Below are positions 1 through 39,986 of a DNA stretch of 39,986 bases, piece after piece (positions within the stretch are counted from its first letter, which is position 1; the number at the start of each line of letters is the position of its first letter). Under the pieces are notes generated by a model. That model ran no database searches. It saw only the letters and a list, made by a program, of their open reading frames with translations, and was not told where the DNA came from. Location: NCBI GenBank assembly GCA_040902285.1, contig JBBDXP010000009.1, positions 1 through 39,986 of the forward strand, read 5' to 3'. Position numbers and translations under genes: made by a program. This DNA comes from Candidatus Spechtbacterales bacterium (GTDB lineage: Bacteria > Patescibacteriota > Minisyncoccia > Spechtbacterales > 2-12-FULL-38-22).

Positions 1-123
1 ACAAATTCCGTCGGCGCAAAACGCGAGGGTGCGGCGGAAGGGGGGCGTGGGGGGAATTCCGCCGCGCCCGAGCGAATAGAAAAAGAGGCCAGCCCCGCCG
101 CCCTGCTCGGTCAGAGCAGAACA

Positions 124-205
124 CCACAAAAAAGTTTTCTTTTCCTTTTAGAAGAAAAAATCGGGCGCGCGCACATCAGGAAAAGCAGAGAAAACTTTTT
201 TGTGG
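124..205. repeat. 17-bp perfect inverted repeat hairpin inside a GC-rich non-coding block (1-260)
   Basis: ccacaaaaaagttttct (124-140) pairs with agaaaacttttttgtgg (189-205), and the stem extends through cttttcc/ggaaaag. The flanks are GC-rich and partly complementary (agccccgccgcc / ggcggcggggcggct). Confidence 0.7.
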
Positions 206-290
206 GGTGGCGAGCGTCAGTTCGCGGCGGCGGGGCGGCTTCCTTAGTTCCGTTCAAAAAAGGTTCGCGCAAAGTGTATAATTACAGCAC

Positions 291-995
291 ATGCAGCCGG
301 AGGTTATATATGAATCCGAAGATTTGGTTGTGATTAACAAGCCGGCAGGCATGTTGACTCACAAAACTCCAACCAGCAACGAACGCACGCTGGTTGATTT
401 TATTTTGGAAAAATATCCGGAGATAAAAGGTGTTGGAGAAGATACAAATCGTCCCGGAATTGTGCATCGCTTAGACAGAGATACCTCCGGATTGATCGTT
501 GTTGCTAAAACGCAAGGGGCATATAAAAAACTGAAACAACTTTTTCATGACAGAAAAATAGAAAAAAGCTACTGGGCGCTTGTTTGGGGCATTATCAAAG
601 AAAATAATGGTATTATTGAAAAAGAAATCAAAACGATCGCGGGCAAAAAATATACAAAAGAACAGTTTAGTCAAAAAGAATCAGGCAAAAGCAGGCCGGC
701 TGTAACCTACTGGGAGACGAAAAAAAGATTTAACGATACGACATTTTTAAGCGTAAGCCCAAAAACAGGTAGAACACATCAAATAAGGGTGCATTTGGCC
801 TCAATCGGCCATCCGATAGTATGCGACAAGCTGTATGCGGGCAAAAAAGAATGTCCTGATGCGCTTGGCAGAATGTTTTTACACTCGTATTTTTTAAAAA
901 TTCCTCTAAATCAAGGCACTGTACTGGAATTTGAAATAGAATTGCCAGGGGAGTTGAAAAAATTTTTAGAAAGCGTTAAGATTGCCAAGCAATAG
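291..995 (+). CDS. RluA-family pseudouridine synthase
   Basis: The 234-aa ORF carries the HRLDRDTSG catalytic motif of the RluA/RsuA pseudouridine synthase family. A TATAAT box at 277-282 lies only ~8 nt before the ATG, so the mRNA may be leaderless. Confidence 0.85.
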
Positions 996-1017
996 GTTTT
1001 ATGATAAAATAACCCGC

Positions 1018-1680
1018 ATGGATACCAAGATTTTGTTAAAAAGCCAATTAAAAAATAACATCCCCGATATAAGGCCGGGACAGGTTATTCGCGTACATGA
1101 AAAAATACAAGAAGGAGACAAGTCCAGAACACAGGTTTTTGAGGGCCTAGTAATAGCCACAAAGCATGGCAGAGGGTTGGACGGCACATTTACCGTAAGA
1201 AAAATAGGCGCCGGAGGTGTAGGCGTAGAGAGAACATTTCCTATTCATATGCCGGCACTTGAAAAAATAGAAGTTTTAAGGAAAGAAAATGTAAGGCGTG
1301 CTAAACTATATTATGTAAGGGAGCAAATCGGCAAAAAGACAAAGAAGCGAAAGACAAAACTACAGGAACTGGTGTTTGATATGGGAGGAACCCAAGAAGA
1401 GATAAGCGACGAGCAACAAGAGACAGGCGACAAGGCGGAGGAGCAGACCACAGAGGAAAGCACAACCGAAACTAATGAAAGCGCGGCTGAGAAAGAATCC
1501 GCGGAGGCCGATAAGGAAATAAAAGAAGAAAGTTCTAAAACAAAAGAACCGGTTTCGTCCGAGGATAGCCAAGGTGAAATCAAGGTGGAAACAAAAGAAG
1601 AAGAGAAAAGTTTTAAAGAAAAAACAGAAGAATCTGTTGTGCCTGATGACAACCAGGGCGAACTCAAAAAAGGGGGATAA
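1018..1680 (+). CDS. rplS: 50S ribosomal protein L19 with ~105-aa acidic/Lys-rich C-terminal extension
   Basis: Starting at MDTKIL the sequence aligns to L19 ([12 protein letters not shown]..., [21 protein letters not shown]). It is followed by a low-complexity E/K/T-rich tail that ends in ...ELKKGG. The six-frame track begins the ORF at a TTG at 982; the ATG at 1018 fits the L19 N-terminus. Confidence 0.85.
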
Positions 1681-1711
1681 AAAATAAACTTTTTATTTTT
1701 GACAAATATAT

Positions 1712-1796
1712 GCCGCGGTGGTGGAATTGGTTTACACAGCTGACTTAAAATCAGTGCCCGAAAGGGTTGAGGGTTCGAGTCCCTCCCGCGGCACCA
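1712..1796 (+). tRNA. tRNA-Leu(TAA), type II with long variable arm, CCA encoded
   Basis: Manual cloverleaf: acceptor gccgcgg/ccgcggc, anticodon loop cttaaaa (anticodon TAA), long variable arm, T-loop ttcgagt, 3' gcacca. Confidence 0.85.
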
Positions 1797-1984
1797 CGAT
1801 CACGCTTGTGCGTGGTCGAAATTGAACGAAGTGAAATTTTGTGACGGGGGAAGCAAAGCAATCTGTTTTGCTTTGCGCGGGACTCGAAAGGCGGACTGAC
1901 CCCGCCGCAGACGGGGGAGGGAGCCCGGGCAGGAAGTGCTTAGCGATGACGAGCGAAGCGAGGCAGAGCTTAGCAACTTGACGC

Positions 1985-2007
1985 CGAGTCCCTCCCGCGG
2001 CACCACG
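1985..2007 (+). repeat. 23-nt direct repeat of the tRNA-Leu(TAA) 3' end, followed by a GC hairpin
   Basis: cgagtccctcccgcggcaccacg at 1776-1798 is repeated exactly at 1985-2007. Both copies are followed by a short GC-rich hairpin (cacgcttgtgcgtg / cggccacgcctgggcgtggccg). Confidence 0.8.
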
Positions 2008-2033
2008 GCCACGCCTGGGCGTGGCCGAATCAT

Positions 2034-2072
2034 GCGCTCGTAGCTCAACTGGTTAGAGCACACGGCTTATAC
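2034..2072 (+). pseudogene. 5' half (acceptor to anticodon loop) of a tRNA with a cttatac anticodon loop, truncated
   Basis: gcgctcg-ta-gctcaactggttagagc-a-cacgg-cttatac forms a perfect acceptor 5' strand, D-arm, anticodon 5' stem and loop. The sequence then departs from any tRNA 3' half. Confidence 0.6.
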
Positions 2073-2177
2073 ACGAGGATAGTGAGCGAAAAGAAAGGTT
2101 TACTTTCTTTTCCGAACGACGCAGTGTATATAAAATATAAATGGCAGCGAGGAAGAAATAGGAGTGTGCGCGTATAT

Positions 2178-2251
2178 GCGCGTGTAGCTCAGTTGGTTAG
2201 AGCACGGAGCTTATACCTCCGCGGTCCTTGGTTCGAGTCCAAGCACGCGCA
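2178..2251 (+). tRNA. tRNA-Ile(TAT)
   Basis: Manual cloverleaf: gcgcgtg/cacgcgc acceptor, D-loop agttggtta, anticodon stem cggag/ctccg with loop cttatac (anticodon TAT), T-loop ttcgagt. The tRNA is flanked by a 12-nt complementary leader and trailer (ggagtgtgcgcg ... cgcgcacactcc). Confidence 0.75.
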
Positions 2252-2292
2252 CACTCCTATTTCGACCGAGTGAACCATTTATATAAAATATA

Positions 2293-2328
2293 TCCGTGCG
2301 GTTCCAGGTTCAAGTCCTGGCGGGCGCA
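2293..2328 (+). pseudogene. 3' half of a tRNA that can pair with the 5' half at 2034-2072
   Basis: ccgtg-cggtt-ccagg-ttcaagt-cctgg-cgggcgc-a. The ccgtg segment pairs with cacgg of the 5' half, and cgggcgc pairs with gcgctcg through one G-U wobble. Confidence 0.55.
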
Positions 2329-2348
2329 CAGTAATATAATTACCATAT

Positions 2349-2423
2349 GCCTGGGTAGCTCAGTGGTAGAGCAGTGGCCTGAAGAGCCTCGTGTCGGGTG
2401 TTCAATTCACCCCCCAGGCACCA
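2349..2423 (+). tRNA. tRNA-Phe(GAA), CCA encoded
   Basis: gcctggg/cccaggc acceptor, anticodon loop ctgaaga, T-loop ttcaatt, 3' a-cca. Confidence 0.85.
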
Positions 2424-2428
2424 CACAT

Positions 2429-2502
2429 GGGCGCTTAGCTCAGTTGGCTAGAGCGACTCGTTTACACCGAGTAGGTCGGGGGTTCGAGCCCCTCAGCGCC
2501 CA
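2429..2502 (+). tRNA. tRNA-Val(TAC)
   Basis: gggcgct/agcgccc acceptor, anticodon stem actcg/cgagt with loop tttacac, T-loop ttcgagc. Confidence 0.85.
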
Positions 2503-2705
2503 CAAATCACATAGTGATTTTGGGCGTGGGGGCGAGAACCCAAGAAAGGGGTCGGGAAAACATTTGTTTTCCCGCCTGCGTGGCCGAAGCCACTTCGTCG
2601 AGGCGAAGGCCCGTGGCGGAACAATTAAAACCGAGGGGCTTCGGCCGTGAGCTCAGCCGAACGGTTTTAAGGAGCGAAGCGACGGGTTCTACGAACGCAG
2701 TGAGG

Positions 2706-2724
2706 GAGCCCCTCAGCGCCCACA
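2706..2724 (+). repeat. 19-nt direct repeat of the tRNA-Val 3' end
   Basis: gagcccctcagcgcccaca at 2486-2504 is repeated at 2706-2724, ~220 bp downstream. The intervening sequence is GC-rich with several UUCG/GAAG-type tetraloop hairpins. Confidence 0.8.
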
Positions 2725-2732
2725 GCAAAATC

Positions 2733-2803
2733 GCGGGTGTAGTATAGTGGTAATACACCACCTTGCCATGGTGGAGCCGAGGGTTCGATTCCCTTCACCC
2801 GCT
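2733..2803 (+). tRNA. tRNA-Gly(GCC)
   Basis: gcgggtg/cacccgc acceptor, anticodon stem ccacc/ggtgg with loop ttgccat, T-loop ttcgatt. The 3' end cccgctcaaa recurs at ~2851-2860 within a pair of small hairpins. Confidence 0.85.
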
Positions 2804-2921
2804 CAAAATTATGAAATAATTTTGAGCGAGGCTCGCTCATCTTCGATGAGCGGCCCGCTCAAATTGCAAAATAGCACATTGTGTGCTATTTTATTATTAG
2901 CACATTCAAAGGAGTAAATAG

Positions 2922-3113
2922 GTGGAAGAAAAAGCAAAAGACGGCTGCTCGCATGCATGTACTTGCGAATGTCACAAGAACGATAGTGGAGCCAAACATA
3001 TAGTTTCGTGTTGCTTTGAATGTGAAAGATGTCACCAGCAGATATCTGAAATGTCTGCTAGCAAACACTTTGCCCTTTGCCACCGTTTGTTCTTTGTTTT
3101 TCCACCGTACTAG
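2922..3113 (+). CDS. Hypothetical small Cys/His-rich protein (63 aa, GTG start)
   Basis: A GGAG RBS lies 8 nt upstream of the GTG. The product has 11 Cys and 6 His in 63 aa, arranged in CxC, CxxC and CC motifs. A palindrome (aatagcacattgtgtgctatt) plus a direct half-site repeat sit just upstream. Confidence 0.35.
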   Translation: MEEKAKDGCSHACTCECHKNDSGAKHIVSCCFECERCHQQISEMSASKHFALCHRLFFVFPPY

Positions 3114-3150
3114 AAAGGAGGAGCCGTGGATAATACGCAGCTAAAACAAA

Positions 3151-3176
3151 AAGCCGGATAAAACCGGCTTTTATCG
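3151..3176 (+). terminator. Rho-independent terminator
   Basis: aagccgg-ataaaa-ccggctt followed by tttat. Confidence 0.6.
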
Positions 3177-3241
3177 TATCTTGATTTTATTGTGTTGTTG
3201 GGATATTATTATGCTCAGTTATTTTGTTGCGGGAGAGGTAA

Positions 3242-3418
3242 ATGACAAAGGAAGAATTGGACCAAATTGTAAAAAGGGATATGCCCGGATGGTCTTTGGC
3301 GGAAGATTTTCAGCTTAACCACAGGACCATAGGAGATGATTATATATTCATTGTGCGGAAAGGGTCAGATAGAAAGGTTGCCACCATTTCTAATGGTGCA
3401 ATTAAAAAAGCCGGATAA
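3242..3418 (+). CDS. Hypothetical small protein (58 aa)
   Basis: Read manually from the sequence: a GGAGAGG RBS precedes an ATG at 3242, giving MTKEELDQIVKRDMPGWSLAEDFQLNHRTIGDDYIFIVRKGSDRKVATISNGAIKKAG*. The ORF is below the 60-aa cut-off of the six-frame track and is followed by a terminator. Confidence 0.35.
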   Translation: MTKEELDQIVKRDMPGWSLAEDFQLNHRTIGDDYIFIVRKGSDRKVATISNGAIKKAG

Positions 3419-3425
3419 AACATCT

Positions 3426-4474
<1,049 letters not shown>

Positions 4475-4546
4475 AAATTACATTGACACAAAACATAAAA
4501 TATGATATAAACAACAGGTCTTCTTTGCGGAAGACTTTTTGTTTAT

Positions 4547-5221
4547 ATGGTTAGCAAACTCGGCCCTCTTCTTGTAAAGAAGGGGGTAAATACAATTAAA
4601 AAGATAAAAACCAGAAGCGTAAAAATACGCTTTGTTATCGGTTTAAGAAAATTTAAAACCTTGCGTATTTTGCCCAAGGTTTTGGTTGTTTTGGCCGGTA
4701 TGGCCTTTATACTTTCTGCCCAGTATTCTTTGGCTTATTACAATATTAATGCACTAGATTTAATATACGGCAGGTCTGTGTTTGTGAATGTTCCGGATTT
4801 TTCCGAAAATAGTGTGGATACGGCCATACAAAAACCAAGTCCGGCTTCTTATCTTGTCGGCGGAAACGCTTTTCTTGCGATATCTCCGCCTCCTATTGTA
4901 GTGCTTGAACCCACATATTCGGTCGAGAGAACCGTACTTATACCCATTACCGCTTATTCATCTACTACGGACCAAACAGACGCAAATCCGTTCATTACGG
5001 CTTCGGGAAGTCATGTGCGGGACGGCATAGTGGCTGCAAATTTTTTGCCCATTGGGACTAAAGTAAAAATACCGGAATTATATGGAGATAAAGTGTTTGT
5101 GGTGGAGGATAGGATGAATAAACGCTATTGGAACAAAATGGATATTTGGATGTCCACTAGGGCAGAGGCAAAAGCATTCGGGTTAAAGTATGTAAATGTG
5201 GATGTGATTCAGGAAGTGTAA
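4547..5221 (+). CDS. Membrane-anchored 3D-domain (MltA/YuiC-like) cell-wall protein
   Basis: An N-terminal TM helix is followed by a C-terminal 3D-domain signature: TASG...DGIVAANF...PIGTKVKIPELYGDKVFVVEDRMNKRYWNKMDIW. The start codon is uncertain. Confidence 0.65.
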   Translation: MVSKLGPLLVKKGVNTIKKIKTRSVKIRFVIGLRKFKTLRILPKVLVVLAGMAFILSAQYSLAYYNINALDLIYGRSVFVNVPDFSENSVDTAIQKPSPASYLVGGNAFLAISPPPIVVLEPTYSVERTVLIPITAYSSTTDQTDANPFITASGSHVRDGIVAANFLPIGTKVKIPELYGDKVFVVEDRMNKRYWNKMDIWMSTRAEAKAFGLKYVNVDVIQEV

Positions 5222-5242
5222 CGCGGATTTATATAGATAAAC

Positions 5243-5280
5243 AAAGAGCCAGATCCCATAAGGATCTGGCTCTTTGTTTT
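5243..5280. terminator. Bidirectional Rho-independent terminator between convergent genes
   Basis: aaagagccagatcc-cata-aggatctggctcttt is flanked by A and T runs. The 3D-domain gene (+) and ftsH (-) converge here. Confidence 0.7.
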
Positions 5281-5319
5281 AATCAGTATTAATCCAATAA
5301 AATCCGTATCTATCAAAGT

Positions 5320-7143
5320 TTACGCCGAGGCCATTAATTTTTCAAACTCCTTTTTTTCTATGGTTTCTTTTTCCATAAGGTGCTTTGCCAGTTTCTCTAA
5401 CTTGCTTCTATTTTTTTGAATGGTAACTTTTGCTATTCTTTGGGCTTCTTTTATGAATTTAGATACTTCCTTATCTATGGTGTAGGCAATTTCTTCCGAA
5501 TAGTTTCTTTGTCCGGCCAATTCTTTTCCCAAAAATACCATTTCTTCGGTGTCGCCAAACACAACAGGGCCTAGCTTGTTGCTCATTCCATATTTGGATA
5601 CAAGGCGCCTTGCCAAGTCAGATGCTCTTTTTAAATCATCCGATGCGCCGGTTGATATGTCATTCAACACCATTTTTTCGGAAATATATCCTCCCAAAAG
5701 TACCGCAAGTTCGGCTTCAAACTGCGCCTTGGTTCTGAAGCTTCTTTCTTCCGTGGGAACTTTTAACGTATAACCCCCGGCCTGTCCGCGGGATATTATG
5801 GACACTTTGTGTACAGGGTCGCTTTCGGGCAGGGCGTTTGCAACAACTGCGTGTCCCGCTTCATGGTACGCGGCGGTTTCTTTATCTCTTTGCGTGTAAA
5901 CCCTGCTCTTTTTCTCCGGTCCAAGCATAACTTTTTCTATTGAATCAAGAAGGTCAACTTGTTCTACACTTTTTTTATTTCTCCGTGTGGCGTATATAGC
6001 CGCTTCATTCATTAAGTTTTCCAAATCAGCCCCGGAAAAACCGGGAGTTCTTGCCGCTATTTCTTTTATATCCGTGTTTCTGGCAAGCGGTTTTCCTTTT
6101 GCGTGCAGTTTAAGTATGGCCTCTCTCGCTCTAAGATCCGGCAGGCCTATTATCACGCGGCGGTCAAACCGGCCTGGGCGCAAAAGCGCTGGATCCAGCA
6201 CATCGGGACGATTTGTGGCCGCCATAACTATTATGCTTGCTCCTTGCTCGAAACCGTCCATTTCGTTGAGTATCTGGTTGAGAGTTTGTTCGCGTTCATC
6301 ATTTCCTCCGCCCATACCCGCGCCCCGGAGCCGTCCGACGGCGTCAATTTCATCTATAAATACAATGGCGGGGGAGTTTTTCTTGGCGGTTTCAAAAAGG
6401 TCTCGCACACGGCTCGCTCCAACGCCCACGAACATTTCTACGAATTCTGACCCGCTTATGGAATAAAAGGGAACACCCGCTTCTCCCGATATAGCCCTTG
6501 CCAAAAGTGTTTTTCCGGTTCCCGGGGGGCCCATAAGCATAAGCCCTTTTGGTATGCGCGCGCCCATTTTAAGAAATTTGCGGGGAGTTTTTAAAAATTC
6601 TACTATCTCTTTTAGTTCTTCTTTTTCTTCATCTTCTCCTGCCACATCTTTAAAGGTTATCCCTTGTTTTTTACCTTGCGCCCCTCCGAATAATTTTGCT
6701 TTGGCCTTGCCGAATGTGAATGCCTGCGAAGCGCCTCTTTGCATTCCGCCAAGCATAAACCAAAGAAAAAGTCCTATTATTATAAATGGAATTAATATGG
6801 GTATTGCTATACCGATCCAGAAAAGTAATCCGCTCTCACCTTTTAATTCAAGATTAACTTGCGCTAAATTGTCCTCTCGTACGCCGTAATTTCGCAATGT
6901 TTCGGTAAGCGACGCTTCAGCTTCTTTTTGTGATTTTTGTTTTTCGCCATTTTTAAGGGTTATTTCCAGTTCAGAGCCGGATACAACGATACTTTCCACT
7001 TCTCCTTCGTTTATTTTGGTGGCCAAAGTGTTTAAAGAAATTTTTTCGGCTTCTTGTCCGGGAGAATAAAAAAACGTGGCGAAACTGATAATTGCTATAA
7101 AAACCAATGCAACTATCATTATGTTTTTTGTTAGAGATTTCAT
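5320..7143 (-). CDS. ftsH: ATP-dependent zinc metalloprotease FtsH
   Basis: N-terminal TM helices, Walker A GPPGTGKT, Walker B/second region of homology, and the HEAGH zinc-binding motif. Length is 607 aa. Confidence 0.95.
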
Positions 7144-7221
7144 GCGATATTAAAATTTTACTTTTATTTATTGTAGCACAGGGGAATTTTATATCACATA
7201 CCCAACAAAAATTCAATAAAA

Positions 7222-7259
7222 TAAAAAAGTGCCCCGCTCGCGTTAAGCGAACGGGGCAC
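7222..7259 (-). terminator. Rho-independent terminator of the GC-rich gene
   Basis: Read on the minus strand: gtgccccg-ttcgcttaacgcgag-cggggcac followed by ttttttatt. Confidence 0.65.
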
Positions 7260-7271
7260 ACGGGGCCCGGA

Positions 7272-8033
7272 CTAGCTGTCCGAACTCTCCTCTGAGACCT
7301 CGGCGGCCTCAGTTGTCTCCGGAGCGGTCTCCGCCGAGGCCTCCGAAGAGGTCTCATTGGCATGCCGCGCCTGTCGGAGAAGGCGCTTCTCGTCGCGGAC
7401 GCTGAAGTACTCCATGAGCACTCGGGCGCCCTTCACTCGGCCCTCATTCCGCATCTGCTCGGCAGCTGCGGAAACGAGGTCGTTTCCGAGGTTGACGTGC
7501 AGCCACTCCTTGCCGTTCTCGGACTTCGGCACGATGATCTTGCGATCCTCGGTGCCGTAGTTGGCAAGAGCGGTGTGGTTCAGCCCTTCGACCTCCAGCG
7601 CTTGCCGGAGCTTGGCGGACTTGAAGCCCACATCGAGGAGGTTCTGTCCGGATGTCCGGGCGGCCGCGAACAGCGACTGCACCGGAACTCGTCCGCTCAG
7701 AACTGGAACCACGAGACGGAAGACCACCTGCGCGCGGGACTGCTCGTTGAGCTGGTCCATGCGGTTCTGGAGATCCTCGAACTCCTCCGGCTGCTCTTCG
7801 TGCGGACGGCGCGTCGTGATGCGCTTTGCCGCGTTCAGGGCAGCGAAGAAGGGATTCTCGGAACCCTGTCCCGAAGGAGCACGGTTGCCGATGCTGGCGC
7901 GCGGGGCCCTGGCTGGTGCCTTGGCCTCGCTCTCGCTCGAACCAGAGATCTGGTTCTCCTGCATCTGCGTCTGCAGGTTCTCGATCTGCTCCGGAGTGAT
8001 CTCCTTGGGGGAGACACTTCTCTTGCTAGCCAT
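7272..8033 (-). CDS. Hypothetical protein encoded in a GC-rich (~60%) island, probable horizontally acquired gene
   Basis: A GAAGGAGG RBS lies 7 nt before the ATG (MASKRSVSPKE...). The ORF has strong GC3 codon bias unlike its neighbours, an acidic S/E/T-rich C-terminus, and no family I can recognise. The long plus-strand ORFs over the same region are typical GC-rich antisense artefacts. Confidence 0.6.
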   Translation of the reverse strand: MASKRSVSPKEITPEQIENLQTQMQENQISGSSESEAKAPARAPRASIGNRAPSGQGSENPFFAALNAAKRITTRRPHEEQPEEFEDLQNRMDQLNEQSRAQVVFRLVVPVLSGRVPVQSLFAAARTSGQNLLDVGFKSAKLRQALEVEGLNHTALANYGTEDRKIIVPKSENGKEWLHVNLGNDLVSAAAEQMRNEGRVKGARVLMEYFSVRDEKRLLRQARHANETSSEASAETAPETTEAAEVSEESSDS

Positions 8034-8108
8034 AATTACCTCCTTCAAGGTTGGCTATCTGACCGATGTCGGCGCTTTTGCGCCTTAAGTTCACTGGGAA
8101 CTGCAGTA

Positions 8109-8137
8109 ATATTAGCATATTTACTAAAAAATGTCAA
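8109..8137 (-). promoter_or_regulatory. Sigma70-type promoter for the GC-rich gene (TTGACA-17-TAATAT)
   Basis: On the minus strand: TTGACA (8137-8132), the 17-nt spacer ttttttagtaaatatgc, then TAATAT (8114-8109). Confidence 0.6.
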
Positions 8138-8155
8138 CATTAGTTGACATTTTTT
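8126..8155. promoter_or_regulatory. Perfect palindrome AAAAATGTCAAC-atta-GTTGACATTTTT: rpsA terminator overlapping the -35, candidate operator
   Basis: The 12-bp arms are perfectly inverted around a 4-bp spacer. With the minus-strand T-run the palindrome works as a terminator for rpsA, and one arm contains the TTGACA -35 of the downstream gene. Confidence 0.55.
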
Positions 8156-8176
8156 AAAGTTCTCAATTCTATTTTT

Positions 8177-9295
8177 TTATGAAGCCAGTTTTAAAGAAAT
8201 TTTGTATTCCTCTGTGTCTATCGAAAGTATTTCAAACTCGTATTCTTTTCCTTCTTCTAATTTGCTTCTCATAATTTCTTCGTTTTCTTCGGCAGAGACG
8301 GATTCATCTTTAGCGGAAAATTCTGACACATGAACAAGGCCCTGTATTTTGTCTTCTATGCGGACCAGTGCGCCGTAAGGGTTTATGGTGGCTACAATAC
8401 CTTTTAGTTTATCACCAACTTTATATTTTTTATCAATTCCTTCCCATGGGTTTTCTTTAAGCGCTTTTAGGGAAAGCGAAACTTTATTTTCGGATATGTC
8501 AACTATTTTTGCCTTGACTTTGTCCCCGACCTTAATCATGTCCTTGGGGTCGCCAACCAAACTCCAATCAAGCTCGGAAATATGAATAAGACCCTCCAAT
8601 ATCTCGTCAAATTTTATAAACGCGCCAAAATCGACAACTCCGGTGATTTCTCCTTCAACCACATCTCCAACTTTGTATTTTTTGAGCGCTTTTTCAATAG
8701 CTTCGCCCTCGGCGGCTTTTTGAGAGAATATCAACTTTTCTTCCTCCGGATTAACATCCAGTACCTGCACTTCCATTGTTTCGTCAATGAATTTTCTTAA
8801 TTCATCCAATATCTTGTTTTTATCTCCACCTTCAACCCGCGGATAATTCGCTGGCGCCAGCTGTGATACGGGAAGAAATCCGGTAAGATTTCCTATTTTT
8901 CCCAAAAGTCCGCCCTTGTTCGCGTCAATTATTTTTATCTCTACGATTTCCTGGTTTTTCTTTTTTTCTTCCAGGTACTGCCAGCTTTTTTCCTCCTCCG
9001 CTTTTTTAAGGGAAAGTTCTCTGTATCCGTCTTCGTTTTCAAGTTCAACCAATTTAGCCGAGATTTTATCTCCGAGTTTAAGGTTTTTTATTATATCCTG
9101 TGCTCTGAAGTATTCCACTCCGTAAACAACGCCGGTTCCGATCATTCCCAAATCAATAAAAAGCATTCCTCTTTCTCTTCCCAATACTTCTCCTTCTACT
9201 ATGTCTCCTCGTTTTGGGAGTTGAAAATAGGATTTTTGCGCCTGAAGTACCTCTTTTGTAAGAGGTGTTTCGTTTGTTTTTGTTGTCGCTGTCAT
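8177..9295 (-). CDS. rpsA: 30S ribosomal protein S1 (four S1 domains, short form)
   Basis: Repeated S1/OB-fold motifs (GDIVEGEV..., VGDKVKAKIVDI..., GDKLKGIV...). At 372 aa this is the short S1 typical of small-genome bacteria. Confidence 0.8.
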   Translation of the reverse strand: MTATTKTNETPLTKEVLQAQKSYFQLPKRGDIVEGEVLGRERGMLFIDLGMIGTGVVYGVEYFRAQDIIKNLKLGDKISAKLVELENEDGYRELSLKKAEEEKSWQYLEEKKKNQEIVEIKIIDANKGGLLGKIGNLTGFLPVSQLAPANYPRVEGGDKNKILDELRKFIDETMEVQVLDVNPEEEKLIFSQKAAEGEAIEKALKKYKVGDVVEGEITGVVDFGAFIKFDEILEGLIHISELDWSLVGDPKDMIKVGDKVKAKIVDISENKVSLSLKALKENPWEGIDKKYKVGDKLKGIVATINPYGALVRIEDKIQGLVHVSEFSAKDESVSAEENEEIMRSKLEEGKEYEFEILSIDTEEYKISLKLAS

Positions 9296-9393
9296 ACGAA
9301 ATATAATCTATCACAAGGTCTTAAATTGAGCAAGTTTTAGCGTTGCTTGAAGCGTTATAAAGTGTTAAAATGAATTACGCTGGGTGTTGTTGT

Positions 9394-9430
9394 ATCTACT
9401 ATCTACTATCTACTAGCCTACTATCTACTA
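9394..9430 (+). repeat. Heptamer tandem repeat (ATCTACT)x5, one variant copy
   Basis: atctact atctact atctact agcctact atctact lies immediately 5' of the MBL hydrolase ATG (9436). Confidence 0.8.
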
Positions 9431-9435
9431 AATTT

Positions 9436-10074
9436 ATGGTAATTACTTGGTATGGACAATCTTGTTTCAGGGTACAAAGCGGCGCAGCCGTTTTAGTTTT
9501 CGACCCTTTTGAAAAGACAATAGGGCTTTCGCCACCCATGGGAGAATCCCAAATTGTTCTTATATCTCACGCCCATTCCGATCATAATAATATAAAAAGC
9601 TTGAAAGGAGACCCCTTTATTGTTGACAGTCCCGGGGAGTATGAATATCAAGGTATCCGTATTCGCGGAGCACGCTCGTTTCACGATTCCGAAAAGGGCA
9701 AAAAAGAGGGTCTGAATACAATGTACTCTGTGGTGTTGGAGGGGATAAATTTAGTTCATCTAGGAGATTTGGGACAGAAGGGATTAACGGATAAGCAGAT
9801 AGACGCTCTGGGTGGAGTCGATATTTTGCTTGTGCCTGTCGGCGGAAAAACAACGCTTGATGCCAAAGGGGCGGTTGAGGTGATAAATCAGATAGAACCT
9901 AAAATAACCATACCCATGCATTACGCTATAAAGGGGCTTAAGTCCAAAATTGAGAAAGTAGAACCTTTTTTGAACGAAATAGGCCAAAAAGAGGTCAAGC
10001 CCCAGGAAAAGCTTGTGATAAAACAAAAGGATTTGCCCCAAGAAAGAATGGAAGTTTTTGTTCTGAAAGTGTAA
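9436..10074 (+). CDS. MBL-fold metal-dependent hydrolase (UPF0173/YtkL-like)
   Basis: The HAHSDH (HxHxDH) motif is present, and the MVITWYGQSCFRV N-terminus is typical of UPF0173. The track ORF extends upstream through the heptamer repeats; the ATG at 9436 is preferred. Confidence 0.8.
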   Translation: MVITWYGQSCFRVQSGAAVLVFDPFEKTIGLSPPMGESQIVLISHAHSDHNNIKSLKGDPFIVDSPGEYEYQGIRIRGARSFHDSEKGKKEGLNTMYSVVLEGINLVHLGDLGQKGLTDKQIDALGGVDILLVPVGGKTTLDAKGAVEVINQIEPKITIPMHYAIKGLKSKIEKVEPFLNEIGQKEVKPQEKLVIKQKDLPQERMEVFVLKV

Positions 10075-10089
10075 ATTTATCGAAGAAAA

Positions 10090-10248
10090 ATGTCTTATCA
10101 AAAAAGATTAATGATTTTTTTGGCGATAATTTCTCTTACCCTTCTGGGTATGCTGGTGTATTTTTTCTCTAGCGTGCGCAACGCTGTAAACGATCTTGAG
10201 GGCAACGATGTTGAATTTATTCCCGAAAATATAATAGAACAAAAATAA
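10090..10248 (+). CDS. Hypothetical small membrane protein (52 aa)
   Basis: Manual ORF MSYQKRLMIFLAIISLTLLGMLVYFFSSVRNAVNDLEGNDVEFIPENIIEQK* with one predicted TM helix. The RBS is weak and the ORF is below the track cut-off. Confidence 0.3.
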   Translation: MSYQKRLMIFLAIISLTLLGMLVYFFSSVRNAVNDLEGNDVEFIPENIIEQK

Positions 10249-10254
10249 TATTTT

Positions 10255-12780
10255 ATGGCTGAACCAAATAAGCCCGACCAAAACATAAAAGAGAGGATGC
10301 TTACCACAGAAATGAAGGAATCCTATCTGGATTACGCGATGAGCGTGATTGTTTCACGCGCTTTGCCGGATGTGCGCGACGGTTTGAAGCCGGTCCACAG
10401 GAGAATTTTACACACCATGAATGAAATGGGACTTAGTTCATCCTCCAGATTCAGAAAATCCGCGGCAATAGTGGGTGAAGTTTTGGGAAAATATCATCCC
10501 CACGGAGACGCGGCTGTTTACGAATCAATGGCGCGCTTGGCGCAGGATTTCAGCGTGCGTTACATGCTTGTGGACGGGCAGGGAAACTTTGGCTCCATAG
10601 ACGGAGATTCTCCGGCGGCCATGCGTTACACGGAAGCGAAAATGACAAAACTTGCCGGAGCAATGCTGGCCGATATAGAAAAAGACACGGTTGACTGGCG
10701 CGACAACTATGACGGAACCCGGCAGGAGCCGATTGTTCTGCCGGCCGCGGCGCCCCAGCTTCTTTTGAATGGAACTCTGGGTATTGCTGTTGGTATGGCC
10801 ACCAATATACCCCCGCACAATCTTGGGGAGGTTATAGACGCGTCGGTGCATCTTATAGGGAATAAAAAAGCCACCGTCGAAGACCTTGTGGAATTCATAA
10901 AGGGTCCGGATTTTCCTACCGGAGGAATAATTTACAGCAAAAGGGCGATAATAGAGGCCTACGGACAGGGAAGAGGTCCAATCGTTGCGCGCGGAAAAGC
11001 GGAAATAAAAGAAGGGACAAAAAAAGACCATATAAAAGGCGAGTATATAGAGATTTCCGAGATTCCGTTCCAGGTTAATAAATCAGCCCTTATAGAGCGC
11101 ATGGCCGCACTTGTGCAGGATGGCAAACTGGACGGCATAAAAGATATCCGCGATGAAAGCGACAGGACAGGCATGCGTATTATTATAGAACTAAAAAGGG
11201 ATGCTCAGGGCAAAAAAATATTGAACAAGCTTTACAAATATACTGATTTGCAAAAAACATTCCACCTAAACATGGTTGCCTTGGTGGATGGAATACAGCC
11301 AAGAGTGCTTAATTTAAAAGAGGTTCTTGAAAAACATCTGGAGCATAGGCACGAGGTGGTAACCCGCCGTACAAAATACGATTTACGTCAGGCAAAGGAC
11401 AGAGCGCACATTCTGGAAGGACTTAAAAAAGCGCTGGATATTATAGACAAAATAATAGCAACGATTAAAAAATCAAAAGACAGACAAGATGCTCATAAAA
11501 ATCTTAGAGCTAAATTCAAGTTTACCGACAGGCAGACAACGGCTATTTTGGACATGCGGCTGCACAATCTTGCCAATCTTGAACGCAAAAAAATAGAAGA
11601 AGAACTAAAGGAGCTTAAAAAATTAATAAAACAATACGAAGAACTCCTAAAAAGCCCCGCCAAAATGTGGAAAAAAATTAAGGAAGAGCTTTTAGAGGTA
11701 AAAGCCAAATTTGCCGACGAGCGCAGAACTAAAGTAAATGTAACTTCGGCCGGACAGTTTAGCGAAGAAGACCTTATTCCCAAAGAAGAAACAATAATTT
11801 CTATGACCAAGGATGGCTATATAAAGCGCGTTCTGCCCTCCTTATACAAAGTCCAGCACAGGGGAGGAAAGGGCATAATAGGCATGGAAACAAGGGGAGA
11901 GGATCTGGTCGCACACTTTTTATCCGCTTCAACGCACGACCGCTTATTATTTTTTACAAATCAGGGCAGGGTTTTTCAAACTTTGGCCTACGAAATACCA
12001 TCGTCAACAAGAACAGGCAGAGGCAAGGCGCTTGCGAACTTTTTGGATTTGCAAAAAGAGGAATTTGTAACAGTTGTCATTCCTCTTACGCGCGGAGGCG
12101 AAAACAAGGCGAAAGAAGGCCTGCCTGCCGTAGCCTCTGCCCGCGAGTCGGTGCAGGCAGGAAAGTTTTTGGCTATGGTCACAAAAAACGGTATAATAAA
12201 AAAGACAGAAGCGAAAGATTTTGAAAATGTCCGAAGGAGCGGTTTATTGGCCATACGGCTTAAAAAAGGAGACACGCTTGGCTGGCTGGGAGTTTCCGGA
12301 GGAGATGACGATATAATGATAGCTACAAAGAATGGCCAGGCCATAAGGTTTTCTGAAAAAGACGCGCGCCCCATGGGAAGAAGCGCCTCGGGTGTAAAGG
12401 CGATAAACCTTAAGGACGGGGATGAGGTTGTGGGAATAGGAATAATGCAAAAAGCGGATGTGAAAAGGGATCTCCTTGTTGTAATGGCGAACGGACACGG
12501 CAAAAGAACTTCACTGGAATTGTTCAAAAGGCAAAAAAGGGGAGGCGCGGGAGTAAAAGCCGCCAACATCAGCAAAAAAACGGGAGATATAGTAAGTATA
12601 AGAGTTTTGAGGGAAGAAGAGGAGTTGATAGTAATATCAGCCAGGGGGCAGGTAATCCGTACCAAAATAGATAAAATATCCAGATTGGGCAGAGCCACGC
12701 AGGGTGTCAAAATAATGTCTCTAAAGCGGGGCGATCAAGTTGCTTCCGTAGCGGTTCAAACTAAAAATGAATATTACTAA
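10255..12780 (+). CDS. gyrA: DNA gyrase subunit A
   Basis: 841 aa with the [10 protein letters not shown] active-site tyrosine region, a QRD-region-like segment, and C-terminal beta-pinwheel repeats. Confidence 0.95.
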
Positions 12781-13312
12781 AGAAAACAATCAGGCCTTAT
12801 TTTTAAATCCGTATGCGGTTGTTGGTGAGCTTGATATAAAAGACGGAATGAGCGTTGCCGAATTCGGTAGCGGGGCGGGGCATTTTGCGCTTTCGTTAGC
12901 TAGCAGAGTTAGCAAAAGCGGAAGAGTTTACGCCATTGATCTTCGCCAAAGCGTGTTGGAAGTTTTGGAAGGCCACATAAAGCTTAAGGGGCTTTTGCAA
13001 ATCAGGCCCATAAAGTCCGATTTAGAGGAGGCGAACGGCTCAACCCTTAAAGAAGGTTCGCAGGATATGGTTTTGTGCGCGAATATATTGCACCAGGTAG
13101 ACCATCCTTTCAATCTTATAAAAGAAGCGGGGCGTATTTTAAGGGAGGCAGGACGGCTTGTCGTTATCGACTGGCTTGAGGGTTCTGTGCTTGGTCCTCC
13201 CGACAGAATACCCAAAAAGAAGGTGGAAGAACTGGCCTTAGAAGCCGGATTTAAAAAAGACAAGGAGTTTGAAACGGGAAATCAGCATTATGGATTAATT
13301 TTTAAAAAGTAA
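12767..13312 (+). CDS. Class I SAM-dependent methyltransferase
   Basis: Motif [12 protein letters not shown] is present. The ORF overlaps the gyrA stop by 14 nt. Confidence 0.7.
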
Positions 13313-13448
13313 AGCAGTTGCTTGGCGAATAGAGCGACTGACAAAGTCGGACGCTCTAAGAGCTTAGAAACGCTTTATCCTGCACCTTGGTGCCAAGGTG
13401 CAGGATGCTCAATTTTCTATATAAAATTAAAATTTTAACAAAATCGGC

Positions 13449-14840
13449 ATGTCATTTTTTTCTGATTTTTCATACAACTGGCAGGTAATGCCGCCTTACA
13501 AGAAAAACCGAATTATTGTTGGCATAGTTGTGGCTATGGTATTGGCTGTTGTCGTTTTCGGAGTTTTGTCCGGATTTTTTAAACAAAAGGTAAGTGAATC
13601 TCAGCCCGTAACAATTGAGTTTTGGGATAGTTTTGACACCGGCGATGATTATCTTGAGGTATTCTCCAGATTTACCGATGAAAACCCAAATGTCTCAGTG
13701 CAATACAGAAAAATACCGCCCGAATTGTACCGACAGACCGTTACGGATGCATTGGCCGAAGGAGAAGGCCCTGACGTTTACGTTATACACAACACATGGC
13801 TTACTCAGGGGATAAGGCGTCTGGCTCCGATGAATGAATTTGTGGAAACAAATCCGGCGCTTATCTTGAATGAATTTCCCGATGTTGTTAGGTTTGATTT
13901 TACACGCGAGGGTTCAGCCGCTGTGCCTTTTATTTACGCACTGCCCATTTCCATAGATACGTTGGCGCTTTATTATAATGCAGATTATCTCAATAGCGAG
14001 GGCATCGTTGAGCCACCCGCGACGCTCGAACAGCTTGTCGAATATTCAAACCGCCTGCGAAAAATAGATGAAGCGGGCAACATACAGTTAGCCGGCTTAG
14101 CCGTGGGCGCTGCGGACAATGTTGACCATGCGACGGATATTCTATCTCTTTTGATGTTGCAGGGAGGGGCGCAAATGAATTCAACCTTCGATGAGTCGGT
14201 GACTTTTGACCAGCCGATTAAAGTAGGAGAGGACATTTTTTTCCCGGCCAGAGACGCAATGAACTTTTACACTTCTTTTTCGGACCCCGCCGCCGAAAAT
14301 TATACCTGGAGCCCCGCTTCGGAAAATTCTCTAGAGGCGTTTATAAAAGGAAAGGTGGCGATGATGATAAATTATTCGGATGCAGAAAATATTATACGTA
14401 GAGAGAATCCGGCTTTGAATTTTAAAGTCGCGCCGATGCCTCAGCCGGCCGGCCGTTTTGATAAAATAACTTATGCTAATTATTGGGGCCTTGCAGTGGC
14501 AAAAAACTCTAAAAACGCGCAATTGGCATGGGAACTTATCCACTATTTGACCCAGCCGGAGAATGCTACACTGTATTTGAGGGCTTCAGGGAGGCCTCCG
14601 GCGTTAAAATCGTTGATAGGCGAACCGATGTTTGACGAAGAGGGAGGGGAAATATTGGATCCTGATTATGACATGTTTTCCACCCAGATATTGACTGCCC
14701 GGTCGTGGATACAGCCGGATCCGGTCCGAGTGGATAGTATTCTCAAAAATGCTATAAACTATGTTCTAAACGGCGAAAAAAGCGCGGCTTTGGCAATAGG
14801 TGATGCCGTTCAACAGATAAATTCAATAATTAATTTTTAA
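13449..14840 (+). CDS. ABC transporter extracellular solute-binding protein (family 1, sugar-type), membrane anchored
   Basis: An N-terminal TM anchor is followed by an SBP_bac_1-like fold (e.g. ...VYVIHNTW..., ...YANYWGLAVAKNSKN...). Confidence 0.75.
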   Translation: MSFFSDFSYNWQVMPPYKKNRIIVGIVVAMVLAVVVFGVLSGFFKQKVSESQPVTIEFWDSFDTGDDYLEVFSRFTDENPNVSVQYRKIPPELYRQTVTDALAEGEGPDVYVIHNTWLTQGIRRLAPMNEFVETNPALILNEFPDVVRFDFTREGSAAVPFIYALPISIDTLALYYNADYLNSEGIVEPPATLEQLVEYSNRLRKIDEAGNIQLAGLAVGAADNVDHATDILSLLMLQGGAQMNSTFDESVTFDQPIKVGEDIFFPARDAMNFYTSFSDPAAENYTWSPASENSLEAFIKGKVAMMINYSDAENIIRRENPALNFKVAPMPQPAGRFDKITYANYWGLAVAKNSKNAQLAWELIHYLTQPENATLYLRASGRPPALKSLIGEPMFDEEGGEILDPDYDMFSTQILTARSWIQPDPVRVDSILKNAINYVLNGEKSAALAIGDAVQQINSIINF

Positions 14841-14841
14841 T

Positions 14842-15213
14842 ATGCTGAACATAAAAAATTTATTTTATACAGTTCTGTTGCTTGTTTTAGTTGTTTCGGC
14901 CAATTCCGCGGATGCCGTTGTAGAAATGAACGGCGGAGGAGGAGGATCGGGGGGAACCACAATAAGATTGCCCAATCCTCTTAAGGCCTCTAATTTTAAC
15001 CAGCTTTTGGAGTCGGTGCTGAACCTGCTTTTGGTTTTTGCCATTCCTCTGTATGCCCTTATGGTGGTTATAGCGGGCTATTATTTTCTTTTCGGGGGGC
15101 AAAATCCGGCAAACAGAGTCAAATCATTGACTATATTTAAATATGCGACCATAGGCCTTGTATTTTTGCTTTTTTCCAGAGCTATTGTTGCACTTATACA
15201 AGGTTCGTTATAA
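14842..15213 (+). CDS. TrbC/VirB2-like pilin-family small membrane protein
   Basis: A signal peptide, a Gly-rich stretch and two C-terminal TM helices with FLFGGQNPANRVK, which is shared with the three downstream paralogs. Confidence 0.55.
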   Translation: MLNIKNLFYTVLLLVLVVSANSADAVVEMNGGGGGSGGTTIRLPNPLKASNFNQLLESVLNLLLVFAIPLYALMVVIAGYYFLFGGQNPANRVKSLTIFKYATIGLVFLLFSRAIVALIQGSL

Positions 15214-15300
15214 AATAAGATTAGGAGATGGGGGTGTGAGATACAAACATCCCTAATTTAAAAAGGTCGTTTTTATTCAAAAAATAAAAACAAAATATTT

Positions 15301-15789
15301 ATGAAAACAAAAACATTAACCAATGTATCAAGAATAGCGACGGTTGCATTTTTGTTGGCAGCGTTTTCCTTAATGCTTGCCGGAAATGTGTTGGCGCACG
15401 GAAACCACAGCGCCACAACAGACAAGTGTTCCTTAAGGGCGACTGTAAGCGCAACCGAGGCGAATGATTTGACCGGAAAGACCGTGGGAACGCACGCACC
15501 AAGCACAACGGGAGGCCTTGACCTCGTGGACCCGAATGTTGCCGGGGATCATGCCCTTATTTGCACATACGGACTTATTAAGTTCGTTACAAATGTTTTG
15601 CTTGTAACGGTGCTTGTGGTTGCGACATTGCTTATCGCTTACGCCGCATTTCTGTTTGTTACAGCGGGCCAGAGCCCGGAAAAAAGAGGCAAAGCACGAG
15701 ATTTTCTTATCTTTGCCATTGTCGGTTTGGTTATAGCAGCGGTAGCAAGCTTGATACCCACCATAGTTCGTGGAATTATCGGAGTGTAA
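15301..15789 (+). CDS. TrbC/VirB2-like pilin-family protein, paralog 1
   Basis: Signal peptide (…LAHG), a ~70-aa exposed region with two Cys, then two TM helices (AAFLFVTAGQSPEKRGKARDF). A terminator hairpin follows. Confidence 0.6.
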   Translation: MKTKTLTNVSRIATVAFLLAAFSLMLAGNVLAHGNHSATTDKCSLRATVSATEANDLTGKTVGTHAPSTTGGLDLVDPNVAGDHALICTYGLIKFVTNVLLVTVLVVATLLIAYAAFLFVTAGQSPEKRGKARDFLIFAIVGLVIAAVASLIPTIVRGIIGV

Positions 15790-15813
15790 TTGCTTTAAGC
15801 GATTCAATCCCAA

Positions 15814-15842
15814 AAACACCCCTTAGCGGGGTGTTTTTGTTA
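15814..15842 (+). terminator. Rho-independent terminator
   Basis: aaacacccc-ttagc-ggggtgttt followed by ttgtt. Confidence 0.7.
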
Positions 15843-15939
15843 TAGGGGTGAAAACGGGGTTGTATTGCAATCAATATTTGTGTAAAATAAAATTATCATT
15901 GATTTTATCGATTTTAAAATACTTATAAGTAAAATAATT

Positions 15940-16425
15940 ATGATAAAAATATTAAAAGCGCCAAAAGCCATTATTGTAACATTTGTTTTAGCGGGAATAC
16001 TTTTTGGTACGGTTCCCGGTGTGTTGGCTCATGGAACACACACAACGTCGTTAGCAGGCAGCGGGTATTGTCTGTTAAGAGTTACCGTTTCTGCCGGTGA
16101 CGCGCAACAACTTACGGGCAGATCTGTGGGTACGCACCCCGCCGGTTACAGGCTTAGTTTAACTGAGCCAACCATAGGTGGAGAACACGCGCTGATATGC
16201 GCCTACGGCCTTATCGGATTTATAACAAATGTGCTCCTTATATTTATACTTGTGGTTGCTGCGGCGTTTATCGCTTATGCCGCGTTTCTGTTTGTTACAG
16301 CGGGCGCCAATCCGGCCACCCGGACGAAAGCCAGGGACTTTTTCCTGTATGCCGTTATAGGTTTGATTGTGGCTCTTTTGGCAAGCCAGATCCCCACCCT
16401 TGTCAGGGGAATTCTCGGAGTATAA
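15940..16425 (+). CDS. TrbC/VirB2-like pilin-family protein, paralog 2 (divergent exposed region)
   Basis: Same architecture as paralog 1. The TM region is conserved and the exposed region has diverged (YCLLRVTVSAGDAQQLTGRSVGTHPAGYRLSL...). Confidence 0.6.
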   Translation: MIKILKAPKAIIVTFVLAGILFGTVPGVLAHGTHTTSLAGSGYCLLRVTVSAGDAQQLTGRSVGTHPAGYRLSLTEPTIGGEHALICAYGLIGFITNVLLIFILVVAAAFIAYAAFLFVTAGANPATRTKARDFFLYAVIGLIVALLASQIPTLVRGILGV

Positions 16426-16451
16426 AAATTAATTATTAAATAAAAATTAAC

Positions 16452-16928
16452 ATGACAAAAATTACGAAAATATCAAGAATTGTCATTGTTGCCTTCGCAC
16501 TTGCCGGTCTTCTTGTGGCACCAAGCGTGTTGGCGCACGGAAGCCACACCGCTACAACAAACAAGTGTTCCTTAAGGGCGACTGTAAGCGCAACCGAGGC
16601 GAATGATTTGACCGGAAAGACCGTGGGAACGCACGCACCAAGCACAACGGGAGGCCTTGACCTCGTGGATCCGAATGTTGCCGGGGATCATGCCCTTATT
16701 TGCACATACGGATTTATTAAGTTCGTTACAAATGTTTTGCTTGTAGTTATTCTTGTTGTGGCATCTCTGCTTATCGCTTATGCCGCATTTCTGTTTGTTA
16801 CAGCCGGCGGGAATCCGGCCAATAGAGAGAAAGCGCGTTCCTATCTTATATTTGCGGTTATAGGCCTTGTTGTTGCTGTTGTGGCAGCGCTTATTCCAAC
16901 CATTGTCAGAGGAATCATCGGGGTATAA
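16452..16928 (+). CDS. TrbC/VirB2-like pilin-family protein, paralog 3
   Basis: Carries a ~190-bp tract nearly identical to paralog 1 (16558-16745 versus 15421-15608). Confidence 0.6.
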   Translation: MTKITKISRIVIVAFALAGLLVAPSVLAHGSHTATTNKCSLRATVSATEANDLTGKTVGTHAPSTTGGLDLVDPNVAGDHALICTYGFIKFVTNVLLVVILVVASLLIAYAAFLFVTAGGNPANREKARSYLIFAVIGLVVAVVAALIPTIVRGIIGV

Positions 16929-16950
16929 GTTTTTGCGTTCACAAATGATA

Positions 16951-16983
16951 AAAATCCCCCGCGCTAAGCAGGGGATTTTTATA
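16951..16983 (+). terminator. Rho-independent terminator of the pilin array
   Basis: aaaaatcccc-cgcgctaagca-ggggattttt. Confidence 0.7.
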
Positions 16984-17008
16984 AAAAAGCCCCGCATTAT
17001 GCGGGGCA
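16982..17008 (-). terminator. Rho-independent terminator of the minus-strand operon
   Basis: On the minus strand: gccccgc-ataa-tgcggggc followed by ttttttat. Confidence 0.65.
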
Positions 17009-17017
17009 GAGTTTGTA

Positions 17018-17473
17018 CTATCGAAGCAACCTTACGGTTATTGTAATGGTAGTATTTTCTCCATTGAGAGAGCGCACGCGGAAAATTCCTGTGCTTTCTC
17101 CAAGCCAAACAGGTGCGCGATTTGTGTTATCCACAATCTCAGTTCCGTCAATGAACTGAATTTTAATGATAGAGCCCTTTTCGGCAAATATCCAAAATTG
17201 GTCCGTTGTGACAGGAACGGTTATCCATCCGCTCCAGCATCCGGGCCTTGCGGTTACAACCATTCTGCGCTGGTCATCGTCCATTTGGGTATGTCTGTAT
17301 CCGTGACACCAGATATTCGCTTCTGCTTGCGAAGAATTTCCCGTTAAACTGTCTAAACCGCCGTTATCGGCTATTTCCTGGCGCCCCAGCGCGAGGAACA
17401 CAATAACGGCTCCCGTGAGCAGATACCACCAAAACTTGCCTATTCCGTTGCCGTTAGCTTTCATCAGGCGCAT
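17018..17473 (-). CDS. Membrane-anchored small protein, possibly an NfeD-like partner of the SPFH protein
   Basis: An N-terminal TM helix is followed by a beta-rich C-terminal domain. The ORF overlaps the upstream SPFH gene by 20 nt, which argues for an operon. The NfeD assignment is tentative. Confidence 0.45.
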   Translation of the reverse strand: MRLMKANGNGIGKFWWYLLTGAVIVFLALGRQEIADNGGLDSLTGNSSQAEANIWCHGYRHTQMDDDQRRMVVTARPGCWSGWITVPVTTDQFWIFAEKGSIIKIQFIDGTEIVDNTNRAPVWLGESTGIFRVRSLNGENTTITITVRLLR

Positions 17474-18638
17474 CTTTCTTTAGCATGTGGACAACCGCTT
17501 CCGCCAGCTCCAGAAGAACGCTCCTGGTTTTAGGTTCTATGCCAAAGCTGCTCTCGTTCCTGTTGACTTCCTTTTTGATTTTTCCGGCTTCCACTTGGGT
17601 AGCTTCCAGAGCTGCCTCTCCAGAAATTCCAAGTTGTTCCTGCATTTCCTTAGAGAGTTGGGTGCGCGTTCTGGTTTCGGTCCTCTCTGAACTGCGCTGG
17701 AGTTTTTCGATAGCGTTTTTCTTGTCCGCTTCGAATATTCTGTCTATAACTTCGGCTGTTTTGCCGATTGCCTGTATTCCTCCAATGTTAAGGAAGGTAA
17801 GCACAATACCAAGTTCCCTGTGGGCTCTTGTGCCTTTTCCTCGTTTCAATTCGCGGATTATTTCGCGCCTGCATTCCACAGATTCTCTGAGAGCGTCCAT
17901 TTCATCTTGGGTGGGCTGTTCCTGCTTGAGAATACTCTCAACTTTGGTCCAGTCCCTGCCCCAATTTTTTATCTGCGGCTTAGCGGGAGGTTTGCCTTCA
18001 AAATATCGCAGAAGTACCGGTGTCGGCACTGATGACGGAATATGGTCCATTTCGGAGCCAAGGATGCTTTTTGCCAAAACGGCAACAGCTTCATCGGATG
18101 CCATCATGCCTTCCTGCACGGTTCTCGGTTCATGTTCGTCGGAGAAAGCCCAGGTACGCAAAGATTGGTGGACTATGTTTTGCAGAATATCTTTGACACC
18201 CTTTTCCCCGCCACTGTTCAGGTAGTTTATGATATATTTGCGCGAAGGGTGGAACACTATACCGACCGGAATTTCCAGTTCTCCGAAATCGGGAGTTCGG
18301 ACTTTTTGATGCGGAAGGTCAAAATCAATACGCGTAATTTCAACCGCAATATACCCGTAAAAATAAGGATAAAGCGGGAAAAATCTCCAACCCTCCTCTT
18401 TTGTGTCCCCGGTTCTCTGTCCCAAAATAGTTACCGCGGCCACATGCGGGGGATCGGCTTCTATCCGCCTCATACCGCTAAAGATATACCATCCCATTAC
18501 CAGCATAAAAACAGCTATCCCGATATTATTGTTGGTAAGATCGGCAACAGTGAGCGCCGCGAAAGCGGACGCCGCAAGCATATATAGGGTAATGGATATT
18601 TCACTGAGAAATACCTTTCGCAGTGCTTTAAGAGCCAT
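17454..18638 (-). CDS. SPFH/band-7 (stomatin/flotillin-like) domain membrane protein
   Basis: N-terminal TM helices, an SPFH-like core (…PPHVAAVTILGQRTGDTKEEGWRFFPLYP…FDLPHQKVRTPDFGELEIPVGIVF…), and a C-terminal coiled-coil E/K/R-rich region. Confidence 0.6.
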   Translation of the reverse strand: MALKALRKVFLSEISITLYMLAASAFAALTVADLTNNNIGIAVFMLVMGWYIFSGMRRIEADPPHVAAVTILGQRTGDTKEEGWRFFPLYPYFYGYIAVEITRIDFDLPHQKVRTPDFGELEIPVGIVFHPSRKYIINYLNSGGEKGVKDILQNIVHQSLRTWAFSDEHEPRTVQEGMMASDEAVAVLAKSILGSEMDHIPSSVPTPVLLRYFEGKPPAKPQIKNWGRDWTKVESILKQEQPTQDEMDALRESVECRREIIRELKRGKGTRAHRELGIVLTFLNIGGIQAIGKTAEVIDRIFEADKKNAIEKLQRSSERTETRTRTQLSKEMQEQLGISGEAALEATQVEAGKIKKEVNRNESSFGIEPKTRSVLLELAEAVVHMLKKDAPDES

Positions 18639-18745
18639 TCGACTCTCCTTTCTTTGTAAGAGTACTGGACTGATTATACTTTTTATTGTATACTAAGTCA
18701 ACAGGAGTATCAGATTCTGTTCGTATCTCACACCCCTACTAACAT

Positions 18746-18830
18746 GCCCTCGTGGTGGAACTGGCAGACACGCCAGCTTTAGGAGCTGGTGCCGCAAGGT
18801 GTGCAGGTTCGAATCCTGCCGAGGGCACCA
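18746..18830 (+). tRNA. tRNA-Leu(TAG), type II, CCA encoded
   Basis: gccctcg/cgagggc acceptor, anticodon stem ccagc/gctgg with loop tttagga, long variable arm, T-loop ttcgaat, 3' a-cca. Confidence 0.85.
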
Positions 18831-18861
18831 ATAATCGCCTCATCGTTATGAGGCGATTATA

Positions 18862-18896
18862 AAAAAACGGCTCATATGCGTGAGCCGTTTTTTTGT
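18862..18896. terminator. Bidirectional Rho-independent terminator, preceded by a 13-bp perfect hairpin (18831-18859)
   Basis: aaaaaaacggctca-tatgcg-tgagccgttttttt, directly after ataatcgcctcat-cgtt-atgaggcgattat. Confidence 0.7.
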
Positions 18897-20615
18897 TTAT
18901 TCCAAGGGATTTCTGTTTACCGGATACAACGCAGGCGACTTATAGTTTGAATAAAATGTCTTATCTATCATTGTGTTTCCGTTTTTATCCAACACTGTTT
19001 GATTAAGCCAAGCTTTAACTGCGCCATTGGACTGCCTATCGTATGTGTATGGGCCATCTAAAGTCACCTGCCTGCCATCATCCTGCCCATAAATTTCGAA
19101 TATAAGTTTTGTTCCAACTATTTGGTGCTGTATAAGAATATAGCCGGGAGTATTGTTTATAAATTTAAGATCCGGATTAGGCGGGTATATTGTCGCGTCA
19201 AATCCGGGTATTCCGTAGTAAACAACAGGGTATGAGTGATTGTACCTTTCGCTAATTTTGAGTCCGCTGTAGAGTGCCGCCCTAAAAAGCGTTGTTGATA
19301 CCTGGCACAATCCGCCTCCGTATTCGGGTACAGTGCTGTTTTGTTTTATTACCAATTCCGGCAAATATCCCGTAGCCGCGTTTACCGGTCCCAAATTTTC
19401 ATTAAAAGAAAACTCTTCCCCGGGAGCTATAAGCAGACCTTGGTATTTATCCGAGCCAACACTTATATTGTGTTTTCTTGAGGAAGGCGAGCCGGCAAAA
19501 TCGCTCTCACCTCTTCCAATAAGCGTGTTTATGCCCAAATTATCGATACTATCGCTTGTTATCTGGGGAAGCGTTTCTTCAAACACAAGAACGCTTGTAA
19601 AAACACCTTTGTCTAAGTTTTCTTTTATAAGTTCCGCGCTTTTTTCCACATTAAGCGATTGTCCCGCTTTCGCCAAAGAGAATGCTTCCACTTTTTCATT
19701 TTTTAATGAAAATCTGGCGTTAACCGGCTCTGTTTGCAGTCCGGGAGCAAATTGCAAAAGATAATCTTCTATGTTTTTTATTGAAAGAAACGCCCTTAGG
19801 ATATATTTTTGTGTGACATTATCCCGTTCAGGCCTGAAACCTATCCACGAGGCAATATCGTCTTTTTCCACTTCCCATTTTTTATCAAGCGCTTCTATCA
19901 TATACGGACCGCCTTCAATAATATTTTCAGCCGAACTTTTTGCCTCAAATGCGTCTTTACTCCGGAGCAGAGGAATATCTTCGCGCTGGGACACGACAAT
20001 GTCTTTATTCGACATATTTTGAGAGCGCGAAATAACATTATTAAAAAATTCTTCCAATACCACAACTCTTCCCTCTGTGGCTTCAACTTGTTCAAACTCT
20101 TTCGTGGTAGGGTTGTATTTAAAGTTAAAATTCTGCGCGGGTCTGTGTATGGGAGATAAAGTGTTTGTGACAAAAGAGGAAAAGCGTTCTTTATCCATTT
20201 CTATATGCATGGGTTCTTTAATTCCTAAAAACAATGCCCGTGTTTGTTCGGCAAGCTTTTTCGGCAAACTTCCGCGCCTTCCGTGTTTGTAAGCATTATC
20301 TAAAGTTTTTTCTATGTTGAAGCTGATCCCCATTTGTTGTGGAGTTGTTTTTATTTCATATCCATCGGTTGTTTTTATACTTATTTCGCTGTTTTTAAAT
20401 TCTTCCACTTTTTGTTCCAGCAGGGTGAAAGCGTTTTCGTAAGGCATTTTGCCCACATCAACAGACGCTACAAAGATTCCCTGTATTGCTTTGTCTTCAC
20501 TGTTCAATAAAGCCGGCGCGGTAAATAAAACAGACCCCGCGAGAAAAACAGGAACAGATATCATTAAAAAGCGTTCCATGTTACGCGTTAAAGGTATGTG
20601 AAACTCTATATGCAT
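18897..20615 (-). CDS. VanW-family (YoaR-like) membrane-anchored protein
   Basis: The C-terminal VanW domain is present (…GGGLCQVSTTLFRAALYSGLKISERYNHSYPVVYYG…), with an N-terminal TM helix. The start could be the internal Met (MERFL, 20579). Confidence 0.75.
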   Translation of the reverse strand: MHIEFHIPLTRNMERFLMISVPVFLAGSVLFTAPALLNSEDKAIQGIFVASVDVGKMPYENAFTLLEQKVEEFKNSEISIKTTDGYEIKTTPQQMGISFNIEKTLDNAYKHGRRGSLPKKLAEQTRALFLGIKEPMHIEMDKERFSSFVTNTLSPIHRPAQNFNFKYNPTTKEFEQVEATEGRVVVLEEFFNNVISRSQNMSNKDIVVSQREDIPLLRSKDAFEAKSSAENIIEGGPYMIEALDKKWEVEKDDIASWIGFRPERDNVTQKYILRAFLSIKNIEDYLLQFAPGLQTEPVNARFSLKNEKVEAFSLAKAGQSLNVEKSAELIKENLDKGVFTSVLVFEETLPQITSDSIDNLGINTLIGRGESDFAGSPSSRKHNISVGSDKYQGLLIAPGEEFSFNENLGPVNAATGYLPELVIKQNSTVPEYGGGLCQVSTTLFRAALYSGLKISERYNHSYPVVYYGIPGFDATIYPPNPDLKFINNTPGYILIQHQIVGTKLIFEIYGQDDGRQVTLDGPYTYDRQSNGAVKAWLNQTVLDKNGNTMIDKTFYSNYKSPALYPVNRNPLE

Positions 20616-20671
20616 TGTATCGGCACTTTATTAATTAGTAAGTTCTTGGTTTGCCGGAAAATTATCTTATC

Positions 20672-21307
20672 CTACGCCGGTTTAACTTTTAGTTTTTTCT
20701 CGAAAGTTTTTGATATTTTGGGCAACCGTATTGTCAGTACCCCGTTTTTCAAAGTCGCATCAGCTTTGTCGGCATCTATTTCTGTGGGAAGTATTATTGA
20801 GCGGGCGAATGCCCCCCAGTATAATTCCTGATAAAAATAATCATCGTCAGAAACTTTTTCATCCTTGCTGCGTTCTCCTCGTATGGTTACCGAATCGGAG
20901 GTGATATTTATATCAAGGTCTTCCGGTTCTACTCCCGCAATGGTTGATTTTACGACTATTTCATCCGGGGTTTCGTGTACATCAATGGTGAGCCGGCCTT
21001 CTTCCGACTCGCTCTCCCGTTTTGAAACTCTGCTTTTGGTTTTTTGTTTTTGCGCGACTCGCGCCGAAGCCAAAGTTGTTTCAATGCCGCCCATTTCTTC
21101 TTCCTCTCCCATATTTTCCATATCTTCGTTTTCAGCATCGGAATCCATGGCTTCCTCCAGTTCTTCTGGAGTTAACCTTTCAAACCTGTCTTCGTCTTCT
21201 GTGTATTCGTCTTGGTTCATGTTTTGATTTTCCATGGGTTCGTATTGTTCGTCTTCTAATTTTAAACTTTTTCCTAATTTTTCTAAAAAAGATTTTTTGT
21301 TTTCCAT
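20672..21307 (-). CDS. Hsp20/alpha-crystallin family small heat-shock protein with acidic N-terminal extension
   Basis: The C-terminal ACD shows …VHETPDEIVVKSTIAGVEPEDLDINI…IDADKADATLKNGVLTIRLPK. The N-terminal ~100 aa are E/D-rich. Confidence 0.8.
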   Translation of the reverse strand: MENKKSFLEKLGKSLKLEDEQYEPMENQNMNQDEYTEDEDRFERLTPEELEEAMDSDAENEDMENMGEEEEMGGIETTLASARVAQKQKTKSRVSKRESESEEGRLTIDVHETPDEIVVKSTIAGVEPEDLDINITSDSVTIRGERSKDEKVSDDDYFYQELYWGAFARSIILPTEIDADKADATLKNGVLTIRLPKISKTFEKKLKVKPA

Positions 21308-21340
21308 ATTTATATTTTATTCAAGAAAACCGGCAGATAT

Positions 21341-22105
21341 TTAAACATCCTCTTTATTCGAAACGGAAAACTTGCTACTCGCCAGTTTATTCAAGCTCAC
21401 AATTACCACTATACCAGAAATTATCAAAAGAGAGGATAGTAAAAATAAATTCAAGCTGCTACCCGTTCCTTCTCCTTGTTCCACCTGCTTTACTATATCC
21501 ATTATAAAACTGTTGTAGATTCCGTGCAACAAGGTTGCAAGAGCCAGTCCTGTGAATAAAAATTTTTTTCCTTCTTTTTTGTGTTCCATAGAAAGGGCGA
21601 TAAAGTAGCCCACGGTTCCCGAAGCCGCCACATGCAGAAATGTGGCGGATATTCCGCGGAAAGCTATGGTGCTGAATAGTTCCGGAAAATTTTCAGCGAA
21701 GCGATGAGCATAAAACATATTCTCTATACCCGCGAATCCCAAAGCCGCCGCTACCATGTATATTACCGCGTCCTGGGGTTCGTCGAAAAAATATCTCTTC
21801 ATGGCCTTAAATCTTACTACCGCGTATTTTCCAAATTCCTCCACAAAAGCCACCCCTATGAAAGAAAATGCGGCAAACAGAGCTGCTGAAGCGGCGTAGT
21901 ACTCGGATAAAGTAAAATCCGCCATGCCCTCAACCAGAGCCACGGGTATGGCGATTAATATGCCCCACGCAAATATTTCCATCAGGTTTCTGAACTTTTC
22001 CCTGTGTTTTTTCTGGAACGCGAAAAAAACAAGCCATATTATGCTTGGCACAAAAGCCAGAGGTAAGCCCAACAAACATTCGCCCGTGCACATTGCGTTT
22101 AACAT
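21341..22105 (-). CDS. PrsW-family intramembrane metalloprotease
   Basis: Polytopic membrane protein with the EEFGK motif, the FAGIENMFYA motif and a conserved His, matching the PrsW signature. Confidence 0.65.
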   Translation of the reverse strand: MLNAMCTGECLLGLPLAFVPSIIWLVFFAFQKKHREKFRNLMEIFAWGILIAIPVALVEGMADFTLSEYYAASAALFAAFSFIGVAFVEEFGKYAVVRFKAMKRYFFDEPQDAVIYMVAAALGFAGIENMFYAHRFAENFPELFSTIAFRGISATFLHVAASGTVGYFIALSMEHKKEGKKFLFTGLALATLLHGIYNSFIMDIVKQVEQGEGTGSSLNLFLLSSLLIISGIVVIVSLNKLASSKFSVSNKEDV

Positions 22106-22119
22106 ATCTTTATTGATTT

Positions 22120-24297
22120 TTATTTATTCTTTTTCGCGTTACCGGACGGCCATTCTTCCACCAGAAGCAATTTTTTATTTTTTAAAGGCAGGTGTCCGTA
22201 CAACTCTTCTGTAACAAACGGAGCGAACGGATGCAGGATTTTAAGGGTTTGTCCCCACACGTGTATAAGCATGCTTAGGCGAGTTATTTTATTTTTTTCG
22301 TTTTCTCCCGTTATGACGGACTTTGAATTTTCAAGGACTTTATCGGCGAATGTATGCCATGCGTAATGGTATGCGGTTTCGGCGGCATTCCAATATTCAT
22401 ATTTTTCGATAAAATCGGTAACTTTTTTCGCGGTCTTATCAAATTCCGCGAGAATTTTTTTGTCCGTCGCATCATATTCCGGAGAAAGGGGAAGTTTATT
22501 GTCTTTTGAATTGAGCAGTAAAAATCTTGTCACATTCCAAAGTTTTGTTGAAAAATTGCGGTATCCTCTTATTTTTTCTTCGCTTATTACAGGGTCTTTT
22601 CCTATGGAGTTTCCCACTATAAGAGCCATGCGAAGCGCGTCGGCTCCGTACTCTTCAACCGTGCCCAGAGGATCTATCACATTTCCTTTCGATTTGCTCA
22701 TCTTTTGTCTGTCCTTATCTCGGACAAGCCCGTGCAGATATACTGTCTTAAAAGGTACCTTGCCGGTTTTGTATAATCCGAGCATAATTTGCCGCGCGAC
22801 CCAAAAAAACAGAATATCGTAACCCGTTTCCATTATATCTGTGGGATAAAAAGTTTTAAAATCTTTTCCCTTGGGCCAGTCCAGTGTGGCAAAAGGCCAT
22901 TGTCCCGAAGAAAACCATGTGTCAAATACATCCGGATCGCGCTCTAATTTTGTGTTCTCACACTCAGGGCATTTCTCGGGCTTTTCACCGTCTGTAATTA
23001 TCCATTTTTCATTTTCATTTGTGGAAGTACACGAAACGCATTTCCAGGCAGGTATTTCTATTCCCCACCAGTTTTGGCGGGATATGTTCCAATCCTTTAT
23101 ATTAAGCATCCAGTGCAAATAAACTTTTCTCTGGCTGGGCGGCATTATTTTTATTTTACCCTTTTTAACCGCGTCTACCGCGGGTGAGGTAAGGGGTTTT
23201 ATGTCCACAAACCATTGTTTCATTAGCATTGGCTCTATGGTATTTTCACATTTATAGCACACAGATACCGCGTGCTTGTATGCTTCGGTTTTTTTGAGCA
23301 ATCCTCGTTTTTGCAGGTCATATGCCACGGCCTCGCGAGCTTCCAATATTTTCATTCCCTTATACTTCCCGGTTTTTTCGTTAAGCCGTCCGTCTTTACC
23401 TATTGTTTGTATGGGGGCGCCGATATCCTTTTTATGGCGCAACCACATTTCATAGTCGGCGGCGTCATGCGCGGGAGTTATTTTTAGCGCCCCCGTTCCG
23501 AATTTGGGATCTACTTCTTTGTCCGCCACAACCCTCAGTTTGCGTTTTTCTATGATAAGATCTGCTTCTATTTCTTTTCCTATGTATTTTTTATATCTTT
23601 TGTCGTTTGGATTTACGGCAACTGCCGTATCTCCGAAGATGGTTTCCGGCCTTACCGTGGCTACTTCTACGGGCCCGTATTTTATAAAATACAGCGTATC
23701 GTCTTGTTCTTTATGTTTTATTTCCAATTCGCTAAAGGCCGTCTGATGTTTTACGCAATAATTTATTAGCCGCTCATCGCGGTATATAAGCCCTGCGCCG
23801 TGCATGTCTTTAAAGGTCTTATAGACGGTTTTTATTATCTTGGCGTCAAGGGTAAAAGTTTCTCGGCTCCAGTCGCAACTGGAGCCAAGCTTTTTAAGTT
23901 GATTTCTGACGGTATCCCGGTTTTTTTGAGTATAATCCCAAACTTCTTTGTAAAATTCTTCTCTGGACATTTCCAGACGGCTGCGCCCCTGCTTTTGCAA
24001 TTTTTTTTCATACACAATCTGTGTTTCAAATCCCGCATGGTCCATTCCGGGTAGCCATAGCGCTTTTTTTCCGCGCATGCGGGCATAGCGCGTCATTGTG
24101 TCTTCCAAAGACACAAACAAGGCATGTCCTATATGTAGAGGGTCATTCGCGTTTGGCGGAGGCATTAGTATGCAAAACGGCTCTTTGTGGCGCGCGGGCA
24201 GTTTGTCGGGGTTAAAATATCCGCTTTTTTCCCATTCTTTATAAATTAGAGGTTCTAATTTTTTGTGGTCAAATCTTTTGGGAAGCTCTTTTTGCAT
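22120..24297 (-). CDS. valS: Valine--tRNA ligase (short form, 725 aa, lacks C-terminal coiled-coil)
   Basis: PPPNANDPLHIGHA (HIGH) and KMSKSKGNVIDP motifs. The WFSSGQWPFATLDWP block matches ValRS. A CxxC…CxxC zinc knuckle is present. Confidence 0.8.
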   Translation of the reverse strand: MQKELPKRFDHKKLEPLIYKEWEKSGYFNPDKLPARHKEPFCILMPPPNANDPLHIGHALFVSLEDTMTRYARMRGKKALWLPGMDHAGFETQIVYEKKLQKQGRSRLEMSREEFYKEVWDYTQKNRDTVRNQLKKLGSSCDWSRETFTLDAKIIKTVYKTFKDMHGAGLIYRDERLINYCVKHQTAFSELEIKHKEQDDTLYFIKYGPVEVATVRPETIFGDTAVAVNPNDKRYKKYIGKEIEADLIIEKRKLRVVADKEVDPKFGTGALKITPAHDAADYEMWLRHKKDIGAPIQTIGKDGRLNEKTGKYKGMKILEAREAVAYDLQKRGLLKKTEAYKHAVSVCYKCENTIEPMLMKQWFVDIKPLTSPAVDAVKKGKIKIMPPSQRKVYLHWMLNIKDWNISRQNWWGIEIPAWKCVSCTSTNENEKWIITDGEKPEKCPECENTKLERDPDVFDTWFSSGQWPFATLDWPKGKDFKTFYPTDIMETGYDILFFWVARQIMLGLYKTGKVPFKTVYLHGLVRDKDRQKMSKSKGNVIDPLGTVEEYGADALRMALIVGNSIGKDPVISEEKIRGYRNFSTKLWNVTRFLLLNSKDNKLPLSPEYDATDKKILAEFDKTAKKVTDFIEKYEYWNAAETAYHYAWHTFADKVLENSKSVITGENEKNKITRLSMLIHVWGQTLKILHPFAPFVTEELYGHLPLKNKKLLLVEEWPSGNAKKNK

Positions 24298-24326
24298 TAG
24301 TTTTATTATACACCAGGAGTTTGGTT

Positions 24327-25571
24327 CTAAAAATTTTCCGTTATTAATTTTCCACTTTCGGCTTCCATGTTTTTCCAGTCGGATTTTTCTCCCGCCAAGT
24401 GGCGCAAATATCCTGCGGCGGCTATCATAACCGCATTATCCGTAGACAATTTAATTCCCGGGAAAATGACGGATGTTCCGGGAACCTTTATAGGTATTTC
24501 TTTTTCAAAATTTTCTCTCAAAGTTTTGTTAGCGGCAACTCCGCCCGCCAATATAACTGTTTTTGCCTTATGGTCCTGAGCCGCTTTGGCTGTTTTGGAT
24601 ACAACAGAATCTATTACGGCTTTTTGGAAAGAGGCTGCTATATTTGCCGTTTGCTTAGTTTTTTCGTCTTCAGTCATTTTTTCAACAGTATATCGCACCG
24701 CGGTTTTTAATCCCGAAAAGCTGAAATTGTAATCTTTTGAATTAATCATTGGCCGTGGGAATTTGAAGGCCTCCGCATTGCCTTTTTGTGCCAATTTTTC
24801 TATTTCAGGTCCGCCCGGGAATCCAAGCCCCAGCAGGCGGGCCACTTTGTCAAATGCTTCTCCCGCGGCATCGTCCACCGTTTCTCCTAAAAGCTCGTAC
24901 TTTAGCCAATCCCTAACAAGTATTAATTGCGTGTGGCCTCCGGATATCGCCAGAGCAACAGCCGGAAATCGTATTTTGTTTGAAATTTGGGTTTTTGAAT
25001 TTGGGGCTTGTTTGGAAATTGAAAATTGGTCATTGGAAATTCCGTTATTCTCTGAAAGGAGAATAACGGCTATGTGTCCTTCCATGTGGTCTACGCCGAT
25101 TATTGGTATGTCCCACAGGCGCGACAGCGCGCGGGCGAAGTTTATGCCTACCCACAGCGCCGGTTCAAGCCCGGGCCCTTGCGTTACGGCTATCAAGTCG
25201 ATATCCGGCTTTTCAAGAGGAACAATCTTTTCTTTAAATTCGTTCGCTAAATCTTCATATCTTTCAAGTATTTCTTCTACATTTTGAATTTTGTCATTTG
25301 GAATTTGTTTGGAATTTGTTTCTTGGGATTTGGAATTCCCGTAATTTAATGAAAGTGTCTCGTAGAGCACTTTAACCAAATTACGGCTGTGTTCTCTTTT
25401 TGCCAGTCCGGGAACAACTCCTCCATATTCTTTATGCACGCTTAATTGCGATGAAATGACACTTTTATCTATTTTGTATTGAGGTTTTTCTAAAGACCCC
25501 GTGGCTTCAACAAGGGCAAGAGCGGTATCATCACAGGATGTTTCTATTCCCAATATTCTAATTGTTTTCAT
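24327..25571 (-). CDS. tsaD: tRNA N6-adenosine threonylcarbamoyltransferase TsaD (Kae1/YgjD) with two low-complexity insertions
   Basis: The MKTIRILGIETSCDDT N-terminus and the metal-binding His pair (DHMEGH) are present. The 414-aa length exceeds the usual ~340 because of N/S/K/Q-rich insertions encoded by the ggaatttg-type repeats at ~24950-25040 and ~25290-25340. The track ORF starts at an upstream TTG; the ATG at 25571 matches the family N-terminus. Confidence 0.8.
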   Translation of the reverse strand: MKTIRILGIETSCDDTALALVEATGSLEKPQYKIDKSVISSQLSVHKEYGGVVPGLAKREHSRNLVKVLYETLSLNYGNSKSQETNSKQIPNDKIQNVEEILERYEDLANEFKEKIVPLEKPDIDLIAVTQGPGLEPALWVGINFARALSRLWDIPIIGVDHMEGHIAVILLSENNGISNDQFSISKQAPNSKTQISNKIRFPAVALAISGGHTQLILVRDWLKYELLGETVDDAAGEAFDKVARLLGLGFPGGPEIEKLAQKGNAEAFKFPRPMINSKDYNFSFSGLKTAVRYTVEKMTEDEKTKQTANIAASFQKAVIDSVVSKTAKAAQDHKAKTVILAGGVAANKTLRENFEKEIPIKVPGTSVIFPGIKLSTDNAVMIAAAGYLRHLAGEKSDWKNMEAESGKLITENF

Positions 25572-25721
25572 TTTTTGTAGATTACTATATTGTTGTATGC
25601 TTAACAACTGAACAAAGTTGACTTATGACTATTTTTCAGTAAAATATATAGGTGGCACTGGTCCCATCGTCTTGCAGCCTGCTCTTTGTAATCCAAAATC
25701 AATTTGACGGAGCGAATTTTA

Positions 25722-25800
25722 AAAAGATTCGAGGCCTGAGGAGCGAAACGCACATATGTGCATGAGCGACGAAAACAAAGAATCTTTTTAAAATTCGCCC
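25722..25800. repeat. 19-bp perfect inverted repeat forming a long hairpin with a nested palindrome
   Basis: gcgaattttaaaaagattc (25725-25743) pairs with gaatctttttaaaattcgc (25778-25796). The loop contains gcacatatgtgc. Confidence 0.7.
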
Positions 25801-25832
25801 GCCCAACCCCAACTATGAATAATTAACTTTGC

Positions 25833-25907
25833 GGTCCCATCGTCTAGTCCGGCCTAGGACGCCAGGTTTTCATCCTGGTAACACGGGTTCGAATCCCGTT
25901 GGGACCG
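25833..25907 (+). tRNA. tRNA-Glu(TTC)
   Basis: ggtccca/tgggacc acceptor, 3-bp D stem gtc/gac with loop tagtccggcctag (the E. coli Glu-like architecture), anticodon loop ttttcat, T-loop ttcgaat. The tRNA is flanked by a perfect 15-nt complementary leader and trailer (aataattaactttgc / gcaaagttaattatt). Confidence 0.85.
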
Positions 25908-26055
25908 CAAAGTTAATTATTTGAGATTTTAGGGAAACAAAAAAGCACGCTATCTGCCGCGTTGCTCCTCCTCGAAATAGCGCTATTGCTATTATTCCTT
26001 CGTCGTTGCGCCTTGCATCTAGCATACTTTTTTGTTTTCAAATTGATTTTAGATT

Positions 26056-26131
26056 GCAAAGAGCAGGCTAAGGCCTAGGACGCCAGGTTTTCATCCTGGT
26101 AACACGGGTTCGAATCCCGTTGGCTCTGCCA
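26056..26131 (+). pseudogene. tRNA-Glu-like pseudogene: 52-nt exact copy of the tRNA-Glu 3' portion joined to a non-matching 5' side
   Basis: 26072-26123 is identical to 25850-25901 of tRNA-Glu. The acceptor 3' strand (tggctct-g-cca) does not pair with the upstream sequence. The inverted repeat caaagagcaggct (26057-26069) matches agcctgctctttg (25676-25688), which sits next to a 13-nt tRNA-Glu 5' fragment (25660-25672). Confidence 0.6.
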
Positions 26132-26145
26132 CTCATTAAGAATTT

Positions 26146-26169
26146 AAAAAGCGGCTTTTGCCGCTTTTT
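26146..26169 (+). terminator. Rho-independent terminator
   Basis: aaaaagcggc-tttt-gccgcttttt. Confidence 0.7.
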
Positions 26170-26244
26170 AAATTGACTTAAGCTACATTTTATAGCATCA
26201 TATCCTTAGAAAATTGTTCATTGACAAAAGAAAGGAGGTCAAGA

Positions 26245-27615
26245 ATGCCGCCGAAGAATTCCTTAAATTCTCAGCCGGAAGATTTTACGATTAAGCTTGC
26301 CGACGGCCTTCCTCCAAGATGGCAGAAATTTGAGGAAGAGATTAAAGGTATAGTTTTTGACCAGGAACGCCCGATACGAAAGGTAACACGCACTCTTATG
26401 GCCTTGGAAGCGGGACTGCATGATCCGCGCAGGCCTCCAGACCCATTTATATTTGCCGGTCCGCCCGGTTCAGGCAAGACATATCTTGCAGAAATCATAG
26501 CCAAGGTTTGGCTAGGCGAACCTAAGCGAGAAGGCGAGATTGGTCCTCTTATCGTTTTGTCGGGAGAAAACTTCGGCCGTGAGCATGAGGGCTCTACCCT
26601 AAAGGGCGCCCCGCCCAGCTATATCGGGTTTGGACAAAAAACTCCTTTGGAAGATACAGGTGTTTTTGACAAGATGAGGCGTTTGGAGAAATTGTGGGAA
26701 ATTGCTTTTGATTGGGAATATGAAATGGAGAAAAAAGGATTCCGTTCGTTGTCGCCGTCCGCGAGAGATGAGTTTTTTGAACGCGCCAAGAGAATGATGT
26801 ATAAAAAAGCCAAAAGTATGGGGCCGTATCGATCGGTATTGCTGGTTGATGAATTTGAAAAAATGCACATTTCGGTCCAAAAACAATTTCTTGGCATATT
26901 GTCCAGCGGCGGCTTAAAACTGCATTCCGGCAAGTTTGTTGATTTTAGGGGCACTCTTATAATATTTACCACCAACATAGGTTCCGAAGAAATCAACAAA
27001 CTGCTTGAAAACAGGGGAATCGGCTTTGTTTCCACAACTCTTAGCGGAAAATCTCAGGATCAGATAAACCAGCGCATCTATAAGACGACACGCTCAAGAA
27101 TAGAAAAAGATATAGATCCGGCACTCTTTAGCCGCATAGGACATGACGGCATAGTGGTATTCCACGCGCTTCCGAGAGAAACTCTTTCCAAGATACTGGA
27201 TTATGAGATTACCCGCGTGCAGGCAAAACTTTTGAGTGAGGATCTTGGCCCCGTTAGAATTTATGTTTCCGAAGAAGCCAAAGAATTGATATTGAATGGC
27301 GCTGATACTCCGCGCGAGGGAGCCCGGCAGATAGGGCGCCTTGTGACCAAATACATATCTGATCCGCTTGCGCGGGTAATAGAGTCAGATGAACTTAGAG
27401 GCGGGGATGAAGTGTTAATTGCCGTCGAAGGTTCTAAAATACAGCTTAGGCGGCTTCCAAGGCCTACTAGCCCGAAATTGCCACCCCTCCGGCGTCCGGC
27501 AAGAACAGGCGATATGGACACCTTGGAAAAAGAAATGTTTGATGATTTGACAAAAGAATTCAAAAATTTGCTCAAAGAAAAATACCCCATTGTAGCACCC
27601 GAAGAAGAAGATTAA
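26245..27615 (+). CDS. Single-module Clp/Hsp100 D2-type AAA+ ATPase
   Basis: An AAGGAGG RBS precedes the ATG. Walker A GPPGSGKT, KGAPPSYIGFG (matching the IGAPPGYVGY block of ClpA/B/C D2), Walker B LLVDEFEKMH, FVDFRGTLIIFTTNIGS, the VVFHALPRETLSKI sensor region and a GAR sensor-2 are all present. There is no N-domain, no D1 module and no ClpX zinc finger. Confidence 0.75.
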   Translation: MPPKNSLNSQPEDFTIKLADGLPPRWQKFEEEIKGIVFDQERPIRKVTRTLMALEAGLHDPRRPPDPFIFAGPPGSGKTYLAEIIAKVWLGEPKREGEIGPLIVLSGENFGREHEGSTLKGAPPSYIGFGQKTPLEDTGVFDKMRRLEKLWEIAFDWEYEMEKKGFRSLSPSARDEFFERAKRMMYKKAKSMGPYRSVLLVDEFEKMHISVQKQFLGILSSGGLKLHSGKFVDFRGTLIIFTTNIGSEEINKLLENRGIGFVSTTLSGKSQDQINQRIYKTTRSRIEKDIDPALFSRIGHDGIVVFHALPRETLSKILDYEITRVQAKLLSEDLGPVRIYVSEEAKELILNGADTPREGARQIGRLVTKYISDPLARVIESDELRGGDEVLIAVEGSKIQLRRLPRPTSPKLPPLRRPARTGDMDTLEKEMFDDLTKEFKNLLKEKYPIVAPEEED

Positions 27616-27623
27616 AGTTCCAC

Positions 27624-27656
27624 AATCCCGCTGATATACAAATTAGCGGGATTTTT
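27624..27656 (+). terminator. Rho-independent terminator
   Basis: aatcccgct-gatatacaaatt-agcgggatt followed by tttt. Confidence 0.7.
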
Positions 27657-27671
27657 ATTAACTCCTTCCAC

Positions 27672-27861
27672 CGAAAAGCCCCGATATTCTTCCCTCGAAC
27701 CGCGGTCCGATTTCTCCGGCGGAAATCGTCCGCTTCCTCTCAGCGCAAAATCCTTCGAAAACCGTATTTGCCTGTCAAGGTCCGTCCTTGACAGGCAAAT
27801 CTCAGGAACCAAGCTTTTGCGCTTCCGAGAGATTCGCGGATAAGAATATCGGAGCTTTTCG
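27672..27861. mobile_element. MITE-like ~190-bp non-coding element with 20-bp terminal inverted repeats (19/20 match) and a central perfect 15-bp palindrome
   Basis: TIR-L is cgaaaagccccgatattctt (27672-27691). TIR-R is aagaatatcggagcttttcg (27842-27861), whose reverse complement cgaaaagctccgatattctt matches TIR-L at 19 of 20 positions. The centre carries atttgcctgtcaagg-tccgt-ccttgacaggcaaat (27766-27800). The element is GC-rich relative to the genome. The homologous intergenic region upstream of the Lon-like gene (33231-33343) lacks it. Confidence 0.5.
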
Positions 27862-27879
27862 ACGAGCGGGGATGAGGGG

Positions 27880-27908
27880 TTGACTCTCATGCTGTGGATA
27901 TCTATAGT
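27880..27908 (+). promoter_or_regulatory. Sigma70-type promoter TTGACT-17-TATAGT, part of a ~70-bp module duplicated at 33273-33343
   Basis: ggggttgactctcatgc…gatatctatagttaacctagattgatagtaccttgaaaaaggagg is near-identical to the sequence upstream of the Lon-like gene. AGGAGG lies 5 nt before GTG 27947. Confidence 0.65.
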
Positions 27909-27946
27909 TAACCTAGATTGATAGTACCTTGAAAAAGGAGGACGAA

Positions 27947-29842
27947 GTGGCCGAAGAACCTCAAATACAAAATACTCAAAAGAATTCTAAAGAATTCGAT
28001 GTACTTATCGCAATATCCACAGAACTGCGGGAAAAAGCGAACGGTATGTTAAGTGAGGATTTTGTCCGTCATATAGACGATATAACAGAAAAAGCGGATG
28101 AACTTGAGACCGCGCGAAAACTGCAGGCGCAGGAGGCGTCGAGGGATATCCAGCAAAATAAGCTGGCCTATCTTAATAAAATAAGAGAACTTAGCATAGA
28201 ACTAAATCAACTTAGCCGAATGCTGAGCGCTCTTAAGGAACAGCCCCCGCTGATGTCTGCCAAATTTGTTAGATTTGTCCGTTATCATGAAATAGAAGAA
28301 TACGGCAAGAAGGTAAAGATTCCAGTTGTGGATATTGTAAATTCCAGCGGTTCCAACGCGCGCGTTTTTGTGCATCCGGAGCTGGATGTTTCCAATGTTA
28401 AGTATGGACAGCGCGTTCTTGTAAGCGCGGGCAACATGACTATAATGGAAATTTTGCAAGAATTCGAGGTTATAGGACAAGAAGCATATGTCGAGGCTCT
28501 CTTGGAACCCGATTTTGAAGGTAAGCGTGTTTTGGTATCGGAAGGCCAGCTGGACATGAAAATAGTGGCGCATCTGTCCTCTTCCGTGGAAGATAAAGAA
28601 ATGGAAGAAGGCACTAGGGTTCTTGTAGATACAAAGACATCTTTGGTCGTGGAAGTGCTTCCCGAGCATGAGAGCCGCCGTTACATTGTGGGCGAAATCC
28701 CAAATGTCACTTTTTCTGATATCGGAGGCCTGGACGGCATTATCGCGAGGATAGACGAGCATGTTATATGGCCTATAATCTATCCCGATGTGTGGGAAAA
28801 AATAGGATTGGATTCTCCAAAAGGATTTGTGCTTGCCGGCCCGCCGGGTGTGGGCAAAACCATGATTGCCAAGGCGTTGGTAAACTATCTTAATGAAAAA
28901 CTCGAGGAAGTTCATGGCAAACCCGTACAGGGCCGTTTCTTCCACATTGCCGGACCTGAAATTCAAAACAAATATGTGGGCGAGACCGAACGCATTATGC
29001 GCGAGATATTTGCCCAGGCGGCAAAGAATGCTTCTCCGCTAAGCCCCTCCTTGGTATTTTTTGACGAAGCGGACGCGCTTTTCCCAAGACGCGGTTCGGG
29101 AGTCTCCTCCGATGTTGAAAAGACGAATGTTACCCAATTTACAGCCCTTATGGACGGCCTTGAGACCAGGAGCAACATTATAGTTGTTTTGGCGACAAAC
29201 CGCCCCGAACTTTTGGATCCCGCGGTCATACGGCCCGGGCGCTCGGACTTCACTGTGGATGTTCCGCGGCCCAACGAAGAAGCCGCCAAAGCCATTTTTG
29301 CCAAATACATAAGGCCCGAATGGGGGCAGATAAATCCTAAATACGATCAGGAGGTTTATATTCCAAAAGACAAAAAGGGCAATACGCGCGTTGATGACTC
29401 CGGAAGTGATATAAAACTTTACTTCGGACACAAGCCGCAAGAGGTTGTGGATTATCTTATCGCTAAAGCAACAGCGCGCATGTACGATCTGGACAATCCA
29501 AGAAACAAATTTATCAAACTCAAGTTTAGGGATTATTCGGAAAAAACTCTCCGTTACGGCGATTTTGCCTCCGGCGCTATGATTAAAAATATAGTGGATC
29601 GTGCCAAGAGATTTTCCGTTCATGATCATAAGGTTGGAGGTGAAGAACTCGGGATAACTCTCGTACACCTGTACAAAGCCATTGAAGAGGTCTTTTCTGA
29701 GCTTAGGGGTCCTTCCGGAGCCGGCGATTCCAGCACCTGGCTTGAAATAGAAGGCCATGTCCGCGGAAATAACGTTACGGGAATAGAATTTCTATCCAGA
29801 GATGCGGATGATTCTGACGATGATGAAGAGCCCATTTTATAA
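27947..29842 (+). CDS. ARC/Mpa-like (proteasome-associated-ATPase family) AAA ATPase
   Basis: An N-terminal coiled-coil (…LSIELNQLSRMLSALKEQ…) is followed by a tandem OB-fold inter-domain (…NARVFVHPELDVSNVKYGQRVLVSAGNMTIMEIL…). The single AAA module has Walker A GPPGVGKT, KYVGETERIMREIF, and Walker B/arginine finger VVLATNRPELLDPAVIRPGR. The C-terminus …DDEEPIL has no GQYL/HbYX docking motif. Confidence 0.8.
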   Translation: MAEEPQIQNTQKNSKEFDVLIAISTELREKANGMLSEDFVRHIDDITEKADELETARKLQAQEASRDIQQNKLAYLNKIRELSIELNQLSRMLSALKEQPPLMSAKFVRFVRYHEIEEYGKKVKIPVVDIVNSSGSNARVFVHPELDVSNVKYGQRVLVSAGNMTIMEILQEFEVIGQEAYVEALLEPDFEGKRVLVSEGQLDMKIVAHLSSSVEDKEMEEGTRVLVDTKTSLVVEVLPEHESRRYIVGEIPNVTFSDIGGLDGIIARIDEHVIWPIIYPDVWEKIGLDSPKGFVLAGPPGVGKTMIAKALVNYLNEKLEEVHGKPVQGRFFHIAGPEIQNKYVGETERIMREIFAQAAKNASPLSPSLVFFDEADALFPRRGSGVSSDVEKTNVTQFTALMDGLETRSNIIVVLATNRPELLDPAVIRPGRSDFTVDVPRPNEEAAKAIFAKYIRPEWGQINPKYDQEVYIPKDKKGNTRVDDSGSDIKLYFGHKPQEVVDYLIAKATARMYDLDNPRNKFIKLKFRDYSEKTLRYGDFASGAMIKNIVDRAKRFSVHDHKVGGEELGITLVHLYKAIEEVFSELRGPSGAGDSSTWLEIEGHVRGNNVTGIEFLSRDADDSDDDEEPIL

Positions 29843-29859
29843 AATCGCACATTCTTTTG

Positions 29860-29887
29860 ACCCCCGACTGCAAAGCGGGGGTTTTTA
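29860..29887 (+). terminator. Rho-independent terminator
   Basis: acccccg-actgcaaa-gcgggggt followed by ttttatttt. Confidence 0.75.
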
Positions 29888-29898
29888 TTTTAATAAAA

Positions 29899-29927
29899 TT
29901 GACACACGACCGCCAAACGACTATACT
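29899..29927 (+). promoter_or_regulatory. Sigma70-type promoter TTGACA-17-TATACT upstream of the dop-like gene
   Basis: ttgaca cacgaccgccaaacgac tatact. The 5'UTR attagtaccttaaaaaggagg shares the agtacctt(g/a)aaaaaggagg motif with the ARC and Lon-like leaders. Confidence 0.6.
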
Positions 29928-29962
29928 TAGTGCAATTAGTACCTTAAAAAGGAGGCATAAGC

Positions 29963-31579
29963 ATGCCTGACAAGCCGCGCAAGATAATAATTGGCGCTGA
30001 AACCGAATATGGAATATTTGCGACAGAAAACGGCCAAATACTTGATAATGAGGCCTTAGGACTTGTGAGAGAGGCCGAAAATGTAACCAAAGATTTTTTC
30101 CTTCGCCCGCTTGAGGGCATAGAAGATACCGAAGAACATGAAAATCTTGATTCTATGACTGATGAGGATTTTTTGCGCCAACCGGAAAGTTATCAAAGTT
30201 CCGGAGAAAGGCAGAGGCGCGGCCTTACCGGTTTTGTTCTCTCAAACGGATGCAGATTCTATGTTGATATGGGTCATCCGGAGTATTCAATTCCCGAAAC
30301 AACAAATCCCATGGATGCTCTTGTCGCGCAAAAAGCGGGAGACAGGATAGTTGAGCTTTGCAGAAGATTATTTGAGGAAAGATTAAAGAACGAAAATAGG
30401 AATATTTCGATTCGTTTGGATAAAAACAATAGCGACGGTAAAGGGAACAGCTATGCCGCGCACGAAAATTATTCTCTTACCCCCGAAACCTTTACGGAAA
30501 TAACTAATCGTTATGGGTCAAGAGAGTTGGAAGATATTGTGTTGAATTTTTTCACCACGCGCCAGATAGTGACAGGGGCCGGAAAGGTTGGATACGAGAC
30601 AGGAAGACCCGTTCCATACCAAATAAGCCAGCGTGCGGATTTTATTGAAAAGGAAAAAAGCTTAAACACGGTCGAAAAGAGGGGGATAATAAATTTGCGG
30701 GACCATTCCTATGCCGGATACGATGATGTCCGCAGATTGCATGTTATATGCGGAGACGGCAACATGTCCGAATTGTCTCTGTATCTTAAATTCGGCACAA
30801 CAGCGCTTATTTTAATGATGCTTGAAAGCGGATTTATACAGAGCGAAGGAAGTTCTGTTTTGATTCGCATGCAAAATCCCGTCCGCTCGTATAAAAATGT
30901 ATCAAGAGACCTTTCCCTGGGCCACAAGATATTTTTTGAGGACGGTTCTAAAAGGACCGCTTTAGCCATACAGGAGGAATTTTATTCTCTGGCCAAAAAA
31001 TTTACCGATGGAAACGATATTGATCCTATATGGCGCGATGTCGCAGACAAGTGGGAAAAGGTTTTGCACGGTCTTGCCGGGGAAAGAAATTCTGATGAAT
31101 GGGCCGGCAATCTGGACTGGGTTAAAAAAGAAACCATACTCAAACGGCATCAGGAGAAAAAAGGAGTTTCTCCGCTTCATCACACATGCCGCGCCGTGGA
31201 TCTTCAGTACCACAACATAAATCCCGAAAAAAGCATTTATTGGCGCCTGGCTGAAAGAGGAGACATACTTTTGTTTGCCACCAAAGCCGATATAGAGAGG
31301 GCTATTAATGAGCCACCTTCGGACACAAGGGCGTGGTTCAGAGGGCAAACCGTTAAACAGTTTAGAAATGTTCTGGACGGTATCGGCTGGCAATATATTA
31401 AATTTGCCGATAAATACATTTTTATGGGCAATCCATTTTCTGGTTCAAAAGAAGCAGCAGAGAGTATTTTTGCGGGGGTTTCTTCTCCGGAAGAATTTAT
31501 TGAAAGATTGTCGAAAGCAATTGAACGGAAGGAGAGTGGATTGGAGGGCTTTAGTGTCGGAGAAGGGTGGTTGATATAA
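29963..31579 (+). CDS. dop: Pup-ligase-family protein, Dop-like (depupylase/deamidase-type)
   Basis: The N-terminal IIIGAETEYGIF strand (Dop-type E-Y-G) is followed by a ~45-aa insertion before the conserved RFYVDMGHPEYS block, consistent with a Dop loop. The carboxylate-amine-ligase fold is retained at 538 aa. The Dop versus PafA call is an inference. Confidence 0.7.
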   Translation: MPDKPRKIIIGAETEYGIFATENGQILDNEALGLVREAENVTKDFFLRPLEGIEDTEEHENLDSMTDEDFLRQPESYQSSGERQRRGLTGFVLSNGCRFYVDMGHPEYSIPETTNPMDALVAQKAGDRIVELCRRLFEERLKNENRNISIRLDKNNSDGKGNSYAAHENYSLTPETFTEITNRYGSRELEDIVLNFFTTRQIVTGAGKVGYETGRPVPYQISQRADFIEKEKSLNTVEKRGIINLRDHSYAGYDDVRRLHVICGDGNMSELSLYLKFGTTALILMMLESGFIQSEGSSVLIRMQNPVRSYKNVSRDLSLGHKIFFEDGSKRTALAIQEEFYSLAKKFTDGNDIDPIWRDVADKWEKVLHGLAGERNSDEWAGNLDWVKKETILKRHQEKKGVSPLHHTCRAVDLQYHNINPEKSIYWRLAERGDILLFATKADIERAINEPPSDTRAWFRGQTVKQFRNVLDGIGWQYIKFADKYIFMGNPFSGSKEAAESIFAGVSSPEEFIERLSKAIERKESGLEGFSVGEGWLI

Positions 31580-32976
31580 TGAAAGACAGAGCCGTTGGTA
31601 TAGAAAATGAATTTGGCGTAATGCTTAAGGATGATTTTGGCAATTTTAGTTCTCAAGAGAACGAAATGCTGGCCATTAACAGCATTCCTCGTGAAAATTT
31701 GCCTCAAGGGGGTGGAATGTCCAACGGACGTTTCTGGCTTGCCAACGGAGGCAGTGTATACATAGACCTGGGCCATCCGGAATATGCTTCTCCCGAATGT
31801 CTCAGGTTGCGTGATCTGATTGCTGTAAGCCGCGCGGGAGAGAGGATTTGTTCCCGTATGTTCCATTACGCTGTTAGTAATGGAAGGTATTGGCAGCTTT
31901 TTAAGAATAATTTGGAAATTAGCGCCGAAGGAGGAGAAGGAAATTCGTTCGGATGTCATGAAAATTATCTCATTCACGGATATAAGCCGGAAGACGAGGT
32001 CATGCATACGCATCTTCTTCCCTTTCTGATAACTCGGCAGATATTGGACGGAGCGGGATGGTGGGCTTCGGACGGCAGATTTTCATTTTCTCAAAGAGCG
32101 TTGATTTTGGGCACCGTGGCGGCAATGGGTACCACGGAGGGGATAAGCCGTCCCATCATAAATCTTAGAGACGAGCCCCATATACAGAATAGGGAAGGAA
32201 TGAGCAGGTTGCATCTCATTTTGGGCGATGCCAACATGCTGGACTGGGCCTTGTATCTTAAATTCGGTACCACCTCCCTTGTACTGGCCATGCTTGAAGA
32301 AGGCCATATATTCAGGGATACGTGCCAAAATCCCATTGAAGCCATGCGCAGAGTGGCGTTTGATAAGACCGCGCGGAAACGGCTATTGAAATTTAGCGGG
32401 CGCGGGAAAATGAGCGCGCTAGAAGTGCAGGAATTTTACCTTGCCAAAGCCGAAAAATACGTCTCTATAACTGATTTTGCAAGCTACGAAAGCAGATTGG
32501 AAGCGCTCCAAACCGTGTGCATGTGGCGCGAGGCCTTAAATGCGATAAAAAATCGCGATACCGCATGGATGCTCGGACGGCTTGATTGGGCAACAAAGCT
32601 GTATCTTGGAAACAAAGAGTGGTCGAACAAAAAAAATTCGGGCGCTAGTGAAATGGACATCAAAAAACGCGTTGATATTCTTTATCACGCCGTGACCGAC
32701 ACAAGATTGCGCGACCGAATATATGCCAAGTGGCCGAACAGGCAGCTGGTCGGCGGACAGGAAATTGAGTATATGATAAATAATCCCCCACTGGACACCC
32801 GCGCGAGAATAAGGGCGTTGTTTATTGATCTCTGCTCAAAAAAACAATTCGGCACGGATAAGGACATATCTGTGAATTGGTCCAAAATAGTATATAGAGG
32901 CAAGGCGTTTAACTTGGGATACCCTTTAGACAAGGATAATCTCGAGGTTGAGAAACTTATCAGAAATCTCTTGTAA
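31579..32976 (+). CDS. pafA: Pup-ligase-family protein, PafA-like
   Basis: VGIENEFGVM (PafA-type E-F-G) with no loop insertion; SVYIDLGHPEYASPE; 466 aa. Its ATG overlaps the dop-like stop as TAATG, which suggests translational coupling. The track ORF begins at an upstream GTG (31567). Confidence 0.7.
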   Translation: MKDRAVGIENEFGVMLKDDFGNFSSQENEMLAINSIPRENLPQGGGMSNGRFWLANGGSVYIDLGHPEYASPECLRLRDLIAVSRAGERICSRMFHYAVSNGRYWQLFKNNLEISAEGGEGNSFGCHENYLIHGYKPEDEVMHTHLLPFLITRQILDGAGWWASDGRFSFSQRALILGTVAAMGTTEGISRPIINLRDEPHIQNREGMSRLHLILGDANMLDWALYLKFGTTSLVLAMLEEGHIFRDTCQNPIEAMRRVAFDKTARKRLLKFSGRGKMSALEVQEFYLAKAEKYVSITDFASYESRLEALQTVCMWREALNAIKNRDTAWMLGRLDWATKLYLGNKEWSNKKNSGASEMDIKKRVDILYHAVTDTRLRDRIYAKWPNRQLVGGQEIEYMINNPPLDTRARIRALFIDLCSKKQFGTDKDISVNWSKIVYRGKAFNLGYPLDKDNLEVEKLIRNLL

Positions 32977-33035
32977 AATTGTAAAATAATCTGTAATAAT
33001 AAGAGCAAATGCAACCGGAAAGGAGGATTGCCGTG

Positions 33036-33230
33036 CCGCCGCAAGAGCAGATAAGGCCTAATCGCAAAAGGGACGATTCCAGCGAAGACCAGGAATATGT
33101 CCGCAAAGATAAAGATGATGAAGAAGATTCCTCCGAAGAGGAGCTAGACGATGAGGAGCTGAACATCGACGATCTTTTGGAAGAATCAGAAGAACTTACA
33201 AAGAAGTATAAGCAGAAAGGCGGAGAGTAA
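33036..33230 (+). CDS. pup: Prokaryotic ubiquitin-like protein Pup homolog, C-terminal GGE
   Basis: A GAAAGGAGG RBS lies 6 nt before GTG 33036. The 65-aa product is acidic and low-complexity, ending …DDLLEESEELTKKYKQKGGE. This resembles the actinobacterial Pup C-terminus (…DDLLDEIDDVLE…YVQKGGQ/E) that binds Mpa and is ligated by PafA. The track ORF (33009) adds 9 N-terminal residues from an ATG that has no RBS. Confidence 0.75.
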   Translation, partial: PPQEQIRPNRKRDDSSEDQEYVRKDKDDEEDSSEEELDDEELNIDDLLEESEELTKKYKQKGGE

Positions 33231-33241
33231 GCAGTACTTTT

Positions 33242-33266
33242 AGCCCCGTTTTAACGGGGCTTTTTT
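33242..33266 (+). terminator. Rho-independent terminator
   Basis: agccccg-tttta-acggggc followed by tttttt. Confidence 0.75.
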
Positions 33267-33274
33267 ATTGGGGG

Positions 33275-33303
33275 TTGACTCTCATGCCCTAGATATCTAT
33301 AGT
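33275..33303 (+). promoter_or_regulatory. Sigma70-type promoter TTGACT-17-TATAGT (second copy of the module at 27877-27947)
   Basis: ggggttgactctcatgccctagatatctatagttaacctagattgatagtaccttgaaaaaggagg. AGGAGG lies 7 nt before GTG 33344. Confidence 0.65.
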
Positions 33304-33343
33304 TAACCTAGATTGATAGTACCTTGAAAAAGGAGGTGGTATT

Positions 33344-35818
33344 GTGCCTGCCGAAGAAAGAGACGGTATACGGGAGTTAAATCCTGAAGAGCTTTGCCGG
33401 AAATGGCAGCCCGAAGAGTTTAATTCCGAAGTTGAGCCCGATACGGGATTTTCCAACGGAGTTTGGCTGGGTATCAGCCAAGATCGCTTGTTCAAAGCGC
33501 TTGATTTCGGTTTGAGCAGAGACGCACCGGACCATCATATATTTGTTTCTGGAATAACGGGCCCAACGGTTTTGGAGGCCCTTGAGAAGTTTGTTCTGGA
33601 TTTTGAAAACAAGAACACTGGAGAACTGTCCCAGTTGCGGGATTGGTGCTATGTATATAATTTTGACAATCCCCGCAACCCCGTTGCGATTCCTCTGCCC
33701 GCGGGCAGAGGAAAGGTACTGCGCTTTAAGATGAAAAAGAATCTGTCTCGTTTGCAGGATGCCATACCAAATGCTCTCAACAGCGAGAATGTCGCGCAGG
33801 AACATTTGCGGGCGACCAGTGAATTCAATGATTGGTTTTCGGCCGCGCAGGAGAGCACAAGGAAAAGAGCTGCCGAAAACCAAGAGGCGATAGTGGAGTT
33901 CGGTGATTCCGGCTTTGACGTCAACATCATTCCGTGGCGCTATAAGAGTTTGAACGAAGAAGAAAGGGAAGAGCTGGGCAGAACCCTCGCTTCCAAAGAA
34001 AAACAGCGCGACAGGAACACGATAAGCAAATACATGCCCGAGATTATAGCAATACGGAATGAATTTCTCAAAAGAGATGCAAAGTTGCGCGAGGAATTAA
34101 ACCGAATAAATCAAAGTGCCATAAAAGAAGCCATACAAGGGGTGTTTAGAAGTTTGCGCGGAAAACTCAGCGAAAACAGCAGAAGTACCGCTCTTACAAG
34201 ATATATAGACAGCGTTGAGAAATTTGCCACAGAAAATTACCCAATTTTTCTTCAAGGCAAAAATAAAACGGTACCTAGAGTGGCCAAACAGGAGCCTGAC
34301 ATCTTTATTCCCTGGGAAGTAAATGTGTTTGTCGATAACAGCAACGCCAAAGGCCCGCCCGTTGTCATAGAGCTTGATCCGACATTCGAAAACCTTGTCG
34401 GAAGGATTGAAAAAGTGGTAATGGCGGGTGGAATGGTTTCAACGGACCATACCAGAATAGCAGCCGGTTCGCTCGCGCAGGCAAACGGCGGATATCTGCT
34501 TTTGAATATTCGCGATGTTCTTGTGCGGCCGGGAGCTTACGAAGCTCTTAAGAACGCTGTAAAGAATAAAACTCTGGAAATTTCCGAACTCATGTCCGCT
34601 ATGGGTTATGGTTCAATGTCTTCTCTGGATCCGACACCCATTCCGCTTAATCTTAAGCTTGTAGTTACGGGCATTCGAGGTTTGTGGGAGTATCTTTCAC
34701 ATGCGGATCCGGAATTTTCAAGCATATTTAAGATAAAGGCGGATGTAAATCCGGATGTTGATCGCAGTCCCGACGAGGCATCGGCGTGGGCCCGGTGGAT
34801 GACTAAGCAGTATTCCGAACACGGGCTTCTGCCGCTTGAAAACGATGCCATGGGGCGGATAATTGATTACGCTTCGCGTGTTGCCGGTTCCAAAAAGCGT
34901 ATAGCCACTAATTTTGGGCTTTTGCAGGATTTGATGAGCGAATCTTCTTATGTTGCCAAAAAAGAAGGTGCTGAAAGAATAAGCGCCCAACATGTGCGTA
35001 GTGCCATAGCGGACAGAAAATTCCGACTCAGTTTGTATCAGGAACGCCGTCTTAGGAGCATACAAGAAAGCCACACGCTGATAGATGTAGAGGGTGGCGC
35101 GGTTGGTCAAATTAACGGCTTAGTTATTTTTGGGGGCAGGACTGAAGATGCTTGGTTTGGCGGTCCTAGCCGTATAACGGCGCAGGTTTCTATGGGAAAG
35201 CCGGGTTTTATCAATATTCAGCGAGAATCCAAAATGTCCGGACCTTATCTGGATATGGCCGACGCCATAGTCAACCGTTATCTTATGGGTACATATGCTA
35301 AGAAGTATCCCATTGCTTTACAGATAAGCATCGCCTTTGAGCAATCATATGGCGGGGTGGACGGAGACAGTGCCTCTCTCGCGCAGTTGTATGCCACGCT
35401 TTCGGCTGTGGCCGAAGTGCCAATACGCCAGGATGTTGCCATAACGGGTTCTCTTAACCAAAGAGGGGCCGTGCAGGTCATTGGCGGAGTTAACGATAAG
35501 ATAGAGGGATTTTTTGACGCATGCCTTGCCAAAGGCGGGCTTTCGGGAACCCAGGGAGTTATTATTCCCGAAGGCAATGTTTCTGATTTGATGCTTCGCG
35601 AAGATGTGGTTGAAGCTGTCCAAAATGGCAGGTTCCATGTTTGGGCAGTAAGCCATGTGAGCGGAGGTATCAAGATTCTACTGGGTATGCCCGCAGGAGA
35701 GCGTGATAACGAAGGCAAATTCCCCGAAGGTACATTTAACGCGATTGTGGATGAAAAACTGCAAAGTTATGCCCGCAACGCGAAAAACTTCTTTAAAGAT
35801 GAAGAAGCGGAAAAATAA
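33344..35818 (+). CDS. Lon-like (S16 family) serine protease with a degenerate AAA-like domain lacking Walker A (LonC-like)
   Basis: The C-terminal protease domain has DGDSASLAQLYATLSAV (compare the Lon PKDGPSAG catalytic Ser block) and ITGSLNQRGAVQVIGGVNDKIEGF (compare the Lon TGEITLRGRVLPIGGLKEK catalytic Lys block). No GxxxxGK[ST] motif occurs anywhere in the 824 aa. Confidence 0.7.
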   Translation: MPAEERDGIRELNPEELCRKWQPEEFNSEVEPDTGFSNGVWLGISQDRLFKALDFGLSRDAPDHHIFVSGITGPTVLEALEKFVLDFENKNTGELSQLRDWCYVYNFDNPRNPVAIPLPAGRGKVLRFKMKKNLSRLQDAIPNALNSENVAQEHLRATSEFNDWFSAAQESTRKRAAENQEAIVEFGDSGFDVNIIPWRYKSLNEEEREELGRTLASKEKQRDRNTISKYMPEIIAIRNEFLKRDAKLREELNRINQSAIKEAIQGVFRSLRGKLSENSRSTALTRYIDSVEKFATENYPIFLQGKNKTVPRVAKQEPDIFIPWEVNVFVDNSNAKGPPVVIELDPTFENLVGRIEKVVMAGGMVSTDHTRIAAGSLAQANGGYLLLNIRDVLVRPGAYEALKNAVKNKTLEISELMSAMGYGSMSSLDPTPIPLNLKLVVTGIRGLWEYLSHADPEFSSIFKIKADVNPDVDRSPDEASAWARWMTKQYSEHGLLPLENDAMGRIIDYASRVAGSKKRIATNFGLLQDLMSESSYVAKKEGAERISAQHVRSAIADRKFRLSLYQERRLRSIQESHTLIDVEGGAVGQINGLVIFGGRTEDAWFGGPSRITAQVSMGKPGFINIQRESKMSGPYLDMADAIVNRYLMGTYAKKYPIALQISIAFEQSYGGVDGDSASLAQLYATLSAVAEVPIRQDVAITGSLNQRGAVQVIGGVNDKIEGFFDACLAKGGLSGTQGVIIPEGNVSDLMLREDVVEAVQNGRFHVWAVSHVSGGIKILLGMPAGERDNEGKFPEGTFNAIVDEKLQSYARNAKNFFKDEEAEK

Positions 35819-35843
35819 ATACGGTAATAAATTTGAACATTTT

Positions 35844-35871
35844 AGGCCCGCGCAAAGCGGGCCTTTATTTT
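35844..35871 (+). terminator. Rho-independent terminator
   Basis: aggcccgc-gcaaa-gcgggcct followed by ttatttt. Confidence 0.75.
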
Positions 35872-35877
35872 CGTATA

Positions 35878-35985
35878 TGCAACTAAAGATATCCCTTTTC
35901 AAAAGCTAAAACAGATTGCGGCCCGCAAGTTATGTACCCCGCCCCATCCACCCCAAGCTTTTGAAAAGGGATATCTTTAGTTGCA
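35878..35985. repeat. 30-bp perfect inverted repeat forming a ~108-nt hairpin
   Basis: tgcaactaaagatatcccttttcaaaagct (35878-35907) pairs with agcttttgaaaagggatatctttagttgca (35956-35985). The 48-nt GC-rich loop contains the nested palindrome ttgcgg-c-ccgcaa. Confidence 0.8.
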
Positions 35986-35996
35986 CTATATAGGGG

Positions 35997-37613
35997 TTGA
36001 TTTTTGGCTTTTTACCATACATAATGGGTGGGATGGAAACTCCCGAACCAGGCCGCGAACATCTATTTGTAGGGCGGGCTTCTGATATAAAAAATAAAAA
36101 AGACAGAATTATCTACAGGTCGCTTGAGATGCTGCCCGGTTTTTTGGTTTGGATAACTTTTCCGCTCGCGCTTATTTTATCTTATTTTAAGCCGGTGTGG
36201 ATAAGCATATTTATCCTGCTCTTTGCTTTTTACTGGCTTTTAAAATCCGTTTATCTTGGGATACACACAAAAAGCGCTTATAACATCATGTTAAGACATG
36301 AAAAGATAAACTGGATAGAAAAGTTAAAAAAATTGCCAAAAGAAAAATATACGGCAAATATTCCTGACTGGAAGGACATGTGGCAATTAGTAATAGTACC
36401 GATGTATAAAGAATCGTATGAAATTATCAGCGCTACGGCAGAAGCGATAGCAGATTCGGACTGGACGAACGAAAAAATAATTTTTGTTTTGGCCACCGAA
36501 AAAAAAGCGGGGGACAAGGCGTACGAAGACGCTTTAAGGGTACAGCAAGATTATTCCGATAAATTTTTTAAGTTTTTAGTTACTCGCCATCCCGAAAATA
36601 TAGAAGGAGAGATAGCGGGTAAGGGTTCCAACGAAACCTGGGCGACCAAAAGAGCCAAAGAAGAGATAATAGACCCTCTGAATATCCCGTACGACAGAAT
36701 TCTTGTATCTTCTCTGGATGCAGACACAATAATATATCCCAGGTATTTTTCATGTCTGACATATCATTTTTTAACCACCTCGGATCCTTACCATGCCAGT
36801 TACCAGCCGATACCTCTTTTTATAAATAATATATGGCAGGCCCCCTCCATATCTCGTGTTAGCGCTTTCTCCTCGACATTTTGGCACACCCTGAGCCAAG
36901 AAAGGCCTGAAAAACAAACAACTTTTTCGTCTCACGCAATGACATTTAAAGCTCTTTTGGATGTCGGGTATTGGCAGACCAATGTGGTTTCCGAGGACTC
37001 ACGGATATTTTTTCAATGTTTTTTGCATTATGGAGGAAATTACCGCGTTATAAGCTTATACTATCCCTTGGCAATGGACGCCAATGTCGCGCACAGCTCC
37101 TGGCAAACGCTTAAAAATGTTTACAAACAGCAAAGAAGGTGGGGTTTCGGGTCCGAAAATATTCCTTATTTTTTGTACGGTTATTACAAAAGCCGCAATA
37201 TTCCTTTTTGGAAATTTTTTCGTTATGCGTTCAATCAGATAGAAAATTTTCATTCATGGGCTACTCATGCCCTGCTGCTTTTTGTTCTCGGATGGATGCC
37301 GCTAATATTGGGCGGAGACGAGTTCAACACAACACTTTTTTCGTACAATATGCTTAGAATGGTAAGAATACTTTTAACTATTGCCATGGTCGGTTTAATT
37401 TTATCCGCTTTTTTGAGTATTCAGCTTTTACCTCCGCGTCCCCCAAAATACGGAAAATGGAAATATGCGATTGTTATTTTGCAGTGGTTTTTAATTCCGG
37501 TAAATCTGATAGTGTTCGGCGCCTTTCCGGCAACAGAAGCTCAAACCCGCCTTATGCTTGGAGGAAAATTTCGGCTCGGATTTTGGGTCACGCCCAAGTT
37601 CAGAAAAGAATAA
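35997..37613 (+). CDS. Family 2 glycosyltransferase, integral membrane (cellulose-synthase-like, QxxRW)
   Basis: Multiple TM helices flank a cytoplasmic GT-A domain with DAD (LDADTIIYP) and QQRRW motifs. The track start is a TTG; an ATG at ~36024 is an alternative. Confidence 0.7.
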   Translation: MIFGFLPYIMGGMETPEPGREHLFVGRASDIKNKKDRIIYRSLEMLPGFLVWITFPLALILSYFKPVWISIFILLFAFYWLLKSVYLGIHTKSAYNIMLRHEKINWIEKLKKLPKEKYTANIPDWKDMWQLVIVPMYKESYEIISATAEAIADSDWTNEKIIFVLATEKKAGDKAYEDALRVQQDYSDKFFKFLVTRHPENIEGEIAGKGSNETWATKRAKEEIIDPLNIPYDRILVSSLDADTIIYPRYFSCLTYHFLTTSDPYHASYQPIPLFINNIWQAPSISRVSAFSSTFWHTLSQERPEKQTTFSSHAMTFKALLDVGYWQTNVVSEDSRIFFQCFLHYGGNYRVISLYYPLAMDANVAHSSWQTLKNVYKQQRRWGFGSENIPYFLYGYYKSRNIPFWKFFRYAFNQIENFHSWATHALLLFVLGWMPLILGGDEFNTTLFSYNMLRMVRILLTIAMVGLILSAFLSIQLLPPRPPKYGKWKYAIVILQWFLIPVNLIVFGAFPATEAQTRLMLGGKFRLGFWVTPKFRKE

Positions 37614-37652
37614 ATCTTTCATGCCTGAAGCTTGTAGAAAAATGCACTTTGA

Positions 37653-39749
37653 TTACTCAAAGTGCATTTTATTTTGTATTTGTTCCACTCTTTCCTTTAG
37701 CTCGGGCCATTTTTTAAGTTTGGGATCTTTTTCCAGCAACGCGTGGGCGCTTTCTCTTGCCTCTTCAATTAGCGCCACATTTGTCAGTGAGGCCATCGCA
37801 AAATCAGGCATACCGCTCTGCCGTGCGCCGTACAGTTCCCCGGCTCCTCTTATGGAAAGGTCGTATTCGGCAAGGTCAAATCCGTTCTGCGCTTTTGTAA
37901 GGGCGCGAACACGATGCAGTGTGTTTTGACTGTTCGAATCGGTCAGTAAAAAACAGTAGGATTGATGTTTATCCCGTCCCACTCTTCCTCTGAATTGGTG
38001 CAACTGTGCAAGGCCGAACCGGTCCGCTCCCTCCACCATCATTATTGTGGCGTTCGGTATATCTATTCCCACTTCCACCACGGAAGTGGAAACAAGCACC
38101 TGTATTTTGTTTTCCTTTACATCCCTCATTATTCTTTCTTTTTCTTCCGCTTTCATTTTGCCGTGAAGAAGGCCTACCGCATAGTCGGAAAAGGGACCTT
38201 TGGATAGTTTTTCGTACTCTTCCTTAGCGCTTTTTGCCTCCAGTTTTTCAGAATACTCAATAAGAGGCACAACAACGAAGGCCTGCCTGCCCTTTTTAAG
38301 TTCGTCTTTAATAAATTCATATGCTGCGGTTCTCTTTTGGGGCGGTACTATTTTTGTGATTACCTTTTTTCTGCCTCCAGGCATTTCCTTTAAAAGTGAT
38401 ATATCCAGGTCTCCATATATTGTGAGCGCCAAGCTTCTCGGTATTGGCGTTGCGGTCATGCTTAAAAAATTGGGAATCAGCTCTTTTTTGCCTGTTCTAC
38501 CTTCTTTTTTGGCAAGTGCCGCTCTTTGCTTGACACCGAATCTGTGTTGTTCATCCACCACTATAAGCCCTAATTTTTTGAATTTAACGCCGTCCTGTGC
38601 CAGGGTGTGGGTTCCTATTATAAAATCTATTTTTCCATCGGATATATGCTTTTTAATTTTTTCCTTAGACAGGTCTTCCTCTTTTCCTTTTAAAAAATAC
38701 CGGCGGTTTCCTCTGGTATAAAGCGCGATACTTATATTTGGATTAAATTCTCCAAAGATTTTCCTCAGATTTAAAAAGTGCTGTTCAGCCAGGATTTCAG
38801 TAGGCGCCATGTACGCTGTTTGGAAGCCGGTTTTAATTGTGTTGAGGGCCGCTATAGCCGCCACTATGGTTTTTCCACTACCCACATCTCCTTCTAAAAG
38901 GCGGTTCATCGGGTTTGGCTTTTCTAAATCTTTTAATATTTGCCAGGATGATTTTTTCTGAGAATCAGTAAGCTTAAAAGGGAGAGAGTTCAAGAATTTT
39001 TTTGTCAATTTAATATCAGATTTAATTTTAGGGGAAATTTCCCTTTGCATGTCCGCCTTTGCCCTAAGAGCCGCAAGCTGGATATAAAAAATTTCTTCAA
39101 ATTCAAACCTTCGCCTTGCCTCCTCGGCCTGTTTTTGATTTCCCGGAAAATGTATCTGTTGAAGAGCGTTTTTAATGGGCGGAAATTTTTTATCGCTTAT
39201 CAAGTGTTTGGGCATCGGATCTTGGACATTTTCAGCATGCGGCAAAAGCTGGTATATAGCGTTGCGTAACCAGCGGGAAGTTATACCTCTTGTTGCCGGA
39301 TATATCGGAACAACCCGCCCTGCGTGCACGGGAGCCCTGTCTGTTCTTTCGGTCTCATAAGTGGGGTTGGACATATAAAGACCCTCTTTTCCCAGAGAAA
39401 CCGTTCCGGCCAAAAGCATGTGGGAAGAATTATTCAGATAGGATTTAATATATGATTGGTTGAACCAAACAACCCGCAGGGAATCTGTCCGATCTTCTAT
39501 GTACGCTTCTACTATTCTTAAATTCTTTCTGTACACCCTTCTTTCAGAAACATGCATTATTTTGCCGCGAACGGTTACGACATCGTCTTTTTTAAGTTCG
39601 CCTATGGGCGATATTTTTGAGTAATCTTCGTATCGCGAGGGAAAATGAAAAAGAAGGTCTTTTGCTTCCTTAATACCCAACTTTTTTAGCCGTTTTGCGT
39701 ATACGGACCCTATTGTTTTTATGTTTTCTACCGGGGTAGAGAGTTCCAT
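37653..39749 (-). CDS. recG: ATP-dependent DNA helicase RecG
   Basis: A wedge/N-terminal domain (…DLLFHFPSRYEDY…) precedes helicase motifs I GDVGSGKT and II DEQHRFG, then …SMTATPIPRSLA… and QLHQFRGRVGR. The track ORF extends 47 codons upstream into a tandem-repeat region; the ATG at 39749 (MELSTPVEN) matches the RecG N-terminus. Confidence 0.85.
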   Translation of the reverse strand: MELSTPVENIKTIGSVYAKRLKKLGIKEAKDLLFHFPSRYEDYSKISPIGELKKDDVVTVRGKIMHVSERRVYRKNLRIVEAYIEDRTDSLRVVWFNQSYIKSYLNNSSHMLLAGTVSLGKEGLYMSNPTYETERTDRAPVHAGRVVPIYPATRGITSRWLRNAIYQLLPHAENVQDPMPKHLISDKKFPPIKNALQQIHFPGNQKQAEEARRRFEFEEIFYIQLAALRAKADMQREISPKIKSDIKLTKKFLNSLPFKLTDSQKKSSWQILKDLEKPNPMNRLLEGDVGSGKTIVAAIAALNTIKTGFQTAYMAPTEILAEQHFLNLRKIFGEFNPNISIALYTRGNRRYFLKGKEEDLSKEKIKKHISDGKIDFIIGTHTLAQDGVKFKKLGLIVVDEQHRFGVKQRAALAKKEGRTGKKELIPNFLSMTATPIPRSLALTIYGDLDISLLKEMPGGRKKVITKIVPPQKRTAAYEFIKDELKKGRQAFVVVPLIEYSEKLEAKSAKEEYEKLSKGPFSDYAVGLLHGKMKAEEKERIMRDVKENKIQVLVSTSVVEVGIDIPNATIMMVEGADRFGLAQLHQFRGRVGRDKHQSYCFLLTDSNSQNTLHRVRALTKAQNGFDLAEYDLSIRGAGELYGARQSGMPDFAMASLTNVALIEEARESAHALLEKDPKLKKWPELKERVEQIQNKMHFE

Positions 39750-39789
39750 TTGAGATTTGTATTGCTTTGCTCCTTTCCTTGCTGCGTAT

Positions 39790-39986
39790 TTATCCGCCTT
39801 CGCAGGCCGGGCGGACGTTATCCTCCTTCGCGAGCTGGGCGGACGTTGTCCGCCGTAGCCCGTTTTGGCGGGCGAATGTCTCCTTCGCAATCTTCTGGCG
39901 GACTGCGTCCGCCGAAGGTCGCTATGGCGACCGAATGTCTCCTTCGCAATCTTCTGGCGGACTGCGTCCGCCGAAGGTCGCTATGG
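39790..39986. repeat. Degenerate tandem direct repeats (~29-bp units grading into two exact 59-bp units) with internal palindromes, truncated by the window edge
   Basis: The unit cgaatgtctccttcgcaatcttctggcggactgcgtccgccgaaggtcgctatggcgac occurs twice back to back (39873-39931 and 39932-window end). Upstream copies are shorter and degenerate (tccttcgcgagctgggcggacgttgtccgcc…). ggcggac-tgc-gtccgcc is palindromic. Confidence 0.75.

Follow-up and report, generated by a model that had tools for sequence, protein, structure and literature searches.

Structured RNA Modules in and behind tRNA Genes of a Candidatus Spechtbacterales Bacterium

Introduction

In the 39,986-nt stretch of Candidatus Spechtbacterales DNA analyzed here (the window), duplicated tRNA pieces bracket blocks of structured RNA in an arrangement unlike any intron, RNA family or integrated element described so far. 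At least three structured RNA families are present, family 1 behind tRNA-Val, family 2 behind tRNA-Leu and family 3 around tRNA-Glu, and a ~70-nt intron-like insert in tRNA-Ile constitutes a fourth element. One intact tRNA copy remains in every case, since either a second copy of the disrupted segment exists or the insert holds a whole tRNA. Sequence comparison indicates that the blocks are insertions relative to close relatives, and that one family can occupy tRNA genes of differing identity with a family-specific junction within the T-loop. Each module ends in a copy of the 3′ strand of its host tRNA and contains an internal complementary stretch that co-varies with the host, the sequence and helices of the module being under purifying selection. 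We favor, with a probability of about 0.45, the reading that the blocks are small (~50–250 nt), protein-free, conserved structured RNA modules that colonize tRNA genes and operons in this lineage of Patescibacteria (CPR bacteria), which have tiny genomes. Saccharibacteria hold a similar case.

Duplicated tRNA 3′ Ends and the Blocks between Them

Exact copies of tRNA 3′ segments are located downstream of the intact genes at distances of 209 nt (Leu), 220 nt (Val), 56 nt (Gly) and 221 nt (Glu), which bears out the initial annotation at all four loci. The Leu repeat (1776–1820 vs. 1985–2029) extends over 45 nt with 89% identity; its tRNA part, CGAGTCCCTCCCGCGGCACCA, is exact, and the differences, including one compensatory pair, sit in the trailing hairpin. 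The Val (2486–2504 vs. 2706–2724), Gly (2798–2807 vs. 2854–2863) and Glu (25851–25902 vs. 26072–26123) repeats match at 19/19, 10/10 and 52/52 positions, respectively. The T-loop is where the duplicated segments start for Leu and Val, as also at loci L028, L080 and L158; the Ile segment starts in the anticodon loop and the Gly segment at the acceptor 3′ end.

An artefact of assembly or binning, or a chance repetition, has a practically negligible probability. Two Logan contigs of the source sample, SRR27977660, do terminate within the Val block and at the Glu locus, but the same architectures occur in independent ENA, JGI and NCBI assemblies (L075, L076, L080/L005 and L158/L159), and the chance expectation is ~1e-9 for the repeats and ~2e-9 for an exact 19-mer repeated within 600 nt. 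Among 64 tRNAs surveyed over 1.17 Mb of fetched loci, self-copies were confined to relatives of this lineage and one Saccharibacteria contig, in which tRNA-Glu is followed by a 148-nt block and then a 19-nt copy. The compact tRNA clusters of L077 and L003 have no blocks.

The blocks are GC-rich and densely structured, as had been noted from the sequence at the outset: their GC content is 0.58–0.62 vs. ~0.36–0.46 in the flanks, and they fold far more stably than shuffled sequence (z = −5 to −13). The uniform spacing of ~210–225 nt, also proposed then, holds within this genome but not in relatives, where the spacing is 163, 151, 152, 232 and 167 nt. The idea of one family of miniature tRNA-targeting elements survives in part. 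Families do recur at different tRNA genes, but there are at least three of them, and BLAST of the blocks against each other and against the window gave no long similarity, which rejects a single family. The families were recognized only through related genomes, with 2–4 independent sequences for each. Rfam 15, applied to the window's blocks at the gathering threshold and at E ≤ 10, returned only tRNAs and noise. Of the 10 matches to a GAGCGAA motif in the window, five fall inside the blocks, which together make up ~1 kb.

Families 2 and 1 behind tRNA-Leu and tRNA-Val

The intact tRNA-Leu(TAA) gene (1712–1796, + strand; ARAGORN and Rfam) encodes its CCA, and its positions 56–76 (1776–1796) represent copy 1. 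It is followed by the 188-nt family-2 block (1797–1984, +), which begins with hairpin h0 (1797–1818) and carries the GAGCGAAGCGA motif at 1951–1961. Copy 2, from C56 through CCA, occupies 1985–2005 on the same strand (feature 1985–2029), and the hairpin after it (2006–2027) is probably the resident trailing hairpin; in L076, tRNA-Leu has the trailing hairpin only, the block being absent. Three stretches of the block (1840–1850, 1879–1888 and 1912–1922) are complementary to the 3′ strand of tRNA-Leu, and the second of these, GGGACTCGAA, complements the T-loop and T-stem. The block is homologous to one behind tRNA-Glu in L158, where copy and block form a tandem array. At both tRNAs the family-2 junction is always at C56 (T-loop 55/56), and the anti-T-loop 10-mer follows the host: the change GGGACTCGAA vs. 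GGGATTTGAA exactly compensates TTCGAGTCCC vs. TTCAAATCCC (tRNA-Leu of the window vs. tRNA-Glu of L158).

Further along the cluster, tRNA-Phe (2349–2423; ARAGORN and Rfam) precedes the intact tRNA-Val(TAC) (2429–2503, +; ARAGORN and Rfam), the positions 57–76 of which (2486–2504) are copy 1. The family-1 block (2504–2705, +) consists of hairpin h0 (2504–2520), the anti strand TGGGCGTGGGGGC (2521–2533), the P2 5′ strand (2534–2541), the P3 hairpin (2553–2574), a variable domain (2575–2662), GGAGCGAAGCGAC (2671–2683), the P2 3′ strand (2684–2690) and the conserved bulge ACGAACGCAGTGAGG (2691–2705). Copy 2, starting from G57 (2706–2724, +), is predicted to pair with the anti strand and so to close the block. 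RNAalifold closes family 1 with an anti:copy helix of 11–12 bp supported by covariation; this helix has no T-loop, and part of the tail is paired. The MFE folds pair the anti strand with copy 1 through hairpin h0, an alternative that is just as possible. The family is found behind tRNA-Val in the window and in L075/L076. In L080 it follows tRNA-Leu and terminates with the 3′ strand of that tRNA. G57 marks the junction in every instance (T-loop 56/57).

The Val block is 92–95% identical to that of L076 (segments 65/71 and 41/43; tRNA-Val itself 72/75), while four-fold codon sites are only 47% identical, so that the block must be maintained by selection. Compensatory change is seen in 5 of 38 pairs of the family. 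Both Val copies have changed in concert, from GAGCC in the window to GAATC in L076, along with the anti strand, which goes from ..GGGGGC to ..GAGGAT. Given this 92–95% conservation of block parts and the helices with compensatory changes, the architecture is to a large extent shared by related genomes under purifying selection, a situation that the initial annotation had regarded as speaking against integration scars.

tRNA Genes Nested within tRNA Genes

Between the Leu and Val loci, an intact tRNA-Ile lies inside a second, split tRNA-Ile, an arrangement that had been overlooked previously. The outer tRNA-Ile(TAT) comprises a 5′ half through the anticodon loop (2034–2072, +; a weak Rfam tRNA match covers 2034–2090) and a 3′ half (2294–2329, +), which are called as tRNA-Ile(TAT) by ARAGORN when joined. 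They are separated by a 221-nt insertion (2073–2293, +) at position 37/38 or 38/39; 37/38 fits the outer tRNA, and the insert of L076 follows A37. The insertion contains the conserved ~70-nt intron-like element, with a hairpin (2088–2112) and the CGAACGACGCAGTG motif (2113–2126), and an inner module between the 13-nt direct repeats TATATAAAATATA (2127–2139 and 2280–2292). Homologous arms of the insertion are present in L075/L076. The inner, intact tRNA-Ile(TAT) (2178–2252, +; ARAGORN and Rfam) is flanked by a 19-bp helix (2155–2173/2245–2263) overlapping its acceptor 3′ strand.

The tRNA-Glu locus lies apart from the cluster. Its nesting, also missed earlier, is apparent from a 13-nt copy of the tRNA 5′ end (25660–25672) and a 32-bp inverted repeat. 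Downstream of a promoter-like site (25618–25645), the leader GGTGGCACT and the 13-nt 5′ fragment of the resident, outer tRNA-Glu (25651–25672, +) precede the family-3 structured RNA (25676–26069, +; fold z = −13). The latter has a 32-bp closing helix (25676–25707/26038–26069), hairpin A (25712–25798) and hairpin C (25935–26037), and the inner tRNA-Glu module is placed between the two hairpins, which show 8/32 and 12/34 compensatory pairs. The inner, intact tRNA-Glu(TTC) (25833–25908, +; ARAGORN and Rfam) has a 25-bp extended acceptor helix (25818–25842/25897–25921). The 3′ remnant of the outer tRNA-Glu (26072–26131, +) scores 35 bits as a tRNA; 52 nt of it are identical to the inner tRNA, followed by a divergent acceptor strand and GCCA. 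In L156, there is a simple tRNA-Glu with leader and trailer that match the outer Glu fragments of the window, the tRNA-Glu segment being inverted between the two. Family 3 also occurs without any tRNA, as free-standing copies, in L002 and L081.

These loci bring to mind true introns of a type not yet described. In that case the downstream copy, or the pair of outer halves, would enter the mature tRNA, and the block would be spliced out with its complementary strand as exon guide. The outer tRNA-Ile halves indeed form a perfect cloverleaf with compensatory differences from L076, and the anticodon loop pairs with the 3′ part of the insert in a helix that shows covariation (UAUACAC/GUGUAUA vs. 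UAUAAAC/GUUUAUA). The insert at 37/38 and the family-2 anti 10-mer straddling the 55/56 junction fit as well. As in the disrupted tRNA genes with group I introns and the archaeal bulge-helix-bulge (BHB), split and permuted ones, structured RNA is found in tRNA loops, position 37/38 included, with exon–intron pairing and one element family at the same position of different tRNAs. Group I introns are common in the tRNAs of Patescibacteria (PMC13011429), and L005 has one in the corresponding tRNA cluster.

Nevertheless, the blocks differ from these genes in that the 3′ exon is present twice, splicing is never needed to obtain an intact tRNA, and a complete tRNA can reside inside the insert. Searched with permissive filters and E ≤ 10, the window's blocks gave no Rfam match to group I introns, group II introns or small ribozymes. 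In group I introns, a U precedes the 5′ splice site and a G ends the intron. The junctions here break these rules: a family-1 intron would follow C56 and have G as its end, a family-2 intron would follow U55 and have C as its end, and no position in the repeat could satisfy both rules at once. The group I reading was accordingly dropped for want of a match to the Intron_gpI covariance model with its conserved P3–P8 core (E ≤ 10), for these wrong junction nucleotides and for small size, the family-1 version of L076 being only ~146 nt. A BHB intron was rejected too, since inspection of the predicted folds revealed no such motif at the junctions; in the predicted Ile folds, a 7-bp helix includes the 5′ junction, and a single strand of 10 nt holds the 3′ junction. 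We know of no bacterial splicing endonuclease. If its parts were joined, the outer tRNA-Glu would be mismatched at two places in the acceptor and its D-loop would be short, and the 5′ fragment in L158 has no matching 3′ exon after it. An intron of a new type thus appears improbable.

The tRNA-Gly Mini-Block and Transcription of the Cluster

The intact tRNA-Gly(GCC) (2733–2804, +; ARAGORN and Rfam) is followed by a mini-block of 56 nt (2808–2863, +), composed of the anti strand TTTTGAGCG, a UUCG hairpin (2832–2852) and copy 2, CCCGCTCAAA (2854–2863). The operon terminator hairpin (2868–2892) comes 3′ of it. Like the Leu block, which L076 lacks, the mini-block is absent in L075/L076, and in L076 the terminator comes directly after tRNA-Gly.

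The mini-block is little more than a series of CCGCTCA versions, direct and inverted by turns, as would be expected from local tandem or fold-back duplication of tRNA ends, in which replication slippage or template switching at tRNA hairpins, and no mobile module, would have generated the structure as mere palindromy. The three stretches of the Leu block that complement the tRNA 3′ strand can be read in the same way. On the other hand, the cores of families 1, 2 and 3 are unrelated to tRNA sequence and homologous across loci with different host tRNAs, family 3 can be free-standing, and the blocks are under strong purifying selection. Local duplication as a general explanation is therefore very unlikely; it is largely refuted for families 1–3 and possible only for the Gly mini-block.

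The blocks are probably co-transcribed with the tRNAs, judging from the promoter-like site at the Glu locus, the terminator hairpin after the last copy and the lack of predicted + strand terminators inside the cluster. A promoter scan upstream of the Leu–Gly cluster found none.

Relation to Integrative Elements

The arrangement was originally interpreted as the signature of site-specific integration into tRNA 3′ ends (attL/attR). On such a reading, the blocks would be scars of integrative elements, or miniature non-autonomous derivatives served by a tyrosine integrase in trans, with the repeats as att identity blocks. Much of the geometry agrees with this and resembles that of tRNA-targeting integrative elements and their cis-mobilizable miniature derivatives. 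The repeats begin in the T-loop, anticodon loop or acceptor 3′ end, reportedly the three classical sublocations of integrase att sites, and extend to the tRNA 3′ end. The tRNA is intact on one side, and filled and empty sites with precise boundaries are found in close relatives. The tandem array of L158 and the inversion of the tRNA-Glu segment between the window and L156 are also in line with it.

What does not agree is the nature of the blocks. The block itself would be the whole element at 46–221 nt, and it is conserved as tRNAs are, with RNA-type compensatory changes and no decay, while silent sites are saturated. Integration leaves unexplained why the internal tRNA-complementary strand changes together with the host, with two compensatory changes in family 1 and two in family 2. 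Nor does it account for the conversion of a Val attP into a Leu attP, or for the 5′-fragment duplications and nested whole tRNAs. The search for an integrase was negative: neither an integrase nor a reverse transcriptase or transposase was found in the 40-kb window, a Pfam scan of its large ORFs gave housekeeping genes only and no tyrosine or serine recombinase, and the called genes around L075, L156 and L158/L159 contain no recombinase. Viral contigs scanned with the core patterns of families 1 and 2 gave no matches, and protein look-ups with P0005 and P0009 led to no further tRNA clusters. The part of the original claim that takes the blocks to be insertions stands, but integrase-made scars seem an unlikely origin. 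A MITE or a transposon with fixed target-site duplications was discarded as well, since the repeat lengths vary (10, 19, 21–45 and 52 nt) and the inverted "ends" are tRNA-derived strands.

Possible Mechanism

If the blocks are conserved structured RNA modules, they may have inserted into tRNA loops and persisted since the intact tRNA copy is kept. Each tRNA in these genomes is probably single-copy and essential, so that only insertions leaving or bringing an intact tRNA would survive; such survival may account for both the "tRNA then its own 3′ end" and the "tRNA inside tRNA" patterns. For its own folding, the module probably uses the anti:copy helix of ~12 bp, which is the length of the acceptor and T-stem stack. 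RNase P together with RNase Z or exonucleases would then excise it from the precursor while sparing the neighboring tRNAs, by analogy with tmRNA or mascRNA-type tRNA-like ends. The helix is no faithful tRNA minihelix, as it lacks a T-loop and in some cases also covers the discriminator and part of the CCA/CA tail. Nor does this scheme account for the 100% identity of copy 2 to the tRNA, which a processing role does not need. The insertion into DNA might have involved a trans-acting recombinase, homing-type break repair or an RNA-mediated route. The GCGAAGC mini-hairpin, best known as a very stable DNA hairpin, recurs here and could reflect a single-stranded DNA intermediate instead of an RNA function.

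It is doubtful, though worth considering, that the blocks are protein-free, mobile, intron-like RNA elements of CPR bacteria. Such elements, a class not recognized so far, would find tRNA genes or transcripts through an internal guide that pairs with the T-arm/acceptor 3′ strand, insertion would occur at a set site of the T-loop or anticodon loop, and the displaced tRNA segment or a whole tRNA would be carried along or copied, which would keep the host gene working. As ribozymes, the blocks might exchange or release tRNA 3′ ends.

Several motif readings made by eye were abandoned. A hammerhead-like reading of purine-rich motifs (CUGAnGA...GAAA) allows no stem II, a K-turn was considered for the same motifs, and neither has Rfam support; an RNase P-like reading of AAGAAAGGGGUCGGG was dropped as well. 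The complementary stretches were also compared to primer-binding sites of retroelements, but no reverse transcriptase is present in the window and the Val copy ends in ACA, not ACCA, which leaves such a route speculative.

Known RNAs with tRNA-Like Ends or Associated with tRNA Genes

The conserved structured modules share with the noncoding RNAs that have tRNA-like ends (tmRNA, the Y-RNA-like YrlA, MALAT1/mascRNA and tRNA-punctuated precursors) a predicted closing helix formed by the acceptor and T-stem 3′ strand with its complement and, probably, co-transcription with tRNAs. They differ from them in having no T-loop, no tmRNA or YrlA match in Rfam above noise, and a strand that is an exact copy of the neighboring tRNA; the role of the helix in processing is putative. 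GOLLD and ROOL are large conserved noncoding RNAs of unknown function which are associated with tRNA genes and sometimes embed tRNAs. In contrast to these, the blocks are much smaller and have no Rfam match. They belong to chromosomal operons of housekeeping tRNAs in CPR bacteria, with duplications of tRNA fragments at their borders. A literature search retrieved group I and archaeal disrupted tRNAs, and no description of an architecture of this kind was found.

Concluding Remarks

To our knowledge, the only disruptions known in bacterial tRNA genes are group I introns and, rarely, group II introns, apart from integrated elements that flank the genes. The window adds a third situation, in which structured RNAs that are conserved and make up at least three new families are located in or behind tRNA genes, and at two loci (Ile and Glu) a complete tRNA gene is nested within an interrupted one. 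Both the architecture and the RNA families are invisible in current annotations of CPR genomes, because standard tRNA finders give the intact copy only. The repeats may also break short-read assemblies, as may be the case where the two Logan contigs end. If the reading as mobile, intron-like RNA elements is correct, bacterial "tRNA-in-tRNA" genes and tRNA intervening sequences other than group I are real biology. Should the modules be processed via tRNA-like closing helices, they would offer minimal genomes a compact way to express noncoding RNA, and if they are mobile by RNA guidance, they would represent a selfish element of a new kind.

Repeated tRNA 3' Ends and Their Surroundings

ARAGORN and Rfam identify seven tRNAs in the window, and every 3'-end copy that the initial annotation had reported downstream of an intact tRNA was confirmed. 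The tRNA-Leu repeat (1776-1820 vs. 1985-2029) has an exact 21-nt tRNA part and a trailing hairpin with 79% identity between the copies, one compensatory pair included. The repeats of tRNA-Val (2486-2504 vs. 2706-2724), tRNA-Gly (2798-2807 vs. 2854-2863) and tRNA-Glu (25851-25902 vs. 26072-26123) match at 19/19, 10/10 and 52/52 positions, respectively, and the chance expectation for repeats of such a kind is ~1e-9. Across 64 tRNAs from fetched loci totalling 1.17 Mb, only relatives of the lineage and one Saccharibacteria contig had self-copies; on that contig, a 148-nt block and then a 19-nt copy starting in the T-loop follow tRNA-Glu(CTC). The proposed uniform spacing of ~210-225 bp holds inside this genome, with units of 209, 220 and 221 nt (1776-2293, 2486-2724, 25851-26123) and a 221-nt insert in a split tRNA-Ile, but not in relatives (151-232 nt). 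Two Logan short-read contigs from the source sample SRR27977660 (L001 and L160) end inside the Val block and the Glu locus, which is consistent with assemblies broken there by repeats or strain-level indels.

The copies had been read as att scars left by integration into tRNA genes. This reading accounts for the positions at which the repeats start; however, the blocks are tiny and the recombinase is missing. The window belongs to a Candidate Phyla Radiation (CPR) bacterium; its TrpRS (3461-4474) shows 100% identity with a protein from an NCBI MAG labelled Candidatus Spechtbacterales. The genes of the 40-kb window are housekeeping ones (FtsH, GyrA, RecG, TsaD, a class I aminoacyl-tRNA synthetase, L19, Pup ligases and others), and they include no integrase, transposase or reverse transcriptase. 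The stretches 14842-16928 and 27929-35818 between them hold a tandem run of four small ORFs whose domains are T4SS-pilin-like, as well as a gene set of the Pup-proteasome type (an Mpa/ARC-like ATPase and two Pup-ligase paralogs) that adjoins a LonC-like protease.

Block Families and Their Host tRNAs

Blocks of one family occur behind different tRNAs. In the relative L080 (TrpRS identity 67%), a ~215-nt block with clear homology to the window Val block (family 1) lies behind tRNA-Leu(TAA) and terminates in a duplicate of the Leu 3' strand. In L158 (TsaD identity 67%), the homologue of the window Leu block (family 2) sits behind tRNA-Glu and terminates in the Glu 3' strand. The junction depends on the family: without exception, the downstream copy starts at G57 in family 1 and at C56 in family 2.

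Each block carries a segment complementary to its host tRNA 3' strand, a match that speaks against att scars. In family 2, the 10-mer GGGACTCGAA of the window vs. GGGATTTGAA of L158 exactly compensates TTCGAGTCCC vs. TTCAAATCCC. In family 1, GAGCC of the window becomes GAATC in both tRNA copies of L076, a close relative, and the complementary strand tracks them, going from ..GGGGGC to ..GAGGAT.

Readings as group I introns, BHB introns or transposons were also considered, and each fails on defining features. Group I introns are known at position 35/36 of Patescibacteria tRNAs (PMC13011429), and disrupted tRNAs have been reported from archaea; our literature search found no published description of the tRNA-bounded block architecture. 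Contig L005 (~770-1078) carries, in the same tRNA cluster, a tRNA-Phe(GAA) that ARAGORN misses, broken after G34 by a ~240-nt intron with a GUAGAGACUAG core, which looks like a group I intron. Just 5' of tRNA-Val(GAC) in L080 (~2896-3184, equal to L005 ~290-560) lies a short GIY-YIG-like ORF that contains an in-frame stop, bracketed by an 11-nt copy of the tRNA-Val(GAC) 5' end and an inverted repeat (CCCTCACATGC/GCATGTGAGGG). The duplication is thus on the 5' side and surrounds what may be a homing-endonuclease cassette.

Nested tRNA-Ile and tRNA-Glu Loci

The initial annotation overlooked a split second tRNA-Ile(TAT), whose halves (2034-2072 and 2294-2329), once joined, are called tRNA-Ile by ARAGORN. 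The 221 nt separating them hold an intact tRNA-Ile (2178-2252) enclosed by 19-bp and 18-bp helices. In L076 the arms around the inner tRNA are 28 and 49 nt long and, combined, correspond by homology to the uninterrupted hairpin element that opens the window's insert, so the shared ancestor had a ~70-nt insert at 37/38. The complete inner tRNA lies in a hairpin loop in L076 vs. an AT-rich tail in the window, where a 13-nt direct repeat bounds it. In the acceptor and anticodon stems, the window's outer halves depart from the L076 tRNA-Ile by compensatory changes, and the anticodon loop pairs with the 3' part of the insert in a helix that covaries. Together with the shared ancestral insert, these sequence patterns suggest that selection still maintains the interrupted gene as an RNA. 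No known splicing signature for joining the halves was found.

Nesting at the Glu locus had likewise been missed. A 32-bp inverted repeat lies between a 13-nt duplicate of the tRNA-Glu 5' end (25660-25672) and the 52-nt 3' copy; within it are hairpin A, the intact tRNA-Glu, its acceptor helix extended to 25 bp, and hairpin C. The outer pieces, if joined, would have a short D-loop and two acceptor mismatches, and they resemble remnants. The simple tRNA-Glu of the relative L156 shares its leader and trailer (GGTGGCGCT ... GCCAC) with these pieces; the nested module is thus an insertion in a resident tRNA-Glu. Between the two species, the tRNA-Glu segment (window 25651-26131 vs. L156 2854-2931) lies in opposite orientation with respect to the TsaD and ClpX-like genes next to it.

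The hairpin A/C element (family 3) sits beside a 29-nt 5' fragment of tRNA-Glu in L158 and occurs without any tRNA in L002 and L081. The free-standing copy in L081 (7197-7438, minus strand) is a second one, a tRNA-Glu-linked copy (L159) being on the same contig, and its closing helix has a 3' strand (TTTGAATCCCGCACTCT) similar to that of a T-loop/T-stem/acceptor. By eye, the purine-rich loops of hairpin A (GAGGAGC, GCGACGAA; 25735-25775) match pyrimidine-rich loops of hairpin C (GCTCCTC, TTCGTCG; 25960-26010) as complements, and a loop-loop interaction may exist.

Occupied and Empty Sites in Relatives

Two independent assemblies of one species, L075 and L076 (TrpRS identity 86-87%), retain the Val block and the nested tRNA-Ile. 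Their tRNA-Leu is followed by the trailing hairpin alone. Their tRNA-Gly has a terminator directly downstream, which shows the 56-nt Gly mini-block of the window, with its flanking 10-nt repeat, to be a clean insertion. The farther relatives L077 and L003 have compact tRNA clusters without blocks. Such filled and empty sites are a further point that att scars account for.

Positions 1-290, truncated by the window start and directly 5' of an RluA-like ORF, are GC-rich and strongly structured (z = -5.75), with GAGCGAA at 70-76 and no Rfam match. Directly 5' of the L076 orthologue lie tRNA-Cys/Val/Leu without such a block. This stretch is probably another member of the phenomenon.

Selection, RNA Structure and Proposed Processing

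The blocks are GC-rich, and their folds strongly beat shuffled sequences (z = -5.1, -6.1, -7.1 and -13.0). Between the window and L076, four-fold sites of TrpRS are 47% identical, i.e., essentially saturated, while the alignable family 1 segments are identical at 65/71 and 41/43 positions and tRNA-Val at 72/75; the block therefore evolves as slowly as the tRNAs. The two family 1 blocks differ by an indel of one whole hairpin domain, and such indels are typical of structured RNAs. In the RNAalifold model of family 1, the complementary strand and the downstream tRNA copy form a closing helix. This stacks on another helix, after which come hairpins and a conserved purine-rich bulge of 15 nt. Compensatory changes affect 5/38 pairs in family 1 and 8/32 and 12/34 pairs in the family 3 hairpins (three sequences). 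The GAGCGAA motif is common to all blocks, with 5 of its 10 window matches inside ~1 kb of block sequence. The Rfam search proposed in the initial annotation assigned no family to the window blocks (Rfam 15), even at E <= 10. Conservation at the tRNA level with covariation of the RNA type argues against att scars, a reading that fails on this count as it does on block size, on the recombinase that is missing and on the complementary strand matched to the host.

These loci demonstrate that structured RNA modules insert into tRNA loops and that an intact tRNA copy is left in every case. This copy would allow the modules to persist. A promoter-like site upstream of the Glu locus and the lack of predicted + strand terminators inside the tRNA cluster point to co-transcription of modules and tRNAs. 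The modules would fold on a closing stem that resembles a tRNA minihelix, through which tRNA-processing enzymes may excise them. To the whole of this scheme, in which loop-inserted RNA modules are kept via the intact tRNA, co-transcribed with it and excised by tRNA-processing enzymes, we give slightly less than even odds (about 0.45).

Follow-up and report, generated by a model that had tools for sequence, protein, structure and literature searches.

P4-like and other integrative elements target tRNA genes and restore the 3′ part that they displace, and tRNA loops are classic integrase targets. MITEs, such as the Correia elements of Neisseria, and REP/BIME sequences are small, non-autonomous palindromic repeats that are co-transcribed with genes, and the intervening sequences of 23S rRNA are removed by RNase III without re-ligation, the fragmented rRNA still being able to work. 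To our knowledge, bacterial tRNA genes have been thought to be interrupted only by group I (rarely group II) introns, or else to be flanked by integrated elements. Among archaea, a tRNA-Thr gene of Caldiarchaeum is disrupted by a mobile element (Sugahara et al., 2012; PMC3293823), and in Patescibacteria the group I introns of tRNA genes follow the rule that the intron lies after a U, ends in G and leaves a 7-nt anticodon loop (Nakagawa et al., 2026; PMC13011429). That survey started from Rfam group I matches (PMC13011429), and could therefore not have detected inserts of the kind that we describe here in a tRNA-Ile gene. In the literature, we found no prior description of such interrupted-tRNA arrangements in bacteria. 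The theme, in which tRNA genes serve as insertion targets and the damage is compensated, is known; what differs here is the agent, a small protein-less structured repeat in a bacterium.

The window (the whole stretch of DNA that was analysed, 39,986 nt or 40 kb) is a segment of a Patescibacteria (CPR) chromosome, and the homologues of its L19 come from uncultured Patescibacteria. Its open reading frames include housekeeping genes for a pseudouridine synthase, ribosomal protein L19, TrpRS, FtsH, GyrA, an Ile/Leu/Val-type class I aminoacyl-tRNA synthetase, TsaD, a ClpX/HslU-like ATPase and RecG, and pupylation genes are also encoded; the ORFs of these 40 kb showed no transposase, integrase or reverse transcriptase. 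ARAGORN calls seven full-length tRNA genes in the window, and a tRNA cluster of conserved order, Leu(taa)-Ile(tat)-Phe-Val(tac)-Gly, is flanked by rplS and trpS.

An earlier note on this DNA had described two mutually complementary tRNA halves lying on either side of an intact tRNA-Ile(UAU), and this arrangement was borne out. The 5′ half of the outer tRNA-Ile(UAU) (2034-2072, plus strand; GCGCTCG-TA-GCTC-AACTGGTTA-GAGC-A-CACGG-CTTATAC) provides the 5′ strand of the acceptor, the D arm, the 5′ strand of the anticodon stem and the loop CTTATAC, with the anticodon TAT at 2068-2070. The 3′ half (2294-2328, plus strand; CCGTG-CGGTT-CCAGG-TTCAAGT-CCTGG-CGGGCGC-A) provides the 3′ strand of the anticodon stem (CCGTG), the variable region, the T arm, the 3′ strand of the acceptor and the discriminator A. 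Its pairing with the 5′ half is as the note had described, but its start moves by one base, from 2293 to 2294, T2293 being equally possible as position 38 of the outer tRNA loop, and the distance between the halves accordingly becomes 221 instead of 220 nt. When we joined the halves by hand at 2072/2294, ARAGORN called a 74-nt tRNA-Ile(tat), and the minimum-energy structure from RNAfold was a perfect cloverleaf with 21/21 stem pairs, made up of an acceptor of 7 bp with the single G-U previously noticed, a D stem of 4 bp, an anticodon stem of 5 bp in which CACGG/CCGTG pair as proposed, and a T stem of 5 bp. Run on the genomic sequence with intron and pseudogene options, as the note had recommended, ARAGORN reported only the inner tRNA and was silent on the split gene, which means that standard annotation misses the outer tRNA-Ile.

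The outer and inner genes differ at 24% of positions, and the differences in stems, which affect the acceptor and anticodon stems at several positions, are all compensated within each gene; in addition, position 15/48 is A15/U48 in the outer gene and G15/C48 in the inner one. We infer from these features that both halves come from one gene, and that this gene had its own history as a functional tRNA, apart from the inner gene.

The 221-nt insert between the outer halves is made of two copies of a structured repeat, which we call the B element, the first of them empty and the second degenerate with the inner tRNA at its tip. B copy 1 (2068-2130, plus strand) scores 84.8 bits with our covariance model R1 (E 8e-22), shows covariation and folds at a z-score of -4.1. 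It has a closing stem, TATACAC/GTGTATA, whose 5′ strand contains the outer anticodon, a conserved internal loop (5′ GAGGATAGTGAGC / 3′ CCGAACGACGCA) and a distal hairpin, GAAAAGAAAGG-TTTA-CTTTCTTTTC. B copy 2 extends over 2127-2292 and is recognisable only through alignment with the canonical second copy on a contig from another organism, L004; R1 does not detect it. Its borders are the two copies of the 13-nt direct repeat TATATAAAATATA, the first at 2127-2139 and the second at 2280-2292 (both plus strand). The repeat had been reported before as present twice, which is correct, with the second copy placed at 2279, one base too early. It occurs exactly twice in the 40 kb, with none expected by chance. 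Repeat copy 1, part of the inverted repeat I2, also opens the long stem that brackets the inner tRNA, and the last bases of copy 2, TATA at 2289-2292, equal the TATA of the interrupted anticodon loop (2068-2071). Between the repeats lie a 5′ arm (2140-2177, plus strand; AATGG CAGCGAGGAAG AAATAGGAGTGTGCGCGT ATAT), collinear with the canonical L004 copy, and a 3′ arm (2252-2279, plus strand; CACTCCTATTT CGACCGAGTGAA CCATT), supported by the inverted repeats I1 and I2 and by the L004 alignment. In I1, positions 2155-2173 are perfectly complementary to 2245-2263 (19/19 bp).

The long stem is capped by the inner tRNA-Ile(UAU) (2178-2251, plus strand; extended to 2252 by ARAGORN). The earlier description of this gene as intact and different from the outer one was confirmed by the ARAGORN call and by a score of 71.6 bits with the Rfam tRNA model, the best of any tRNA in the window. 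The region 2034-2328 as a whole folds at a z of -7.6 relative to shuffles, into the long stem topped by the inner tRNA, and the junctions with the outer gene take the form of a three-way junction of anticodon stem, B copy 1 and long stem.

A B element is closed by a stem, P1, and ends in a distal stem, P2, that accommodates large cargo; between them lies a conserved internal loop, asymmetric and with tandem G.A. We defined the element by the loop 5′ GAGGATAGTGAGNG / 3′ CCGARCGWCGCA between P1 and P2, which is found in the window at 2068-2130. Six copies from four genomes were aligned after the cargo or hairpin tip of three of them had been excised by hand; across this alignment the loop reads 5′ GAGGAUAGUGAGNG / 3′ CCGARCGWCGCA and can be drawn as G15-C, U16-R, tandem G.A/A.G and G19-C. 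The TATA part of P1 is constant and its three inner pairs covary (CAC/GTG, ATT/AAT, ATT/GGT, ACC/GGT, AAT/GTT). In the six-copy alignment 99.2% of cells are paired and six pairs have changed on both sides, none of 500 shuffles was as good, and sliding the partners lowered pairing to 41-62%. The canonical copies all score 75-90 bits with R1, which found no further copy in 130 kb of Patescibacteria DNA.

For metagenomes we used the query TATANNNGAGGATAGTGAGNGAAAA; one of its matches, on L130, was rejected as a chance match within a coding region. On L132 a single B element lies between two protein genes with no tRNA close by, and on L129/L131 two copies follow tRNA-Thr(cgt), one of them within the distal hairpin loop of the other. 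A scan of genome contigs with the 15-base core GGATAGTGAGNGAAAA was too unspecific, with 120 chance matches, and yielded no match that had the motif's second half or lay beside a relevant tRNA; in viral contigs the B core gave one chance match, and the core of the A element described below gave none.

TATA, a candidate target-site duplication that is, however, palindromic and part of P1, borders every B copy, and the element encodes no protein. At four of four independent loci it is co-directional with the transcription of the neighbouring genes, and its G-U pairs tie the structure to the strand transcribed along with them. The G-U pairs and constant orientation point to an element that may act on the transcribed strand, as RNA or as single-stranded DNA. 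A hammerhead and a K-turn were considered for the B core and both rejected, as the required core sequences and spacings are missing and Rfam lends no support. Like MITE and REP sequences, B is a short, non-coding hairpin repeat, dispersed between genes, with TA-rich flanks and co-oriented with transcription. Unlike them, it has a closing stem that varies with compensation and a conserved asymmetric internal loop in place of terminal inverted repeats (among the copies the pairing of P1 is kept and its sequence is not, which departs from the Correia-like pattern), and its copy number was low in the DNA examined.

We compared the orthologous locus, as the earlier note had advised, in contigs encoding homologues of L19. 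Seven relatives (L003, L135, L136, L137, L138, L140 and L142) have a single, uninterrupted tRNA-Ile(tat) at the same position of the cluster, and their clusters are mostly compact, L138 and L140 having inserts beside other tRNAs. The nested form was found in L004 (ENA) and L005/L128 (JGI), all from the same organism. The window and L004 align collinearly, with cassettes that are about 72% identical and contain indels, and the order in L004 is the outer 5′ half (ending in CTTATA), B copy 1 of about 60 nt, a TATATA-rich spacer, the 5′ arm of B copy 2, tRNA-Ile, the 3′ arm of B copy 2 and TATAT. The outer 3′ half is missing from L004, and a 20-nt palindrome has been inserted in the outer D arm, so in that organism the outer gene is dispensable and decaying.

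By RluA and L19 identities, the window, L003 and L004 are about equidistant (57-67%; window-L004 RluA about 58%). Given these near-equal distances, either the nest would be old and have been lost in L003, or it would have been gained more than once. The anticodon stem CGGAG/CTCCG is common to the inner tRNAs of the window and L004, and CGAAG to the uninterrupted genes of L003, L138 and L140 and the outer half of L004, a weak sign that cassette and inner tRNA move together. The outer gene of the window is 73-77% identical to every other tRNA-Ile (76-77% to L003, L138 and L140); the inner tRNA, 80-82% identical to those of L003, L138 and L140, is slightly closer to them, which we weighed against our preferred reading, but neither these identities nor the near-equal L19 and RluA distances are strong enough to tell the resident copy.

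Mis-joining of the tRNA-Ile alleles of two strains during assembly could in principle produce halves around a whole gene, the window is probably metagenomic, and Logan contigs do break within the tRNA cluster. Against such an artefact, Logan contig L144 (run SRR27977660) is 100% identical to window positions 1650-2383 with the whole nest included, and as an independent contig it shows that the nest is not one assembler's chimera; a collinear structure also exists in a different organism, in independent ENA and JGI assemblies. We consider this explanation hardly credible.

The earlier note had left open whether a tRNA gene was disrupted by a segment carrying another tRNA or whether the arrangement was a nested or intron-containing one. 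The uninterrupted orthologues in seven relatives and the composite in a second genome favour disruption. The reading that we prefer, with a probability of roughly 0.6, is that two B elements, inserted as a composite, cut a resident tRNA-Ile(UAU) at the TATA in its anticodon loop, leaving the outer halves as relics and the work to the inner tRNA. The interruption point would be the TATA formed by the anticodon UAU and A37 of the resident tRNA-Ile. RNase P and RNase Z would free the inner tRNA from a polycistronic transcript, possibly with RNase III cutting the long bracketing stem. The outer halves would never be rejoined, and their intact look would reflect a recent disruption in the lineage of the window. 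If the insertion were instead ancestral to the window and L004, the flawless outer halves would imply selection and therefore an outer function, a point that we counted against our reading. As tRNA-Ile(UAU) would be the sole reader of AUA at the locus, presumably no insertion could survive unless it brought a replacement tRNA. The intervening sequences of 23S rRNA resemble the nest in placing an extended stem-loop in a loop of a structural RNA gene, but a tRNA cut in its anticodon loop, unlike fragmented rRNA, could not decode.

A nest of this kind might also have been built in place with no mobile element, by triplication or template switching at tRNA hairpins, after which the first copy would have lost its 3′ half and the last copy its 5′ half, the palindromic arms arising from fold-back replication. 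Long inverted repeats do dominate the region (19/19 bp and 15/18 bp), the upstream arm is the complement of the tRNA 3′ end, and a comparable palindromic architecture surrounds a tRNA-Glu elsewhere in the window. The compensated 24% divergence, however, indicates that the inner and outer tRNAs have long been separate functional genes and are not recent local copies, and the core sequence of B is conserved at unrelated loci of other genomes; local construction is on balance quite improbable.

We also examined whether the insert could be an intron. A cmscan of 1400-3200, with its filters relaxed and matches admitted up to E 10, found neither group I (RF00028) nor group II introns, and with Rfam 15, at gathering as well as permissive thresholds, only tRNA was found there, with no family for this insert or the other inserts; L004, L129, L132 and L002 likewise matched no intron family. 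The insert ends in ...AAAATATAT (ATATAT) before CCGTG and has no G near its 3′ junction, contrary to the omega-G rule. As regards group II features, the 221 nt hold no credible ORF and the window ORFs include no reverse transcriptase, and inspection by eye revealed no bulge-helix-bulge (3-nt bulges, 4 bp apart) at the junctions. The nested or intron-containing alternative of the earlier note thus finds no known splicing signal. Judged by its sequence, the insert lacks an archaeal-type splice motif and does not qualify as a group I intron. It shares with the group I introns of Patescibacteria the phylum, the anticodon-loop target, a length of about 200 nt and the failure of gene finders to report the interrupted gene, and differs from them in lacking an RF00028 match at E<10 and a 3′ G and in containing a whole tRNA (Nakagawa et al., 2026; PMC13011429).

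The outer gene could nevertheless be functional and the insert a new kind of bacterial tRNA intron, with the inner tRNA as a second product; excision would then proceed through the B structure, by a structure-specific endonuclease or self-cleavage, and be followed by RtcB-type ligation. The co-adapted outer halves (21/21 pairs, A15:U48) agree with this, as do the duplicated TATA, which offers several registers that would restore a 7-nt loop (CTTATAC or CTTATAT), the conserved, strand-specific B structure co-oriented with transcription, and the frequency of group I introns in Patescibacteria tRNA genes (PMC13011429). We think it unlikely in view of the missing intron matches, terminal G and bulge-helix-bulge. 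In addition, the outer gene around the same composite in L004 is without its 3′ half and is therefore dispensable there, a tRNA with the same anticodon inside the insert makes the outer gene redundant, and B also occurs in plain intergenic DNA, where there is nothing to splice.

The disruption that we favour is comparable to the archaeal case of Caldiarchaeum (and to the split tRNAs of Nanoarchaeum) in that a tRNA is broken in a loop, fragments of it are found next to a complete gene with the same identity, and filled and unfilled states coexist among relatives. The archaeal insert is 1.8 kb long and carries a recombinase, and the splicing endonuclease that acts on bulge-helix-bulge motifs processes fragments or introns there; in the present case a bacterium is the host, the insert is a non-coding structured repeat of 220 bp, and the replacement tRNA lies inside it.

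The tRNA-Ile gene is not the only one affected, and at least four tRNA genes in the 40-kb window are interrupted: the anticodon loop is hit in Ile, the T loop in Leu and in Val, and the D loop in Glu. The recurring structured repeat and the three analogous insertions had not figured in the earlier note. After tRNA-Leu(taa) (1712-1796) and a further 188 nt, the 3′ part of the gene and its trailer hairpin recur as a 45-nt copy with 89% identity (1985-2029), in which the differences in the trailer hairpin are compensatory, and tRNA-Val(tac) (2429-2503) is followed after 202 nt by an exact 19-nt copy of its 3′ end (2706-2724). A tRNA-Glu (25833-25908) has a 13-nt 5′ fragment (25660-25672) on one side and a 3′ fragment (26070-26131) on the other, and the two fragments have the appearance of a second tRNA-Glu gene whose D loop is interrupted, with the complete tRNA-Glu nested inside; the insert has terminal inverted repeats of about 35 bp and folds at z = -11.8.

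The insert at tRNA-Leu belongs to a second family, which we name the A element. Its copies follow Leu-taa and Phe on L004, Cys, Leu-gag and Ser-cga on L002, Leu-gag on L133 and Val-tac on L138, and score 58-122 bits with covariance model R2. The Val insert of the window has the same layout but was not placed in family A, as R2 misses it and no homology is detectable. All A copies have an exact 3′ junction at T-loop position 56/57 and a downstream duplication of 10-60 nt that sometimes runs through the terminator, and in all of them a segment of 7-10 nt just 5′ of a conserved GAAAGG forms a helix with the opening bases of the duplicated fragment. From one tRNA to the next the segment changes to keep the match (examples are GGGACUC/GAGUCCC, GGAAUC/GAUUCC and GAGAGGAAUU/AAGUCCUCUC), and the core helices covary. 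The Leu copy in the window is closer to the Phe copy of L004 than to its Leu copy, which indicates that the family has moved between tRNA types. A group I, HDV-like or RNase P-like identity for the A core was discarded, the core sequences and spacings being missing and Rfam giving no support, as was a TnpB/omega-RNA-like guide, which would also target the intact upstream tRNA copy.

Such features may also be read more broadly, as the work of protein-less structured elements that home into the tRNA loops of Patescibacteria by base pairing and form an undescribed class to which the Ile nest would belong; this we hold to be possible but doubtful. A helix with flanking target sequence would close each element, formed in A by the 7-10 nt segment re-matched for each tRNA, and the displaced part of the tRNA would be brought along or regenerated, as a whole tRNA for insertions in the anticodon or D loop and as a 3′ end for those in the T loop. 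If true, this would amount to RNA-guided or ribozyme insertion, for instance partial reverse splicing onto a pre-tRNA followed by copying into DNA, or alternatively to a new bacterial route for cutting inserts of this kind out of tRNA.

The same duplications, together with the standing of tRNA loops as integrase targets, recall an integrated element, and the nest might be the scar of a prophage or island that entered the anticodon loop of tRNA-Ile through its integrase, carried a tRNA and was later deleted to about 220 bp. T-loop duplications of tRNA 3′ ends occur in the same cluster, and in L004 an element with a large serine recombinase adjoins the neighbouring tRNA-Gly. The expected product of such an event is a restored tRNA with one displaced 3′ fragment, not two halves around a foreign tRNA; the att layout is absent here, as the 5′ and 3′ halves flank a complete tRNA-Ile and the window has no recombinase. 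Moreover, a composite of about 220 bp is found in two genomes with the body of the element missing in both, and the insert is built from a structured repeat that occurs alone elsewhere (L132), all of which makes a scar very unlikely. In their tRNA-loop target, in bringing a replacement and in the Leu and Val 3′ duplications, which begin in the T loop like att sites, the inserts do resemble integrative elements. They differ in having no recombinase, in an insert size of 130-220 bp, in duplications of 10-60 nt with a locus-specific trailer, and in the complete tRNA nested between both Ile halves.

In a reduced CPR genome, then, four of the seven tRNA genes that ARAGORN calls as full-length have non-coding structured inserts, placed in anticodon, D or T loops, and each insert is compensated by a nested replacement tRNA or a duplicated 3′ end. 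For annotation, this means that tRNA finders are blind to split genes and spare fragments. The B and A elements are two covariation-supported motifs missing from Rfam, and the target-matched helix of A hints at guide-based targeting. The locus offers a bacterial counterpart to the archaeal disruption models for the evolution of split and intron-containing tRNAs, and if the outer gene were spliced after all, it would reveal a new bacterial RNA-processing pathway.

Directly after tRNA-Leu(taa), we found a structured insert of 188 nt belonging to family A, the family of inserts placed behind tRNA genes, and downstream of it a 45-nt copy of the 3′ part of tRNA-Leu(taa), starting at T-loop C56, together with its trailer hairpin (window 1712-2029 in all). 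This copy is 89% identical to the original, and the sequence changes between the trailer hairpin and its copy are compensatory. Within the insert, the segment GGGACTC (about 1881-1887) pairs with the beginning of the duplicated tRNA-Leu fragment. A comparable arrangement was observed at tRNA-Val(tac) (window 2429-2724), where a 202-nt insert is followed by an exact 19-nt copy of the tRNA 3′ end at 2706-2724. The first bases of this insert, TGGGCGTGGGGGCGAG, are close to complementary to the tRNA-Val 3′ end, and its arrangement resembles that of family A; it gave no match to R2, the covariance model built for family A.

The same organization recurs in related Patescibacteria, where seven different tRNA isoacceptors are followed by a family A insert. 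These inserts lie at 1648-1830 and 2244-2428 in L004, a related genome with the same nested tRNA-Ile form, and, among the other contigs compared, at 1793-1935, 4580-4762 and 4892-5094 in L002, 2992-3148 in L133, 3756-3904 in L138 and 4139-4391 in L140. They share a precise junction at T-loop positions 56/57, a duplication of variable length and a pairing segment matched to the target, and the core helices of the family covary. Rfam contains no entry for family A.

We also compared the tRNA-Ile loci, in which the anticodon was UAU both in the window and in every related locus, at the conserved cluster position, in place of the usual lysidine-modified CAU. Every B element, the small structured repeat found between the halves of the outer tRNA-Ile(UAU) of the window, is flanked by a TATA, and this coincides with the TATA of the tRNA-Ile(UAU) anticodon loop. 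One B element was found within the distal hairpin loop of a second (525-650 of contig L129, equal to 3150-3275 of L131, minus strand), and this nested pair follows tRNA-Thr(cgt) and precedes a protein-coding ORF. In L004, the decayed 5′ half of the outer tRNA-Ile (1838-1900) holds a 20-nt perfect palindrome (CCTGCCTGCCGGCAGGCAGG) in its D arm, which adds a third type to the small inserts seen in tRNA loops and arms. Elsewhere in L004 (2500-4407), the initial 14 nt of tRNA-Gly(gcc) are repeated 70 nt upstream of the gene, and directly downstream, on the opposite strand, lies an element carrying genes for a large serine recombinase and an AAA_25 ATPase as well as a primase-like gene.

A second nested tRNA is present in the window at 25660-26131, where an intact tRNA-Glu(ttc) (25833-25908) stands between a 5′ fragment (25660-25672) and a 3′ fragment (26070-26131). 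Together, these outer fragments resemble a further tRNA-Glu gene with an interruption in the D loop. The insert, whose terminal inverted repeats are about 35 bp long, folds with a z of -11.8 and contains a three-way junction. The outer 5′ fragment is mismatched to the outer 3′ acceptor strand, which pairs instead with the inverted-repeat end; this pairing produces a weak Rfam tRNA match at 26060-26128.

Several protein genes of the window also drew our attention. Ribosomal protein L19 (982-1680) is 232 aa long and has an extended C terminus rich in Lys and Glu; its length in relatives is 170-260 aa. TsaD (24327-25607) has 426 aa and matched its Pfam model over three separate stretches, which suggests an inserted segment in comparison with typical TsaD proteins of about 340 aa. 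T4SS-pilin/TrbC-like domains are present in four small genes arranged in tandem at 14842-16928. At 27929-32976, two genes of the Pup-ligase family come after a proteasomal-type AAA ATPase with OB domains, in what looks like a pupylation module within a Patescibacteria genome.

Hairpin loops of 11 nt with the form GARYNNNGYGA (GAACGAAGTGA, GAGCGAAGCGA, GAGTTTGTCGA) recur at window 1824-1834, 1951-1961 and 2672-2682, and in the A elements of L004 as well. These loops may represent a motif, common to the inserts, for protein binding or tertiary contact.

Follow-up and report, generated by a model that had tools for sequence, protein, structure and literature searches.

Two of the seven tRNA genes in the window, a stretch of 39,986 nucleotides of chromosomal DNA from a Candidate Phyla Radiation (CPR) bacterium (Candidatus Spechtbacterales), are nested. 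tRNA-Ile(UAU) and tRNA-Glu(UUC) each lie as a complete gene inside an older, split copy of the same gene. The long duplex that flanks each inner tRNA is probably the closing stem of a hairpin insertion module that carries the complete tRNA. The nesting is a derived state, the same hairpin occurs both filled with a tRNA and empty, and the inserts show no ribozyme signature, BHB motif or ORF. An earlier, sequence-only reading of this DNA had offered excision-competent elements as one explanation of the duplexes; of its proposals, this one is the closest to the evidence. Nothing that describes such an arrangement was met in the part of the literature covered on nested tRNAs, bacterial split tRNAs, and palindromic elements in tRNA genes, and to that extent the nesting of a tRNA gene within its own split copy appears to be new for bacteria. 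CPR bacteria have minimal genomes with usually one gene per tRNA, and the disruption of any tRNA gene by an insert would be expected to be lethal. The nesting, together with a family of structured tRNA-linked inserts, makes these loci more interesting than was first supposed.

Organization of the nested loci

The window encodes the housekeeping proteins L19, TrpRS, FtsH, S1, GyrA, an aaRS, TsaD, Pup ligases, Lon, and RecG. Its TrpRS and an AAA ATPase give 100% matches to proteins assigned to Candidatus Spechtbacterales. Seven tRNAs were located with ARAGORN and Rfam. Five of them form a cluster 3' of L19 (Leu-UAA, Ile-UAU, Phe, Val-UAC, and Gly-GCC) and two, Leu-UAG and Glu-UUC, lie outside it. 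The closest relative, with a TrpRS that is 86% identical, was recovered twice, as L003 and L014, which are independent assemblies of a sister species. L19 and TrpRS of a further relative, L017, are ~74% identical to those of the window. An assembly artefact was ruled out by the independent L003 and L014 assemblies and by L015, an independent Logan assembly from another sample, which matches positions 261–2383 of the window with 0 mismatches over 2,123 nt. A scan of the genome collection based on L19 returned only two distant CPR loci, both without inserts. The features of the two nested loci are collected in Table 1.

Table 1. Features of the nested tRNA-Ile and tRNA-Glu loci, in window coordinates
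Locus	Feature	Position	Strand	Evidence
Ile	Outer tRNA-Ile(UAU) 5' half, positions 1–38, ending ...CTTATAC	2034..2072	+	Sequence GCGCTCGTAGCTCAACTGGTTAGAGCACACGGCTTATAC; aligns with L014 5'-half copy
Ile	Unit A, "empty" hairpin module: s1 ACGAGGATAGTGAGCG; hairpin 2088–2112, GAAAAGAAAG gttta CTTTCTTTTC; s2a, CGAACGACGCAGTG + TATATAAAATATA	2073..2139	+	Inverted repeat I11; ~88% alignment with L014 s1+s2
Ile	Leader of inner tRNA-Ile (s1', diverged copy of s1)	2140..2177	+	Inverted repeat I1; alignment to s1
Ile	Inner complete tRNA-Ile(UAU)	2178..2251	+	ARAGORN; Rfam tRNA 71.6 bits
Ile	Right arm 2245–2263 (overlaps 3' acceptor strand), then trailer s2b ending in TATATAAAATATAT	2245..2293	+	
Ile	Outer tRNA-Ile 3' half, positions 39–73	2294..2328	+	Sequence CCGTGCGGTTCCAGGTTCAAGTCCTGGCGGGCGCA
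Glu	Ancestral tRNA-Glu promoter (TTGACT-16-TAAAAT), leader GGTGGCAct, first 13 nt of gene	25618..25672	+	Promoter scan; L008 homology
Glu	Left arm of 32-nt inverted repeat closing the insert	25676..25707	+	I1, 94%; outer stem in minimum-energy fold
Glu	HP1: perfect 19-bp stem, 49-nt loop with three GAGCGA motifs	25712..25798	+	
Glu	Left 15-nt arm beside inner tRNA-Glu	25818..25832	+	
Glu	Inner complete tRNA-Glu(UUC), CCA not encoded	25833..25907	+	ARAGORN; Rfam 61.4 bits; fold
Glu	Right 15-nt arm beside inner tRNA-Glu	25907..25921	+	
Glu	HP2: imperfect 23-bp stem, 57-nt loop	25935..26037	+	Inverted repeat I4; fold
Glu	Right arm of 32-nt inverted repeat	26038..26069	+	Pairs with 25676–25707
Glu	Second tRNA-Glu-like copy (ancestral 3' part, displaced)	26060..26131	+	Direct repeat D1; ARAGORN low threshold; L008 comparison
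Glu	Terminator-like perfect 15-bp hairpin closing the transcription unit	26141..26174	+	

At tRNA-Ile the insert lies in the anticodon loop and TATA (positions 34–37) is present at both junctions. When the outer halves, 2034–2072 and 2294–2328, are joined, ARAGORN recognizes a canonical tRNA-Ile(tat) cloverleaf, which differs from the inner tRNA by five compensatory pairs in the acceptor and anticodon stems. The site consists of two tandem modules, an empty hairpin of only ~65 nt and a second module, s1'/s2b, that is filled with the inner tRNA and sits between two copies of the 13-nt direct repeat TATATAAAATATA (2127–2139 and 2280–2292). The stems of the two modules, GAAAAGAAAG/CTTTCTTTTC and GAAATAGGAG/CTCCTATTTC, are related by four compensatory changes. 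The leader of the inner tRNA contains the left arm (2155–2173) and the first copy (2167–2176) of a 10-nt tandem duplication of the tRNA-Ile 5' end, TGCGCGTATA followed by TGCGCGTGTA at 2167–2186, so that the acceptor 5' strand is present a second time within the leader.

At tRNA-Glu the insert is 397 nt long and lies in the D loop, after position 13. A sigma-70-like promoter at 25618–25645 precedes the start of the ancestral gene (25660–25672), which matches the inner tRNA at 13 of 13 positions, and the promoter scan found no other promoter-like site upstream of the inner gene. The insert folds into a four-way junction (z = −11.9) made of the 32-bp closing stem, HP1, the inner tRNA on its 15-bp stem, and HP2. 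There is no target duplication, and 5 nt of the D loop have been replaced. No further copy of the 32-nt arm beyond the pair itself was found in the 40-kb window. Within the displaced 3' part, 26072–26123 is identical to the inner tRNA-Glu at 52 of 52 positions. Its acceptor 3' strand, TGGCTCT where the ancestral gene has TGGGACC, is followed by G and an encoded CCA (26129–26131), and on its 5' side AGAGC is supplied by the right arm of the inverted repeat. The changed CTCT pairs with the AGAG of this closing arm to give a tRNA-like fold without a D arm, which Rfam scores at 35.2 bits as a match with truncated acceptor and D arm. Joining 25660–25672 to the 3' copy gives a cloverleaf with two central acceptor mismatches, 3:70 and 4:69. 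Segment 26060–26128 scores above the tRNA threshold of Rfam, and tRNA-like fragments of this kind are open to annotation miscalls.

Flanking helices and the same loci in relatives

The flanking complementarity was first noted as an Ile leader ggagtgtgcgcg and trailer cgcgcacactcc and as a 15-nt Glu pair, aataattaactttgc and gcaaagttaattatt, and these sequences are found at 2161–2172 and 2246–2257 and at 25818–25832 and 25907–25921, respectively. Both helices are longer than was described. The Ile inverted repeat comprises 19 nt with 100% complementarity (2155–2173 and 2245–2263), and the Glu flanks continue through the acceptor stem as a perfect helix of 22 bp (25818–25839 and 25900–25921). 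Perfect 12-mer inverted-repeat seeds within 120 nt number 90 in the window and 0.46 in first-order Markov simulations, a ~200-fold excess. Across 37 distinct tRNA loci of the clade the complementarity between leader and trailer is 3–6 nt, with three exceptions: the window Glu (15 nt), the window Ile (15–19 nt), and the Ile of L014 (11 nt). The description of these duplexes as atypically long thus holds, as they are extreme outliers among the 37 loci, and this status and the excess of seeds indicate that the helices are not due to chance. Further long perfect palindromes occur in intergenic positions at 124–205 and 35878–35985. The stems around the inner tRNAs consist of Watson-Crick pairs only and G-U pairs are absent. 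In the imperfect stems, the G-U and A-C mismatches that would report strand asymmetry are too few to tell selection at the RNA level from selection at the DNA level.

The duplexes had been described as extensions of the acceptor stem. The folding of the Glu precursor agrees with this, and the minimum-energy structure is a cloverleaf with a coaxial 15-bp extension, in which discriminator G25907 is paired with C25832. For Ile, the complementarity is real and the extension is not. The 12-nt trailer first noted overlaps the 3' acceptor strand of its own tRNA (2246–2250) and covers discriminator 2251 as well, and its pairing therefore competes with the acceptor stem. This competition results from the 10-nt tandem duplication at 2167–2186. 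The best register for the Ile precursor in silico, with 19 bp and −56.2 kcal/mol, destroys the acceptor stem, as compared to −49.7 kcal/mol for the cloverleaf with a 12-bp stem. An alternative pairing has 12+1+7 bp with a 10-nt bulge. If the duplication were not there, the 12-nt flanks GAAATAGGAGTG and CACTCCTATTTC would directly adjoin the tRNA, in the same arrangement as at Glu.

The same loci in relatives show that the helices are derived. L017 has a compact Leu-Ile-Phe-Val-Gly cluster with spacers of 5–29 nt and neither inserts nor flanking complementarity, and the plain tRNA-Ile of L005 also lacks a flanking helix. L008–L011 have a single plain tRNA-Glu at the syntenic intergenic site between TsaD and an AAA-ATPase, where the gene is inverted. 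The promoter, leader, and first nucleotides of this plain gene, which in L008 ends with TGGGACC-G-CCA, have their homologue in window positions 25618–25672.

The Ile region of L014 is organized as a 5' half (37 nt), s1, a complete tRNA-Ile, s2, and a 3' half, and the inner and outer tRNA sequences are identical. Window positions 2066–2140 align at ~88% with s1+s2 of L014 after removal of the inner tRNA. In the window s1+s2 is contiguous and closed as a hairpin (2088–2112) without a tRNA, whereas in L014 the same arms flank a complete tRNA-Ile. The difference between the filled hairpin of L014 and the empty hairpin of the window shows that the tip of one and the same hairpin can be with or without a tRNA. 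The Ile nesting is shared by L014 and the window and is therefore older than the split of the two species. The inner tRNA-Ile of L014 is enclosed by a different 11-bp stem, GAAAAGAAAAT/ATTTTCTTTTC, and this difference and the four compensatory changes in the window indicate that the stem is kept as a structure and not as a sequence. Between the window and L014, the conservation of s1 and s2 is about equal to that of the tRNAs, which hints at selection on the RNA and not on selfish DNA alone. In this comparative sample the Ile nesting is seen in two lineages only and the Glu nesting in one only, which gives the comparison little power.

A rival explanation builds on the main idea of the sequence-only reading, a processing signal. 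The helices would have evolved for maturation by a double-strand-specific nuclease, like the stems of rRNA operons, and the nesting would be incidental. This explanation is unlikely, although several features speak for it. Bacterial RNase III can act on uninterrupted helices of 19–22 bp, and the Glu helix with 22 bp and the Ile helix with 19 bp are of this length. L014 and both window modules keep a stem around the nested Ile, with differing sequences and four compensatory changes, and the Glu precursor folds as a cloverleaf on a coaxial stem. Against it, the helix is missing at the orthologous Ile loci of L017 and L005 and the Glu loci of L008–L011, as well as from the five other tRNAs of the window, and the duplexes turn out to be arms belonging to insertions by which an older tRNA copy is split. 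The sequence-only reading itself had named either outcome as contrary to a processing signal. A discriminator that is paired with position −1, leaving no single-stranded leader, is unfavorable for RNase P, and this is the pairing that the helix imposes; moreover, the strongest Ile register breaks the acceptor stem. Stems of Watson-Crick pairs only are also what is expected of young or DNA-templated palindromes.

Related inserts at other tRNA genes

Structured inserts are present at no fewer than five of the seven tRNA genes in these 40 kb, and each insert leaves or brings an intact copy of its gene. At Leu-UAA, a copy of the 3' 45 nt of the tRNA, starting with C56 of the T loop, follows 209 nt later; this insert is missing in L014. 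At Val-UAC, a copy of the 3' 19 nt, starting with G57, follows 220 nt later. The Val insert is conserved in L003 and L014 approximately as well as the tRNA, apart from a swap of its internal hairpins, and a change of GC to AT in the Val T loop is mirrored in the second copy and in an insert segment complementary to it. In both the Val and the Leu insert, the neighboring T arm recurs as an imperfect reverse complement. At Gly, a palindromic insert of 56 nt with a 10-nt duplication is built of alternating CGCTC and GAGCG copies from the tRNA's own 3' end and is missing in L003 and L014. Direct repeats that begin in the T or anticodon loop are found at Leu (+209, C56), Val (+220, G57), and the Ile of L014 (+86, position 34), and the 3' part is likewise repeated directly at the tRNA-Cys and tRNA-Leu of L016 and at the tRNA-Leu of L018.

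The core of the Leu-UAA insert, termed family A, also occurs 3' of tRNA-Cys and tRNA-Leu(GAG) in L016 and of tRNA-Leu(GAG) in L018 and L019. At its start, each member of family A has a segment complementary to its own tRNA, in the T loop and T stem, and each ends with ...GAGCTTAGYRANYTGACGCC directly before the duplicated C56. An RNAalifold alignment of four sequences gives 27 pairs, 10 of which have compensatory changes. The two copies of the tRNA part are always identical, while the trailing hairpins have diverged. Two short motifs connect the inserts in the window: five of the nine plus-strand GAGCGAA sites fall within tRNA-linked inserts, and ACGA..AGTGA recurs in the Ile, Val, Leu, and Glu inserts.

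These data bear on an explanation without any mobile element, in which fold-back priming or template switching at the strongly structured tRNA genes during repair or replication produced partial duplications in direct-inverted-direct patterns that were later reshaped by deletions. Such an origin would account for stems that each have a unique sequence. It would also account for perfect Watson-Crick arms whose first nucleotide coincides with a tRNA end, the outcome expected of snap-back synthesis. It would equally account for the Gly insert made of pieces of its own tRNA, for the T-arm complements in the Val and Leu inserts, and for the two intergenic palindromes. It is distinctly unlikely, however, since it does not explain non-tRNA sequence that is common to different tRNAs and species (the family A core with compensatory changes in 10 of 27 pairs, s1/s2, and GAGCGAA), nor the occurrence of a filled and an empty hairpin at the same site.

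At the gathering threshold Rfam finds only tRNAs in the whole window, and at E ≤ 5 it again finds only tRNAs, and no Intron_gpI match, in 1650–2950 and 25550–26250. [quoted passage not shown] The BHB-like mechanism that had been suggested for the duplexes, which calls for two 3-nt bulges with 4 bp between them where exon and intron meet, finds no support, and a relaxed hBHBh' scan of four junction pairs gave 0–10 loose hits, none of them at a junction, against a background with a mean of 4.0 and a maximum of 18 per equal-sized pair of regions. RNase III had also been proposed as a gene to look for, and no RNase III domain is present among the 30 ORFs scanned in the window; the same ORFs include neither EndA nor RtcB. 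The window ORFs contain no transposase, integrase, or reverse transcriptase, and the inserts, which are 56–397 nt long, contain no ORF of 100 aa or more. A phage or plasmid carrier was rejected after three scans of viral contigs with patterns for family A and the Ile junctions, in which the only matches, where there were any, were chance ones to coding sequence of a phage. A single transposon family was also rejected, as the 32-nt arm is unique in the window and the long palindromes all differ in sequence.

The weakest explanations place the insert at the level of RNA. In the bolder form, to which a slight chance is given, the inserts would be protein-dependent, non-ribozyme bacterial tRNA introns with a tRNA inside, the inner tRNA being cut out by RNase P and RNase Z or by RNase III while the closing stem holds the outer halves for ligation; the T-loop inserts would be mobile, RNA-guided relatives, including the covariation-supported family A core with its guide complementary to the T arm. 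The general form, in which RNase P/Z frees the inner tRNA and an endonuclease and an RtcB-type ligase join the outer halves so that each transcript yields two tRNAs, is slighter still. It is in keeping with the flawless, co-varied cloverleaf of the joined outer Ile halves and with closing stems that bring the two exon ends together in the folded inserts. It meets no group I/II signature and no BHB above background, the joined outer Glu has two central acceptor mismatches, and in L014 splicing would add nothing because inner and outer sequences are the same. Protein-dependent tRNA splicing is not known in bacteria, nor is a splicing endonuclease known in this lineage, and none was found for Patescibacteria in the part of the literature covered. 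In favor of introns, they are unusually common in the tRNA genes of Patescibacteria (PMC13011429), but the bacterial tRNA introns of that survey are all group I or II and all lie in the anticodon loop, except for one group II intron in a D loop.

Proposed model and comparison with known systems

The reading of the duplexes as closing stems of tRNA-carrying modules can be set out as follows. The insertions would have arisen at the DNA level in one sublineage of the Spechtbacterales. The inner gene, which has no promoter of its own, would be the working copy and would be transcribed from the promoter of the old gene as part of a long structured precursor. The 20–22-bp helix would then be cut by an RNase III-type double-strand-specific nuclease, or opened. 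By analogy with rRNA stems, RNase III-type cutting is the most likely way for the helix to be removed, and such cleavage of the 22-bp Glu and the 19–20-bp Ile helix is plausible from the predicted folds. Once the helix is gone, RNase P and 3' trimming would complete the ends. The outer fragments would be non-functional relics, of which the Glu one is visibly degenerate and the Ile one is still self-consistent. The modules may persist because an intact copy of the gene comes with the module or sits in it, and the preferred guess is that they are non-autonomous elements, mobilised in trans, whose survival within an essential single-copy gene depends on the replacement copy that they bring.

Several findings count against this model. 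A transposase, integrase, or reverse transcriptase is missing from the window, s1 and s2 are about as conserved as the tRNAs, the stems of different modules share no sequence, the target-site duplications are unclear (TATA for Ile and none for Glu), and the outer Ile halves are perfectly complementary, with compensatory differences from the inner copy. The last of these would be expected under continuing function or gene conversion no less than under recent disruption. If the modules are mobile, they represent a new way for selfish DNA to colonize essential single-copy genes by bringing its own replacement. If RNA-level processing is involved, tRNA splicing or RNase III-dependent tRNA maturation would be extended to a new setting.

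Several known systems resemble the nested genes in part. The disrupted tRNA genes of archaea and red algae, which comprise non-canonical introns and split and permuted tRNAs with splicing at BHB motifs, are likewise interrupted in the anticodon or D loop, their halves are joined through flanking complementarity, and they have leader/trailer helices. In contrast, the host here is bacterial, no BHB was found, the insert contains a full second tRNA copy, and the outer Glu is degenerate. The arrangement thus resembles archaeal disrupted tRNA genes in layout and fails the BHB test. The group I tRNA introns of Patescibacteria (PMC13011429) come from the same phylum and share the anticodon-loop insertion seen for Ile. 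They differ in that no group I core was detected in the inserts described here, the empty Ile module is only ~65 nt, and the insertion at Glu is into the D loop. Among 4,934 complete bacterial genomes, that survey found tRNA introns of groups I and II, in the anticodon loop except for one D-loop group II intron, and none of group I at 37/38.

Integrative elements with a tyrosine integrase that insert into tRNA genes leave attL/attR repeats that extend to the 3' end of the tRNA from a start in the T loop, as at Leu, Val, and the L016 and L018 loci, or in the anticodon loop, as at the Ile of L014, and they restore an intact gene beside the insert. Repeats starting in the T or anticodon loop are the classical att signature of tyrosine integrases. 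Unlike these elements, the inserts are only 60–400 nt long with no integrase or ORF, and the Ile and Glu inserts duplicate the 5' part and enclose a whole tRNA. The palindromic elements of Rickettsia and REP/MITE-like repeats are also short non-coding hairpin insertions inside genes of a small genome, and the 32-nt arms and the 12–19-nt arms around the inner tRNAs correspond to their terminal inverted repeats. The modules differ from them in that no terminal repeat is shared among copies in the 40 kb searched, there is no fixed target-site duplication, and a tRNA is carried.

The intervening sequences and operon stems of rRNA that are cut by RNase III are likewise lineage-specific insertions or flanks, with long perfect helices in the precursor of a stable RNA, whereas in the present case a tRNA is the host and its acceptor stem is stacked coaxially with the helix. 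With respect to RNase III stems, the helices provide the required ~two helical turns of uninterrupted dsRNA, and they are not conserved at orthologues, among which only the nested Ile of L014 has a stem. The arrangement does not fall under the full definition of integrative elements, of palindromic elements, or of rRNA intervening sequences. Several of the assembled contigs stop within repeats, an indication that such arrangements break assemblies.

Inserts that repeat the 3' part of their tRNA

The inserts of family A feature a conserved structured core of ~115–135 nt, for which an Rfam match was not found. Each member follows a complete tRNA gene, which is tRNA-Leu(UAA), tRNA-Cys or tRNA-Leu(GAG), and the core is followed by an exact duplicate of the 3' part of that same tRNA, starting from C56. 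Every core has a 5' end complementary to part of its own tRNA, namely the T loop and T stem, and 10 of the 27 predicted pairs of the core carry compensatory changes.

The insert 3' of tRNA-Val(UAC) features 5' and 3' blocks that are as conserved as tRNA-Val itself. One part of the insert is an imperfect reverse complement of the tRNA-Val T arm and 3' acceptor strand. Another part duplicates the 3'-terminal 19 nt of this tRNA, and a mini T-arm hairpin, GAGGG-AGC-CCCTC, lies in front of it. Where the T loop of tRNA-Val has changed in the sister species, the tRNA, the reverse complement and the duplicate all three show the change. The insert 3' of tRNA-Gly is not present in the two independent assemblies of the sister species (L003 and L014). 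It is composed of copies of the 3' end of tRNA-Gly in which CGCTC and GAGCG alternate, and it includes a perfect 13-bp palindrome at 2800–2828 and a 10-nt direct repeat, CCCGCTCAAA.

Features in the window and in related contigs (L003 and L014, sister species; L016, L018 and L019, other contigs of the clade)
Feature	Position	Context
GC-rich, highly structured non-coding stretch	window 1–290	upstream of pseudouridine synthase gene
Family A members	window 1797–2006; L016 1619–1752, 1929–2056; L018 2031–2146; L019 1–41	
Val insert	window 2504–2724; L003 292–459; L014 3552–3385 (minus strand)	3' of tRNA-Val(UAC)
Gly insert, 56 nt	window 2798–2863	3' of tRNA-Gly
Perfect 30-bp inverted repeat, 48-nt loop	window 35878–35985	Lon/glycosyltransferase intergenic region
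GAGCGA(A/C)	window 1951, 2084, 2672, 25710, 25741, 25764	
ACGA..AGTGA	window 1824, 2073, 2113, 2693	

Shared motifs and related structures

The short motifs GAGCGA(A/C) and ACGA..AGTGA recur across all of the tRNA-linked inserts, where they may serve to bind proteins or may be remnants of a shared ancestry. The stretch at the window start opens with a tRNA-Cys-like 3' end (ATTCCGTCGGCGC) and features a GAGCGAA motif and a perfect 17-bp inverted repeat (124–140/189–205). Relatives carry tRNA-Cys, tRNA-Leu(GAG) and tRNA-Val(GAC) at the matching position. The stretch in the window is probably a further tRNA-linked insert that is truncated by the window edge.

With respect to the genes on either side, the tRNA-Glu unit (window 25615–26180 vs 3740–3935 in L008) has opposite orientations in the window and in L008–L011, the relatives with a single plain tRNA-Glu at the syntenic site. 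Both ends of the unit in the window feature similar promoter sequences, AAGTTGACTTA and AAATTGACTTA. The C-rich loop of the 30-bp inverted repeat, CCCCGCCCCATCCACCCCAA, resembles the C-rich tract (25797–25813) of the insert that splits the older tRNA-Glu copy.

Contig ends and neighboring protein genes

Several metagenome contigs of the clade terminate within or beside duplicated tRNA halves (the ends of L020 and L016 and the start of L003), a sign that assemblies from short reads are routinely interrupted at these repeats.

Pup-proteasome-type genes are unusual content for a CPR genome. Such a set, comprising the gene for an AAA ATPase that bears proteasomal OB domains plus two genes of the Pup-ligase family, is located at 27929–32976 and is also conserved in L008. 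Four small paralogous genes with T4SS-pilin/TrbC-like domains lie in succession at 14842–16928. Ribosomal protein L19 (982–1680) features a C-terminal extension of ~100 aa, with the Pfam L19 domain spanning residues 19–122 of 232, and its homologues in the clade are likewise 170–260 aa long.

Follow-up and report, generated by a model that had tools for sequence, protein, structure and literature searches.

The 39,986 nt stretch of DNA analysed here (the window) probably carries a chromosomal tandem array of VirB2-like pilin genes (Pfam family PF18895) in which an internal segment was recently converted between two members, P1 and P3, and in which the 5' two-thirds of the genes evolve in a concerted manner. 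The array is in chromosomal DNA of a Candidatus Spechtbacterales MAG. It consists of four consecutive open reading frames on the + strand (positions 14842–16928), as the sequence-only reading had described it. The four encoded proteins have an N-terminal hydrophobic signal-like segment and share a C-terminal arrangement of helix, basic loop and helix.

P0 (positions 14842–15213, + strand, locus WD712_01345) is a short-type VirB2-like pilin gene of 123 aa, assigned by its ORF and profile matches. The other three are long-type pilin genes on the same strand, assigned by ORF and a PF18895 match. They are P1 (15301–15789, locus WD712_01350, 162 aa), P2, the divergent middle copy (15940–16425, 161 aa), and P3 (16452–16928, locus WD712_01360, 158 aa). 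The spacing between the P2 stop and the P3 start is 26 nt, and P1 and P3 have 80% aa identity. Every copy is a complete ORF that has a start codon and codes for a signal peptide. Comparisons of the four genes with the window by blastn and tblastn reveal no other pilin fragments, and an Rfam scan of the window shows tRNAs only, the array region being without a match. An array of four genes is within the published range of 2–11 for Patescibacteria pilin arrays. The neighbors of the array are housekeeping genes, with a solute-binding-protein gene on one side and convergent housekeeping genes on the other. The former is an orphan SBP_bac_1 gene (13449–14840) that always precedes the array, with a 1-nt gap or overlap in the window genome and in the related genome A; P0 starts 1 nt past its stop. 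The gene order of the syntenic locus is gyrA, methyltransferase, SBP, pilins, Band_7 and VanW.

A terminator-like hairpin is found 3' of P1 (positions 15811–15839, + strand). It has the form AAAAACACCCC-TTAGC-GGGGTGTTTTT, with a value of -18.9 kcal/mol and a z score of -3.4. P0 is followed by a hairpin as well. Promoter-like hexamers are located ahead of P2 (15865–15920, + strand, with sites at 15865–15893 and 15893–15920), and these are consensus matches only. The array ends with a terminator-like hairpin at positions 16948–16982 on the + strand (-19.5 kcal/mol, z -5.2). A second hairpin (positions 16989–17007) is a predicted terminator of the convergent - strand genes, read from 17007 to 16989.

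The family assignment is based on profile scores. The gathering cut-off is 26.6 bits for PF18895 (T4SS_pilin) and 27.9 bits for PF04956 (TrbC/VirB2). P1 and P3 are above the PF18895 cut-off with 27.0 and 27.1 bits, and P0 and P2 are just below it with 25.0 and 23.6 bits (E 2e-5 and 5e-5). With PF04956, P0 scores 26.6 bits (E 7e-6, below the cut-off) and P1 12.6 bits. The proposal that these are VirB2/TrbC-like pilins is thus upheld, with all four proteins at or near the PF18895 cut-off and P0 at 26.6 bits on PF04956. Precomputed PF18895 assignments are present on the database copies of P0, P1 and P3, and P0 also has one to PF04956. In a set of 5.8 billion clusters, 29 of 29 profile matches carry PF18895, one of them called 'pilin' by NCBI. 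P1 matches 1494 representative clusters at E <= 1e-3. The long-type subfamily is narrow.

The hairpins of P1 and P3 also match NCBIfam family NF045849 with E values of 2e-7 to 4.5e-7 (29.5–30.6 bits, family cut-off 40), and residues 88–160 of P1/P3 align with profile positions 12–80 of 80. An hhalign comparison of the family alignment with five annotated VirB2/TrbC proteins gives a probability of 5% and an E value of 0.0075 in the correct helix-loop-helix register; a smaller alignment gives a probability of 0.3%. A PDB sequence profile search with the family alignment shows no pilin and chance membrane-helix matches only. Fold searches produce non-specific matches, and the fold is a generic one. 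The kinship of the array proteins to classical diderm VirB2 is weak.

By inspection, the signal peptides combine an n-region rich in K/R with a hydrophobic core and a V-L-A/H-G site. P0 has a signal peptide and an N-terminus rich in Gly, along with the hairpin of two helices. The signal peptide of P1 spans approximately residues 1–32 and ends at VLA/HG. The P1 N-terminal extension is about 50 aa long and has Cys43 and Cys88, both of which are invariant in the three long paralogs. The AF2 model of P1 displays a signal helix (residues 8–31) and two further helices (81–121 and 126–160), which are joined by the loop QSPEKRGKARD. The pLDDT per 10 residues rises from approximately 71 to 93 over residues 81–150 and is 81 for residues 151–160. 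Model confidence is low for the N-terminal extension, with a pLDDT of 48–73 per 10-residue block.

P1 and P3 share a nearly identical tract of 185 nt, at positions 15422–15606 in P1 (codons 41–102) and 16561–16745 in P3, both on the + strand. The two copies have 98.9% nt identity. There are two mismatches, at 15531 and 15574, and the exact runs are 109, 42 and 32 nt. The sequence-only reading had the tract and the number of mismatches right, but its coordinates were 2–3 nt off and the offset between the copies is 1139, not 1137. Positions 15388–15421 represent a looser 5' shoulder with four mismatches. Outside of the tract P1 and P3 are 68% identical (196/289); a value of approximately 80% had been given for these parts, which is in fact the whole-gene value (379/474). 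The tract encodes the first ~20 residues of helix 1 and, before them, the greater part of the N-terminal extension, which is predicted to be exposed.

The tract is recent. The dS (NG86) between P1 and P3 is 0.02 in the tract; the 5' and 3' flanks have values of 1.06 and 1.44, respectively. Concordant polymorphic sites in the tract form a run of 69, which was matched in 0 of 100,000 site permutations, the largest permuted run being 35. These values support the earlier proposal of a recent gene conversion between P1 and P3, as judged from the sequences. The diverged region reported for P2 is confirmed: in the tract segment P2 has 55–56% nt identity to P1 and P3, and the tract sits where P2 differs most. 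Because P2 is that dissimilar in this segment, selection does not account for the tract. Purifying selection was considered and rejected, as synonymous sites are identical in P1 and P3 where P2 is most divergent. Unequal crossing-over leading to a simple hybrid gene was also rejected, as the patch is internal and both of its sides are diverged. In the 3' segment P1 is nearer to its counterpart in genome A, gene g4 (78%), than to P3 (69%), so P1 and P3 seem to have split before that speciation, and the tract seems to have arisen after it.

Two conserved DNA blocks are present in the long paralogs. One codes for 'VLAHG.H' and is found in all three of them at the 5' edge of the tract (positions 15387–15409, 16020–16042 and 16526–16548, + strand, 83–91% identity). 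The other is 3' of the tract and consists of the codons for IAYAAFLFVTAG in P1 (positions 15634–15672, + strand, by nt/codon alignment). It has three differing positions among P1, P2 and P3, all of them third codon positions. Both the 'VLAHG.H' block and the IAYAAFLFVTAG block are candidate homology anchors.

Related loci were found in three genome contigs and five metagenome contigs. A comparison of copy number and mosaicism between relatives, which had been suggested from the window, shows variation in both. The syntenic arrays have six pilin genes (contigs L001, L003 and L004), three (L007) or two (L006), and lineage E, represented by L007, has two long copies only. In genomes A and B the long copies likewise number three, and their order is that of the window. 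P2 groups with its positional counterpart g5, the middle long-type gene of genomes A and B. It has 68% identity to g5 of A in the middle segment, compared with 55–56% to P1 and P3; the g5 genes of B and A are 78–91% identical.

The P1 and P3 type genes (g4 and g6 in the relatives) present a different pattern in different segments. In the middle segment, identity is 98.4% between P1 and P3 and 86.7% between g4 and g6 of genome A, compared with 62–67% across genomes. In genome B, g4 and g6 are 86% identical in the 5' segment and 88% in the middle segment; the values between orthologs are 63–64% and 77–84%. The 3' segment shows the opposite, with 70% between paralogs in genome B and 86–87% between orthologs; across the window genome and genomes A and B, orthologs are 78–87% and paralogs 69–70% identical. 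Thus in two relatives the 3' hairpin region groups by ortholog, and the 5' and middle regions group by genome. The pattern in genome A is seen in three independent assemblies that are 99.6–99.8% identical, and the short-type genes of genome A have tracts of ~90 nt as well. Gene g6 of strain A2 is a mosaic allele: nt 1–377 are 100% identical to g6 of A, but the last 111 nt have 76.6% identity to g6 of A and 90.1% to a g4-type gene of strain C. The dN between P1 and g4 of A is 0.25 in the middle segment and 0.08 in the 3' segment. In the homogenized middle segment of g4 and g6 of A, dN/dS is approximately 0.65, based on small counts. A difference in length of gene 4 (162 aa in L001, 145 aa in L003 and L004) was considered as strain mosaicism and rejected; it reflects the called start, because the contigs are collinear at 99.6% and the gene calls end at the same 3' site. 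Taken at the sequence level, the comparisons indicate recurrent concerted evolution in the array region.

The probable explanation of these properties is as follows. The products would be exported via the Sec signal peptide and cut after V-L-A, which would leave the hairpin of hydrophobic helix, basic loop and helix for assembly into a pilus. By analogy with solved conjugative pili, the ~50-residue N-terminal extension of the long paralogs may be on the filament surface. Judging by the 3' segment and the P2 orthologs, the duplications that gave P1, P2 and P3 seem to be old. Non-reciprocal homologous recombination, presumably RecA-dependent, has probably copied 185–219 nt between the non-adjacent P1 and P3 in recent times. 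The converted patch takes in the beginning of helix 1 and almost all of the extension, and the signal-peptide and hairpin regions have remained diverged. The same conversion process recurs in related genomes, in different segments. Because of this recurrence, the array evolves concertedly in its 5' two-thirds; the 3' hairpin region follows ortholog lines. Within a genome, the predicted exposed module is kept alike in copies 1 and 3; between genomes it differs. An adaptive role is conceivable, for example one in which host-attachment specificity is matched or varied.

The sequence-only reading had suggested a look for an associated secretion ATPase (VirB4 or VirB11) in the genome; neither is present in the 40-kb window. 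VirB4, VirB6, VirD4 and other T4SS genes are absent from the 14.8 kb upstream and 23 kb downstream of the array, and no VirB4, VirB6 or VirB3 gene is found on the Pfam-annotated syntenic contigs (L001 and L003–L005). The array proteins may then be small bitopic or hairpin envelope proteins and not secretion pilins, perhaps tied to the co-transcribed solute-binding protein, with PF18895 a loose family of 'signal peptide plus two hydrophobic helices'; the tract would still be real. The constant position of the array behind the orphan SBP_bac_1 gene, the generic fold and the non-significant similarity to true VirB2 are in keeping with this. Nevertheless it is unlikely. P0 matches the TrbC/VirB2 family PF04956 with an E value of 7e-6, P1 and P3 match NF045849 at approximately 2e-7 to 4.5e-7, and a basic loop between two hydrophobic helices is the VirB2 architecture. 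In Patescibacteria, PF18895/VirB2-like genes are beside virB4 in 1135 of 1948 assemblies (PMC12102498), and with this proportion virB4 adjacency is common but not obligatory. The pilin array of Ca. Southlakia epibionticum ML1 is essential (Wang et al. 2023, PMC10633639; PMC12857230) and is inside a T4SS cluster (PMC10633639). An assembly or binning artefact, i.e., a collapse or cross-consensus between paralogs or strains, is exceedingly improbable as the source of the tract. The contig is metagenome-assembled and was seen once only, and arrays of PF18895 pilins are often on short fragmented contigs of 0.8–2.2 kb. But the patch is an internal one, and in each copy it is bordered on both sides by unique, diverged sequence. 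The assembly resolved two separate copies, as the two single mismatches show. The longest stretch repeated exactly measures 109 nt, and a mis-join there would delete or duplicate P2, not homogenize the genes. A collapse would not readily yield such an internal patch of identity at loci 1139 nt apart. Equivalent partial homogenization is also present in relatives assembled independently from three samples.

It is very doubtful that P3 is a very recent duplicate of P1 whose ends diverged fast or were overwritten by other donors, such that the flanks are the converted part. For the 3' end of P3 no ortholog stands out (64–72% to everything), P3 and P0 have 'NPANR' and a 25-nt match of 80% in common, and lineage E has only two long copies. 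Such an origin requires two separate replacements, or a flank dS above 1 together with a middle dS of 0.02. Three long copies, identically ordered, occur in genomes A and B too, where the 3' ends follow ortholog groupings; the three-copy state therefore predates the tract. Even this origin would involve ectopic recombination, and the general conclusion would be the same. A dedicated variation system of the Neisseria pilE/pilS or Anaplasma msp2 type is improbable. In such a system, frequent programmed conversions would switch the exposed module of the expressed pilin, for recognition evasion or a change of host specificity. In its favor, conversion affected the part that is predicted to be exposed and that evolves fastest (dN 0.25 vs 0.08), the variable segment is flanked by conserved DNA blocks, co-occurring strains differ in mosaic alleles, and the dN/dS of ~0.65 in the middle segment of g4 and g6 of A, from small counts, points the same way. 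But there are only three long copies, all of full length, and no truncated silent cassettes. No canonical G4 (G3+ quadruplex) motif is present on either strand of positions 13301–17600, and the window ORFs scanned against Pfam show no invertase or reverse-transcriptase match. The conversion made two expressed-looking genes alike, not different, and the events separate species or strains at 1–25% divergence, which is no evidence of a high frequency. The likeness to surface-protein variation that had been drawn from the window is only an analogy, as the array lacks silent cassettes, a single expression site and a G4 motif. It is also rather unlikely, but conceivable, that the array is a module-shuffling system, in which frequent ectopic conversion between expressed paralogs, anchored on the 'VLAHG' and 'IAYAAFLFVTAG' DNA blocks, would bring exposed N-terminal modules, signal peptides and hairpin scaffolds into new combinations. 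If so, epibiotic populations would keep making new pilus surfaces and could track or switch hosts. This would be the first recombination-driven surface variation described in CPR, and it would be on a T4SS pilin and not a T4P pilin.

A pilin array with a recent P1/P3 conversion and concerted evolution is the reading preferred here. Taken alone it is an incremental observation: the gene family is known and the recombination process is a textbook one. The tandem pilin array type is already known, and copying between paralogs is a modest new detail. Its significance is in the biology of the group. Patescibacteria rely on host-cell contact, and of systems of this kind only the T4SS with its pilin array has been shown to be essential to an epibiotic lifestyle (PMC10633639). 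The only survey of the pilin paralogs calls them uniformly divergent (PMC12102498). This locus shows that paralogs exchange sequence, at least in Spechtbacterales. Its predicted exposed module is homogenized within a genome and differs between genomes, a signature tied to host specificity in Bartonella Trw. The locus offers a concrete way to test how host range evolves in ultrasmall bacteria that are uncultivated.

The closest known systems are in the same phylum. In Patescibacteria, 441 VirB2-like arrays of 2–11 genes have been described (Quinonero-Coronel et al. 2025, PMC12102498). The array studied here has the same Pfam family, tandem layout, monoderm host, and signal peptide plus hairpin. 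The published arrays are highly divergent, with a mean of 25% and a maximum of 54% aa identity within an array (PMC12102498), unlike the 80% aa identity of P1 and P3 and their 98.9%-identical tract of 185 nt. Also unlike the virB4-adjacent arrays, the array in the window is not beside virB4. The term 'gene conversion' is absent from PMC12102498, and a literature search found no paper that joins Patescibacteria, pilin and gene conversion. The best NCBIfam match of the P1/P3 hairpin is NF045849 ('Mbov_0395 family pilin-like conjugal transfer protein'), a family from Mycoplasma ICEs and a similar conjugation-associated two-helix protein of a monoderm. Unlike P1 and P3, the Mycoplasma proteins are ~80 aa, have no N-terminal extension and are encoded within ICEs.

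The Neisseria pilin belongs to the type IV pili (T4P) and is unrelated to VirB2. The Neisseria pilE/pilS system draws on numerous silent cassettes, which are truncated and lack promoters, and has a single expression locus and an initiator that forms a G4. As in pilE/pilS, an internal segment for the exposed part of a pilin appears to have been moved non-reciprocally and is bounded by conserved blocks. In contrast to pilE/pilS, the array has no silent cassettes, single expression locus or G4 initiator.

The Bartonella Trw system has tandem copies of trwL (a VirB2 homolog) and trwJ, for which 'diversifying selection and concerted evolution' have been reported (Nystedt et al. 2008, cited in PMC2883598), and the role proposed in PMC2883598 is host-specific adhesion. 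Bartonella Trw is a diderm MPF_T system from an IncW-like plasmid, with trwL inside the trw operon. The Spechtbacterales array differs in that its host is a monoderm CPR bacterium, its pilin subfamily is very distant, and it is outside of any visible T4SS cluster. In both cases there are tandem VirB2-family paralogs with a copy number that varies between species, recombination among the copies blurs orthology, and surface-exposed parts (here predicted) diversify between lineages. The segment-wise incongruence of the Spechtbacterales array is the same signature as in Bartonella Trw, which suggests a functional analogy that is not based on homology.

P0 to P3 are four tandem + strand genes encoding proteins of 123 aa (P0, 14842–15213), 162 aa (P1, 15301–15789), 161 aa (P2, 15940–16425) and 158 aa (P3, 16452–16928). 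Each protein has a basic N-terminus followed by a hydrophobic signal-like segment, and ends in a pair of hydrophobic helices with a short basic loop between them. P0 is of a short type. The long-type P1, P2 and P3 carry an insert of ~50 residues between the predicted signal-peptidase site V-L-A/H-G and helix 1, and two cysteines of this insert do not vary in any long-type homologue. AlphaFold2 models show a confident helical hairpin and a low-confidence N-terminal extension. Stable hairpins are present 3' of P0, P1 (-18.9 kcal/mol, z -3.4) and P3 (-19.5 kcal/mol, z -5.2). P2 and P3 are only 26 nt apart, and promoter-like hexamers lie ahead of P2. These signals are consensus matches that may mark transcription units. 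Cleavage at the A/H site would leave the long pilins with H-G-x-H as their predicted mature N-terminus (+ strand, 15394–15408 in P1, 16027–16041 in P2 and 16533–16547 in P3; homologues on contigs L001, L015, L017 and L007 of related genomes). It is kept in the window genome and in lineages A, B, C and E, and is missing from contig L006 and database homologues P0008 and P0009. Speculatively, this motif together with the two cysteines might point to an N-terminus that binds metal or is modified in another way.

The gap-free alignment of P1 with P3 has an offset of 1139 nt; in it, positions 15422–15606 and 16561–16745 form a 185 nt tract with mismatches solely at 15531 and 15574, i.e., exact runs of 109, 42 and 32 nt. 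This confirms the near-identity tract described in the sequence-only reading, with positions corrected by 2–3 nt (the offset implied there was 1137). The figure of about 80% given there for the remainder is the whole-gene identity (379/474); outside the tract the identity is 68% (196/289). The synonymous divergence dS (NG86) is 0.02 in codons 41–102, compared with 1.06 on the 5' side and 1.44 on the 3' side. The alignment has 290 polymorphic sites, of which 69 in a row are concordant for P1 and P3, a length reached in 0 of 100,000 permutations (largest permuted run, 35). Chance is ruled out by the dS contrast and the permutations. Constraint at the protein level is ruled out by the dS of 0.02 and by P2, which is only 55–56% identical to P1 and P3 in this segment. 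No further copies or fragments of pilin genes were found elsewhere in the window.

Related genomes share the order gyrA, methyltransferase, solute-binding protein (SBP), pilins and, further on, VanW, HSP20, PrsW, ValRS and TsaD. Lineage A (L001, L003 and L004, three samples, 99.6–99.8% identical) has three short and three long pilin genes, lineage E (L007) has one short and two long, and L006 (Spechtbacteria RIFCSPLOWO2_12_FULL_38_22) has two pilin genes; A2, B and C are known from short contigs only (L014, L015 and L017). The long genes g4, g5 and g6 are positional counterparts of P1, P2 and P3, and the relationships of P1/g4 to P3/g6 are incongruent from segment to segment. The 3' hairpin segment shows 78–87% identity between orthologs (P1 and A g4, B g4 and A g4, B g6 and A g6) vs 69–70% between paralogs (P1 and P3, B g4 and B g6). 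The 3' end of P3 is without a clear ortholog, with just 69% identity to A g6. In the middle segment the paralogs are 98.4% (window genome), 86.7% (A) and 87.8% (B) identical, vs 62–67% for orthologs between the window genome and A and 77–84% between A and B. The 5' segment in genome B gives 86% for paralogs and 63–64% for orthologs, and the g4/g6 likeness there reaches into the upstream leader. Over its whole length, the middle copy (P2, g5) stays with its orthologs. The two long copies of lineage E are 54% identical and have no common tract.

Near-identical tracts of ~90 nt are also present in the short-type genes of A (L001, 4018–5134): g2 and g3 over the first ~92 nt, encoding the signal peptide and a Gly-rich start, and g1 and g2 over ~90 nt of the loop and helix-2 region. 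In A2, g6 is 100% identical to A g6 over nt 1–377, but its last 111 nt show 90.1% identity to a gene of the g4 type in strain C vs 76.6% to A g6. This 3' end and the 40 nt past the stop are like the 3' end and downstream spacer of g4-type genes and unlike those of g6 (L014, ERZ27254845 k141_2198038, 908–1436, compared with L001 6355–6880); L014 ends there. Unequal crossing-over that enlarged the array further could explain this, as could a break of the contig at a repeat.

An assembly artefact is an unlikely source of the tract, in that the patch is internal with unique flanks on both copies, the exact repeat is ≤109 nt, and the same kind of pattern is found in independently assembled relatives. 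A programmed pilE/pilS-like system is also unlikely: silent cassettes are absent, no G4 motif lies in 13301–17600, and the event made two copies alike. The simplest reading is one of duplicates that appear old, judging by the 3' segment and by the orthologs of P2, with occasional gene conversion (non-reciprocal homologous recombination) between P1 and P3, direct repeats that are not adjacent. The interpretation made from sequence alone is supported. The event in the window would have copied the coding region for nearly all of the N-terminal extension and the first part of helix 1. The variable segment is flanked by two DNA blocks, conserved across P1, P2 and P3 and encoding 'VLAHG.H' and 'IAYAAFLFVTAG', which are candidate homology anchors. 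In conjugative pili of solved structure, the basic loop faces the lumen and the pilin termini are on the outside; the converted module would, by analogy, form the filament surface. Between genomes, dN is 0.25 in this module vs 0.08 in the hairpin, about three times higher. The module is similar in copies 1 and 3 of one genome and differs between genomes; the pattern is therefore concerted evolution inside each genome, with divergence from one genome to another.

PF18895 (T4SS_pilin, cut-off 26.6) scores 25.0, 27.0, 23.6 and 27.1 for P0 to P3, and PF04956 (TrbC/VirB2, cut-off 27.9) scores 26.6 for P0 and 12.6 for P1, with no match at E ≤ 1 for P2 and P3. The top NCBIfam match, a Mycoplasma ICE 'pilin-like conjugal transfer protein' (E ~2e-7 to 4.5e-7), is under its cut-off. 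PF18895 is found on 29/29 profile-search matches, and a full phmmer scan gives 1494 representative clusters at E ≤ 1e-3. As to a direct tie with classical VirB2, alignment by hhalign to five annotated VirB2/TrbC proteins is in the correct register with a probability of just 5%, and a PDB sequence search found nothing. The database copies are hypothetical proteins WD712_01345, WD712_01350 and WD712_01360 (Candidatus Spechtbacterales MAG, phylum Minisyncoccota = Patescibacteria/CPR). The same family includes single ORFs with 7–15 tandem two-helix modules, in which the only signal peptide is N-terminal (homologues P0036, 606 aa, 7 copies; P0047, 820 aa, 8 copies; P0054, 1775 aa, 15 copies; also P0052, P0060, P0072 and P0090; the sequences of P0036 and P0047 were inspected). 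At the domain level, such 'poly-pilin' polyproteins parallel the gene arrays. The words 'polyprotein' and 'repeats' are absent from the text of the 2025 survey (PMC12102498), where 'fused' and 'fusion' refer to VirB3-VirB4.

The window is ordinary chromosome (gyrA, FtsH, ValRS, TsaD, ribosomal protein genes, Pup ligases, a Lon-like protease, RecG and tRNAs) and has no VirB4, VirB6, VirD4 or VirB11. Since T4SS genes are not visible nearby, the hairpin proteins might, less probably, have a non-T4SS role. Immediately 5' of the array is an orphan SBP_bac_1 solute-binding protein gene (13449–14840, + strand) with an N-terminal membrane anchor and no adjoining ABC permease or ATPase gene. A gap of 1 nt separates its stop from the start of P0, and in L001 the gene shares 1 nt with the first pilin gene; the adjacency is kept across four Spechtbacterales lineages (window, L001, L006 and L007 examined). 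On its 3' side the array faces convergent genes for a protein of 151 aa without known function, for Band_7 and for VanW, in that order. Elsewhere, positions 7000–8150 are 56% GC vs about 44% across the remaining window, have no Pfam or Rfam match, and contain an acidic hydrophilic ORF of 258 aa (7272–8048, - strand) overlapping + strand ORFs. At 27929–32976 of this CPR genome, the gene for a proteasome-type AAA ATPase (ARC/Mpa-like, Prot_ATP_ID_OB domains) precedes two Pup-ligase family genes (PafA/Dop-like); pupylation genes are best known from Actinobacteria. A weak tRNA-like Rfam match (26060–26128, 35.2 bits), with no ARAGORN call, is near tRNA-Glu (25833–25908).

Tandem VirB2-like pilin arrays in Patescibacteria are already published, with 441 arrays of 2–11 genes in 383 assemblies and a within-array identity of 25% on average and 54% at maximum (PMC12102498), and in Southlakia epibionticum the pilin array is essential (PMC10633639; PMC12857230). 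At 80% identity, and with their near-identical tract, P1 and P3 fall outside what those arrays show, and a literature search found no published work tying Patescibacterial pilins to gene conversion. The array kind itself is known; recurrent conversion within a CPR pilin array is a modestly new feature. The nearest functional parallel is Trw of Bartonella: in the passages of PMC2883598 that cite Nystedt 2008, its tandem trwL (VirB2) copies are described as showing 'diversifying selection and concerted evolution' and are linked to adhesion that is host-specific.

Follow-up and report, generated by a model that had tools for sequence, protein, structure and literature searches.

In the window, that is, the whole 39,986-nucleotide stretch of Candidatus Spechtbacterales DNA analysed here, an intact tRNA-Glu(UUC) gene lies between two pieces of another tRNA-Glu gene. 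The inner gene (25833–25907; ARAGORN; 61.4 bits with the Rfam tRNA model) has a normal cloverleaf, as expected if an insertion regenerates a functional tRNA. It sits in the middle of a 399-bp non-coding insert, which is built from two inverted copies of a ~115-nt hairpin module around this central tRNA, with the acceptor stem of the latter extended by 15 bp. No ORF longer than 51 aa is present within 25650–26140, and a promoter scan returned no promoter-like site inside the insert. The features of the locus are as follows (I1 and I2 are long-range helices, R1 is a covariance model, and L-numbers denote related loci):

25618–25645, plus strand: promoter of the ancestral tRNA-Glu unit (TTGACT, 16 nt, TAAAAT; 10/12 matches in the promoter scan)
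25651–25657, plus strand: leader segment GGTGGCA, pairing with TGCCACT (26128–26134) around the outer CCA end; outermost helix of the MFE fold
25660–25672, plus strand: 5′ fragment (nt 1–13) of the outer, ancestral tRNA-Glu; exact copy of 25833–25845, orthologous to the start of L086 tRNA-Glu
25673–26071, plus strand: 399-bp non-coding insert (left arm, inner tRNA-Glu, right arm); absent from L085, L086 and L027, homologous to the L157 insert over its whole length
25676–25707, plus strand: left arm of the terminal inverted repeat (I1-L); two compensatory double changes relative to L157
25698–25809, plus strand: sense copy of the conserved hairpin module (R1, 106.8 bits), containing the 19-bp stem 25712–25798
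25818–25832, plus strand: 5′ strand of the 15-bp inner acceptor-stem extension (I2-L); three compensatory changes relative to L157
25833–25907, plus strand: inner tRNA-Glu(UUC), its 3′ end followed by CA, not CCA (ARAGORN, Rfam)
25907–25921, plus strand: 3′ strand of the acceptor-stem extension (I2-R), starting at the discriminator base
25927–26047, minus strand: degenerate inverted copy of the hairpin module (R1, 29.9 bits, E = 0.0014), containing hairpin 25935–26037
26038–26069, plus strand: right arm of the terminal inverted repeat (I1-R); 94% complementary to I1-L, conserved via compensatory changes in L157
26072–26131, plus strand: 3′ fragment (nt 19–76) of the outer, ancestral tRNA-Glu; exact to 26123, then TGGCTCT, G and CCA
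26141–26174, plus strand: hairpin after the outer 3′ end (AATTTAAAAAGCGGC/GCCGCTTTTTAAATT; inverted repeat I5); a comparable hairpin follows tRNA-Glu in L085 and L086

The intact tRNA, both partial tRNA copies and the inverted repeat of the original prediction are all present, with the intact gene at the expected coordinates and the 13-nt 5′ fragment an exact copy of tRNA nt 1–13. Some of the dimensions needed revision. The inverted repeat AGCCTGCTCTTTG/CAAAGAGCAGGCT does occur at the insert ends, but instead of 13 bp it is 32 nt long at 94% complementarity, and ~0.01 matches of this length and quality are expected by chance; the hairpin with a 19-bp stem is likewise real, but spans 25712–25798 instead of 25722–25800. 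The 52-nt exact copy of inner tRNA nt 19–70 (26072–26123, D-loop to T-arm) does not abut the inverted repeat directly, as AA lies between them, and although an encoded CCA is indeed near (G-CCA, 26128–26131), the acceptor strand ahead of it reads TGGCTCT, not TGGGACC as in the inner gene. Two helices were absent from the original prediction, namely the 15-bp acceptor extension (25818–25832/25907–25921) and the second hairpin (25935–26037).

The outer acceptor strands, GGTCCCA and TGGCTCT, do not pair, having two central mismatches and three substitutions. Because this stem is broken, the outer gene is dead in the window; because three changes would be needed, the suggested rescue of the stem by correcting a sequencing error is ruled out. 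The outer right piece still gives a weak Rfam tRNA match (26060–26128, 35.2 bits), reaching the threshold owing to its duplicated anticodon and T arms; a second functional tRNA was considered here and rejected, as its acceptor and D arms are crippled. The ancestral unit probably had the hairpin at 26141–26174 as its terminator, though the terminator scan, for which a T-run is a prerequisite, did not report it.

Empty and occupied sites in related genomes

L085 and L086, the closest relatives (TsaD 73–77% identical), share the promoter and leader, behind which tRNA-Glu runs uninterrupted as a single gene; L027, L087 and L162 also have a simple tRNA-Glu. Window positions 25618–25672 are 91–93% identical to the L085/L086 promoter plus tRNA nt 1–13, and 26072–26132 are 95% identical to the 3′ part of their tRNA-Glu including GCCA; relative to L086, the three mismatches of the outer 3′ fragment (95% identical) are the acceptor-strand changes. 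The window promoter aligns with the one upstream of the uninterrupted gene in L085, L086, L027 and L087, and the complementarity between leader and CCA end can also be read in L086 (GTGGCG/CGCCAC). Given the uninterrupted tRNA-Glu behind the same promoter in L085 and L086, the outer fragments are the ancestral gene, split after nt 13. The tRNA-Glu of L027 equals the inner gene over 76 nt, and that of L086 equals it as far as GGGACCGC, as read from the sequences.

The occupied state recurs in L157, where a homologous insert lies at the same position with the same terminal repeat and a 13-nt 5′ fragment; there, the inner tRNA also has an extended stem, and the outer 3′ fragment has an intact acceptor strand and CCA. 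The proposed insertion, bounded by an inverted repeat and splitting one tRNA-Glu while carrying another, is thus supported by orthologous loci, empty in L085/L086 and occupied in L157. The order differs in L155/L156 and L163, where the sense module and the antisense module precede the extended-stem tRNA unit and the outer gene is broken at nt 29/44; of this outer gene, L163 has the 3′ fragment only. The L155 element has as its boundary a different, 24-bp terminal inverted repeat (read from sequence), and shares the ACTTTGC/GCAAAGT acceptor-stem extension of the window. L161 has a 15-nt 5′ fragment, the sense module and the tRNA only, with no outer 3′ half, and L130/L090 carry a different ~100-nt insert, bounded by inverted repeats, after the same nt 13. 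In all, tRNA-Glu carries homologous inserts in four or more other lineages, with breakpoints that differ in some of them; sister lineages are clean. The combination that defines the family, a ~115-nt module upstream of an extended-stem tRNA-Glu, was found in the window, L157, L155/L156, L161 and L163, each of which also has tRNA fragments. These inserts in the same gene of relatives point to an undescribed family of elements that dwell in tRNA genes.

The modules fall into two groups, (window, L157) and (L155, L163, L161), which is also the grouping in the TsaD tree; vertical inheritance with losses, possibly with a function, therefore fits as well as mobility. The whole promoter–tRNA–terminator cassette is inverted relative to tsaD/hslU between the window and L086, and again between L155 and L163. 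The HslU-like protein, used as a query against genome contigs, gave no match.

A collapsed repeat, the mis-assembly named beforehand as a possible pitfall, or a chimeric one is hardly credible as the source of this architecture. Short-read assemblers do break at the 52-nt repeat; a Logan contig ends there and L159 starts there. However, that independent Logan assembly reproduces the left junction before stopping exactly at the repeat, and the architecture was assembled independently in relatives: an NCBI MAG (GCA_040879145.1) has it at ~25% sequence divergence and with compensatory changes, and the related structure of L155/L156 was assembled identically by ENA and JGI.

Structure and conservation of the arms

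The whole region folds far better than shuffled sequence (z = −12), and so does the segment comprising the inner tRNA and its extension (25810–25930, z = −8.9). The left module is conserved and covaries, the right one is degenerate. RNAalifold on the module from four lineages gave 23 pairs, of which 8 show compensatory changes, and between the window and L157 the helices I1, I2 and I3 carry 2–3 compensatory changes each. Over the same comparison, the insert arms are 74–76% identical, as against 31–42% for third codon positions and 47% for the upstream spacer. R1 scores for the sense module are 106.8 bits in the window, 125.4 in L157, 123.9 in L155/L156, 110.1 in L161 and 82.8 in L163; the antisense copy was detected in the window, L155 and L163 at 24–31 bits. 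When read along the sense strand, mismatches in the right module are of the C·A type, which become G·U on the antisense strand.

A purely dead insertion leaves this conservation of the sense module, far above neutral, unexplained. The module may instead act in cis as a structured RNA, or be co-transcribed as a small RNA, and be required by or useful to the tRNA-Glu precursor; I1 and I2 would then be processing stems, as in rRNA operons, and the tRNA fragments scars of the arrival of an element now kept for its function. We consider this rather unlikely as the full account, although several observations agree with it. The sense module scores 83–125 bits in five lineages and covaries, while its antisense copy has decayed, wobble pairs in the aligned sense-module stems are G·U on the tRNA-sense strand, the arms far exceed neutral sites in conservation, and the module is always found at the tRNA-Glu locus, downstream of the tRNA promoter, with a grouping congruent with the host tree. 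Yet the sister lineages L086, L027, L087 and L162 live without it, helix I1 in L155 and L163 encloses the modules only and not the tRNA, no known RNA family is matched, and a function alone gives no reason for duplicated tRNA pieces on both sides.

Rfam searches returned only tRNAs, both for the whole window at gathering thresholds, where the insert matched no known RNA family, and at E-value thresholds for 25600–26200, 1650–2900 and eight related loci. The recurring TGA-N-GAGCGAA motif was considered as a hammerhead core and rejected, as its CUGA part varies among lineages and no stem II can be formed.

Signatures of mobility were sought as well. There is no target-site duplication, the flanks being CGTCT-TGC and AA-GGCC, with six D-loop nucleotides replaced and not duplicated; window ORFs of at least 150 aa contain no recombinase, transposase or integrase domain; and R1 matched no further module copy, either within the 40 kb of the window or across ~0.55 Mb of related loci, leaving one copy per locus. 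All three observations run against an insertion and leave mobility in the strict sense no more than a possibility. Viral contigs searched with the module, the terminal repeat and two X-core motifs (see below) yielded no real matches, the 52 matches to a 15-base motif being chance occurrences within coding sequence.

How the locus may have arisen

On balance, and with some reserve, we favour a history in which the resident tRNA-Glu was split by a 399-bp non-coding palindromic element carrying its own complete tRNA-Glu, with insertion, and not ancestral presence, as the inferred direction of events. The starting point would have been a single ancestral tRNA-Glu(UUC) unit consisting of promoter, tRNA and hairpin, into whose D-loop, between tRNA nt 13 and nt 19, the element would have been inserted at the DNA level, placed there by trans-acting machinery or by recombination. 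As proposed, the element comprised two inverted ~115-nt modules, a closing 32-bp terminal inverted repeat and a central tRNA-Glu with its acceptor stem lengthened by 15 bp. Because it brings a working tRNA-Glu, loss of the resident gene would cost nothing; we rate the tRNA-Glu case as a self-compensating insertion into a tRNA gene. The old promoter would now drive one long precursor, from which the inner tRNA would be released by the normal end-processing enzymes, perhaps with the aid of cuts in the long helices. The two outer halves would persist as dead remnants, the acceptor strand here already bearing its three substitutions. The family would be tied to the tRNA-Glu locus in Candidatus Spechtbacterales relatives, and the direct tRNA repeats (13 nt and 52 nt) could recombine and so delete either arm, or both to give back a simple gene, which would explain the one-armed forms and the clean sister loci.

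The same arrangement might have come about without any mobile element, from an in-place duplication of tRNA-Glu together with template switches at hairpins, made in replication or repair, that generated the palindromic arms; this instability would also have inverted the whole cassette. We hold this to be quite improbable, even though the cassette inversions, the inner tRNA with its ancestral sequence, and the missing target-site duplication and recombinase are all in keeping with it. The three clustered substitutions in the outer acceptor strand also create complementarity to AGAGC in I1-R, a kind of change that quasi-palindrome template switching produces. What it does not accommodate is that the arms have no counterpart in the empty-site loci, that lineages differing in breakpoint and internal order share one ~115-nt module, and that similar structured inserts with shared motifs are found at other tRNA genes.

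It is very unlikely that the insert is instead an intron, with the I1-bounded segment removed from the RNA, the outer halves ligated to a second tRNA-Glu (joining CGTCT to GGCCTAGG) and the inner tRNA released. In the predicted fold, helix I1 does bring the two outer halves together, and removal of the segment it bounds would leave, for L157 as for the window, an outer D-loop of the normal 11 nt that retains its GG in position; the L157 outer gene even retains its acceptor strand and CCA, and Patescibacteria are rich in tRNA introns (PMC13011429). Those described, however, are group I introns in the anticodon loop, whereas no group I or group II signature is present here, and Rfam finds nothing besides tRNAs at E ≤ 1 in 25600–26200. 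Nor does the fold contain a bulge–helix–bulge motif, the junction helix having one 2-nt bulge on one strand only, and by gene content (TsaD, GyrA, FtsH, VanW, Pup ligase) the host is bacterial. Ligation would moreover yield no complete tRNA in several cases: the two central mismatches break the acceptor stem in the window, the outer halves of L155 and L163 (nt 1–29 and 44–76) lack the anticodon loop, and L161 has no outer 3′ half.

Other tRNA genes and known systems

The nested parallel that had been drawn with the Ile locus holds: in its intron mode, ARAGORN reports an outer tRNA-Ile(UAU) at 2034–2329, interrupted by 221 nt that contain an inner tRNA-Ile (2178–2252). Analogous structured inserts with duplicated tRNA pieces occur in the Ile, Leu and Val tRNA genes of the window and in others across Patescibacteria. 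A second insert family, here called X elements, lies in tRNA T-loops, and its anti-T helix always matches the host tRNA, on which grounds target recognition by base pairing is proposed. It is conceivable, if doubtful, that Patescibacteria harbour undescribed non-coding elements specialised for tRNA genes, which would act by RNA- or DNA-guided homing or represent a new ribozyme or intron, and would not be decayed integrase islands. Such elements would be of two kinds, the palindromic tRNA-carrying module at tRNA-Glu and the T-loop X elements, and would offset the damage they cause by bringing along either a complete tRNA or the part of it that is missing.

In these tiny genomes, tRNA genes are single-copy and essential, yet they have been repeatedly invaded and rebuilt. 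Standard annotation tools report the inner gene only and miss the remnants, and ARAGORN, when run in intron mode, joins inner and outer pieces to give false genes with introns. With both empty and occupied sites at hand, the tRNA-Glu locus offers a bacterial case in which to follow the splitting, nesting and replacement of a tRNA gene; the origin of disrupted tRNA genes has so far been debated mainly for archaea. The covarying ~115-nt module and the T-loop family are candidates for a new mobile-element mechanism or a new functional RNA, and the direct and inverted repeats made by such elements can give rise to deletions and to the cassette inversions by which sister lineages differ.

For nested or duplicated tRNA pieces in Patescibacteria, the literature yielded only the group I intron paper discussed below, together with archaeal analogues. 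Prophages and genomic islands that integrate at tRNA genes make these whole again with a tRNA 3′ part that they bring themselves; Williams is said to have placed, in 2002, the sublocations of such integration in the anticodon loop, the T-loop and the 3′ end. As with these islands, the break in the tRNA gene here falls in or at a loop, tRNA sequence brought by the incoming DNA keeps one gene working, and the displaced fragment of the tRNA persists as a direct repeat. By contrast, the insert described here is only 399 bp long, encodes no integrase, breaks the D-loop, supplies a whole tRNA rather than a 3′ part, leaves nested fragments on both sides and is palindromic, with inverted repeats at its ends. 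On the 3′ side, the 52-nt direct repeat agrees with an att pattern, but a single att crossover does not predict the topology of an additional 13-nt 5′ repeat and inverted arms around the tRNA. Worked through on paper, neither an integrase-mediated nor a homologous single crossover yields the observed nested order.

Bacterial MITEs, foldback elements and palindromic elements, such as the Rickettsia palindromic elements, are small, non-coding and tolerated inside genes. The tRNA-Glu insert resembles them in size, lack of coding sequence, terminal inverted repeats and strong hairpin potential, and departs from them in lacking a target-site duplication, in showing no dispersed copies within the window and the ~0.55 Mb of related loci scanned, in carrying a tRNA gene and in being tied to the cognate tRNA locus. 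In Nanoarchaeum equitans, split tRNA genes, tRNA-Glu included, consist of functional halves that are joined in trans by the archaeal splicing endonuclease. There, as here, tRNA-Glu exists as separated 5′ and 3′ pieces with adjoining complementary sequences; those genes are split at the anticodon loop, whereas the halves in the present locus are remnants in a bacterium with a working gene between them.

At the tRNA-Thr locus of Caldiarchaeum subterraneum, a 1.8-kb element that encodes a recombinase lies between a 5′ tRNA fragment and a full tRNA-Thr, an arrangement read as a tRNA gene disrupted by a mobile element (Sugahara et al. 2012, PMC3293823). In common with the tRNA-Glu locus, a complete tRNA gene follows a 5′ fragment of its own kind, and an inserted element separates the two; the locus differs in being archaeal, in the length and coding capacity of its element and in the presence of six copies; its full tRNA has BHB-type introns, and no 3′ fragment or palindromic arms are described. 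Finally, the tRNA genes of Patescibacteria contain group I introns in the anticodon loop, for example at position 35/36, which are spliced to give one tRNA (Nakagawa et al. 2026, PMC13011429). These occur in the same phylum, likewise interrupt tRNA genes with structured, non-coding RNA-like sequence and are often missed by standard annotation; the tRNA-Glu insert differs in having no group I signature, a D-loop site, a second tRNA inside, a broken outer stem and duplicated tRNA pieces.

A tRNA-Glu gene split by an insert that carries another

The intact tRNA-Glu(UUC) gene of this locus (the inner gene) lies between two pieces of a second, outer copy, and both lie among a series of inverted repeats and hairpins.

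Features of the nested tRNA-Glu locus
25660-25672, plus strand: exact 13-nt copy of tRNA-Glu nt 1-13 (repeat finder)
25676-25707 / 26038-26069: terminal inverted repeat (helix I1), 32 nt, 94% complementarity (repeat finder)
25712-25798: 19-bp hairpin
25818-25832 / 25907-25921: extension of the inner acceptor stem (helix I2), 15 bp
25833-25907, plus strand: single intact inner tRNA-Glu(UUC) (ARAGORN and Rfam)
25935-26037: imperfect hairpin, 23 nt
26072-26123, plus strand: exact 52-nt copy of tRNA-Glu nt 19-70 (repeat finder)

The intact gene and the exact 5' fragment stand as first described, and three further features had to be redrawn: the 52-nt 3' copy is exact and a CCA is present, with an acceptor strand reading TGGCTCT in between; the inverted repeat, first noted as 13 bp, extends to 32 nt, a quality for which about 0.01 chance matches are expected in the window; and the 19-bp hairpin exists with altered limits. 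Relative to shuffled sequences, the fold of the 491-nt region scores z = -12. Downstream of the 52-nt copy the sequence is TGGCTCT-G-CCA, where the inner gene has TGGGACC-G-CA, and the two central mismatches that result leave the outer 3' acceptor strand unable to pair with GGTCCCA. No single-base change suffices to restore this stem, contrary to the suggestion that correcting a sequencing error might rescue it. The three clustered substitutions in the outer acceptor strand also create complementarity to AGAGC (26062-26066). The right end of the terminal repeat and the outer 3' fragment (26056-26131) can form a crippled cloverleaf ending in CCA, and Rfam matches this piece as tRNA (35.2 bits, 26060-26128).

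A metagenome scan with TsaD recovered two loci (L085/L086; TsaD 73-77% identical to that of the window) in which a single uninterrupted tRNA-Glu gene lies between an hslU-like gene and tsaD, preceded by a promoter, TTGACTTAT...TAAAAT, and a leader, ...GGTGGCGCT. The promoter, leader and 13-nt fragment of the window (25618-25672) are 91-93% identical to these loci, and the 3' part of their tRNA-Glu, including GCCA, matches 26072-26132 at 95% identity, with only three differences, all of them in the acceptor strand (GGGACC to GGCTCT). This match to an uninterrupted gene identifies the outer fragments as the ancestral tRNA-Glu broken after nt 13. The orthologous locus thus bears out the prediction of an insert bounded by inverted repeats that split one tRNA-Glu while carrying another. 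The insert comprises 399 bp (25673-26071), with six D-loop nucleotides, AGTCCG, exchanged for TGC...AAG. In the fold of the window, the leader pairs with the CCA end (GGTGGCA/TGCCACT), and reading the L086 sequence by eye shows an equivalent complementarity (GTGGCG/CGCCAC); by this pairing the two outer ends can be recognised as parts of what was once a single transcription unit. Because a promoter scan finds only the old promoter upstream of the inner tRNA on the tRNA strand, the inner gene is presumably transcribed from it.

Taking out the segment bounded by inverted repeats preserves the length of the outer D-loop, as a spliced intron might require; set beside the dead outer acceptor stem, we regard splicing as improbable. 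[quoted passage not shown] The tRNA introns described in Patescibacteria are of group I and occupy the anticodon loop (PMC13011429), whereas the present insert is in the D-loop.

Architecture and relatives of the insert

Loci of relatives were fetched through their TsaD homologues, and several carry the same element or a variant of it.

tRNA-Glu loci of relatives (TsaD identity to the window)
L157 (GCA_040879145.1), 62%: same element in the same place, with GGTCCCATCGTCT, the terminal repeat known from the window, a hairpin, the extended stem, an inner tRNA-Glu, a second hairpin, the terminal repeat again and the outer 3' part; outer acceptor strand intact and adjoining tsaD; ancestral orientation
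L155/L156, 67%: outer nt 1-29, a 269-nt element bounded by inverted repeats with both hairpin modules adjacent, spacer, tRNA-Glu with the same ACTTTGC/GCAAAGT stem extension, outer nt 44-76
L163, 60%: both modules, spacer, extended-stem tRNA-Glu, outer nt 44-76; left terminal repeat truncated, outer 5' fragment gone
L161, 57%: 15-nt 5' fragment, left module, tRNA
L130 and L090, 51-53%: tRNA nt 1-13, a different insert of about 100 nt (13-nt terminal repeats), full tRNA; the L090 contig ends within the insert
L159, 64%: contig begins exactly at GGCCTAGGAC, as expected if the segment is repeated
L027, L087, L162 and L085/L086, 58-73%: simple tRNA-Glu gene

Compared with L085/L086/L027, the whole cassette of promoter, tRNA-Glu and hairpin (25572-26244) lies the other way round with respect to tsaD and the hslU-like gene. 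Its orientation differs between sisters (the window and L086; L155 and L163), and both orientations recur across Patescibacteria; the locus is therefore also prone to inversion.

An alignment of the left hairpin module from four lineages gave 23 pairs with RNAalifold, 8 of them with compensatory changes, and a covariance model built from it (R1) scores 83-125 bits on sense copies. On the opposite strand the same model matches the right arm of the window (25927-26047, 29.9 bits), L155 (24 bits) and L163 (31 bits), which makes the element a palindrome of two copies of one module, the antisense copy being in decay. A palindrome could also have been made in place, by local duplication and template switching; given homologous inserts in relatives, we rate this rather unlikely.

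Between the window and L157, compensatory double changes number two in I1, three in I2 and three in helix I3. The arms are 76% and 74% identical, above the third codon positions of tsaD (42%) and hslU (31%) and the upstream spacer (47%), so they are either constrained or younger than the genomes. Such conservation is what a domesticated leader or trailer RNA with a function of its own would display. Wobble pairs in the left-module stems are G.U on the tRNA-sense strand, and those in the right hairpin of the window, read by eye, are C.A mismatches, equivalent to G.U pairs on the antisense strand. Both observations fit a right arm that is a duplicate in inverted orientation and is not selected as an RNA of the sense strand. 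We rate domestication as unlikely, though it is the strongest of the alternatives. The insert has no ORF longer than 51 aa.

We consider it probable, by a modest measure, that a palindromic, non-coding, tRNA-carrying element inserted at the DNA level and made good its own damage. It would have entered rather than been built in place, through an enzyme or a recombination pathway; the inner tRNA would be expressed from the old promoter and processed from the precursor, and the outer remnants would decay slowly or be removed by recombination.

Distribution, genomic setting and assembly

In a rough neighbour-joining tree built on TsaD, the window pairs with L086 (empty) and L157 with L027 (empty), while L155, L163 (represented by its TsaD, P0007), L087 (empty) and L161 cluster together. 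By inspection, the aligned modules group congruently, as (window, L157) and (L155, L163, L161). Most simply read, the element has long been associated with the tRNA-Glu locus and has been lost repeatedly, and such loss would come easily. Recombination between the 13-nt repeats would remove the left arm and between the 52-nt repeats the right arm, giving the L161 form; both together would yield a clean gene again. Breakpoints vary (13/19, 15, 29/44), suggesting that independent insertions are possible.

The window is ordinary chromosome, encoding TsaD, a class I aminoacyl-tRNA synthetase, GyrA, FtsH, ribosomal protein L19, S1, RecG, two Pup-ligase homologues, an Mpa-like ATPase and three T4SS-pilin-like genes. 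Among its ORFs of at least 150 aa, none has a domain of a recombinase or transposase. L027, a Candidatus Spechtbacterales MAG and the closest named genome, has an identical tRNA-Glu and a 60% identical TsaD, which places the host among the Patescibacteria (CPR). An independent Logan assembly (SRR27977660) matches the left junction base for base and ends where the 52-nt repeat starts. Together with diverged homologous structures in separately assembled relatives, this excludes an assembly artefact for practical purposes.

Other features of the window include an Mpa/ARC-like AAA ATPase, two Pup-ligase-family genes and a LonC-like protease (27929-32976 and 33344-35818), a pupylation-type gene set that may merit attention in this phylum. 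The match of TsaD (24327-25571, minus strand; 414 aa) to its Pfam model is broken into three stretches, suggesting that the protein contains insertions absent from the canonical form of about 340 aa. The segment 7001-8150 has 56% G+C, against about 43% elsewhere in the window, and long overlapping ORFs (7272-8048, minus; 7362-8147, plus), with no Pfam matches and no Rfam match at the gathering threshold.

Structured inserts in other tRNA genes and known systems

The nested logic recurs, as predicted, at the Ile locus: an outer tRNA-Ile(UAU) with all four arms (2034-2329, within the region 2034-2333) is interrupted at the end of its anticodon loop by 221 nt holding an intact, different inner tRNA-Ile(UAU) (2178-2252) flanked by inverted repeats of 19 nt and 18 nt; the anticodon is TAT in both copies. 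Behind tRNA-Leu(UAA) (1712-2029) come a structured, GC-rich insert of 188 nt and a 21-45-nt copy of the gene's 3' end; behind tRNA-Val(UAC) (2429-2724) come a structured insert of 202 nt and an exact 19-nt copy of that gene's 3' end. The repeated part of tRNA-Leu runs from T-loop to CCA end with the trailing hairpin (45 nt, 89%), and a degenerate inverted copy of the tRNA-Val 3' part follows that gene. The Val insert has AGAAAGGGGTCGGGAAAACATTT.TTTTC in common with L161 and ttaaaaccgagGGgttttaaggag with two L049 inserts, motifs by which it looks like a second subfamily. At tRNA-Gly(GCC) (2733-2870), a 13-bp hairpin lies 3' of the gene, and a 10-nt copy of the gene's 3' end (CCCGCTCAAA) lies about 50 nt past that end, which may be the pattern again on a small scale. 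The heptamer GAGCGAA occurs ten times in the window, five of them, each on the tRNA strand, within inserts (1797-1984, 2073-2177, 2504-2705 and 25673-25832) that occupy 2.2% of the window. The terminal repeat of the insert in L130 includes this heptamer as well.

For Val, Ser, Arg and Glu, the Patescibacteria loci that were fetched often have an orphan tRNA 3' part 120-280 nt beyond the intact gene. Many of these inserts belong to one structured family, 'X', built from an anti-T segment (T-loop and T-stem, copied in inverted orientation), a conserved core and a direct copy of the tRNA 3' part. Seven members gave 25 pairs with RNAalifold, 15 with compensatory changes, and the closing helix, anti-T paired with the T-loop and T-stem of the duplicated 3' part, covaries with the host tRNA. 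The covariance model of this family, R2, matches the Leu insert (80 bits, 1878-1999) and nine or ten other loci; the T-loop X elements (L109, L133, L136, L103, L031, L037, L003, L155) cover five different tRNA identities. Rfam has no family for these inserts. The Leu insert is homologous to the one at the L155 tRNA-Glu locus. In L097 (1940-2510), tRNA nt 1-12 is present three times ahead of tRNA-Val(GAC), the first two copies forming tandem units spaced by 124 nt; after the gene come a 191-nt insert and a repeated tRNA 3' end that includes some 50 nt of trailer. A less likely reading, which we put forward tentatively, is that these are elements of tRNA genes that are guided by base pairing and compensate for their own damage, or that they form a new class of intron or ribozyme.

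An integrase island was rejected as an identity for the Glu element (no integrase, wrong topology), as was a textbook MITE (no target-site duplication, dispersed copies not demonstrated), and the element was not found on IMG/VR viral contigs. We found no description in the literature of a bacterial tRNA gene nested in a disrupted copy of itself, or of these modules. In integrase islands, insertion into a tRNA gene is made harmless by tRNA sequence that is brought along. An insertion into an archaeal tRNA-Thr gene is likewise harmless through the tRNA sequence of its insert (PMC3293823), and the present case resembles both in this logic of insertion plus compensation. What appears to be new is the carrier. 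It is a short, non-coding palindromic sequence that has a complete tRNA in its middle, is bound to the gene for the same tRNA and belongs to a wider range of structured inserts in tRNA genes of Patescibacteria.

Follow-up and report, generated by a model that had tools for sequence, protein, structure and literature searches.

We report a set of adjacent genes that points to a proteasome-less pupylation module, consisting of ARC, Dop, PafA, Pup and a LonC-type protease, the last of which, on about even confidence, we consider the likeliest replacement for the 20S core. The module suggests a new, previously undescribed route from the Pup tag to protein destruction. It was found in a Candidatus Spechtbacterales MAG (CPR, phylum Minisyncoccota), and the window, i.e., the whole stretch of DNA analyzed (39,986 nucleotides), covers 40 kb of an 88.5-kb contig of this MAG. 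All six co-oriented plus-strand genes described in an earlier note were recovered with the families stated there by profile searches of the six proteins, as were the flanking genes (tsaD, a tRNA-Glu and a GT2 glycosyltransferase), and the conserved unit consists of five of them, in the order ARC–Dop–PafA–Pup–LonC-like. The same note had called the region AT-rich, but the sequence is not particularly so, with a GC content in the window between 0.40 and 0.51; that of the module (0.44–0.47) matches the window. The features are listed below.

26245–27615, + strand, single-ring Clp/Hsp100 D2-type AAA+ ATPase (AAA_2, E = 2.4e−19; ClpB_D2-small, E = 1.4e−11)
27876–27941, + strand, promoter-like TTGACT-17-TATAGT with leader and Shine-Dalgarno sequence upstream of ARC; copy 1 of a 66-nt direct repeat
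27947–29842, + strand, ARC/Mpa-like AAA+ unfoldase (N-terminal coiled coil, double OB, AAA, C-terminal domain, acidic tail ...DDSDDDEEPIL)
29899–29954, + strand, promoter-like TTGACA-17-TATACT with leader motif GTACCTTAAAAAGGAG upstream of dop, from a promoter scan
29963–31579, + strand, Dop-like depupylase/deamidase, 538 aa (PF03136, E = 1e−118), with the N-terminal insertion typical of Dop
31579–32976, + strand, PafA-like probable Pup ligase, 465 aa (PF03136, E = 7.5e−90), overlapping the end of dop
33033–33230, + strand, Pup, 65 aa, acidic, highly charged and predicted to be disordered, ending in KYKQKGGE
33242–33261, + strand, terminator-like hairpin after pup (8-bp stem, 6 GC pairs, then a T run)
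33271–33336, + strand, copy 2 of the 66-nt promoter/leader repeat, upstream of lonC
33344–35818, + strand, LonC-type Lon-like protease, 824 aa (Pfam LonC_helical, AAA_32, LonB_AAA-LID, Lon_C)
35844–35864, + strand, terminator-like hairpin after lonC (8-bp stem, 7 GC pairs)

The family profile matches bear out the Pup/PafA/Dop/ARC set that the earlier note had proposed for a CPR-like genome. The set is genuine but divergent, and all module proteins score under the NCBIfam equivalog cut-offs. For ARC, the best NCBIfam model was TIGR03689 'proteasome ATPase' (369 bits, under the 505-bit cut-off), the domains Prot_ATP_ID_OB_C and AAA were present, and the alignment with Mtb Mpa covered residues 134–619. 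Judged from the Shine-Dalgarno spacing and the duplicated leader, its start is probably GTG 27947, and a longer ORF opens at TTG 27929. Neither the GQYL proteasome-docking tail nor an HbYX motif was found at the ARC C-terminus, which has an acidic tail in its place; GQYL is likewise missing from the ATPases of proteasome-less actinobacteria (PMC3511204). Acidic tails occur in 5/5 LonC-linked lineages and 0/9 ARC-like genes from LonC-less pup loci, a correlation confounded by phylogeny because the LonC-less ARCs form a shorter subfamily, and the exact C-terminus varies among lineages (...EEPIL, ...EEAIL, ...AEEDD, ...GEEEL). The Dop-like protein scored 370 bits against TIGR03688 (Dop) vs. 285 against TIGR03686 (PafA), its best solved match being Acidothermus Dop (4b0r, E = 3e−87). 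The PafA-like protein, for which GTG 31567 is an alternative open start, showed the opposite preference (TIGR03686 265 bits vs. TIGR03688 226), aligned end to end with C. glutamicum PafA (4b0t) and lacked the Dop insertion, while its raw phmmer score was higher to Dop (199 vs. 151 bits); the assignment of this paralogue as the ligase is moderately secure. The size of 65 aa previously given for Pup was retained and its start corrected, as position 33036 is a CCG codon: the likely start is GTG 33033, preceded at a distance of 6 nt by a perfect Shine-Dalgarno sequence (AGGAGG, 33021–33026). Alone, this protein misses the Pfam/NCBIfam thresholds (20 bits vs. a cut-off of 27; PF05639 E = 1.3e−3, under the gathering score), whereas a profile built from nine small ORFs of this kind at related loci matched only Pup chains in PDB (E = 3e−5 to 2e−4). 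The orthologous ORFs in L002, L005 and L009 terminate in QKGGE or QKGGQ, and both the ...QKGG[EQ] end and the DDLL helix region are shared with actinobacterial Pup.

The Lon-family protease that the earlier note had described directly 3′ of pup is indeed encoded by the ORF at 33344–35818, and its description as "Lon-like" can be narrowed from the Lon family to a LonC-type protein with a degenerate AAA domain. The catalytic dyad (Ser676-Lys719) is invariant in alignments, and the AAA-like domain contains a long helical insertion and a P-loop without Lys (GITGP-TV). Its closest solved relative is Meiothermus LonC (4fwd, E = 1.2e−78), and the AF2 model (pLDDT 81.9) had its best fold match in LonC 8k8v (TM 0.70/0.79, 817 columns). 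When 85 LonC-like proteins were placed in a neighbour-joining tree, the LonC proteins linked to Pup and that of L008, a locus with no pup in the 167 bp available upstream, formed an exclusive clade with 29 clade-specific signature positions; the P-loop Lys is absent in 6/6 clade members, while G[KR] is kept in 77/79 controls. None of 80 LonC-like loci from other phyla had a Pup ligase within about 10 kb.

The LonC of Meiothermus taiwanensis (MEROPS S16, Lon subfamily C; 4fwd, 8k8v) shares with the module protein a full-length fold at about 25% identity, the Ser-Lys dyad, the AAA-like domain with the helical insertion and the lack of a Walker B Glu. It has no ATPase activity, degrades only unfolded proteins and was likened by its authors to a free 20S core (PMC3391209); the module protease is likewise predicted to need no ATP and to accept unfolded substrates only. 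The Meiothermus enzyme, however, retains a Walker-A-like GxxxxGK and binds nucleotide, whereas the Pup-linked clade lost the Lys, and it has no known partner unfoldase or tag system.

The arrangement ARC-Dop-PafA(-PafA′)-Pup-LonC recurs in five divergent uncultured lineages (window included), which are related CPR organisms, several with a common GT-RecG flank, and not fully independent samples. The other four are L001-4/L093 (68–77% identity), L005 (Dop 49%), L009/L010/L102 (Dop 43%) and L094/95 (Dop 46%). The conservation of the pup–lonC neighbourhood, which the earlier note had proposed to check, thus extends to all five, with the linked proteases forming their own clade, and the cluster is not confined to a single assembly. 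Both flanks differ in L009 and the upstream flank in L094, and since other Spechtbacterales hold PrkA-DUF444-SpoVR in the same slot, the five module genes come and go as a block.

Further links within the module were found between the genes. The repeat copies upstream of ARC and lonC are identical at 63/66 nt, and their 45-nt core occurs exactly twice in the window (0 expected by chance). A leader motif, GTACYTT(N0-3)AAAAGGAG, has three sites in the window, before ARC, dop and lonC, and lies at the same three places in L001-4, these two closely related lineages being the only ones in which it was seen. From the common promoter/leader we infer that ARC and lonC are co-regulated. Hairpins comparable to that after pup precede lonC in L005, L009 and L094; as lonC has its own promoter-like site and, in every lineage examined, follows such a hairpin, its transcription is not strictly joined to that of pup.

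Reading enzymatic roles from these homologies, we infer the following sequence of steps. The PafA-like ligase would attach the 65-aa Pup through its C-terminal Glu to lysines of the substrate, for which deamidation would be unnecessary since Pup already ends in GGE, and the Dop-like enzyme would take Pup off again. The ARC coiled coil would bind Pup and ARC would unfold the tagged protein using ATP, after which the LonC-like Ser-Lys protease would degrade the unfolded chain. By analogy with Meiothermus LonC, this protease would have no working motor and cut unfolded chains only, and, its AAA domain being degenerate, folded substrates would mechanistically require another protein, such as ARC, to unfold them. 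The hand-over could take place by docking of ARC on the LonC ring, possibly via the conserved acidic tail, or by release of unfolded chains.

ARC/Mpa, Dop, PafA and Pup are homologous to those of the M. tuberculosis set (Mpa-Dop-Pup-PrcB-PrcA-PafA), and as in actinobacterial pup-prcBA (PMC3511204), the protease gene directly follows pup. The logic of a tag, a coiled-coil/OB unfoldase and a self-compartmentalising protease would also be common to both, but the module lacks prcA/prcB and has a LonC-type Ser-Lys protease instead of a Thr Ntn-hydrolase 20S, an acidic ARC tail instead of GQYL, pafA in front of pup, and a CPR bacterium as host. [quoted passage not shown] The literature searched described no Lon-type partner for Pup. 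The 2017 UBact report is said to have listed some Parcubacteria-type candidate phyla. A motor-less chambered peptidase fed by a separate hexameric unfoldase, as proposed here, is known from two-component AAA+ proteases (ClpXP/ClpAP, HslUV, PAN-20S); the module peptidase would differ in being a ring of the Lon family with a dead AAA-like tier still in place, and in the putative ARC-LonC pairing a hexameric LonC would give a 6:6 ratio.

An ordinary Pup-proteasome system with dispersed genes, in which a conventional 20S (prcAB) elsewhere in the genome takes the pupylated substrates, is favoured by the fact that the window covers 40 kb of an 88.5-kb contig, yet we regard it as quite improbable. 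In agreement with the earlier note, no sizeable ORF of the 40 kb window matched PF00227, nor did any of the ten downstream ORFs tested at other environmental pup loci, prcBA lie inside the pup locus in known systems (PMC2588565, PMC3511204), and an ARC without C-terminal GQYL is typical of proteasome-less lineages (PMC3511204). Pupylation being classically actinobacterial, we also considered whether faulty assembly or binning, or else a very recent acquisition from Actinobacteria or Nitrospirae, might account for the cluster. This is effectively refuted by independent JGI, ENA and NCBI assemblies, which show the locus between the same CPR housekeeping genes; moreover, identity to actinobacterial PafA is at most about 37%, and the GC content of the module is in line with that of the window.

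A lack of 20S genes is in itself nothing new, since corynebacteria are already known to pupylate without a proteasome (PMC3511204). In Corynebacterium glutamicum and its actinobacterial relatives, Pup, PafA, Dop and ARC are kept without 20S genes, with an ARC that lacks the proteasome-interaction motif (PMC3511204), and in Corynebacterium pupylation works without a dedicated protease, its known role, established in proteasome-less species, being ARC-driven ferritin disassembly (PMC3511204, PMC8223512). A comparable non-degradative or loosely proteolysis-linked system, in which ARC remodels or disassembles, Dop reverses, and the LonC-like protein is an independent quality-control protease/chaperone and a chance neighbour, is a reading we hold to be rather unlikely although well worth weighing. 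It would fit the separate promoter-like site of lonC behind a terminator-like hairpin, the 80/80 control loci in which LonC-like proteins work without Pup in many phyla, the clade LonC without visible pup in L008, and the proteostasis genes common nearby (HSP20, PrsW, FtsH). C. glutamicum, however, has no dedicated protease gene linked, whereas here five genes stay together in five lineages, with both flanks changed in L009 and the upstream one in L094, and are swapped as a block for PrkA-DUF444-SpoVR, the linked LonCs are an exclusive clade that lost the P-loop Lys, and a near-identical promoter/leader is common to ARC and lonC. Less probable still is that the protease targets the tagging machinery itself instead of tagged substrates and controls how much pupylation occurs, by degrading free or excess Pup or else PafA or Dop. 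LonC degrades unstructured polypeptides without ATP (PMC3391209), so that the disordered, highly charged Pup could be its natural substrate, and the hairpin between pup and the directly following lonC could tune the product ratio. This would leave the co-regulation with ARC specifically and the correlation with the acidic ARC tail unexplained. Nor do we know of any precedent for a LonC-type protease acting in this way.

Replacement of the 20S core by LonC, the reading we prefer, does not involve the Clp-D2-type ATPase, which the earlier note had counted as a member of the cluster. This gene starts at ATG 26245 (TTG 26221 is also open) and is followed by a terminator-like hairpin at 27624–27653. 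It is missing from the pup-LonC loci L009 and L094 (2/5 lineages), while three further Spechtbacterales contigs (L108-L110) have it at this syntenic position next to PrkA-DUF444-SpoVR, and it is probably a separate backbone gene outside the Pup module. Among solved structures it matches the D2 rings of ClpC1 and ClpB best, and an [I/V/F]GF loop is invariant in 10 aligned members of the family; as this loop is of the ClpP-docking type, the ATPase is probably a partner of the ClpP type. Other proteostasis genes in the window are those for HSP20, PrsW and FtsH.

To our knowledge, pupylation is the only ubiquitin-like degradation tag known in bacteria; it is tied to the 20S proteasome, and what it serves in organisms without a proteasome is understood only in part. 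LonC proteases have no unfolding power of their own, and their structures have been solved, but we know of no physiological role or partner for them. All six co-oriented genes that had been described from the sequence were found on the + strand of the window, and Pfam and NCBIfam assigned them to the families proposed at that time. In the reading that we favour, and consider evenly balanced between true and false, a LonC-type protease forms the degradative end of a Pup system.

Genes of the cluster and the repeat associated with them
26245-27615, + strand: single-ring Clp/Hsp100 D2-type ATPase (Clp-D2), AAA_2 and ClpB_D2-small domains
27929/27947-29842, + strand: ARC/Mpa-like ATPase, best model TIGR03689 'proteasome ATPase' (369 bits), OB and AAA domains
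29963-31579, + strand: Dop-like enzyme, PF03136 E 1e-118, Dop model 370 bits vs. PafA model 285
31567/31579-32976, + strand: PafA-like enzyme, PF03136 E 7.5e-90, PafA model 265 bits vs. Dop model 226
33033-33230, + strand: Pup, 65 aa, C-terminus KYKQKGGE
33344-35818, + strand: Lon-family protease (lonC), LonC_helical, AAA_32, LonB_AAA-LID and Lon_C domains
27876-27941 (before ARC) and 33271-33336 (before lonC): direct repeat of 66 nt, 63 of 66 positions identical

Both ligase-like proteins matched PF03136 and were ranked reciprocally by the Dop and PafA models, which bears out the names they had been given; they are two Pup_ligase paralogues, a Dop-type with the Dop insertion and a PafA-type without it. 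In phmmer the PafA-like protein scored higher against the solved Dop than against the solved C. glutamicum PafA, and its putative assignment follows from profile ranking together with architecture. The same pattern, a single Dop-type paralogue beside one or two of the PafA type, was obtained by NCBIfam ranking in each related lineage (L005, L009, and L094). All NCBIfam scores were under the equivalog cut-offs (bits obtained/required: PafA 265/551, Dop 370/492, ARC 369/505, Pup 16/41), and the proteins are therefore divergent members of their families; NCBI already names these ligases 'PafA2 family'. Taken alone, Pup reached 20 bits against PF05639, under the 27-bit gathering cut-off, but a profile made from nine equivalent small ORFs matched Pup chains and nothing else in the PDB (E 3.4e-5 to 2.4e-4). 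Its length of 65 aa stands as first proposed, while the start at 33036 does not, as this is a CCG codon; in the DNA read directly, GTG at 33033 fits as the start, with a perfect AGGAGG ahead of it at 33021-33026. The small protein is predicted to be disordered, as Pup is. The Gly-Gly-Glu/Gln ending is common to the orthologous small ORFs, which terminate in QKGGE or QKGGQ with the exception of L094, where the Pup-like ORF (L094:13094-13276) has a PafA-type paralogue on either side and the C-terminus ...ASNKQTNAE, without the Gly-Gly motif. A second Pup without GGE has been noted in Leptospirillum (PMC3511204). For the ARC-like protein, TIGR03689 was the top model and the expected OB and AAA domains were found (Pfam OB_C and AAA, with a weak match to OB_N); the Mpa structures 5kwa and 7ljf (Mpa being the M. 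tuberculosis homologue) align with residues 134-619, from the OB domains through the C-terminal domain, and the complete ARC/Mpa architecture (coiled coil, double OB, AAA, C-terminal domain) is present.

The Lon-like protein matched Lon_C (E 7e-10), as had been expected, and its match to PF20437 LonC_helical (E 3.5e-15) refines the assignment to the LonC type. The nearest solved structure is Meiothermus taiwanensis LonC (MtaLonC; 4fwd, E 1.2e-78), to whose residues the invariant catalytic dyad S676 (in GDSAS) and K719 was aligned. Over its full length, the AF2 model (mean pLDDT 81.9) fitted LonC 8k8v with TM scores of 0.70 and 0.79 over 817 columns, the second-best fold match being LonB. Both Walker motifs are non-canonical: the P-loop reads GITGP-TV, and GGYLLLN occupies the Walker B position. 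MtaLonC has no ATPase activity and unfolded proteins are its sole substrates; its authors compared it with a free 20S core (PMC3391209); chaperone action has also been reported (PMC13069640). By analogy, the window LonC would be a ring oligomer without ATPase activity that degrades only unfolded proteins.

LonC-like proteins of the wider family, which spans many phyla at ~35–39% identity, mostly carry a GxxGxG[KR] P-loop, while all P-loops of Pup-linked proteins are without the Lys (GITGP-TV, GLAGSISAP, GISGP-GG, GIDSP-DA). A simple neighbour-joining tree built from 85 LonC-like proteins groups those of the five Pup-linked lineages and one further protein (L008) in an exclusive clade, in which the P-loop Lys is absent from all six members vs. 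two of the 79 controls. The Pup-linked clade has 29 signature positions in common, four of them acid-to-base reversals. A further set of 80 loci, used as a negative control, came from a profile search of genome contigs with the LonC clade alignment, which retrieved the broad LonC-like family; no CPR genome was among its matches, none of the 80 loci, all from other phyla, had a Pup ligase in the fetched flanks (0/80), and a search of the genome contigs with the single PafA-like protein gave no match. In the L008 contig, the P-loop-less clade LonC (L008:168-2636) is followed by recG and the contig ends 167 bp upstream, a stretch in which no pup is found; either the module is arranged otherwise there, or a clade LonC exists without an adjacent pup.

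The six-gene order is conserved, with tsaD and glycosyltransferase (GT) flanks and 68–77% protein identity, in the nearest relatives (L001-L004 and L093). In more distant loci, ARC-Dop-PafA(-second PafA)-Pup-LonC is kept without the Clp-D2 gene. Because the five lineages come from related CPR organisms, and several have a GT-RecG flank in common, they do not count as fully independent.

More distant loci with the five-gene unit
L005: Dop 49% identical; three ligase paralogues; Pup ends QKGGQ
L009/L010/L102: 'Patescibacteria group' MAG GCA_964573545.1; Dop 43% identical; Pup ends KYKQKGGE; flanks differ (an Asp/Glu racemase and, at the opposite end, a cation-efflux gene)
L094/L095: Dop 46% identical; FtsH upstream; Pup-like ORF ends KQTNAE

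The Clp-type ATPase, which the earlier note had listed in one cluster with the Pup set, does not belong with the Pup genes. It is absent from the distant pup-LonC loci, and in three other Spechtbacterales contigs it occupies the same slot in the order HSP20-PrsW-ValRS-TsaD / Clp-D2 / X / GT / RecG, where X is PrkA-DUF444(YeaH)-SpoVR(YcgB) (L108:10001-16847, L109:5642-14964 with a second PrkA, and L110:10001-16593) and the backbone housekeeping proteins are 60–75% identical to those of the window. Since PrkA-DUF444-SpoVR takes the same slot, the five Pup genes including lonC swap as a block and Clp-D2 belongs to the backbone; we reject a role in the Pup system on account of this synteny and of the lack of the common leader motif. 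One syntenic site thus holds two alternating protease-centred modules, PrkA-DUF444-SpoVR or ARC-Dop-PafA-Pup-LonC, and Clp-D2 itself is only 41–42% identical between the two genome kinds, compared with the 60–75% of its neighbours. Its family counts ~15 members, several named Spechtbacterales. The protein (456 aa) consists of a D2-type module and D2-small only, with neither a second ring (D1) nor Clp_N, and its scores for the NCBIfam ClpB, ClpA, and ClpV models are about a tenth of the cut-offs. Its GIGF aligns with the ClpP-docking LGF of ClpC1, the GF pair being invariant in 10/10 aligned members. This [I/V/F]GF loop, invariant across the family members aligned, suggests a partner of the ClpP type and not a part in pupylation; Clp-D2 might serve ClpP as a minimal, ClpC-like partner. 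The family also has a ~55-aa insertion that separates the pore-loop motif GAPPSYIGFG from Walker B, and a C-terminal tail that is usually acidic.

Putative regulatory signals, called from consensus scans and repeats, would link the remaining genes. The 66-nt repeat holds TTGACT-17-TATAGT, a ~30-nt leader and a Shine-Dalgarno sequence, and the leader motif GTACYTT(N0-3)AAAAGGAG has exactly three sites in the window, before ARC, dop, and lonC, with none before the Clp-D2 gene. Across the 110 loci it is confined to exactly these three positions in L001-L004 and L093; L005, L009, and L094 do not have it. A terminator-like hairpin lies downstream of each of three window genes (Clp-D2, pup, and lonC), and a hairpin precedes lonC in L005, L009, and L094 as well. 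Hairpins and motif sites therefore delimit the predicted units [clp-D2], [ARC], [dop-pafA-pup], and [lonC], of which the last three are predicted to have a common type of promoter and leader. Because the leader similarity extends into the first codons (M-A-E-E vs. M-P-A-E-E), GTG 27947 is suggested as the start of ARC.

In the mechanism that we infer from these genes, the PafA-like enzyme would put the Pup tag on substrates and the Dop-like enzyme would take it off, in GGQ lineages such as L005 also deamidating Pup, while ARC would bind Pup, unfold the substrate and hand it over to the motor-less LonC-like protease, which would cut the unfolded chain. The sequence data establish the identity of the genes, their conservation, the clade specificity, the lost P-loop Lys and the promoter/leader in common; the activities and the hand-over are deduced from these. 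No GQYL (HbYX-like) docking motif was found on the ARC C-terminus, which ends instead in an acidic tail, ...DDSDDDEEPIL. The related lineages end in EEAIL, EEPIL, AEEDD, or GEEEL, so that the exact terminal residues vary; AEEDD (L009) and GEEEL (L094) rule out that '[PA]IL' is conserved for docking, and acidity is all that the tails have in common. Acidic tails occur in 5/5 LonC-linked lineages vs. 0/9 ARC-like genes from environmental pup loci without LonC, the latter belonging to a shorter subfamily (~490–505 aa). A coaxial docking of ARC on the LonC-like ring, perhaps through this tail and the clade-specific basic LonC residues, is a tentative proposal that we hold to be rather doubtful. 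If true, it would make a Pup-dependent two-component protease and the first non-proteasomal destination of Pup-tagged proteins, and the ATPase-dead LonC family would gain its first physiological unfoldase partner, evolved in ultra-small CPR bacteria.

Pupylation without a proteasome is known in corynebacteria (PMC3511204, PMC8223512), and in proteasome-less actinobacteria the ATPase has no proteasome-docking motif (PMC3511204), a feature that the window ARC matches. A non-degradative pupylation as in Corynebacterium, with the neighbouring LonC unrelated, we regard as unlikely, though deserving real weight, against the retention of lonC beside pup in all five lineages, its exclusive clade and the leader it has in common with ARC and dop. 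That the LonC acts on Pup or on the pupylation enzymes themselves would leave the leader in common with ARC unexplained, and appears quite improbable. A 20S proteasome encoded elsewhere in the genome is more improbable still: as the earlier note had stated, the 40 kb contain no proteasome alpha/beta gene, PF00227 matching no sizeable ORF of the window, and the locus differs from Pup-proteasome systems both in the absence of prcA/prcB from these 40 kb and in an ARC without GQYL. An artefactual cluster has a negligible probability and is refuted by independent assemblies: the tsaD/GT-flanked six-gene order is also found in JGI and ENA assemblies, so contamination of a single assembly does not explain it. 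NCBI lists proteins identical to those of the window (MEX2145022.1 and MEX2145020.1) for an 88.5-kb contig of a Candidatus Spechtbacterales MAG, an order placed in the phylum Minisyncoccota, formerly CPR/Patescibacteria.

A 2008 report described Pup beyond the Actinobacteria in loci linked to 20S genes, Plesiocystis and Rhodopirellula being exceptions in which the pup locus is linked to a membrane protein (PMC2588565). In the literature searched, no paper joins Pup to a Lon-type protease or deals with pupylation in CPR. A 2017 UBact report reportedly lists Pup homologues in some Parcubacteria-type candidate phyla; given this and the 'PafA2 family' label, Pup genes in CPR are not new as such. 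What we classify as new is the proposed alternative, a LonC-type protease partner, in an otherwise known kind of Pup system. The conserved, clade-specific, and apparently co-regulated Pup-ARC-LonC module joins two questions, the purpose of proteasome-less pupylation and the role of LonC, and opens both to direct tests for which five small recombinant proteins would suffice. On this reading, some CPR bacteria have retained an elaborate machinery for proteolysis by tagging in spite of their reduced genomes, and the module suggests that evolution can recombine tag systems with protease cores.

Other Pup-related loci were met during the comparison. Tandem arrays of three to seven Pup_ligase (PF03136) paralogues (L006:6545-17664 in GCA_030697755.1, L007, L011:10001-14774, and L012) are bordered by uvrC and by the dnaJ-dnaK-grpE-hrcA genes. 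Near them, neither ARC nor LonC nor any ORF ending in GG[EQ] is visible, and they look like an expansion of the ligase family. A second environmental type of pup locus (L096-L107, JGI metagenome contigs) has a short ARC-like gene (~490–505 aa, C-terminus non-acidic), Dop, Pup with the C-terminus Y[KR]Q[TQ]GGQ, and another ligase, but no LonC; none of ten downstream ORFs had a Pfam proteasome match (0/10), and several downstream ORFs (155–399 aa) had no Pfam match at all.

Elsewhere the window carries housekeeping genes of an ordinary kind together with four genes for T4SS-pilin-like proteins, and the claimed flanks of the cluster (tsaD, tRNA-Glu, and a GT2 glycosyltransferase) were all recovered. 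A reading as a defence island was dropped, as PADLOC gave generic AAA matches for the two ATPases only and none for Dop, PafA, Pup, or LonC. The four small genes in series at 14842-16928 have weak TrbC/T4SS-pilin matches and follow a solute-binding-protein gene, an arrangement typical of CPR genomes. Three ORFs of 151–261 aa (4547-5221, 7272-8048 or 7362-8147 on the opposite strand, and 17018-17473) have no Pfam match, the first two also being without a meaningful PDB sequence match. The tRNA-Glu(UUC) at 25833-25908 is accompanied, 221 nt further on, by a second tRNA-like copy (26060-26128) that was missed by ARAGORN and scored 35 bits with Rfam RF00005, over the gathering score. A 52-nt stretch is 100% identical between the copies (25851-25902 and 26072-26123), and long inverted repeats surround them, e.g., 25676-25707 with 26038-26069 (32 nt at 94%).
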